From assembly GCA_964354495.1 (NCBI GenBank), contig CAYHAA010000001.1:30001-62000 (forward strand): DNA of 32,000 bases, in the 5' to 3' direction. The notes under the pieces were generated by a model. That model ran no database searches, had not been told where the DNA came from, and worked only from the letters and a program-made list of their open reading frames with translations. Each line of letters starts with the position of its first letter. Within the stretch, counting starts at the first letter, position 1. Of this stretch, positions 1-32,000 are shown piece after piece. A program made the translations under genes and the position numbers. The stretch is from an uncultured archaeon. Lineage in GTDB: Archaea; Asgardarchaeota; Thorarchaeia; Thorarchaeales; Thorarchaeaceae.

Positions 1-2
1 TG

Positions 3-152
<150 letters not shown>

Positions 153-206
153 CACAATCCGGTTCGTTTTTCACCGATTGGGCTGGATTGTCAGTAGGCG
201 ATTCAT

Positions 207-1097
207 GTGAAAGTTTCCCTTGAGTGTGCACACTGTCTTCTAGAGCGAGCAGGGAATCAGGTAAAACTAGCAACTGATGACCCAATGCTCCAGATGAAGA
301 TCATCGAGGCAATGACAAGATTCCTTGGAGAGAACTTCAATAGTGATGCTGTGCCAAGTCACATAGGCACTGATCGGGACCTGCTCGTCCAACGTATGAC
401 GGGGTGTGACCCCTACGAAGGCCTCAAACATCAGTCAAATGCAATGGCTCTCAGGATTCTTCCAGAGATGCTGAAGATTGTGGATGGAAAGTCGAATGCG
501 AAAGATAGGTTCAGGACCTCTGTCCTCATTGCTGCCGCTGCTAATTCCATTGAATTCGACGTTTCCGGACGTGATTTCTCTCTCAATGAACTCAAGACGA
601 CAATAGATCATGTGGAGGACGACCTAGCAATAGATCAGATTGAGGAATTCAGACGATTATGTCAGAGTGCAAAGACTGTTCTCTACCTGATGGACAACGC
701 CGGCGAACTCGTTCTTGATATGATTCTGATTAGGGAGATGAAACGTTTCGGAGCCAAGGTCACTGCTGTGGTGAAAGGGGGGCCGGTTCTAAACGATGCA
801 ACCATGGTCGATGCAGCTGAAGTGCATCTGGGTGACTATGCGGACAGGGTTGCAGATACGGGAGCTCCCGCCATAGGTATCAATCTCGAACGTAGCTCGG
901 TTGAGTTCAGAGCCCTCTTCATGTCATCAGAGCTCATCGTCGCCAAAGGTATGGGCAACTTTGAGTCGATGACTGAGTTTGATCCGCGGTGTCCGACTGT
1001 GCATATCATGAGAACAAAGTGCAATCCTGTCGCTCGGCAAGTCGGAGTTCCAAAGAACAAGAATGTGATAATGATTCGAAGACCTGCTGCTGACTAG
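207..1097 (+). CDS. DUF89/ARMT1-like damage-control metal-dependent phosphatase (PH1575-type)
   Basis: N-terminal ECAHC, DPYEGLK, AANSIEF, intact metal motif DNAGE.V.D, P..ND and KGMGNFE. GTG start. Confidence 0.9.
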   Translation: MKVSLECAHCLLERAGNQVKLATDDPMLQMKIIEAMTRFLGENFNSDAVPSHIGTDRDLLVQRMTGCDPYEGLKHQSNAMALRILPEMLKIVDGKSNAKDRFRTSVLIAAAANSIEFDVSGRDFSLNELKTTIDHVEDDLAIDQIEEFRRLCQSAKTVLYLMDNAGELVLDMILIREMKRFGAKVTAVVKGGPVLNDATMVDAAEVHLGDYADRVADTGAPAIGINLERSSVEFRALFMSSELIVAKGMGNFESMTEFDPRCPTVHIMRTKCNPVARQVGVPKNKNVIMIRRPAAD

Positions 1098-1110
1098 GAC
1101 CTGTTTTCCA

Positions 1111-1941
1111 TCATGCCATGTCCTCTTTGTATGGTCTAAGTGCCTGCGCAACAAGAGTCGAGGCCATGAAATCTATCTTGAGGTCAGGATACTCGAGGCT
1201 GATGCTGTCTCTGAGCCTCTTCATTCCAAGATCTTCAGTCACAAAGGCTCCCAGTTCAAGAGTGTTCATTCCCTCTTCGTGTGCAATGAGTCTAATCTCT
1301 GGATTCAGCTCTCCAGTGACCAAGGTCTCAATGTCCTGCTTCTTCGCATTTATGATTTGTGGCATATCAACATGACTTCCAGCGACCAGCAGACACTCTC
1401 CAACTTCGTCATCCAGGTCTCCTGAGAACAAGACAGTATTGAGATTCATTCTAGATGCAACATAGTTGACGAAACCCGAATGATTCTTGACGTCTTCTAG
1501 TCTGCAGATTCTGCCAAATGGCACAAACTGGCCATAATCACTCTCCGAGAGGAAATCACCGACCTTCTCCATGCCAAGTGCATCTGAGAGAGCATCATTC
1601 AAGCCGTCCCTCGCACAGAGCCAGCCGCTTCCAATGACGTACGATGATATGTAGTTCTTGGTGAGAAGACGTACTCTCACAAGGTCGAGTCCGGCGAGTC
1701 TGTCAATAGCAAAGGGAAACAATGGTCTGTAAGTAATGAGAAGGTTCGACTTGTCCTGCGTCGCCTTCGTGATGACCCTTGCAGAGGGATATGTGGCAAT
1801 CAAGGCTCTGTTTATGGTAGTGTTGGCCTGTTCTGAAGGGCTCTGGGGACCTATCTCAACCCTATCCTCCAGGCCCTGAATTGTCATCTCCCTGGGAGAC
1901 AGCTCTTGTAGACGTTTGACAATCTGGAGAAAACTGGTCAT
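1111..1941 (-). CDS. Nif3/YbgI (GTP cyclohydrolase 1 type 2-like) fold protein; most dinuclear metal ligands substituted
   Basis: Family scaffold recognisable (LLITYRPLF vs LIITHHPLIF; DGLNDALSDALG; TLVTGE; ELGAFVTE vs DAGHYATE), but HH is YR, HTNLD is GSGWL and the C-terminal His is Ala. Confidence 0.8.
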   Translation of the reverse strand: MTSFLQIVKRLQELSPREMTIQGLEDRVEIGPQSPSEQANTTINRALIATYPSARVITKATQDKSNLLITYRPLFPFAIDRLAGLDLVRVRLLTKNYISSYVIGSGWLCARDGLNDALSDALGMEKVGDFLSESDYGQFVPFGRICRLEDVKNHSGFVNYVASRMNLNTVLFSGDLDDEVGECLLVAGSHVDMPQIINAKKQDIETLVTGELNPEIRLIAHEEGMNTLELGAFVTEDLGMKRLRDSISLEYPDLKIDFMASTLVAQALRPYKEDMA

Positions 1942-2036
1942 GCCTTCTTTCCTCCTGGAAGGGTTTCAGATTGTCCGATGATTGTTGTCCGTCTTATGCT
2001 TTTGGATGAGCAACAGGACAGAGTGCATCGAGTCTA

Positions 2037-2384
2037 TTAGAACTCCTCAGCATCATCCGCGTCGCCGAGCTCATCATCTAGGTCATCATCGTAGGTGTCT
2101 AGGTCTTCGACTTCTTCATCAACCTCTTCGACTTCGGGCATTTCCTCAATGACCTCTAGTTCTGGCTCTTTCTCTGGCTTCTTTTTCTTCTCGGGCTTAG
2201 GTTTCTTTTCAGCCTTCTCTGAGGGTGCTTTTGCAGCTGGAGCCTTGGCAGCTCGCTTCTTCTCCTTCCAGTACTCAGTCTTCACAGTTCTCTTCTTGTC
2301 CATTTTCTTGAAGTCAACCTGCTTAGGATTTTGATCTTTTCTAATCTTTACACGTTCACGTTCGAGCTTCTTCTTGTCCACCAT
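2037..2384 (-). CDS. Hypothetical low-complexity protein: Lys-rich N-terminal part, Asp/Glu-rich C-terminal tail
   Basis: 115-aa ORF with ATG start fits the gap between co-oriented and divergent genes. The composition bias is protein-like, and the antisense Ser/Phe-rich ORF at 2095-2334 is its shadow. Confidence 0.75.
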   Translation of the reverse strand: MVDKKKLERERVKIRKDQNPKQVDFKKMDKKRTVKTEYWKEKKRAAKAPAAKAPSEKAEKKPKPEKKKKPEKEPELEVIEEMPEVEEVDEEVEDLDTYDDDLDDELGDADDAEEF

Positions 2385-2473
2385 TGACAGTCACCATCGC
2401 GCTTTGGCGAGGTTAAGTGATTTGTTTTATAACTGTGTCGAAAGAGAGCGAAGGCAACGCTTTTGTTCTTGGT

Positions 2474-3046
2474 ATGTTGAACTACGATTGGCTCATGACG
2501 CCGGATGCAATAGGAGTAGACGAATTGAGAAAGAAGGAAGCGAACGATTCGGTAAGCATTCGTGTGCGTCTTGAGAAGTCGCTATTGGATAGGATAGATA
2601 CTGTGGCTGGAGCAGGAAATCGTCAGAGGTACATTCAGGAGTCTATCGAGTGGCGACTTGACCAAGAGCTACCTCCCATGGTCCTTGAGCTCTCTGAAGA
2701 GCTAACTCAGCTCAAGAGTCGCGTGGAGCATCTAGAACATTCCCAGACAACCAGTGTCTTTCTGAACGAGCTCAACTCCATAGCAAAGGAACAGGTATGC
2801 GCTGATGATCTTGATAGAAGACTGCTGGCATTCTTTGTCAGATATGAGGGTGGAACAACTCCAGAGTTGGCAGAACACCTGCTTGGTGACACCCAGAAGC
2901 GACGCACTATCTTGGACAGGATTGATAGGCTCAACAGTCGAGCAACTGCAATAATCGGTTCGCCAGTTCTCGAGTACAAGAAAGGGTATGTCAAGAACAA
3001 ACGTGGAGCTTGGTGGCTCGTAGACTCTGCCTCTATTCTTGTGTAA
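2474..3046 (+). CDS. Putative DNA-binding protein: ribbon-helix-helix, coiled coil, C-terminal winged helix-like region
   Basis: VSIRVRLEKSLLDRIDTVAGAGNRQRYIQESIEWRL fits a CopG/RHH pattern; DDLDRRLLAFF..EGG.TTPELAEHL fits an HTH pattern. Start uncertain (GTG 2417, ATG 2474 or ATG 2495). Confidence 0.65.
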   Translation: MLNYDWLMTPDAIGVDELRKKEANDSVSIRVRLEKSLLDRIDTVAGAGNRQRYIQESIEWRLDQELPPMVLELSEELTQLKSRVEHLEHSQTTSVFLNELNSIAKEQVCADDLDRRLLAFFVRYEGGTTPELAEHLLGDTQKRRTILDRIDRLNSRATAIIGSPVLEYKKGYVKNKRGAWWLVDSASILV

Positions 3047-3061
3047 TCAGGGTGATTGGAG

Positions 3062-3075
3062 CGAATTCTTTAAGA
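3062..3075 (+). promoter_or_regulatory. BRE/TATA-like promoter of tRNA-Arg(CCG)
   Basis: CGAA..CTTTAAGA ending about 22 nt upstream of the mature tRNA 5' end. Confidence 0.55.
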
Positions 3076-3097
3076 AACCCCGCATCCTAGCTCTTCT

Positions 3098-3175
3098 GGG
3101 GCCGTAGTCTAGCCTGGATAAGGCGCCAGCCTCCGGAGTTGGTAGTCCCCGGTTCAAATCCGGGCGGTCCCGCCA
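3098..3175 (+). tRNA. tRNA-Arg(CCG), intronless, CCA encoded
   Basis: Cloverleaf: acceptor GGGGCCG/CGGTCCC, D-loop AGCCTGGATA, anticodon arm CCAGC-CTCCGGA-GTTGG (CCG at 3133-3135), T-arm CCCGG-TTCAAAT-CCGGG, discriminator G then CCA. Confidence 0.95.
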
Positions 3176-3202
3176 CTTTATTCTTCGCACAAGAAAATCG
3201 GA

Positions 3203-3210
3203 CTTTATAT
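3203..3210 (+). promoter_or_regulatory. TATA-like box upstream of the small ORF
   Basis: CTTTATAT about 40 nt upstream of ATG 3251; SD-like GAGGT at 3239-3243. Confidence 0.45.
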
Positions 3211-3250
3211 GCGTCTTTCTGGCACTGGATTACGAATTGAGGTTCGAATC

Positions 3251-3457
3251 ATGACCACCATCGGAGACCAAGTCACGGACGAAGAGAAAGTCGTGACTCG
3301 TTTCACAAAGTACTTGAACGGCCCTTTGGGGAAGAGCGTTCTGCAGAACTTGGATGAAGGAGAGGCCTTTGTGCTCCAGACCGCTGAGCACACTCTTAGA
3401 GTTACCAAGCGAAGAGGACTTGCCATTGTCACAGTGATGAAGCTCCCCCTCGTTTGA
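3251..3457 (+). CDS. Small hypothetical protein (68 aa)
   Basis: ATG preceded by GAGGT and a TATA box. Sequence MTTIGDQVTDEEKVVTRFTKYLNGPLGKSVLQNLDEGEAFVLQT...LRVTKRRG.AIVTV looks alpha+beta. Track start 3209 is probably too far upstream. Confidence 0.6.
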   Translation: MTTIGDQVTDEEKVVTRFTKYLNGPLGKSVLQNLDEGEAFVLQTAEHTLRVTKRRGLAIVTVMKLPLV

Positions 3458-3506
3458 TTTCTTTCAGCTGCAAGATACTCTGTAGCCTCGGCGCTCGATT
3501 TCGCAG

Positions 3507-3520
3507 CGAAGACTTTATGA
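3507..3520 (+). promoter_or_regulatory. BRE/TATA-like promoter of tRNA-Arg(GCG)
   Basis: CGAAGACTTTATGA ending about 24 nt upstream of the tRNA. Confidence 0.55.
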
Positions 3521-3544
3521 GTCGACTTTCGCCTTCCCTAAGAT

Positions 3545-3622
3545 GGGGCCGTAGTCTAGCCTGGATAAGGCGCCAGCCTGCGGAGTTGGTAGTCCCCGGT
3601 TCAAATCCGGGCGGTCCCGCCA
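3545..3622 (+). tRNA. tRNA-Arg(GCG), intronless, CCA encoded
   Basis: Same cloverleaf as 3098-3175; loop CTGCGGA, anticodon GCG at 3580-3582. Confidence 0.95.
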
Positions 3623-3748
3623 CTGCTTATCCTCATTCAGTTCTCCTGAAATCCTCGACACGAAGCTTAAATGCTATAACAAGCCCGGCAGGGGACAAGC
3701 AGAAGAGCTGACCTGGCTCTGTAACCTACTAAGAGTGATGCAGACTAG

Positions 3749-4876
3749 ATGCAGCATACACCACAGCGATTGGACCGAATATATCGAGCCATGCGACGCG
3801 ATGAGGTTGATGCCTTAGTAGTCACTAGAAGGCAGGACGTTCAGTACCTAACTGGTTTTCAGAGTAGAGGCCAAAACATGCCGATTGGCTGCGTAATCGC
3901 TGAAGGAAGTCCGCCACACCTCATTCTCTCAGACGCCCATCAGGCTTCTGCAGTTAGTGAATCTATTCTGGGTATAGTCCATACTTTCAACACAGATGCC
4001 TCTGAAGACTGGTTTCAAGCTCATGGCAGCGCCTTCTGGGATGAGGTACTGCATGTCCTGAATGAAATAGGTCGGACAAAAGGAATGATCGGCCTTCAAC
4101 ATGAATGGCTGTCTGTAAGAGAGTTCGAGAAGATCAAGACCAGTCTTCCTGAGGCCGGATTTCGGGACTTCTCGCAGTCCCTGTGGAAGTTGCGACAAAT
4201 AAAGGACTCCGCCGAAATCGATGCGATTCGCCAGGCCGTGAACGTGGCTGAGATAGGCGTTCGCACCGCTTTGGAGATTGTTGCACCAGGTAAATCTGAA
4301 GATGAAGCCTCCCTAGAAATAGAAGCGGCAATGAGAGGAGCAGGTGGTCAGCAGCGAGGAATACGGGCTGCTGTTCTTTCTGGGACTCATGCTCGTTTCC
4401 CACTTTCAGAGCCTAGTCCGGATTGTATCAGGAAAGAGGACTTCGTGGTCTTGGATATCACCGTAAGTCACTCAGGATACTTCGCAGAAGTCGCACGAAC
4501 AATCCATCTTGGGACTCCAAGTCATAGACAGAGGGCACTCTATGAATCCATTCTGAACGCCATCAAGACGGCAGAGAGAGTGATGAAGCCAGAGGTGAGT
4601 CTTGAAGATGTTGCTGCCCAAGTACTGAAGAAGTCAGGAAGAGGTATCCCTCCTAGTACCTTTGTACAACCACTTGGAAGCTCCATTGGACTAGACCTTC
4701 ATGAACCACCCTATATCTCCCCAGAGAGTCAGTATTCCCTGAGAGAGGGTATGACCTTCACACTTCATCCCACGGGTTATCTGCCTGAAGCGGGTTCTGC
4801 CAAGGTGGCAGACGTTGTCCTCGTGACTCGGGATGGTGTAGAGGATTTGGGGACCTTGGCTAGGGAAACCATGTAA
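3749..4876 (+). CDS. M24 (Xaa-Pro aminopeptidase/creatinase) two-domain fold protein; metal site degenerate
   Basis: Creatinase_N-like start (DALVVT...YLTGF), LR.IK...EI linker and pita-bread motifs, but ligands read D236, E247, S311, H340, A354 instead of D, D, H, E, E. Confidence 0.85.
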   Translation: MQHTPQRLDRIYRAMRRDEVDALVVTRRQDVQYLTGFQSRGQNMPIGCVIAEGSPPHLILSDAHQASAVSESILGIVHTFNTDASEDWFQAHGSAFWDEVLHVLNEIGRTKGMIGLQHEWLSVREFEKIKTSLPEAGFRDFSQSLWKLRQIKDSAEIDAIRQAVNVAEIGVRTALEIVAPGKSEDEASLEIEAAMRGAGGQQRGIRAAVLSGTHARFPLSEPSPDCIRKEDFVVLDITVSHSGYFAEVARTIHLGTPSHRQRALYESILNAIKTAERVMKPEVSLEDVAAQVLKKSGRGIPPSTFVQPLGSSIGLDLHEPPYISPESQYSLREGMTFTLHPTGYLPEAGSAKVADVVLVTRDGVEDLGTLARETM

Positions 4877-5401
4877 TCATGCACTCTGTTGCCAGTGCTT
4901 CAGTTTCTGGAAGACTTGGGCCATTGCCTCTGTCTTCGTCACGTGCTTGTCCACTTCTTCTCGTGAGAGCTCACGAATCTGAGCTGCTGGAACACCTGAG
5001 TTGAGAGTACGCGGCGCTATCACAACATTGGCGGGAACAATGCTCCCCGGTGTCAGCACTACTCCTTCTCCTAATGTAGCGCCATCGAAGATAACGCACC
5101 CCTCTCCAATATAGGCGCTATCACCAATGTATACACCATGAAGCACTGCGGCTGTGCCAATAATCACATTGTTGCCAATGATTGTAGGATTATGTACACT
5201 GTGCGCATGAATGACTGCACTGTCCTGAATACATGTATTCTCACCAATTTTCACTGAAGCAAAGTCTCCGCGAATTACTGCGCCCGGCCACACGCTTGCT
5301 CTAGATCCTACTTCAACATCACCAACGATTGTCGCCTGGACACTCACATAAGCCTTCAAATCGATTCTTGGAGTGTTCTTTCCAAAGGGTAGTACTGGCA
5401 C
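4877..5401 (-). CDS. Gamma-carbonic anhydrase family (YrdA-like) hexapeptide-repeat protein
   Basis: IVGDV, IRGD, IGENTCIQDSAVIH and VLHG motifs. The middle Zn-ligand His (IGH) is Thr83. GTG start with GAGGT upstream. Confidence 0.9.
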   Translation of the reverse strand: MPVLPFGKNTPRIDLKAYVSVQATIVGDVEVGSRASVWPGAVIRGDFASVKIGENTCIQDSAVIHAHSVHNPTIIGNNVIIGTAAVLHGVYIGDSAYIGEGCVIFDGATLGEGVVLTPGSIVPANVVIAPRTLNSGVPAAQIRELSREEVDKHVTKTEAMAQVFQKLKHWQQSA

Positions 5402-5477
5402 TTCTGATACCTCTTCACTTGAACTGACGCATACAGGTTTTGATATCTAATAAAACATCATATGCTCAATCGGACGG

Positions 5478-5852
5478 TCAATTTCCTTTGAGCAAGGACT
5501 CGATAGCAGATTCAAAGTGCTCTGAAGGTCTCACTCCGATCAGCCTATCGACAACGGTTGTGACCCCTGTGTCTTTGTTCTTGATCTTCAGTCTTGCTGG
5601 CTTCCCGTCGAAGAAGATGAGTACGCATGGAATTCCCCTGATTCCGTTCCTGATGGCAAATGCTTGATGCTCGTCTGTATTCACCTTCAGGAATCGAATA
5701 TCCCGGTTGTCACGGTACTTCTCTTCCAACTCGTCCAGTATTGGACTGAGCGCTTTGCAAGGCCCACACCATTCTGCCCAGCAATCCACAAAGAGAAGTT
5801 TGGTCTTCTTCTTCTCAGCATCCACTTCTTCCGGGGTCACATCTCTTACCAA
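5478..5852 (-). CDS. trxA: Thioredoxin (WCGPC)
   Basis: FVDCWAEWCGPC and GIRGIP cis-Pro loop. Likely TTG start at 5852 (GGTG upstream) giving 124 aa; the track's extra 39 N-terminal residues are probably non-coding. Confidence 0.9.
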   Translation of the reverse strand: MVRDVTPEEVDAEKKKTKLLFVDCWAEWCGPCKALSPILDELEEKYRDNRDIRFLKVNTDEHQAFAIRNGIRGIPCVLIFFDGKPARLKIKNKDTGVTTVVDRLIGVRPSEHFESAIESLLKGN

Positions 5853-5979
5853 ACGCTGCCTACACCAATAGTGGTCCTCGCTAGCGACGTATTGAATGTT
5901 GTCATTGTGTGAATCAAAGAAGAAAGAGGAGATCTCACGAGGAAGGCTGTTTCTTCCTCGAAGACCCACAGAAACTCGC

Positions 5980-6351
5980 CTATGCTACCTCTTCAGCGAG
6001 GAGGTCGTCTGCTATCTGCTCATATACCTCAGGTGGCATGACGCCGACAAGCTTGTCGGTTTTCCTGCCGGAGCCATCATCGAAGACTACCCTCTTGCCA
6101 TCGGCATAGATCAGAACACTCGGAACTCCAGTTATCTGGTTCTTCATACTGAATTCTCGATTATGGTCGACATCTATCTTGACGACCTTGAGTCCTCTGC
6201 CCTGATACTTCTCATGGACATCTTCGAGGATTGGGCCGAGCGTCCTGCAAGGCCCGCACCAGACAGCATGACAGTCTACGAACACTACTTTGTTCTCCGA
6301 GATTATTTGGTCTAGTTCTGATGAGCTGATGTCTTCTACCATTGTATTCAA
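5980..6351 (-). CDS. trxA: Thioredoxin (WCGPC)
   Basis: FVDCHAVWCGPC, KIDVD and ITGVP motifs; 123 aa. Confidence 0.92.
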   Translation of the reverse strand: MNTMVEDISSSELDQIISENKVVFVDCHAVWCGPCRTLGPILEDVHEKYQGRGLKVVKIDVDHNREFSMKNQITGVPSVLIYADGKRVVFDDGSGRKTDKLVGVMPPEVYEQIADDLLAEEVA

Positions 6352-6423
6352 GCTCCATCGCTGGTGCGAATCGGTTGTGCGTTCTCCTTACACAACCGTT
6401 AAAAGGATTGCGATATACCCAAC

Positions 6424-6471
6424 TCTGTTTCATGGGTTCTTCATAGGTCTGTCCCGCCCGACACTCATCAC
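6424..6471 (-). ncRNA. Candidate C/D-box guide sRNA
   Basis: Minus strand reads GUGAUGA - 13 nt - CAGA - CCU - AUGAAGA - 10 nt - CAGA. Box spacing is typical, but the terminal D box is CAGA, not CUGA, and no target is established. Confidence 0.25.
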
Positions 6472-6532
6472 TTGGACGTGATGATGGTGCCAAAGTTTGA
6501 TAAGCCATAATCCTTCCACGTCATAGAACTAG

Positions 6533-9190
6533 GTGATTGCTGTGCCAGTCCTTCACTGCCCCAAGTGTGGTTCGCGACTTGACTTTACGAAAGAAGCAGG
6601 GGGCTGGTATGTACGGTGTTCCTCTTGTGCGGTTGAAGTCATCGTGGACGGCAGCAGGAAAGATCTCTTTGACGCCTATGAAGCATATACCGAGGCCATC
6701 AAACGAGAAGGGCTCTCTGATGACACTGCAAGAGCTGACTTGCAGAGGAGAAAGTATCTAGGTAGTGGAGCCGCTACTCCCAAGACGAAACGACGCAAGA
6801 AAGACCTCTCTATGAGAGTCCAGTCTGAAGCGGCAGTGAGGAAGATCATAGAACAAGGTGGTGGCAGTCTGGATGCCCTTCCTGAGGCACTGCGCTCACT
6901 TGTGCTGTCCGGTCGCGATTATCTTGTCAAGTACAAGTACATGCCCTCGACAGATGCAGAGTACGGCATCAAGACGGATGACCTTAGTGTACCCACACGA
7001 CTCAAGGAGCTACTACACTCCAGAGGGATTACCACTCTCTACAAGTTCCAAGAGGACTCCTACAATGCCATAAACAAGGGTGATGATGTCGTCATTGTTG
7101 CGCCCACGGCTCAGGGCAAGACTGAAGGATTCACTCTGCCCATCATCAGGCAGATTCTCATCTCAGTTCAGGAGTCGTTCAAGAATCCTGGAGTGAGAGC
7201 ACTTCTCATCTATCCAACCAAAGCTCTGGCGAGGGACCAGTTTGATAAGATCAAACAACTTGGAAAGGCATCTGGTCTTACGGTGTCCCTCTTTGACGGC
7301 GACATCTCTGAGGATACCAGAAGCAAGATCTATGCCAGCCCTCCTGATATCCTGCTGACCAATCCTGATGTTCTGCACTATCACCTTGGGTGGTCTCAGT
7401 CGCGCCTGACGCCTCTTCTTCGAACTGTGAAGTTCGTCGTTCTCGATGAGATTCACATGTATACGGGATCGATGGGAGCTAATGTGTATTATATCATGAA
7501 GCGGCTCGAAATGGAATCTGGGAAGTTCCAGAAAATTGGGGCTTCAGCCACAGTAGCCAATCCGAAGGAGTTTGCTGAGATTCTCTTCGACTCAGAGGTC
7601 AAGCTGATAGAGTCAAAGAACGCTAAGAGAGGTCCTGTGCACTTCCTCATCTACTATCCTGAAACGAGAAGCAAGTACAGCATGATTGTTGACATTGTTT
7701 CTTGGCTACAAACTGGCCAGTTCAAGACTCTCGTGTTCGGAAATACGCATTCTGAGGCCGAGGTCTTGAACATGCTCCTAGGCGAGAGTGGCGTGAAATC
7801 AATGGTTCATAGGGCCGGCCTCTCAAAGAAATACAGAAGTAACGTTGAGGACAGCTTTCGTTCCGGGCAGCTACCAGTCATAGTCTCAACTCCCACACTT
7901 GAACTCGGGATTGACATAGGCGACCTGAACAGTGTCGTGAGCATGATTGTTTCAATAACGCGACTGACACAGCGAATCGGGCGGGCGGGTAGAAAAGGCC
8001 AGGAGAGTGTGGCAGTCCTTGCACTCCGTGAAAATGATCCCATCTCTTCCTTCTACAGGCATGAACCTGAGAAATACTTCACAGATATTGATGCTGCATA
8101 CACAGAGCCTGAGAATGAAGTGGTCGGCTACTATCAATTGATTGCGGCGGCCATGAGTGGCAGACTCAATGCAGCTCAGTTCTCAAGGCATCATCGGATC
8201 CTTCAGAAGCTGTCAGACGACTGTCTCGTCAGGCAACTTGAGGACGGAACAGTCCGCATTGCTGATGACGAGAGGGCAAGAAAGGCATGGCGTGGCTACA
8301 ATATCAGAGGGATTGGCGACACCGTTCAGATACGTCTCGATAAGAGAGGACTTGGTGAGCGCTCAATGCCCATGGCCGCTCAGGAGCTGCACCCAGGAGC
8401 AATCTACCTTCATGGCGGCAAGAACTACCTGTCTGTCGACTTCAAGTACACGACTGGCCTGGGAAGGGCTACAGTGGTGTTGCATGGAGACAGGAGCACT
8501 CACACAAAACCGCTATACTATACAATGCCCAAGATACTAGACATTGTCGAGAGGACTAAGATTCTCGGTCTCGATGCTGTCTACTGCAATCTTGAGATGA
8601 CTCAGACTGTGTTTGGCTATGTGACAAAGGAAACTGGGAGTGGACATATAATTGGCAAGCAGAATCTGCTGACCCCCCTATTGTATACATATCAGACACG
8701 TGGATTCGCGTTTACTGCACCTGAGCCTACCAAATCAGTGAGTGACTACATCGCAGGAAAGTACGGGTCCCTTGAGAAAGCCGTGATGGGGCCTGCTGAA
8801 CTCTATGGAGGCACTTACCATGCCGTCGAGCATGTTCTCATCGAATCCAGCAACATGTTTACGGGAGGCGGTACTCGGGAAATCGGAGGTGTCTCAATGG
8901 GCGATTCAGGTATCATCTTTGTCTACGATGGAAGCCCAGGAGGAAATGGCGCATCGAAACTCCTCTTTGGAAAACTAGATGAGGCCTTCAGAAGAGCAAA
9001 GACGATACTAGAGAGCTGCGATTGCAACACCATTGATGGCTGTCCTCTGTGCACATACTCATACAATTGCGGTAACAATAACAGTCCATTGTTCAAGATA
9101 GGAGCGCTTGAGAGCGTCGAGAAGATACTCTCAAGGGCCGAAACCAAAGTAGACACTGAGGGTTACGTGGGATACCAGCCCCTAGTATAG
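6533..9190 (+). CDS. DEAD/DEAH-box helicase with C-terminal DUF1998 Zn domain (Hrq1/SftH/MrfA-like) and N-terminal Zn ribbon
   Basis: Q-motif LYKFQ, PTAQGKT, IYPTKALARDQ, DEIH, SAT, TLELGIDIG, QRIGRAGR; C-terminal C.C...GCP.C.....C; N-terminal CPKC-x16-CSSC. Start GTG 6533 or 6542. Confidence 0.92.
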   Translation: MIAVPVLHCPKCGSRLDFTKEAGGWYVRCSSCAVEVIVDGSRKDLFDAYEAYTEAIKREGLSDDTARADLQRRKYLGSGAATPKTKRRKKDLSMRVQSEAAVRKIIEQGGGSLDALPEALRSLVLSGRDYLVKYKYMPSTDAEYGIKTDDLSVPTRLKELLHSRGITTLYKFQEDSYNAINKGDDVVIVAPTAQGKTEGFTLPIIRQILISVQESFKNPGVRALLIYPTKALARDQFDKIKQLGKASGLTVSLFDGDISEDTRSKIYASPPDILLTNPDVLHYHLGWSQSRLTPLLRTVKFVVLDEIHMYTGSMGANVYYIMKRLEMESGKFQKIGASATVANPKEFAEILFDSEVKLIESKNAKRGPVHFLIYYPETRSKYSMIVDIVSWLQTGQFKTLVFGNTHSEAEVLNMLLGESGVKSMVHRAGLSKKYRSNVEDSFRSGQLPVIVSTPTLELGIDIGDLNSVVSMIVSITRLTQRIGRAGRKGQESVAVLALRENDPISSFYRHEPEKYFTDIDAAYTEPENEVVGYYQLIAAAMSGRLNAAQFSRHHRILQKLSDDCLVRQLEDGTVRIADDERARKAWRGYNIRGIGDTVQIRLDKRGLGERSMPMAAQELHPGAIYLHGGKNYLSVDFKYTTGLGRATVVLHGDRSTHTKPLYYTMPKILDIVERTKILGLDAVYCNLEMTQTVFGYVTKETGSGHIIGKQNLLTPLLYTYQTRGFAFTAPEPTKSVSDYIAGKYGSLEKAVMGPAELYGGTYHAVEHVLIESSNMFTGGGTREIGGVSMGDSGIIFVYDGSPGGNGASKLLFGKLDEAFRRAKTILESCDCNTIDGCPLCTYSYNCGNNNSPLFKIGALESVEKILSRAETKVDTEGYVGYQPLV

Positions 9191-9200
9191 CAGGAGATGA

Positions 9201-11144
9201 ATGATGTTGACCGAGTTCAGAATTGGTCGCGGGCACGATGGTCCGGCTAGAATTGGAGAATACATCATGGGAACTAAGGTCTACGAAACCCCAGCTCTCA
9301 CCGGTGCATACGAGTCGGATGATCGCCTCCTACCGTACAAGACGATTGGGAGAACCAAGTTGCACTCTTCAGAACCCCTCTTACTAGCACTGCCCTTTGA
9401 AACGGGCCTAGATACTCTCAATGGAGAAGTAGGGGACTCAGACACGCTGCTTCTTCCGACACTGCCCTCTTTCTCAGCCCTCAACGATGACGCAGGAGTT
9501 CTCATGCTGAAACACCAGTTGAGCGTACTCGACGAGCTCCGTCCTCATATTGCCCCTTCACGTGTCATTCTTCGTGTTCCTGAGGAGATTGGGTCAGAAG
9601 CGCTTACTTTCAACCTGAAGGACTTTCACTCTCTAGGCGTTCGAGCAGGTGCTATGGTCTTTGATGGAATCTTGGGAGAATCAGATCTCAATGCCCTGCT
9701 CTCACGCAGTCGTCTGCCCGTATCTTGGTTGGCTCTTGCGCTCGGCAGAATAGCGCCCGGCACGATACCACTTCTTTACTACATGGGCTTTGATCTGATT
9801 GACATAGGCCACGCCCAAGAGGCTGCAGCAAAACACCAGCGTCTCTGGCACAATGGAACTGAAGCAATTCGCGCTGACGAGCATCATAGGTATTGTCCCT
9901 GCTTTAGCTGCCAGCATCTTGAGGGCATCGGTCCCGCGGAGGAGGCAGATGTTCTTCTCCAGCATAATGTGAATGTGTATGCCTCCATGCTCTCTGAGGC
10001 CATTGATGCCATGAATTCGGGACGTCTTCGCTGGCTTGTCGAGTCCACCACTCACTATAGTCCTGCTCTCGCATCGATTCTCCGTAGAGTAGACAGACAG
10101 GCATACTCATTCGTGGAAGAATTCACCCCTTCAACCGGAGCCTCAGTTGTTCCTCTTATCGGCCCTGAGTCCTATAATGCTCCTGTTGTTAGGAGATTCC
10201 GGGAGTACATAGCCAGTCGATATTGCCCCCCCAGTGGCAAGAAGATAGCTCTGCTACTGCCTTGTTCTGCTCGAAAACCTTACTCTGACTCAAAGTCTCA
10301 TCGGCGCTTCCTCGAGACCATTGAAGCGTCATTGAGTGGTGCAACGTCCCAGATTGCGCAGATAATTCTGACATCGCCGCTCGGACTGGTACCACGTGAA
10401 CTGGAGCGCGTTTTTCCTGCTGCAAACTATGATATTCCTGTCACCGGTGAATGGGATACAGAGGAAACAAACTTGGCAGCCGAAGCCCTCGCTACGCATC
10501 TTGAGAAGTTTGATTCAGGCGTTGTTGTCGTGGCTCATGTTTCGGGCGGCTATCTAGGTATCGTGAAGACTGCAGAGCACAGAATATCTCAGAGCATTAT
10601 CTATACTAGTCCAGAGGTTTCACCTACAAGCTGGGAGTCTCGGGAGTCTCTGCAAGAGACCTTGGTCGACCTGAAGAGCATCTTATCTATCAAGGGCTCA
10701 CGACCGCAAGAGCTCGAGGAGATTGTTCGTGCGACTGCTGACTTTCAGTTTGGTCCAGGGGCAGGGGATGCTCTAGTTCCCGAAGGCGCGAGGCTCATGG
10801 GAAAGCCCTACAGACAAATACTGTGTCTGGTCCAGAAGGAACAGGTCTGTTCCTACGTAGCTGATGCTGGACTGCTATCTCTGACACTTGGCGGTGCAAG
10901 ACGCCTAGCACCACTGAATCGCTATTGGGTTCATCTTGATGCACAGTCCGTCAAAGGAGGATCCATCTTTGCCGTTGGTATTCGAGAAGCAGACCAATCG
11001 ATTCGACCAGGCGACGAGGTGATTGTGATCAATAGCCACGATGAGGTGACTGCTGTAGGTCGTAGTGAGATGTCGGGTAGAGAGATGTGTGAACTGGAGC
11101 GTGGTCGTGCCGTTAGTGTGCGACACAAAGTGGAGGGTGGCTAA
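9201..11144 (+). CDS. arcS: Archaeosine synthase alpha subunit (TGT-like domain + DUF5591 + PUA)
   Basis: Degenerate TGT barrel with CPCFSC...H Zn motif, LLLPCSARKPYS.SKSH, LTSPLGLVPRELE and a C-terminal PUA domain (GDEV.V...AVG). SD AGGAGA upstream. Confidence 0.9.
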   Translation: MMLTEFRIGRGHDGPARIGEYIMGTKVYETPALTGAYESDDRLLPYKTIGRTKLHSSEPLLLALPFETGLDTLNGEVGDSDTLLLPTLPSFSALNDDAGVLMLKHQLSVLDELRPHIAPSRVILRVPEEIGSEALTFNLKDFHSLGVRAGAMVFDGILGESDLNALLSRSRLPVSWLALALGRIAPGTIPLLYYMGFDLIDIGHAQEAAAKHQRLWHNGTEAIRADEHHRYCPCFSCQHLEGIGPAEEADVLLQHNVNVYASMLSEAIDAMNSGRLRWLVESTTHYSPALASILRRVDRQAYSFVEEFTPSTGASVVPLIGPESYNAPVVRRFREYIASRYCPPSGKKIALLLPCSARKPYSDSKSHRRFLETIEASLSGATSQIAQIILTSPLGLVPRELERVFPAANYDIPVTGEWDTEETNLAAEALATHLEKFDSGVVVVAHVSGGYLGIVKTAEHRISQSIIYTSPEVSPTSWESRESLQETLVDLKSILSIKGSRPQELEEIVRATADFQFGPGAGDALVPEGARLMGKPYRQILCLVQKEQVCSYVADAGLLSLTLGGARRLAPLNRYWVHLDAQSVKGGSIFAVGIREADQSIRPGDEVIVINSHDEVTAVGRSEMSGREMCELERGRAVSVRHKVEGG

Positions 11145-12226
11145 TGGATACACTATCTGAACAGATTCGGAATACTGTGAAGCATGCGTCGATTCGAGCG
11201 CGCGGTGAATCTATTGCTAGGAGGCGGCCAAAGAGTCTCACCACGCCCTCTGCTGCATGGACTGTGCCTAGCCGGATTGGTTCAGTACAGGGAACTGCTC
11301 TCTCGATTGTTCTCTCTTCTATTGGATGTGCCCATGCACGAAGCAGCGAGGGTGGTTGCACTATGTGCAGCTACCTCTTGGACGGCACAGACAAGAATCC
11401 GACGGAGGAGGAGTTTCTCCTTCAGTTTCAATCAGCAATGAGTAAGCTGGACAAGCATAGTGCGCCTCTCTCTGTAAAGATATACACAAGTGGCAGCTTC
11501 TTGGACGCAGACGAGATACCCGCTTCTACACGAAATCAGATTCTAGAGTCCATCTCGAATGATGATCGAATCAAGGAGGTAGTCTTGGAGTCAAGACCGG
11601 AGTATGTGACCGATTCGGTTCTTACTGAGGTTCGAAGCATCCTCGGAGACCGTCGCGTAGAGCTTGGCACAGGTCTAGAGAGTAGTAGCGATGTTGTGAG
11701 GTCTGTCTGTATCAACAAGAATTTTGACTTGCTGTCATTTCGTGACTCTGTTGACACCGCCAAGCGGCACGGCGTCGGCACGCGTGCGTATGTTCTATTG
11801 AAACCTCCGTTCCTCACTGAGCGGTCAGCCCTTCTCGATTCTCAGAAGACGATAAGCGATGCTTTGGCTCTCGGAGTGTCAACAATCTCCCTGAATCCTG
11901 TGAATGTGCAGCGCAACACCCTTGTTGAGGACCTCTGGGAGAAGGGAAAGTTCAGACCGCCATGGTTGTGGAGTGTGGTCGAGGTCTTGTGTCATGCGCA
12001 TAGGCTGGCAGCAGGGTCAGTCAGCATAGTCTGTGACCCTGTAGCTGCAGGAAAAAGCAGAGGTGTGCATAACTGCGGGAAGTGTGATGCATCTGTTGTA
12101 GATGCAATTCGAAGATTCTCCTTGGACCAAGATGTAAGGATATTCGAAACCCTTACCTGCGACTGCAAATCGCTATGGCACCATGTACTTGAACATGAGG
12201 ACGTTACCCTGCAGACTCATACCTGA
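11144..12226 (+). CDS. raSEA: Archaeosine biosynthesis radical SAM protein RaSEA (TIGR01210-type)
   Basis: GC-x9-CTMC cluster motif, KIYTSGSFLD..E, ESRPE, LLKPPFL.E, YRPPW-like FRPPWLWS and HNCG.CD. TAATG translational coupling to arcS. Confidence 0.92.
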   Translation: MDTLSEQIRNTVKHASIRARGESIARRRPKSLTTPSAAWTVPSRIGSVQGTALSIVLSSIGCAHARSSEGGCTMCSYLLDGTDKNPTEEEFLLQFQSAMSKLDKHSAPLSVKIYTSGSFLDADEIPASTRNQILESISNDDRIKEVVLESRPEYVTDSVLTEVRSILGDRRVELGTGLESSSDVVRSVCINKNFDLLSFRDSVDTAKRHGVGTRAYVLLKPPFLTERSALLDSQKTISDALALGVSTISLNPVNVQRNTLVEDLWEKGKFRPPWLWSVVEVLCHAHRLAAGSVSIVCDPVAAGKSRGVHNCGKCDASVVDAIRRFSLDQDVRIFETLTCDCKSLWHHVLEHEDVTLQTHT

Positions 12227-12252
12227 GTCGAAAGACTAATAGCAAAAGCCAT

Positions 12253-12286
12253 ATGTCCGGTGCAGAGCGAAGCCTGCATCCGGCAT
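12253..12286 (+). other. Bulged 12-bp hairpin between raSEA and the next gene
   Basis: ATG-t-CCGG-TGCAG / AGCGAAGC loop / CTGCA-t-CCGG-CAT. Confidence 0.4.
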
Positions 12287-12303
12287 AGATGAGGTTGTCA
12301 ATC

Positions 12304-12642
12304 ATGTCTAGGTATGTCACACATGTCCAAGTCTGGTTCTATAGTGAAGGTGCATCACCATCAAAAGTAGTAAGCAAACTGCTTCAATTGGGTTTCAAAC
12401 CGGTCAAGGGAGCATATGATTTTGTATACGAACATACCGATGAAGAACTCAAGCAGTCAAAAATTGGGACTGTGATTGTGGAGATTGCAGATGCAATCCA
12501 TAAGACACTGAGCGGCTTCAAGGTCCTGTACAGGTTGGACACTCACAAGCCCGAGGAAGAAGAAGACTACATACCACTAGAGGATATTGATGCTGCGCTT
12601 GCAGAAACAAGAAAAGAGCTTGAAGAAATAGAGAAAGAGTAG
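12304..12642 (+). CDS. Hypothetical protein, probably a conserved small archaeal family, with an acidic helical C-terminal tail
   Basis: SEGASPS.V...L..LGFKPVKGAYDFVY pattern looks conserved; GAGGT at 12291-12295 favours ATG 12304 over 12289. Confidence 0.7.
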   Translation: MSRYVTHVQVWFYSEGASPSKVVSKLLQLGFKPVKGAYDFVYEHTDEELKQSKIGTVIVEIADAIHKTLSGFKVLYRLDTHKPEEEEDYIPLEDIDAALAETRKELEEIEKE

Positions 12643-12654
12643 TAGGCTCTGAAG

Positions 12655-12680
12655 AGGCACCGGGCTGAGACCCGGTGCCT
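12655..12680. terminator. Perfect 10-bp GC-rich hairpin between convergent genes (possible bidirectional terminator or RNA stabiliser)
   Basis: AGGCACCGGG-CTGAGA-CCCGGTGCCT between the stops at 12642 (+) and 12700 (-). Confidence 0.55.
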
Positions 12681-12699
12681 ACCTATCAAAGCGAAGATA

Positions 12700-14487
12700 C
12701 TAAATTGAGGTCACTTCTGGCTCACGGCGCTCATACTCGCCCTCACCATGCACGGAGACCTTGATCTTCTTCTGGTCGCCAGGATTCATGCGTGCCCAGT
12801 TCCAGACCATGTTGGTCCCGTCAGACACCTTTGCAAGAGTGGGTTGGTCATCCTTAGGTTCAGTGGAAACATACTCGAATGCGGCAGGTATCCAATCAGT
12901 CATCTGGATATTCTCTGCTGTCACCTCTCCATTGTTTGACACAACGAGTACCACAATGTATTCCCCTGCGCTTGAACCCTTATTGATGGTCTTCTTCGTC
13001 GAGATTGCACGTTTCTTGTAGATGACACCAAGCTCGTGGCTGTCCTTGGGACTGATAGACTCGGTCTGAATTCCAGCAGGGTACGTGTTTGCAGCACAGG
13101 TAAACGGTGAGGGATATTCCTTCTCAGGTCTGTTTCTCCATGCCATCACCGCATAGTTGATCTTGACACTCTCACCAGGCTCTAGCTCCCCTACGGAGTC
13201 CTTGAGACCCTCGACTTTGAACGTGATCTTGTGTTGCTTCTCGGGGTTTTGGTCCTTGGGATCAATGATGAATTCATATGGCCCAGTGTACTCCTTCCCC
13301 TTGATCCAAACTGTTACATGCTCACTCGTGGGAGGCATGATATCGTCTGGGAGGTTATCCGTGATTATAATCTCATTGAATCGAGCTGTTCCAGTATTGG
13401 TTACCTCGATTGTGACTTCAACTGGGGTCTTGTCGAAGCTGTTTACAGAAGGTGGGTCGAATGTCTTTGTGCAATCAATCTTGCACACGGACACCATCTG
13501 AGGAGCCTTCTCAATTGTGCCAAGCACTCTCTTGGTAACGACACTGACAGGCGTATAGAGGAGATCCTGTGTGCATTTTGGAGTATTCTTGCTTGCCACC
13601 TTGAAGGAGGCTTTCCATTGCTGATTTGATGCCATCTCTACGGAGGGTGATGCATTAAGCATCTTCTTCTTTTCGCCACCGCCTTCCGGTGTCACGAAGA
13701 CCACAGCCTTGTCAAGCCGCACTATCAGATCACTCTCATTAGAGCATTCGAGCGTGCAGTCCCACTGATTCGGTACAGTTTCAGCAGTTTCAATTCCCAT
13801 CAGAAACTCAGTGACTGCTGTGAGATTGGGATCTAAGACTGATCTCTGCTGTCCTTCTCCCCGGTAGGTAAGGACGATTTCGCCTCCACTCCTAGATTCA
13901 GTATTCTCTACTCTTCCTGTTGCTCTGATGACAAGGATTGTGTCTTCATGTGGGTAGATGACAAAATCCTTCCAGACAATCTGTTTGGTGCCTTCATCAT
14001 ACTCTGCCTTACCAGACCTTGCTGAGAGGATTTCAATATCCGATAATTCTGGCGGAATAGTCTTGTTGAGAATAATGTTATCGATTTCTCCATCGGTTTC
14101 ATTCTTGATGCTTATCGTGATCTTCACCTGGTTATCCTTGCCGCTGACATAGGCCCAGTGAGGTCCGTCAGTTTCAAGGTCTGCGCAGGTATCGAAAATC
14201 TCTGAGAGAGTCACGATTGGCGCACCGGTTGATACCTTGTATCGCTTCTCCCATTTTCCACCAATATCCACTTCTCCTGCTGCGAGTGGTTCTTTGCTGA
14301 TATCGGTGTTGCCACGAGAGTCACCAAGGTGTACCTTCACATTCCAAATACGGCACCTCTTTGAGGTGTTGATGACGCTCAGAACTCCTGAGGTTTCGAC
14401 GCTCTCGAGCTCGCCAAGTCCACCAAGTTGGACTCTTTCGGACTCCTCGAGATCAATAATCACATTCTTCTTTTTATTGTCGCCCAT
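12700..14487 (-). CDS. Multi-beta-sandwich protein: N-terminal mu-homology-like (adaptin mu/delta-COP C-terminal) domain plus DUF11/Ig-like repeats; no signal peptide
   Basis: KNVIIDLEES...G...S...SG and GKAEY-x6-IVWK align without gaps to recalled AP2 mu2 motifs. Later repeats (V.N.G.....N..I.D.LP, W....L.PG[DE]) are DUF11-like. N-terminus is polar. Confidence 0.6.
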   Translation of the reverse strand: MGDNKKKNVIIDLEESERVQLGGLGELESVETSGVLSVINTSKRCRIWNVKVHLGDSRGNTDISKEPLAAGEVDIGGKWEKRYKVSTGAPIVTLSEIFDTCADLETDGPHWAYVSGKDNQVKITISIKNETDGEIDNIILNKTIPPELSDIEILSARSGKAEYDEGTKQIVWKDFVIYPHEDTILVIRATGRVENTESRSGGEIVLTYRGEGQQRSVLDPNLTAVTEFLMGIETAETVPNQWDCTLECSNESDLIVRLDKAVVFVTPEGGGEKKKMLNASPSVEMASNQQWKASFKVASKNTPKCTQDLLYTPVSVVTKRVLGTIEKAPQMVSVCKIDCTKTFDPPSVNSFDKTPVEVTIEVTNTGTARFNEIIITDNLPDDIMPPTSEHVTVWIKGKEYTGPYEFIIDPKDQNPEKQHKITFKVEGLKDSVGELEPGESVKINYAVMAWRNRPEKEYPSPFTCAANTYPAGIQTESISPKDSHELGVIYKKRAISTKKTINKGSSAGEYIVVLVVSNNGEVTAENIQMTDWIPAAFEYVSTEPKDDQPTLAKVSDGTNMVWNWARMNPGDQKKIKVSVHGEGEYERREPEVTSI

Positions 14488-14563
14488 CTAGTGCACACCC
14501 TTTGCCATATGCTTGCTGATTCAGGGAATCTTCTGTCTTCCGTACTGGCTCAAACGGAGAATA

Positions 14564-15259
14564 TCAGTTTAGCTCGTATCTAAACTCGTTGCCTGCTGCC
14601 CACTGAGCTGCGAGTTTCTGGTTTGGTGCCATCACTACTGCCTTAATTCCCTGTCCAAACTGCTCAAGATACTTTGAGAATTTGACAGGCTGTTCTTCTG
14701 AAGTCCATCGCATTGGTATACTGATACGCGGTTTGGCGTCTATGCACAGACTCACCGCATCCTTTACTGGAAATGTGGCTCCTCCACCAATAGGAGTGAT
14801 GAGGATGTCCATTTCCAAGAGTTCGAATGGCCCACGAATTGATGTATCCCCTAAATAGCCAATCTTCATGCCTCCCATCTCAATCATGAGACCGAGATTA
14901 TCAATACGCCCACCTCTCGTTTCATCAATCCTTGAGAGAGCGTAGGGGACAATCCGGATATTGGGTATCTCATAGGGGACTTCATTCTCAAGAACATGAA
15001 GAAGCCAGGGCTTGATTCCCTGTGCAGTAGCTTTCTCAACAGTCTCCTTGTTGCCGAGGAACCACGCCTTTGAGTTCACTGATATCGTGTGTGCGTTTCC
15101 TAACGCGTCATCTTCCTTGTTTGTTGCCACCACCACTCTCGCGTTAAAATCATCTGGGACAACTGGTTCATTCTCCCAAATTCCTGGATTAAGCAGAACG
15201 ACTGCCCCTTTAGATTCTAGTGCAAATGATGTGTGTCCAAAGTAGATGATGTTCAGCAA
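14564..15259 (-). CDS. Metallo-beta-lactamase fold (UPF0173-like) protein with degenerate metal motif
   Basis: IYFGHTSF.LE, YLGDT, LITPIGG and IPMRW scaffold; THxHxDH replaced by TNKEDDA. Likely TTG start at 15259 after GGAAGTGAT. Confidence 0.8.
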   Translation of the reverse strand: MLNIIYFGHTSFALESKGAVVLLNPGIWENEPVVPDDFNARVVVATNKEDDALGNAHTISVNSKAWFLGNKETVEKATAQGIKPWLLHVLENEVPYEIPNIRIVPYALSRIDETRGGRIDNLGLMIEMGGMKIGYLGDTSIRGPFELLEMDILITPIGGGATFPVKDAVSLCIDAKPRISIPMRWTSEEQPVKFSKYLEQFGQGIKAVVMAPNQKLAAQWAAGNEFRYELN

Positions 15260-15500
15260 ACGATCACTTCCCGTCAGTTTCAATAGCACGGTCGCGCCAG
15301 GACTGTTTCTGTCATTGAACCGTTGTGATGATTACTTAAAAGGAAATTGCGACTTTATCCGTTTCTGTCCTGTAGTCGGGCGCGGTTCTCTCTATCTGGA
15401 GCGCCCTCTTCAGGGTCTAGTGCTATCTTTTTATGACTCGGTCCAGACAACGAATCATAGGACTCTGCGTTCTTGTCATTCGGCGGAGAGTGTCGACACC

Positions 15501-16793
15501 ATGCTTGAGAAGATACTTGCTGAGAAGTTTAGGAACACTCTGAAACTTGTGTTTTCAGACATCAATAATCAGCAGGATCGCAGGGATGAGCAGGAATTTG
15601 TCAAGGATGAAGCACGCATCCGGGAAAAACTGCTTGCCAGAATTGACTCATTTCCATCTGATACTGTTCTCAGTGAAGACTTCCTGGTTGCCGCTGTCGA
15701 TGGCTCGGGAACAGAGAGTCTTGTCACTCTTGATGACATTCGAGTGCATCTTTTGAGCACATCCACCATAGTGCTCAACACCAACACTAAGCGTGAGTCA
15801 TTGTTTTCTATGGTGGACCGTGCCACTCTCGAGAATGAGATTGGAGAACAACCCCATATTGATGTGCACTGGCACTCTAGTGTGAGGAATGATGCTAGAG
15901 AGAAGATGGCTGAATCGCTGGCTGAAATATACCCCTTGAAAGATATGGTCAGCATAATCCTACCCTTCTTCTGCGACTATACAGGCGGCAAGATTTCTTC
16001 AGTTACAGATATTGCAGACACTGAGTTCGCGTCATATGGACCACGTCTTCGAGAGATGAGTGAACTCATCTCACGCACACAGACCCTGACAAATGCAGCA
16101 GTCCATGAGGAACTGAGAAAGGTCAGCGAATATGCAGCGGCACGTCGCCTTCTTGAGAGTGACCTGTGTCCAAAGTACCTTCTGCTGGATGGTGCCATGT
16201 CGATTTTCATGCACTTTGTCAGGCACTATCCCTCAATGCCCAGCGGATTCATGCTTAGAGACCTCTGTTTTCTTGCTCGACGAAAGGGTGTGATTCTATG
16301 CGCAGTAAGCAAGAACCATACCATCCCATTTGCTCATCGTATTGCCGGTCTGGCGAAGGAGCAGCTGGGCGAAGGTGCGAAATGGTTCTGCCATCTTCCT
16401 TCCAAAGAAGATCCTGGTGGTGGTCTTCATATCATTGAGGATCGAGCATACATCCCTCCTATGCTGGCTGTTCCCTATCTCTATAGTTTTTCAAGGGATA
16501 ACAGACCATCCAGAATCGACTTTGACAGGGTCTGGTGGTTAGAGAACATTTTCGTTGATGGTGATCCACAGGCAACACGAGAGAACGAATTGGCTCTCTT
16601 CAGAGAGCTTGAGTTCATGTCTAGAGACGCTCGGTGGTACGGCTATCCTGTGGCTCTGGCACTAGCTCATGAGAACTGCAAACTAAGCTTCGAGGACCTT
16701 CGTCTTGCCAAAGAGATAGCGCGAGACGTGCGACTGGAATTAGGATTCGATGATCGTAAGACGGAATCATTGAGGACTGACTACAACCTATGA
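15501..16793 (+). CDS. nurA: NurA 5'-3' nuclease
   Basis: AVDGSG and LLLDGA catalytic Asp motifs, AVSK, R.DF, YGYP.AL..AH. Track start 15246 overlaps the divergent gene; ATG 15501 preferred. Confidence 0.88.
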   Translation: MLEKILAEKFRNTLKLVFSDINNQQDRRDEQEFVKDEARIREKLLARIDSFPSDTVLSEDFLVAAVDGSGTESLVTLDDIRVHLLSTSTIVLNTNTKRESLFSMVDRATLENEIGEQPHIDVHWHSSVRNDAREKMAESLAEIYPLKDMVSIILPFFCDYTGGKISSVTDIADTEFASYGPRLREMSELISRTQTLTNAAVHEELRKVSEYAAARRLLESDLCPKYLLLDGAMSIFMHFVRHYPSMPSGFMLRDLCFLARRKGVILCAVSKNHTIPFAHRIAGLAKEQLGEGAKWFCHLPSKEDPGGGLHIIEDRAYIPPMLAVPYLYSFSRDNRPSRIDFDRVWWLENIFVDGDPQATRENELALFRELEFMSRDARWYGYPVALALAHENCKLSFEDLRLAKEIARDVRLELGFDDRKTESLRTDYNL

Positions 16794-16802
16794 TAATGTG
16801 AG

Positions 16803-18572
16803 ATGATAGTAATGGACTTGGATAGAGAAAAACTGGGTGAACTCTATGGAAAGGTCGGGGTGGGAAATCAGACCTCCCTCGGCATAATGGGGAATAACCG
16901 CGACATAAGCGTGGGCGAGATATTCCTGATCTATTCCAAACGTGATGACCACGAGCGGGTCTTCTTCTTCAGAGTCTTGGACCTAGAGAATTATCTTCGA
17001 CAAGTAGATGACATATCCCGAGTCGCAAGCACGCTCATGGTCGAAGGAGATGCTTATCTCTCAGGTATTGAACGCAATATGCTTCTCTCAGTTGGCGGAA
17101 GAATGCTTGGATTTGCGGAAAAGAACAATAAGGGAGAATGGACTTTCAAGGCTCCGCGGCGCATGCCGGACCATCTGGCCTCAGTGTACCGCCCGATGCC
17201 TGGCCTCTCTGACGAATCTGTACGTGAAATGCTTGAATGTCAGACCGATGGGGAGATCGTCGTTGGCAACCTGCAGGTCGGAGAAGACACTCTCGATGTC
17301 CCTGTCAGAATCCCGTGCAAGTATCTGCCCATGCATGTTGGCATCTTTGGGTCAACGGGTGCAGGGAAGAGCAATCTCATGATGGTCCTCATCAAATCAA
17401 TGATTGACACGAACCTTGATGCAGTCCGCAATCCAAATACTAAAAGCACCAGAATCTCGGCCTTCTGTATTGATCCCCATGATGAATTTGCTAAGGGTGT
17501 CGACAAGTTTGGTATTCAGCGTGTCGTAGAAGATATGAGCGACAAAACGCGTTCCGAGGTGATTGGCGAGTTCTATTATCTAACGACACACAGAAGCGCG
17601 ACTACACGTGAAATTGGCAGGTATGCTCGTGAGATTCGCATTCTGTGGTCTGAGATTCAGCCAAGAGACCTCTACTCAATCATGGAGTTCTCTCCGCAGA
17701 TGTCGTCGTTCATTGATGCGCAGTATGCAGGTTCCAATGAAGATTGGATAGGCAGAATCATCGATATGGATGAAAGCAGTGATGACTCGCAGGGAACCCT
17801 CAAAGCAGTGAAGCGCAGGTTGAGATTCTTGGAACGCTCTCCAATATTCATCAGGGAAGGCAGCTCCATACTTGAGGACATCTACTGCGCCATGGAAACC
17901 GGTCGGATTCTTGTTGTCAACACGAGCCTCATGAGCGACCAAGAGCAGTTCTTACTCACCACAGTAGTCACACGTACACTTTCGGACATGCGTCGAGCTC
18001 TGAAGAGCAGTGGCAATCTCGGCGACTTTGAACGTCAGGGTGAAATGCGGCTCCCGAGGAGTTTCTTCAACCGGGTGAAAGAACGGGCTCGGGCATTCTA
18101 CAGTAAGGGTGGAGGAAGAGACAGTGCTGAGGTCCGTGATCCTCGGTCGCTTCCTGTGATTCAAGTCACTGTGGAGGAGGCACCGACGATTCTGAATCCT
18201 GAGTTGATGCGGGGTCAGTCCGTATTCAAGGATATATCTCGTCAGGGCCGTAAGTTCAACATAGGCCTCCTCGTTGTGAGTCAGCAAGTCAGCGTTCTCG
18301 ATAATGTCATCCTGAGTCAGATGAACACCGAGATCAACCTCAGGCTCGGAAACGAACGTGAGATAAGGGCGTGCATCGAAAACGCCAGTGTGAACATCTC
18401 AGGCTTTGAGAGCGAATTTCGAGTTATGGCTCGTGGTGAGGCCATTCTCACAGCATCATACAGGGAACTCCCCTTGCCAGTTCGGATTCCTCTCTTCGAT
18501 GATATCTATGAAAAGGATAAGCATAGATACAAGGATGCCAAGCCAAAGAAGATGGAAGAGCATATCATGTGA
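16803..18572 (+). CDS. herA: HerA bipolar helicase/ATPase
   Basis: N-terminal HAS-barrel-like region, H.GIFGSTGAGKSN, IDPHDEF, Walker B VEEAP, RQGRKF..GL..VSQ and ILSQMNT.I.LRL. Confidence 0.93.
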   Translation: MIVMDLDREKLGELYGKVGVGNQTSLGIMGNNRDISVGEIFLIYSKRDDHERVFFFRVLDLENYLRQVDDISRVASTLMVEGDAYLSGIERNMLLSVGGRMLGFAEKNNKGEWTFKAPRRMPDHLASVYRPMPGLSDESVREMLECQTDGEIVVGNLQVGEDTLDVPVRIPCKYLPMHVGIFGSTGAGKSNLMMVLIKSMIDTNLDAVRNPNTKSTRISAFCIDPHDEFAKGVDKFGIQRVVEDMSDKTRSEVIGEFYYLTTHRSATTREIGRYAREIRILWSEIQPRDLYSIMEFSPQMSSFIDAQYAGSNEDWIGRIIDMDESSDDSQGTLKAVKRRLRFLERSPIFIREGSSILEDIYCAMETGRILVVNTSLMSDQEQFLLTTVVTRTLSDMRRALKSSGNLGDFERQGEMRLPRSFFNRVKERARAFYSKGGGRDSAEVRDPRSLPVIQVTVEEAPTILNPELMRGQSVFKDISRQGRKFNIGLLVVSQQVSVLDNVILSQMNTEINLRLGNEREIRACIENASVNISGFESEFRVMARGEAILTASYRELPLPVRIPLFDDIYEKDKHRYKDAKPKKMEEHIM

Positions 18573-18575
18573 GGT

Positions 18576-19892
18576 TTGAAAATGTCCGCTCGAATTGCTC
18601 ACATCTCTGATACCCATCTGGGAGCCCGACCTCGAGATGGTGTTCGCCCCAATGTATGGGGTCAGGAGATGAGAACTCAGCTCTTGGAGAATGACTTCTA
18701 CGAGCGATTTGCTGAGATTTTCGAGAGGATTGCTGCACTCGATCCCCCTGTTGACTTGGTAGTCCACTCAGGAGATCTCTATAACTCCCCATGGGAGGGC
18801 AACCCGTCACAGCCCCCTGTTGTCGCTCAGGAGACTGCAATATCTGTGCTTCAAAACTTCATCAAGAAGACGCACATTCCTGTCCTAGTAATCGAGGGCA
18901 ATCACGGTCTCTACAGGCTGCTTGAGGTTTCTCTCTTAGATAGCCTCAAGATGGCAGTGCCCGGATTGGATGTTGCAACCCAGCAAGACATCAAGGCAGC
19001 GATTCGTGAGGATAAGCCGTTAGTGTACTCCTACGAGAAACTGGATGTGTTTTGCTTTCCCTTCATCGACCATGAAGTGCTGCGGTCATCAGGCATGCTT
19101 CCTAGGTTTGATGATTGGATTCTTACCCAGCAGAAACGGGAACGCCTGCGACCAGCAGTTGGCGTAGCTCACGGTATGGATTTGGACAAGACCCTGTACG
19201 ACGCAATGTTCAGTATGAACTACGACTACATAGCTCTCGGTCACGACCATAAACAGGCGAAACAGTCACAAAAGGCATGGTATGCAGGTTGTCCTGAGAG
19301 ATGGCGGTTCGATGAATCCGATCATGAGAAGGGATTCCTAGTCGTCGATATCAAGGTCAATGAAGATCCAGTTGTCACTCCATACATCCTCGAGTTTGTG
19401 CGTCCCGTACTGAATGAGAAGATTGTGCTTGCTGATGATGATACAGCTGAGTCTGTTACAGAGAAATTGCGCGCCTGGTTCTCTGAGAAGGGTCTCATTG
19501 CTCCTTGGGATTCACACACTGCTGGACGAGTTCGTATTGTCTTGGAGGGCGGCTCGAGCCGTGTGGGCGCTTTTGACTTGGGCGTGGCCCTCGAGACCTT
19601 CAGATTGAAAGTGCTCTCACAGGACTCGGAGTACAATGTGGCTCAGTTCGTCTGGTCCGCCAAGGAATCGGTTGATTCTGAGTATGTTGCAGCATCATAC
19701 CCTGAGATTGAGTCCGAATATCTGATTGAGGACCCGGAAAAGGACTTCCGTGACTATCTCAGCACGCTGGAAATCGACAAGAGTCTGGATCTCGATATTC
19801 TCACCAAGATTGCTGTCACTTCTCTTGAGTTCGCAGTCGGAACCAGAGATGGGAAGATGACCTCCGAGTCGCTCACGAGGGATGATCCATGA
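18576..19892 (+). CDS. mre11: Mre11/SbcD nuclease
   Basis: HISDTHLG, HSGDLY, GNHG, AHG, YDYIALGHDH, YAGCPER and EKGF motifs. Start TTG 18576 or ATG 18582. Confidence 0.92.
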   Translation: MKMSARIAHISDTHLGARPRDGVRPNVWGQEMRTQLLENDFYERFAEIFERIAALDPPVDLVVHSGDLYNSPWEGNPSQPPVVAQETAISVLQNFIKKTHIPVLVIEGNHGLYRLLEVSLLDSLKMAVPGLDVATQQDIKAAIREDKPLVYSYEKLDVFCFPFIDHEVLRSSGMLPRFDDWILTQQKRERLRPAVGVAHGMDLDKTLYDAMFSMNYDYIALGHDHKQAKQSQKAWYAGCPERWRFDESDHEKGFLVVDIKVNEDPVVTPYILEFVRPVLNEKIVLADDDTAESVTEKLRAWFSEKGLIAPWDSHTAGRVRIVLEGGSSRVGAFDLGVALETFRLKVLSQDSEYNVAQFVWSAKESVDSEYVAASYPEIESEYLIEDPEKDFRDYLSTLEIDKSLDLDILTKIAVTSLEFAVGTRDGKMTSESLTRDDP

Positions 19893-21970
19893 AGCTCTTG
19901 AAGCTAGAGGTTCACAATTTCAAGCCATTTCGGGAGCTGACTCTACCAAGTGATGAATCTGATCTCCCAAACGGGCTCATAATTATCCGAGGTCCAAACT
20001 CCACTGGAAAGTCATCTCTTTTTGAGTCGATACTCTGGGCTCTGTGGGGTTCAGACTCATTGGGACTGAATAATGATGAACTCGTCAGTTTCAGTTCGAC
20101 ATACTGCAGTGCCACTCTGACATTTGATGTGGCTGGAGCCCAGTATAAGATAGAGAGGTCATACAGTTCTGCAGACAAGACAAATGCAGTACTCTACATA
20201 AGGTCTGGGCGTGCTTGGAAGAGAATCGCCGACAAGACTCAGTCCGTTGCAGCGAAGATAGACGAGATTCTAGGCTTGGAGTGGAAACAGGCTCAAAACA
20301 CGCTCTTGGTCCGCCAGGGAGAGGTTGCAACGATATCTACAGCTGGTCCTGTGGCGCTTCGAAATCTCTTGGTCGAAATCTATGATATTGAGCTGCTCAA
20401 TCGCATGTCCAGTCATCTTGAGAATTTCGAGTCGAATCTTGACACGAGAATCAAGAATCTCCGTGATGACTATCGCTCACCTGAGGACATCAAGGAACAG
20501 ATAGGTCAGAATAGAGCACGAATCAAGGACTATGAGGCATCGATAAAGAGTCGAAGTAAAGAGATAGTTTCAGTTGAGAAGCAGCTAAGGGGTATCCCTG
20601 ATAGTGCCACACTGAAGACAGTCCGCAGAATATCTGATGAGATCGAGAGGAAACAACATGAACTTGATCTCAGTCAGAAAGAGATTGAAACGAATCTTCC
20701 GCAGGCAGGCATACTCGATGCTGAAACTGCAATCATCGAGGCCCGTTCAGAATCACTCAAGAGAGAGAAGGAGCGAGTAGACTCAGAGCGAGAGGGCCTG
20801 AACGCTGATGTGACAGGCATCTCTGAGAAGATGGGCAAGATCTCTGGAATGCATGAAGATTTGAACGAGAAAATAGACATGCTCACTAGAGCTCGTGATG
20901 GCAAGGATGAGGCGGTTTGCCCTACCTGCTCGAAACCTCTGTCAGCAACGGAGCGTGACAGTCTTGTGTCTAACTACAAGAAGGCAATGCGCGATGGTGA
21001 ACTAGGTGCTAGAGAGCTTGACAAAGAGCGGAAGCTGAAGATAATCGAAGCCAAGAAGCTCGAGCAGAGGCTTTCTGCCATCTCTCTCTCCACTAATGCA
21101 TTGCAGAAGATAAAGTCAATTCAGGAACACATGCAGAGCATACGACTGTCCATCAAGAAGTCCGAACAGGAACTCTCAGACCTGCTTAGGGCCTTGGACA
21201 TTCCTGATGTGAAATCTCTTCTCAAGAAGTTCGGAGTATCAACGCTTGAGGAAGTCCACAATAAGATTGGCAACCTGGAAGCTGTTCTTCGAGAGGCAAA
21301 GAGAGGGACCTCCGAAATCGAAGAGAACATTCGAAAGGAACAGACGCTCATCTCAGAACTGGAAGGGAAAGAAGTCCAGATGCGACAGATGGGTGCTGAG
21401 ATTAAGGAACTGGAAAACCTCAATGTGCATGCAAAATACGTACGTCGGAATCTTGTGAACGGATTTGTCGCAGATTACGTCTTTCAGAAGAGACTGATTG
21501 GCATCATCAGGAGTGCAACGAATCAGTATGTGCAGTCCTTCACAAACGGTCAGTACACACGCATCGACCTCGAGCCCACTCCAGCCACAAAACGTTCTGG
21601 TGCTGGGCTGCTTCTCAAGATATGGGATGAACGCGACCAGGCATGGAAGAAGACCTCACAGCTCAGCTTTGGAGACCGGACTGCAATCAGTCTCGCGCTT
21701 AGACTTGGAATCAGCCGTACTATGAGCAGAATTCGTCCCCTGAAGAACAGCCCCATCATCACACCTCGCGTCAAGACAGTGATGCTTGATGAGCCGCTCG
21801 GAGGGCTTGATAAGGCTCGCAGGGAGTCCGTGGTTTCTAATCTGATGAATGACAGCAATTTCAAGCAGATTCTATTGATCACACACACCGATGTGCAGGG
21901 ATGGGAAGGTGTTCCCATTGTTGAAGTGGCCAAGGCTGGTCTGGGGAGCACTGCAACTTTGGAGCTGTGA
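19889..21970 (+). CDS. rad50: Rad50/SbcC SMC-like ATPase (short)
   Basis: NFK, Walker A GPNSTGKSS, Q-loop VRQGE, central Zn hook CPTC (residue 344), variant signature LSFGD, Walker B MLDEP, D-loop LD and ITH. ATGA overlap with mre11. Confidence 0.93.
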   Translation: MKLLKLEVHNFKPFRELTLPSDESDLPNGLIIIRGPNSTGKSSLFESILWALWGSDSLGLNNDELVSFSSTYCSATLTFDVAGAQYKIERSYSSADKTNAVLYIRSGRAWKRIADKTQSVAAKIDEILGLEWKQAQNTLLVRQGEVATISTAGPVALRNLLVEIYDIELLNRMSSHLENFESNLDTRIKNLRDDYRSPEDIKEQIGQNRARIKDYEASIKSRSKEIVSVEKQLRGIPDSATLKTVRRISDEIERKQHELDLSQKEIETNLPQAGILDAETAIIEARSESLKREKERVDSEREGLNADVTGISEKMGKISGMHEDLNEKIDMLTRARDGKDEAVCPTCSKPLSATERDSLVSNYKKAMRDGELGARELDKERKLKIIEAKKLEQRLSAISLSTNALQKIKSIQEHMQSIRLSIKKSEQELSDLLRALDIPDVKSLLKKFGVSTLEEVHNKIGNLEAVLREAKRGTSEIEENIRKEQTLISELEGKEVQMRQMGAEIKELENLNVHAKYVRRNLVNGFVADYVFQKRLIGIIRSATNQYVQSFTNGQYTRIDLEPTPATKRSGAGLLLKIWDERDQAWKKTSQLSFGDRTAISLALRLGISRTMSRIRPLKNSPIITPRVKTVMLDEPLGGLDKARRESVVSNLMNDSNFKQILLITHTDVQGWEGVPIVEVAKAGLGSTATLEL

Positions 21971-22030
21971 TATATTGCTCTTTTCGCCTAGGGCCAAATA
22001 TTAATGAGCAGCGTAGATTGACAGTGCATC

Positions 22031-24298
22031 ATGGGCACTGAGATTGCGAATGGGTCTCGGATTGCGAGGTCGGTTCACCGAATTGATCACATGCTCCTTC
22101 AGGGTGGACGTCGTCTGTCACGATTCCTCACCGAGTATCGCTATCTCATCGCAGTACTATTGATTGGCTTCGTGGTCTGGTCTGTTGTCTTCAATATTGC
22201 AATGGTTGACTATCTGAACACTCGTTTCTGGAATTCACGAAGTGCATGGCTAGGTCCACTCCCCGGTCCTGGCGAGTTCAACTTCTTTGGATACACTATA
22301 CAGTACCAGTTCGAGGGCTACAGCGATTATTCGTTCTACTATGTTCACTGGGGATACAACATGCTCAATGGAGTCATGCCATACTCAGGGGACTTTGGCT
22401 ATCTAGACATGGATGGGATAGTCAACGAGAATGGCGCTTACATGTTTCCGCCTCTTACAGCCTATCTATATGCTCTTGGCATTGCTCTGGAAAGAATAAT
22501 TGGGCCGGGAAACTGGGGAATTGGGCTCCTCTTCGCAGTATTTGGCTATACCACCATTCTTCCAGTGTACGGAATTGCAAGAGAGCTATCGAAGAATCCG
22601 AGAATAGGGGAGATCGCAGCTCTAATGTACGCGATCAATCCCCTAGTACTCTATCATATTGACTATATTTGGCTCAATCCAGCACCCTTCTACTTCTTCT
22701 TCTTTGCAGGATTCTATGCTCTCCTGAAGAAACAGCGGCATACTGCAACGATACTCATAGTGACTGCTGCGCTCTTCAAGCAGACTGCGTGGTTTCTCGG
22801 AATTCCCCTTGTCATCTACCTACTGGTTCGAGCTCGCGACAGGAAGACGAAGGTCACTGAGGGGACTGGCCTGAACGGCTATGACAATGGTGTGCTCGAT
22901 GATGACGGGAAGGAGAAGCCAAGAGCTAGAAGATTCGACTTCCTGTTTGAGTACTTCGATTTTCGAGGCTTCGGAGTGAGTGTCATTGTGGCGCTCTCCT
23001 ATGTAGGTGCAATCATGCTGCCCTTCATTCTAGCGCAACCAGACTTCCTCAAATTCTGGTCATTGGCACTAGGTCATTTTCCCTTAGACAATTATGTGGA
23101 CCCACCAGCCTACAATGTCCCGGTAAGATTGCCTGTCCTTCCCATCATGAACAATATGCCTGAGTTTGCGGAGCTCTTTGATTTTGCTATCATTACACAA
23201 GGTCCGCTCTTTTTTGGAATCGTCGTATTTGCAGGACTGATGCTCCTCCTTGACAAGTACAAGGGCGAAGAACATGTGTATCTGCGTCGAATTCTCTTCC
23301 TCACAATGCTTCTCATGCTGTGGACCGATCTGGCTGGGCCTCGGGGAGTCTTCAAGTACTACTTCGCGATGTTTGGTCCCTTCTTCGCGATTCTCTCGTC
23401 GGCTCAGATGATTCGTGGAAAAGGAGAGCATGTGCCATTCTCAGCTTCAATGATATGGATGCCAATCCTATTCTCACTCCTTATCTTACTTCCCGACCGC
23501 AACTACTACCTTGGATATGTCCTCCTGATCTTCATTTCATACTCCTTATCGCCCCTGTTTGATCGACTCTACGGTCTCATCAAACGTCCCTTCTCCTACC
23601 TGAGGACTCTCCTGGCACGCCATCTCAGTCTACGTTTCGGAACTATCCAAATTCATGGGTCGACTCAATCCCTATCGCTCAGCACGTTGCGAAGGATTAC
23701 CGTTGTTGTGTCTATGGTGTGCGGCTCTGCGCTTCTAGTACTGGGCATGTCTGTGTGTTTCGACCGATTGACCGCATCCCTTGCAGTCATCATACAGTCC
23801 ATGCTGTTGATGGGAGTCATGGTCTTCGTGGGTATGCAGATTATCTCAATAGCAGGCAACGGGCTTCTATCAGAACAGGCGCGACAGAGTGATTTCAACT
23901 ATGTCGTTCGGACACTGTCATTCACGTTGGCAGCTGTTCTCTTTATCTTTGGAATCGATACCTACGTTCTTAGCTGGGCTGTTGGTGGCCCTCTCGAGAG
24001 CCAGCTCATGATTGTTTCTAGTATGTTGATAATGATGTGGGCCCTAGGACTTGTGATACGTATTGCGAACAGACCCAGACTATTGTCGGATATCTTTCTC
24101 ATCTTGGGGTGTGTCATCGGGACTTGGGTCTGGTATTCGCTTGGAGACGTCTTGTTCATGCTTCTCGGGTGGACTTGTATCGCAGGACTGGTGGTCCATC
24201 TCCTGCTGACCATTGGCACTGTTTTAGGTCAACGTGCCTCTGTGGAACCTAGAACCATCCCCGTGCTTCCGAATGCGGCAGAGTCAATGACAATCTAG
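22031..24298 (+). CDS. GT-C fold integral membrane glycosyltransferase (GT87/PIG-M-like) with extra C-terminal TM bundle
   Basis: First-loop EGYSDY..YY..WG...L.G..PY, Y.FPPL..Y, Y..NP, A.LFKQ and KYY motifs; many hydrophobic segments. Confidence 0.75.
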   Translation: MGTEIANGSRIARSVHRIDHMLLQGGRRLSRFLTEYRYLIAVLLIGFVVWSVVFNIAMVDYLNTRFWNSRSAWLGPLPGPGEFNFFGYTIQYQFEGYSDYSFYYVHWGYNMLNGVMPYSGDFGYLDMDGIVNENGAYMFPPLTAYLYALGIALERIIGPGNWGIGLLFAVFGYTTILPVYGIARELSKNPRIGEIAALMYAINPLVLYHIDYIWLNPAPFYFFFFAGFYALLKKQRHTATILIVTAALFKQTAWFLGIPLVIYLLVRARDRKTKVTEGTGLNGYDNGVLDDDGKEKPRARRFDFLFEYFDFRGFGVSVIVALSYVGAIMLPFILAQPDFLKFWSLALGHFPLDNYVDPPAYNVPVRLPVLPIMNNMPEFAELFDFAIITQGPLFFGIVVFAGLMLLLDKYKGEEHVYLRRILFLTMLLMLWTDLAGPRGVFKYYFAMFGPFFAILSSAQMIRGKGEHVPFSASMIWMPILFSLLILLPDRNYYLGYVLLIFISYSLSPLFDRLYGLIKRPFSYLRTLLARHLSLRFGTIQIHGSTQSLSLSTLRRITVVVSMVCGSALLVLGMSVCFDRLTASLAVIIQSMLLMGVMVFVGMQIISIAGNGLLSEQARQSDFNYVVRTLSFTLAAVLFIFGIDTYVLSWAVGGPLESQLMIVSSMLIMMWALGLVIRIANRPRLLSDIFLILGCVIGTWVWYSLGDVLFMLLGWTCIAGLVVHLLLTIGTVLGQRASVEPRTIPVLPNAAESMTI

Positions 24299-24309
24299 GA
24301 GGTGCGGTC

Positions 24310-25824
24310 ATGTCCACAAGGAACGAATCCCATATCGCTCGACTCGAAGCTCTTGCGCGCGCGAATATAGTCCTGATTCTCATCCTAGTGGTAGCTGCTA
24401 TTTTTTGGGGCTTGGTCTTTGCATGGTCCGCCTCCGATTTTGTCGCAGATGGGAGCCGACCATTCAGGGGGGTTTGGGGTGGCGTGGGTTCGTTTGATCT
24501 ATTCGGATATACTGTCTATTACGACTTTGAGGGTTATGTGGACTACGACTATTACTACTACTCGTGGGGTGAGCGATTTCTTAGCGGCATTGCTCCCTAC
24601 TCGGACACATTCGACAGGACCTTCGTAGATGGAACCCCGTGGAACACACCATACTTCTTCCCACCACTCTATGTCTATATGTGTGCATTCGGCCTGGTCT
24701 TGCCTATCGACCCCTTTGGAATCGGATTCATCATCAGCCTCTTCGGATATCTCACTGCATTTCCGATATATGGTATCAGTGCCTTTCTAGCGCAGAACAG
24801 AAGGGTTGGTGAGATATCCGTTCTCACGTACCTATTCAGTCCACTGGTGCTCTTCTACACCGCATTCAAATGGCTCAATCCAGCACCCTTTGTGTTCTTT
24901 GTGATGCTGTCATTCTATCTCTTGATGAAAGGTAGAAGGCTTTCGGGGGCTCTTGCTATGGTGACAGCCGCACTCTTCAAGCAGACCGCCTTCTTTCTAG
25001 CCCTTCCACTTATCGCCTACATTATGAAGAGGGCTCCAGCGAAACAGCCTGAAATCGTTGGTGGCAAGAGACCTCCCGGTGATGAACTTGACTTGAAAGG
25101 ATTTGCCAAGATAGTTCTGGCTGTTCTTGTCTATTTAGCGGCCGTGTCTCTGCCATATCTCTTTGATTTTCAGAATTATCTCTACTACATCTTTCAGCGA
25201 CCAGGCGGCTTTCTACTAGAAGACCTCACCAGTCTTCCCGATGTGTCCCAGCCGATATCACCGGCTGTCCTCTTGATTTTCTTAGGCGCACCAACCTGGT
25301 TGGTCGACATTGTGAATAAGGCGACATACTACAGTATCTTTCTAGCCATTTCCATGCTCACGCTTCTAGTCTTGATGTTGCTTCAGATTAAGGATGACAG
25401 CAAACTCCCAGCGTACTGGCGCCGTTTGTTCTTCCTCACACTACTTCTCATGCTCTGTATGCATGTCTTTTCACCGCGGGGAATGTACAAGTACTACTGT
25501 GTCGCATTGATCCCATTCTTTTCCATACAGTCTGTGTCAAGTATGATTTCAGTGAAGAAGCAGATAGTGAAGCCATCGTTATTCATGTTGTTAAATCCAA
25601 TATTGTTTGGGCTCCTGATTCTAATACCCAATCGCTATGTATACATCGCATTCATAATTCTCATGCTTCTGGGATACATCTGCCATAAGCAGTTCTCGCT
25701 CGTGCAAGAGGTCGCAAGTAACTGGCTACGAAGACGCGTACGCGCTCTCAGACAGTCGATATCAAGAGGCAGAGACCTCCCCGTCACTGCTGTGCAAGAA
25801 GATGAAGCTAGCCTTCCGCCTTGA
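24310..25824 (+). CDS. GT-C fold integral membrane glycosyltransferase, paralog of the upstream gene
   Basis: EGYVDYDYYY.SWG..FL.G..PY, YFFPPLYVY, WLNPAPF, ALFKQTA and PRGMYKYY. SD AGGAGGTG upstream. Confidence 0.78.
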   Translation: MSTRNESHIARLEALARANIVLILILVVAAIFWGLVFAWSASDFVADGSRPFRGVWGGVGSFDLFGYTVYYDFEGYVDYDYYYYSWGERFLSGIAPYSDTFDRTFVDGTPWNTPYFFPPLYVYMCAFGLVLPIDPFGIGFIISLFGYLTAFPIYGISAFLAQNRRVGEISVLTYLFSPLVLFYTAFKWLNPAPFVFFVMLSFYLLMKGRRLSGALAMVTAALFKQTAFFLALPLIAYIMKRAPAKQPEIVGGKRPPGDELDLKGFAKIVLAVLVYLAAVSLPYLFDFQNYLYYIFQRPGGFLLEDLTSLPDVSQPISPAVLLIFLGAPTWLVDIVNKATYYSIFLAISMLTLLVLMLLQIKDDSKLPAYWRRLFFLTLLLMLCMHVFSPRGMYKYYCVALIPFFSIQSVSSMISVKKQIVKPSLFMLLNPILFGLLILIPNRYVYIAFIILMLLGYICHKQFSLVQEVASNWLRRRVRALRQSISRGRDLPVTAVQEDEASLPP

Positions 25825-26998
25825 ATTGTTCAAGCTCTTTCTCTTTCTTCTCTATCTTCTTCCCTATACTAGCGATTCTAGCGTTTAGATTCTCCATCTG
25901 TTCGATGTAGGTTTCTTTTGGCATGGCTCCAGATGCATACCTCTGTTCAATATGCTCGCAGAGCTGCTCAACTGATTCTGTCTCTTTTAATAAGGATCTG
26001 ATGTCTGCCTCAATATCTGCAGCCCTATTCTCCTCGGGAGTCTTGAACTGCTTTGCTGGCATCATGACACCCAGTTGCTCTTGCGTCTTCTCCGCAAACT
26101 CTTGGAACTGACCTCGTAAGGACTCAATATGAGACTCAACATTCCCGACCTGTTCATTCAGCTTGGAGATGTCTTTCTGGAGGTCAAACACAGCATTGAC
26201 CAGCCTTCTGAGTGTCTGTTCGAATTCCGCTGTAGGTACAATATCTGCCTCTGCCAGCTCCCCTCTTGCCTTGGCACTCTCTGTCTTTGTTTGCTCCTTG
26301 GCAGCAGTGCTGAGCTTTGTCGTCTGCAATTCTCCGCTCAACCACTTGAATGCGCTTACTGCAAAGGTCGTATTTCCTTCGTGCTTCAAACCACCGCCCC
26401 TTCTGAAGATCTCATAGCTCCCAATGCATATTATACGGCCTTTTCCAGCCTCTGCAGCTGCAACAATGGGCGCCTTACTTGGCTCTGCCACCTCTGATGT
26501 CCGTGCTAGAGTAACTGCCTTGCCACTGACATGAAGACTGCAGGCCGAAGGAATGAGCAGTTCCTTCACGTTCTCGGTTGTCGGATGAGCGGCAATGTCT
26601 TTGATGATTGGCATGGTGGGAATCCCAGCGTTATTCCTGTCATCCTTGACTGCTGTATTATCGAAGGCGATCCCAAACTCCTGTGATATCTGTGACATAT
26701 TGTTCATGAGGCCTCTATCGCCTCCTGAGAGTGATAGCAACATCAGACCGCCCCCATTCTTGACGTACTTCTGCAGGACATCTATCTCAGTAGGTCGTAC
26801 TTTGGAGCTATTCGGACATCCGAATACCAAGACATCCGCTTCTTTAAGATTCTTGGCAAGAAGCATGAACTCCGTATAGGGTTCCACGTCAAAGTCGTTG
26901 TCCCTCAGGATTTGACCCAGTTCAGAGTATGTACTGTCCAGCTTTCCACGCTCGTTTTGTGTCTGGTCGAAGTAAACCTTTGGTCTTCTTCCGCTCAA
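25808..26998 (-). CDS. GIFT (GldG/IFT52)/DUF4350-type GATase-like domain + coiled coil + C-terminal helical hairpin
   Basis: VYFDQTQNE, L..ADVLVFG.P, EIDVL.KYV..GG.L, N...I...FGI.F, G.GRII.IGS and N..F......WL. Heptad-rich C-terminal half. Likely TTG start at 26998 because the track start overlaps the HIT gene. Confidence 0.75.
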   Translation of the reverse strand: MSGRRPKVYFDQTQNERGKLDSTYSELGQILRDNDFDVEPYTEFMLLAKNLKEADVLVFGCPNSSKVRPTEIDVLQKYVKNGGGLMLLSLSGGDRGLMNNMSQISQEFGIAFDNTAVKDDRNNAGIPTMPIIKDIAAHPTTENVKELLIPSACSLHVSGKAVTLARTSEVAEPSKAPIVAAAEAGKGRIICIGSYEIFRRGGGLKHEGNTTFAVSAFKWLSGELQTTKLSTAAKEQTKTESAKARGELAEADIVPTAEFEQTLRRLVNAVFDLQKDISKLNEQVGNVESHIESLRGQFQEFAEKTQEQLGVMMPAKQFKTPEENRAADIEADIRSLLKETESVEQLCEHIEQRYASGAMPKETYIEQMENLNARIASIGKKIEKKEKELEQFKAEG

Positions 26999-27117
26999 GA
27001 GGATGCACCCAAGTAACCTATTATTCTGATTCGGGTCAATCACGCTAATTAGACTTGTGCGCACGTCACTCAAGCACTTCGAATTCTTTATTTTGCTCTT
27101 ATTCGAAGTACCTGAAC

Positions 27118-27546
27118 ATGAGTTCAAAGGATTGTATCTTCTGCAAGATTGTTCAAGGCGAGGTGCCATCCTCGGTGGTATTCCAGGATGACATCTGCAT
27201 GGCCTTCATGGATGTCTTTCCAATAACGGCCGGACACTGTCTACTCATACCGAAGAAGCATTTCGTTAACATGATGGATGTTGACCATGACGTTCTGTCT
27301 CACATGTCTGTGAAACTATCAGAGCTGACAAAGGCAGTATCGAAAGTGACTGGAGCAGACGGTGTACTCAATGTTGTAGCAAATGGCGAAGGAGCTGGGC
27401 AGGACGTGCCACACCTGCATTTTCATGTGATTCCAAGAAACAACGCCGACCCATTTGGTTTCAAGTTTCCACCCGGGTATCACGATTCAATGGCTCCGCG
27501 AGACGAGTTAGATCGGATGTCCAAACGGATTAGAAAGTCGCTTTAG
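27118..27546 (+). CDS. HIT family nucleotide hydrolase
   Basis: DCIFCKIV, GH.L.IPK.H and AGQ.VPHLHFHVIPR. ATG at 27118. Confidence 0.95.
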   Translation: MSSKDCIFCKIVQGEVPSSVVFQDDICMAFMDVFPITAGHCLLIPKKHFVNMMDVDHDVLSHMSVKLSELTKAVSKVTGADGVLNVVANGEGAGQDVPHLHFHVIPRNNADPFGFKFPPGYHDSMAPRDELDRMSKRIRKSL

Positions 27547-27974
27547 ATGTTGAGAAGGTTGAGTCCTGTCTTCTCATCGCGAGTTCTCGTCAATTCCGGA
27601 ATCTCAGTGATGGTGAGTTCGATTGTGACCGAGACCTGGCATCCCGCAAGGAGATGACCACCATAGCACCTACCGGTTTCGTCTGCTGCAACGATATGAG
27701 CATGCACTACATATTTCTCGTCATGCTTAGAGATATTGCCAATGCCCGAAACAATCTCAAGGTCTTGTTCTACTGTGAAATCCTTGTAGCCATTCAGATC
27801 TCTGTCGAAGTAGCCCAAATGTGCTTTTGAAACCACACCTATCATGTTGAGGTGCGCTGACTGGATTCTGTTTTCATTTGCAATCTTTTCGATTGAACTG
27901 AGAATATCCTCGCCGGGATAGAGTCGAGCGACTAGTACTTTTCCCGTTGCCTTCGTAGTATGTACGCGAACCAT
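27543..27974 (-). CDS. PPC/DUF296 domain protein
   Basis: RL.PGEDI, IG, EIVS..GNI, VHAHIV and YGGHL motifs. ATG 27974 preferred. Confidence 0.92.
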   Translation of the reverse strand: MVRVHTTKATGKVLVARLYPGEDILSSIEKIANENRIQSAHLNMIGVVSKAHLGYFDRDLNGYKDFTVEQDLEIVSGIGNISKHDEKYVVHAHIVAADETGRCYGGHLLAGCQVSVTIELTITEIPELTRTRDEKTGLNLLNI

Positions 27975-28070
27975 GGGTGACGGTAGACACGCTCTTCTAA
28001 TGAAGGTCACGGAGGACGCTCGGCCAATGGGAAGTGCTTATCAGTCATCATCATTCCACCAAATCTGTGG

Positions 28071-30905
28071 ATGACCTTAATGAAGGATGAGATACCGACA
28101 GATGATAATCAGTCTTCATTAGAGGACTTCCTCGGAGCAGAAGAGGCCGAGGCACCTCCTGCACCTTCTGCAAAAGGATCTCGAGAGAAGAAAGCAGCCG
28201 CATCTAGTCGAGGCACTCCTCTGGAACCGCCTACATCAACTCCCCTCCCAGAGACTCAGTCAACAAACGATGAGGAGGAAGAAATAGTCGAGGAGGATGG
28301 CGAAGAACCATCAATTCACGTCAATATTGGAGAAATGGACAAACCAAAGGAGTTGCCTCCCTCCTTTCTCCTATCCATAGATTACTCTGGCCCATTAAAC
28401 AAGGCGGTTGCTAGGCTGTATGAGCCGAAATCGAAGAGGGTCTATTTCTGGATCGATAGTACAGGGCATAAGCCATTCCTCTATACTGACTGGCCGCCAC
28501 AAGTTGTTGAATCAAAGGTGCGAGGCAATCCTGGGTTTGTGAGGACCGAAACTGTCCAGCTTCATGATCTCTTGCATGATAAGCAGGTGACGATGACCAA
28601 ACTCATTGGTGACAATCCTCTCAGCATTGGTGGCGGTGCTGCATCGATGAGGGAAAAGCTCGTTGATGCGAACAATGTTAGTCATGCTTGGGAAGCCAAC
28701 ATTCGATATCATCTGTGTTATACGTATGATACGGGTCTTGTTCCCGGTCTGATGTACAAGATAGAGCGGGGAAAGCTGATTGCATGCCAGCCTGATGTGG
28801 ACACAAAGATCCTCAATGAGTTCAAAAAGACAATCGCTGATGAAGAGGGTCTCGAGTCTATCATATCTACGTACTCCCCCATGTTCTTCACTGAGGTTCC
28901 GGACATCAAGAGAATCGCTCTTGATATCGAGGTCTACACCCCGGTCGTCAATAGGGTTCCGGACGCTCGGGTGTCTCAATATCCTGTCACAGCCATAGGC
29001 CTATCCGATAGCGATGGACTCAATCAGTGTTTCGTACTGCGTCGAGCTGGACTATCAGATGGAAAGAAGAGCAAGGATTTCCCCAAAGAGCTTGAAGTAG
29101 CCTTCTTTGATGACGAGAAAGAAATGTTGGTCGAAGCCTTCAAGATCATTGACAGGTATCCAATTGTACTGACCTTCGTTGGAGACACTTTCGATCTCAA
29201 ATATCTCTACAACCGTGCGAAGCAACTGAGAATTGATATGGACAAGTACTGCCCAATTGTAATTCGCGGCAACCAAGACCCACGAAGAGAGCAGGCCGAT
29301 CTGAAACGTGGAATACACGTTGACATGTACAAGTTCTTCACCAACCCCTCAATCAAGGTCTATGCACTCTCAGGAGCATATCAACGTGAGAATCTGGACA
29401 CCATTGCCGAGGGTATTCTGGGTGAACGAAAACTCAAGCTGAGCGACAACATCTCTGCATTGTCTTACTATGAACTTGCTCATTACTGCTGGCTCGATTC
29501 GAATCTCGTCCTCAGATTCACAAAGTATGAGAACAACCTGCTGCTTCGGCTCATCGTCCTTCTCATGCGTGTCTCTAGGATGTCAATGGGTGAGGTCACT
29601 CGATTCTACATCTCCTCTTGGATTCAGTCACTGTTCAGGCAGGAACACAGAGCACATAGCCAGCTTATTCCACGACGTGTCGATATTGATACAGTCAAGC
29701 AGTCTGACGCCCAAACTGAAGCATTGATTGGCGGGAAGGCCTTCAAGGGCGCCATTGTGATTGAGCCTGTGGCTGGCGTGCATTTCAAGGCGACAGTGCT
29801 AGACTTCGCCAGTCTATACCCAACAATCATGAAAACGCACAATATCAGCTACGAAACGATTGACTGCCCCCATGAAGAATGTAAGAATGCAGGTGATAAT
29901 AGGGTTCCGGAGACCGATCACTGGGTCTGTAAGAAACGACGAGGGATGATCAGTCAGACGATAGGCTTCTTCCGGGACACCCGCGTGAAGTGGTTCAAAC
30001 CCAAGAGTAAGGACCGAACATTGGATGAACGTACAAGGAACTGGTACTCGGTCGTGGAGAAGGCATTGAAGGTGTTCGTCAATGCATCCTATGGTGTCAC
30101 GGGCGCCAGACATTTCGAGCTCTTTTGCATGCCCGCTGCAGAAAGTACCACTGCCTTTGGGCGCGATGCCATTCAGCGAGCCAAGGCAAAGGCAGAGGAA
30201 ATGGGAATCAGGGTGCTCTATGGTGACACAGACTCTGTCTTCCTGGACAATCCGACAAAGGAGCAACAGAAAGAATTGGTCCAGTGGTCGCGAAAAGCTC
30301 TTGGAATAGACCTTGAAGTTGAGAAGACCTACAAGTATGTCGCGCTCTCAGATAGAAAGAAGAACTACATTGGTGTCTACACAGATGGGAAGGTGGAAGT
30401 CAAGGGACTAAGTGGGAAGAAGCGGAACACACCAGACTATGCCCAGCAGGCATTTAGAGAGATGCTCGAAGTACTGAGTCGAGTTGATGATGCAGAGGGA
30501 TTCGAAACAGCAAAGGCTGGAATACGTCAAATCGTGAATCGTGTCATCGATAGGCTTGAAGGGAAGGCTAAAGACTACACTCCTGAGGAACTGGCCTTCC
30601 GAATTCAAATCACGAAGCGTCTGTCTGAGTATCCTACTGACATGCCGCACGTCAGAGCAGCAAAGATGCTGGTTGAGAAGACGAAAGATCCCAATAGAGT
30701 GCTACCTGGGACAATCATTGAGTTCATCCGAATCAAAGGGCCAGGTGGTGTCCTTCCAGTTGAACTTGCCAAGCAAACGCCCTATTGGGTAGACAAAGAC
30801 GTGTACATCGACATACTGAGGGGCGTCTTCGATCAAGTCTTAGACTCTTTAGGCCTTGACTTCAGCGAGTTTCTTGGTTTCACCACCCTAGACAAGTTTT
30901 TCTAA
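28071..30905 (+). CDS. polB1: Family B DNA polymerase, archaeal PolB1 type
   Basis: Exo I LDIEV, Exo II F.GDTFD, Exo III YCWLD; pol A DFASLYP, pol B K...N..YG, pol C YGDTDS, KKNY. N-terminal layout (W.D.TGH.P, WEA.I.Y...Y.YD..L.PG) is PolB1-like. Confidence 0.93.
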   Translation: MTLMKDEIPTDDNQSSLEDFLGAEEAEAPPAPSAKGSREKKAAASSRGTPLEPPTSTPLPETQSTNDEEEEIVEEDGEEPSIHVNIGEMDKPKELPPSFLLSIDYSGPLNKAVARLYEPKSKRVYFWIDSTGHKPFLYTDWPPQVVESKVRGNPGFVRTETVQLHDLLHDKQVTMTKLIGDNPLSIGGGAASMREKLVDANNVSHAWEANIRYHLCYTYDTGLVPGLMYKIERGKLIACQPDVDTKILNEFKKTIADEEGLESIISTYSPMFFTEVPDIKRIALDIEVYTPVVNRVPDARVSQYPVTAIGLSDSDGLNQCFVLRRAGLSDGKKSKDFPKELEVAFFDDEKEMLVEAFKIIDRYPIVLTFVGDTFDLKYLYNRAKQLRIDMDKYCPIVIRGNQDPRREQADLKRGIHVDMYKFFTNPSIKVYALSGAYQRENLDTIAEGILGERKLKLSDNISALSYYELAHYCWLDSNLVLRFTKYENNLLLRLIVLLMRVSRMSMGEVTRFYISSWIQSLFRQEHRAHSQLIPRRVDIDTVKQSDAQTEALIGGKAFKGAIVIEPVAGVHFKATVLDFASLYPTIMKTHNISYETIDCPHEECKNAGDNRVPETDHWVCKKRRGMISQTIGFFRDTRVKWFKPKSKDRTLDERTRNWYSVVEKALKVFVNASYGVTGARHFELFCMPAAESTTAFGRDAIQRAKAKAEEMGIRVLYGDTDSVFLDNPTKEQQKELVQWSRKALGIDLEVEKTYKYVALSDRKKNYIGVYTDGKVEVKGLSGKKRNTPDYAQQAFREMLEVLSRVDDAEGFETAKAGIRQIVNRVIDRLEGKAKDYTPEELAFRIQITKRLSEYPTDMPHVRAAKMLVEKTKDPNRVLPGTIIEFIRIKGPGGVLPVELAKQTPYWVDKDVYIDILRGVFDQVLDSLGLDFSEFLGFTTLDKFF

Positions 30906-31041
30906 CGACATAACAGTATGAGGGTCTGAATAAGAAATTCTTATAGCCGAAGTGTGATACACGCAAGGAGACCTAGAGCCTGACATACGATGCTTTCGAC
31001 GGGGTATTTGAAATATGAAACTGAATTACCGCGAGTTTTTC

Positions 31042-32000
31042 ATGCAAAAAATGCTCATCATGTTCAAACCCGAAGACATTGAGATGTCAGCAAAGGACTT
31101 CATATCGACATACGCTTCTTACATGGAAGATGTCGGAATAGTCGGCAAGGGCCCTGATGGATATGCAATATACCCCAGCAAGACAGCACCGGTCAGAGAA
31201 CAGCATTTTCCATTCTTTGAGGAATGGGTGCGCCTTACGGATGCTTTGGACATCAATGCGGTTGTTGGGCTTGATATGTATACTGATGGATGGTTTGCCA
31301 GAGATCCGAAGTATCAGACCATGAATGATAGGGGGATAAAGATGGAACATCAGATCTGCCCCAATCGCCCGGAGTTCTGGCAGTACGGTGCTGAGATAGT
31401 GAAGGAGATCGGGTCATATCCAATCGATGAGATTCTTCTCTTTGGAGCGGGTTATATCAGAGATCAATTCTGCTTCTGCGACCGTTGTCGAAAGGAGTTT
31501 GCACCCATGGTCGATCAAGAGCCCAGTCGGCTCACATATCAGTATATCTCGGAGAATCCGGAACATCATGAGAAATGGCACAAGTTTCGGAGTGAAAAGG
31601 TGCATCAGGGTCTTGCCTATCTGAAGGATGCCGCTGTGGAGGCAGATGATGCGACTGGGAGAGAGAAACCTCTCAGGCTCTCAGTTGAAGTGCTCCTTGA
31701 TCCTGAAACAGGTCTCTCCGATGGTGCAAAGAACGAGTATGGCTATGATCACACTAGGATTGGGGAGATTACAAAGAATGTCTTGATTAATCTCTTCCCA
31801 TGGTCTCCTGTTATCCCCACCAAGGGGACCTCTGAGTACAGCGAGCTCGTAGAAGCGCTCTATTTTGTGAATGAGTTCACGAGGCGAGGAGGGAGAGCAT
31901 CTCTCTTCCGTTGGGGCGTAACGACCTTGGAACAGCTCCAAGAGCTCAAGGCATTGGGTAAGGATGTTGGAATTGACAGAATTGTAACGACGTTCCACTA
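31042..32000 (+). CDS. Glycoside hydrolase-like TIM-barrel protein (GHL/DUF187-like) with CxCxxC motif; runs off the window
   Basis: Manually translated open frame from ATG 31042 to the window end (MQKMLIMFKPEDI...ICPNRPEFWQY..EIVKEI..YPIDEILLF....CFCDRCRKEF...W.KFR). Absent from the ORF track because it has no stop. Confidence 0.65.
   Translation, partial: MQKMLIMFKPEDIEMSAKDFISTYASYMEDVGIVGKGPDGYAIYPSKTAPVREQHFPFFEEWVRLTDALDINAVVGLDMYTDGWFARDPKYQTMNDRGIKMEHQICPNRPEFWQYGAEIVKEIGSYPIDEILLFGAGYIRDQFCFCDRCRKEFAPMVDQEPSRLTYQYISENPEHHEKWHKFRSEKVHQGLAYLKDAAVEADDATGREKPLRLSVEVLLDPETGLSDGAKNEYGYDHTRIGEITKNVLINLFPWSPVIPTKGTSEYSELVEALYFVNEFTRRGGRASLFRWGVTTLEQLQELKALGKDVGIDRIVTTFH

Follow-up and report, generated by a model that had tools for sequence, protein, structure and literature searches.

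A soluble protein of 396 residues is encoded in the window, the whole 32,000-nucleotide stretch of DNA analysed, in which a GIFT head closely similar to the N-terminal domain of IFT52 is followed by a linker, a long stalk helix and a C-terminal helical hairpin. Tentatively, and with slightly more doubt than confidence, the protein is interpreted as a cytoplasmic, Asgard-wide scaffold with the build of a Vps23/Vps37-type ESCRT-I subunit (head, linker, stalk and steadiness box, SB) in which the GIFT domain occupies the place of the UEV head. We accordingly refer to it as a putative GIFT-headed ESCRT-I-type trafficking adaptor, a description that we consider plausible.

Gene boundaries and solubility of the protein

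The longest open reading frame at the locus spans 25808..27169 on the minus strand (453 aa), and its first 57 codons were judged to be spurious. Reading of the sequence together with an alignment of homologues placed the start codon at the TTG at 26998-26996, the column at which Met opens 11 homologues, MSGRR (MSGRRPKVYFDQ). A start at the ATG at 27169 was rejected. The extension that it would add is kept only in two very close relatives and would make the open reading frame overlap the HIT gene at 27118..27546, which is divergent from the GIFT gene and has its ATG at 27118. On the account of the Met column, the GGGTG upstream of it and the overlap of the long form with the HIT gene, the GIFT gene was set to 25808..26998. 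The resulting features are as follows.

25808..26998, minus strand: whole coding sequence of the GIFT-stalk-hairpin protein, 396 aa plus stop, from the open reading frame list and the homologue alignment
26999..27169, minus strand: spurious 5' extension of the longest open reading frame, outside the protein
27006..27010, minus strand: GGGTG, Shine-Dalgarno-like, 7 nt upstream of the TTG, read from the sequence
26321..26998, minus strand: GIFT domain, residues 1-226, IFT52N-like, with a class I glutamine-amidotransferase-like fold
26231..26320, minus strand: linker, residues 227-256, with a short helix at 232-249; length and sequence vary among lineages
26072..26230, minus strand: long stalk helix, residues 257-309, LRRLVNAVFDLQKDI...FQEFAEKTQ, helical in the AlphaFold2 model and with columns invariant in Thorarchaeota
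25814..26038, minus strand: C-terminal helical hairpin, residues 321-395, with the turn motif RYASGAMPKETY, steadiness-box-like by AlphaFold2 and hhalign

The GGGTG is a candidate ribosome-binding site. The first strand of the head (VYFDQ) starts at residue 8 of the 396-residue protein, and the residues before it are strongly hydrophilic, with neither a signal peptide nor an anchor detected from the hydropathy of the corrected start. Over the whole protein no membrane helix was found, the maximum Kyte-Doolittle value over 19-residue windows being 1.25. The preliminary description, which had taken the protein to be cytoplasmic with a domain beginning shortly after the likely start and no signal peptide, was thus borne out, and no signal or transmembrane segment appeared at the true start.

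The head is a GIFT domain closest to that of IFT52

The Pfam model IFT52_GIFT (PF23355) matched the protein from residues 6-115 onward at 59.5 bits (E 3.5e-16, cut-off 27.2), a model that is wider than IFT52 orthologues since bacterial and other metagenomic proteins pass it too. A six-frame scan of the genome likewise placed the protein above this cut-off. Three other models fell under their cut-offs in the same protein, namely ABC_transp_aux (PF09822, GldG-like, 27.1 bits with a cut-off of 34.7), ThuA (27.5 bits with a cut-off of 33.4) and DUF4350 (PF14258). The top three sequence matches in the PDB were all IFT52 (Chlamydomonas 5fmr at E 1.6e-12, 8bd7 chain B and mouse 5fms). Within the host genome (3.3 Mb, 97.7% complete) a profile of eukaryotic IFT52 had the protein as its only strong match at 73.9 bits, the next reaching 22.8.

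Structure prediction agreed with these matches. An AlphaFold2 model built from an alignment of 88 diverse homologues had a mean pLDDT of 90.4, with values of about 98 over residues 1-226; it replaced an earlier model (pLDDT 61.7) made from a 12-row alignment of the over-long open reading frame. In a Foldseek search with the model IFT52N was the best match (E 1e-19, TM 0.86-0.91), followed by OST48 (E 4e-11) and ThuA-like proteins (about 1e-8), and the GATase-like domains of glycosidases are further structural relatives. The similarity to ThuA-like proteins and to the luminal domain of OST48/Wbp1 is much lower than that to IFT52N, and OST48 is moreover luminal and membrane-anchored. The three-dimensional fold of the N-domain of IFT52, a core subunit of IFT-B1 (PDB 5FMR, 5FMS and 8BD7 chain B; PF23355) is therefore present in the head, and the resemblance is real and close. 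The initial assignment of the head to a GIFT domain resembling that of IFT52 is supported, IFT52N being its nearest solved and Pfam relative.

Distribution of the family

Metagenome-assembled genomes of Thorarchaeota and Sifarchaeia contain over 300 close homologues (383-412 aa, 66-91% identity), which are annotated as 'hypothetical', as 'DUF4350' or, wrongly, as 'prefoldin subunit 5'. PF23355 scored above its cut-off in 276 of 301 sampled Asgard genomes, covering 30 families, and in 0 of 14 control genomes. The family is conserved and near-universal in Asgard genomes.

Searching 1.84 billion cluster representatives with the head only gave 1036 relatives at E <= 0.001, and these fell into three groups. 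Eukaryotic IFT52 was absent from the best 150 of the 1036 and ranked lower. Group A is the clade that holds the GIFT-stalk-hairpin protein; most of its members are 330-570 aa long with helical tails, and named members come from Lokiarchaeia/Promethearchaeia, Helarchaeota and Ranarchaeia. Group B, a second GIFT clade found in Loki/Hel, is short, with lengths of about 310-430 aa. The mixed group C contains, among others, secreted multidomain proteins of bacteria (Ignavibacteriota, Zixibacteria; T9SS and PKD modules), and several of its proteins equal or exceed the 59.5 bits of the GIFT-stalk-hairpin protein on PF23355.

The bacterial GldG (PF09822), DUF4350 (PF14258) and secreted GIFT proteins belong to the same superfamily and have the D, E, G-G, N and C-S columns in common with the head. 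These bacterial proteins lie outside the cytoplasm or are surface proteins of several domains (T9SS sorting, PKD, choice-of-anchor D and subtilase fusions). Unlike GldG, the GIFT-stalk-hairpin protein is cytoplasmic, carries a helical tail and is not adjoined by an ABC transporter, none having been found among the neighbours of the GIFT gene in 21 loci. A GldG-type role was rejected on the account of the missing anchor, the missing transporter neighbour and the PF09822 score of 27.1 below 34.7.

The tail resembles the stalk and steadiness box of ESCRT-I

The linker was modelled with a pLDDT of 56-76, falling below 50 at residues 252-255, and is little conserved in the alignment. The hairpin helices (residues 321-355 and 361-395) were modelled with a pLDDT of 94-97, and within Thorarchaeota the tail is conserved to the same extent as the head. 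The GIFT-linker-helical architecture 'like IFT52' that had been proposed for the protein held for its soluble GIFT head and failed for its C-terminal half. The latter had no similarity to the central and C-terminal parts of IFT52 (hhalign probability 0.1%), and PF23352 and PF21178, which are present in eukaryotic IFT52, did not match the protein at Pfam E values up to 1. While the two heads are alike, IFT52 continues with an IFT88/IFT70-binding stretch and an IFT46-binding C-domain (PF23352, PF21178), and the GIFT protein with its stalk and SB-like hairpin.

Similarity was found instead to ESCRT-I subunits. For this comparison an N-hairpin profile was made from Asgard Vps28 proteins gathered with PF03997. 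The tail hairpin (...RYASGAMPKETYIEQ...) aligned to the Asgard Vps28 N-hairpin (...SYESGIIDASTYQKQ...) with an hhalign probability of 81.9% (E 1e-5, 57 columns) and the turn motif in register, compared to 4.1% for the reversed template and no more than 0.6% for 30 column shuffles. The C-terminal half aligned to the stalk and SB of Asgard UEV-Vps23 at 70.5% over 108 columns, stalk on stalk, the turn motif again being in register; Vps28N aligned to the Vps23 SB as a positive control gave 92.3%. When the six-frame open reading frames of the host genome of at least 60 aa were scanned with the Vps28N profile only two matches were obtained, an SB-EAP30 protein at C1:68851-69660 (E 4e-14) and the tail of the GIFT protein (E 0.002). 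In most group A representatives the hairpin forms the very end of the chain; some group A lineages have other helical tails in which no hairpin is detectable, which speaks against reading the family as adaptors.

The ESCRT-I subunits with a stalk and steadiness box (Vps23/TSG101, Vps37, Asgard UEV-Vps23, the Vps28 N-hairpin and the Znr_PH_CC_SB family cog.011556 of Makarova et al. 2024, PMC10936438) share their chassis with the GIFT protein, a globular head, linker, stalk helix and C-terminal hairpin, and the hairpin turn motif [YF]-x-x-G-x-[IMV]-x-x-x-[TD]-[YF] is common to the ESCRT-I SB and the GIFT protein. What sets the GIFT protein apart from the ESCRT-I SB proteins is the head, which is a GIFT domain and not a UEV, PH or zinc ribbon domain. 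The likeness of the tails appears at the profile-profile level, the Pfam models Vps23_core, VPS28 and Mod_r being blind to the tail, and SHOCT was not among the Pfam matches listed. A ten-sequence tail profile run with HMMER against the PDB and Pfam retrieved generic coiled coils only, yeast Vps28 chains in the PDB reaching E 0.6-0.7. The probabilities of 70-82% concern short helical segments, which along with the generic coiled coils at the HMMER level counts against an adaptor. Homology between the hairpin and the steadiness-box hairpins of ESCRT-I Vps28/Vps23 is supported at the level of profile-profile comparison, for which probabilities of this size are suggestive, not proof.

Position relative to ESCRT genes

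An ESCRT-II/III/Vps4 locus (Vps25, Vps4, Snf7) lies at C1:68851-72395, just past the end of the window and 12 kb from the GIFT gene, with about ten unrelated genes in between. Its first gene (C1:68851-69660) encodes the 270-aa protein detected above, a fusion of an SB hairpin with an EAP30/Vps22 domain. The UEV-Vps23, Vps28 and Vps22 genes of a second Asgard family are 5-6 kb from its GIFT gene, the cluster UEV-Vps23/Vps28/Vps22 being followed by a zinc-ribbon gene, a further gene, PolB and, divergently oriented, the GIFT gene. Thorarchaeota have the same zinc-ribbon gene, its neighbour and PolB on the same side of the GIFT gene. In other lineages the genes are unlinked, the GIFT gene and Vps28 being 57 kb apart or on separate contigs. 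The vicinity of ESCRT genes in two Asgard families favours an adaptor role, but the linkage is loose at 12 kb and absent in other lineages, and this argues against it, as does the replication and housekeeping nature of the immediate neighbours.

Pfam models for UEV, ubiquitin, VPS28 and Vps23_core had no match in the 97.7%-complete host genome. The result is in line with the study of Hatano et al. 2022 (PMC9192718), which also reports that a clear Vps37 is lacking in Asgard archaea.

Proposed mode of action

The protein may act like an ESCRT-I subunit of the Vps23/Vps37 type, with its hairpin and stalk packing with the hairpins of other SB proteins. For the host genome the candidate partner is the SB-Vps22 (EAP30) fusion encoded in the ESCRT locus at 12 kb, and for the second Asgard family Vps28 and UEV-Vps23, whose genes are 5-6 kb distant. 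The UEV head, which binds ubiquitin, would be replaced by the GIFT head, and the latter would bind some partner or cargo, probably via a conserved pocket at the C-terminal strand ends (D11, E71, G92-G93-D94, N100, D119, C153-S154). As Thorarchaeota are without ubiquitin and UEV, a recognition head directed at something other than ubiquitin would make sense.

Relationship to the GIFT domain of IFT52

In IFT-B the IFT52 GIFT domain is a hub at which the TPRs of IFT88 and the coiled coil of IFT57/38 dock (PMC9753473). The relationship between this domain and the archaeal head was evaluated with trees built on the trimmed GIFT domain, about 230 columns, in which the eukaryotic IFT52 sample was small (8-10 sequences, mostly green algae, fetched with a 62-residue Chlamydomonas IFT52 segment). 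Four trees resulted in three different placements of IFT52. With FastTree it joined group B, and with a quick IQ-TREE LG+C20 search of 90 rows it joined group A (SH-aLRT 95). In a careful 90-row tree it fell weakly (48/62) with long, compositionally odd bacterial branches. A careful LG+C20 tree of 46 rows, the best-behaved set, made without those branches, separated group A and IFT52 from groups B and C at 92/100. The trees did not have the domain branching far from IFT52 among generic archaeal DUF4350 proteins, the outcome that would have undercut the resemblance first noted.

In AU tests on the 46 rows neither the placement of IFT52 outside group A (p 0.355) nor its placement with the bacterial set (p 0.236) was rejected. 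The hhalign scores of IFT52 were 228 against group A, 215 against group C and 171 against group B. Groups A and C scored 438 against each other, so that IFT52 is more distant from group A and from the bacterial/other set than these two are from one another. With 1.7-2.0 changes per site the stem leading to IFT52 is very long, too long for 230 columns to settle where IFT52 belongs.

The group A family might on these data be the direct archaeal ancestor or the sister of the IFT52 GIFT domain, and itself a trafficking scaffold acting as the hub of a coat-like transport complex, which we regard as possible but doubtful. The careful 46-row tree and the quick 90-row tree agree in its favour, but the placement shifts to group B with FastTree and to bacterial branches in the careful 90-row tree, and both AU alternatives stand. 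IFT52N is by far the best solved match and the protein is the sole strong match to the IFT52 profile in its genome, yet several group C proteins reach the same level on PF23355 or exceed it (74.7 and 69.3 bits) and hhalign separates group A from the bacterial/other set by little (228 and 215). At the level of single columns, E16 and S194 are common to group A and IFT52; GG[D/E], T99 and N100 are common to group A, group B and IFT52 and occur in only about a third of group C. The protein is also cytoplasmic like IFT52, whereas the bacterial forms are secreted. Against these likenesses stand the unrelated C-terminal halves, the length of the IFT52 stem and the small eukaryotic sample.

Descent of the IFT52 domain from this family is compatible with an ESCRT-I-type adaptor, and both can hold. 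The most far-reaching combination is that an ESCRT-I-type subunit with a GIFT head fills the 'missing Vps37' position (in Thorarchaeota that of Vps23), that the IFT52 GIFT domain descends from the cytosolic Asgard family and that the IFT-B core and ESCRT-I adaptors share an archaeal trafficking ancestor; taken as a whole this appears distinctly improbable.

Conserved residues of the head

D11, E71, D94, N100, D119, C153-S154 and N209 are near-invariant polar residues in the Asgard and bacterial groups, and G92-G93-D94 is invariant. In IFT52 D11 is variable, D119 is replaced by R and C153 by A, so that D119 and C153, both conserved in the GIFT-stalk-hairpin family, are missing there. The residues D11, E71, G92-G93-D94, N100, D119 and C153-S154 point to a conserved pocket that may be used for binding or catalysis. 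Features of class I amidotransferases were not found: ThuA was below its cut-off, and the segment after strand 84-88 reads L-S-G-G-D with no Cys nucleophile. By the order of secondary structure elements the S-G-G-D segment probably sits at the nucleophile elbow after strand 4.

The invariant polar residues would fit an enzyme or a small-molecule binder equally well, an observation that goes against the adaptor interpretation. The head would then be an enzyme or a binder of small molecules or glycans from the ThuA/class I amidotransferase-like superfamily, and the tail would only oligomerise or localise it. We consider this unlikely. The alteration of three of the near-invariant residues in IFT52 is what would be expected of an ancestral site that was lost there, but the canonical Cys-His-Glu triad is absent and S-G-G-D takes the presumed nucleophile position. 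ThuA-like proteins, GATase-like glycosidase domains and OST48 of the oligosaccharyltransferase are among the structural relatives of the head, although the ThuA, ABC_transp_aux and DUF4350 models all stay under their cut-offs and we know of no GIFT-group member with catalytic activity. Two large multi-TM proteins of unknown family adjoin the gene throughout the Thorarchaeota family; their genes are convergent with the GIFT gene and not co-transcribed. Finally, the tail is conserved as strongly as the head, which points to specific protein partners.

Replication and housekeeping neighbours

The immediate neighbours of the GIFT gene are replication and housekeeping genes that differ by lineage (TrmI and B3_4 in others). 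PolB is divergently upstream in Thorarchaeota and in the second family. In two families the next gene downstream on the same strand, after a gap of 13-35 nt, is an ATP-dependent DNA ligase, and in a third family the gap to the ligase is 113 nt. Within the window HerA, Mre11 and Rad50 also lie near the GIFT gene. It is highly unlikely that the hairpin serves generic oligomerisation (SHOCT-, prefoldin- or CdvA-like) and has no part in ESCRT, in a protein working with these flanking replication and repair genes: the positions of PolB and of the ligase, the nearby HerA, Mre11 and Rad50 and the generic coiled-coil matches of the tail with HMMER agree with it, but the neighbours vary by lineage and are core housekeeping genes prone to cluster, no GIFT protein is to our knowledge involved in replication, and the in-register Vps28/Vps23 hairpin match, well above the decoys, would be left unexplained.

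Novelty and meaning of the GIFT-headed architecture

In the searchable open-access literature no paper was found that joins Asgard archaea with IFT52, GIFT, GldG or DUF4350. In their survey of ESCRT, Makarova et al. 2024 (PMC10936438) make no mention of a GIFT-headed stalk/SB architecture, and the ESCRT literature examined contains no mention of GIFT, IFT52 or DUF4350. What is new is the GIFT domain on an ESCRT-I-like chassis, each part being of a known kind separately. Should the ESCRT link fail, what stays is a conserved Asgard family that is at present annotated as 'hypothetical', 'DUF4350' or 'prefoldin subunit 5'.

Through its tail the protein ties an IFT52-like head to the assembly logic of ESCRT-I, that is to a stalk and steadiness box. 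Group A has members in cultured Lokiarchaeia, which makes the idea open to experimental testing. As Asgard archaea have been reported without an equivalent of Vps37, and Thorarchaeota without ubiquitin and UEV, a GIFT-headed SB protein could be the missing cargo-recognition or assembly subunit.

Gene neighbourhood of the GIFT gene in Thorarchaeota

Two genes for multi-TM proteins that are paralogues of each other were found downstream of the GIFT gene and convergent with it, in an arrangement that is kept across the whole Thorarchaeota family. The GIFT gene shares its last 17 nt with the nearer of the two, and neither product had a Pfam match at E 0.001.

Window 22031-24298, plus strand: multi-TM protein, 755 aa
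Window 24310-25824, plus strand: multi-TM protein, 504 aa

Genes of replication and repair were also located around the GIFT gene. By its gene content, one operon resembles the DNA end-resection clusters of archaea, as HerA, an Mre11-like protein and Rad50 are grouped together, and the gene for PolB adjoins the GIFT gene itself.

Window 15246-21970, plus strand: operon encoding a 515-aa unassigned protein, HerA (DUF87), an Mre11-like phosphoesterase and Rad50 with a zinc hook
Window 28071-30905: PolB, 944 aa

The PolB orthologues adjoining the GIFT gene in two related genomes are longer, at 1396 and 1697 aa (loci L021:c1 and L022:c1), and this size gap suggests intein insertions. Elsewhere in the window, two matches fell under the cut-off, namely a weak adaptor-complex medium-subunit match (E 6e-4) in a DUF11 protein (12700-14487, minus strand) and a dynactin-subunit-5 match in a hexapeptide-repeat protein (4877-5401, minus strand).

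Neighbours in other Asgard families, and fusions in metagenomic relatives

A gene for ATP-dependent DNA ligase lies 3' of the GIFT gene in three further Asgard families, reading in the same direction at gaps of 13-113 nt, and is followed by a gene for a conserved protein of ~190 aa that had no Pfam match. The three genes may form an operon in these families. In a second Asgard family the GIFT gene is adjoined convergently by a gene resembling ARPC4 (Arp2/3 complex subunit 4).

L030:10847-12631, L031:10975-12768, L032:10979-12772 and L034:10894-12651, strand of the GIFT gene: ATP-dependent DNA ligase
L024:11159-11764 and L025:8272-9042: ARPC4-like protein, PF05856 above cut-off

Among metagenomic relatives (P0210, P0237 and P0218), the GIFT domain was observed in fusions with a C-terminal Rad60-SLD ubiquitin-like domain, with TPR repeats and with a subtilase.

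ESCRT locus and another candidate steadiness box protein

The Thorarchaeota ESCRT locus lies outside the window in the same genome. Its first gene encodes, as one fused product, a steadiness box (SB) hairpin resembling the Vps28 N-terminus (residues 22-99) and an EAP30/Vps22 domain, and is followed by Vps25 (minus), Vps4 (minus) and Snf7 (plus). No Pfam match to a separate VPS28, Vps23_core, UEV or ubiquitin was obtained anywhere in this genome.

G000:C1:68851-72395 (L040:6851-10398): ESCRT locus
G000:C7 (L041:1688-2497): zinc-ribbon coiled-coil protein, 269 aa

When the genome was searched with a profile of the GIFT protein tail, the top non-self match was the zinc-ribbon coiled-coil protein (E 1e-5), which carries an N-terminal zinc ribbon and, besides its coiled coil, the hairpin-like motifs GTLDKDVYEEQ and GDISRETYESS. 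This protein may be a further SB-type protein.
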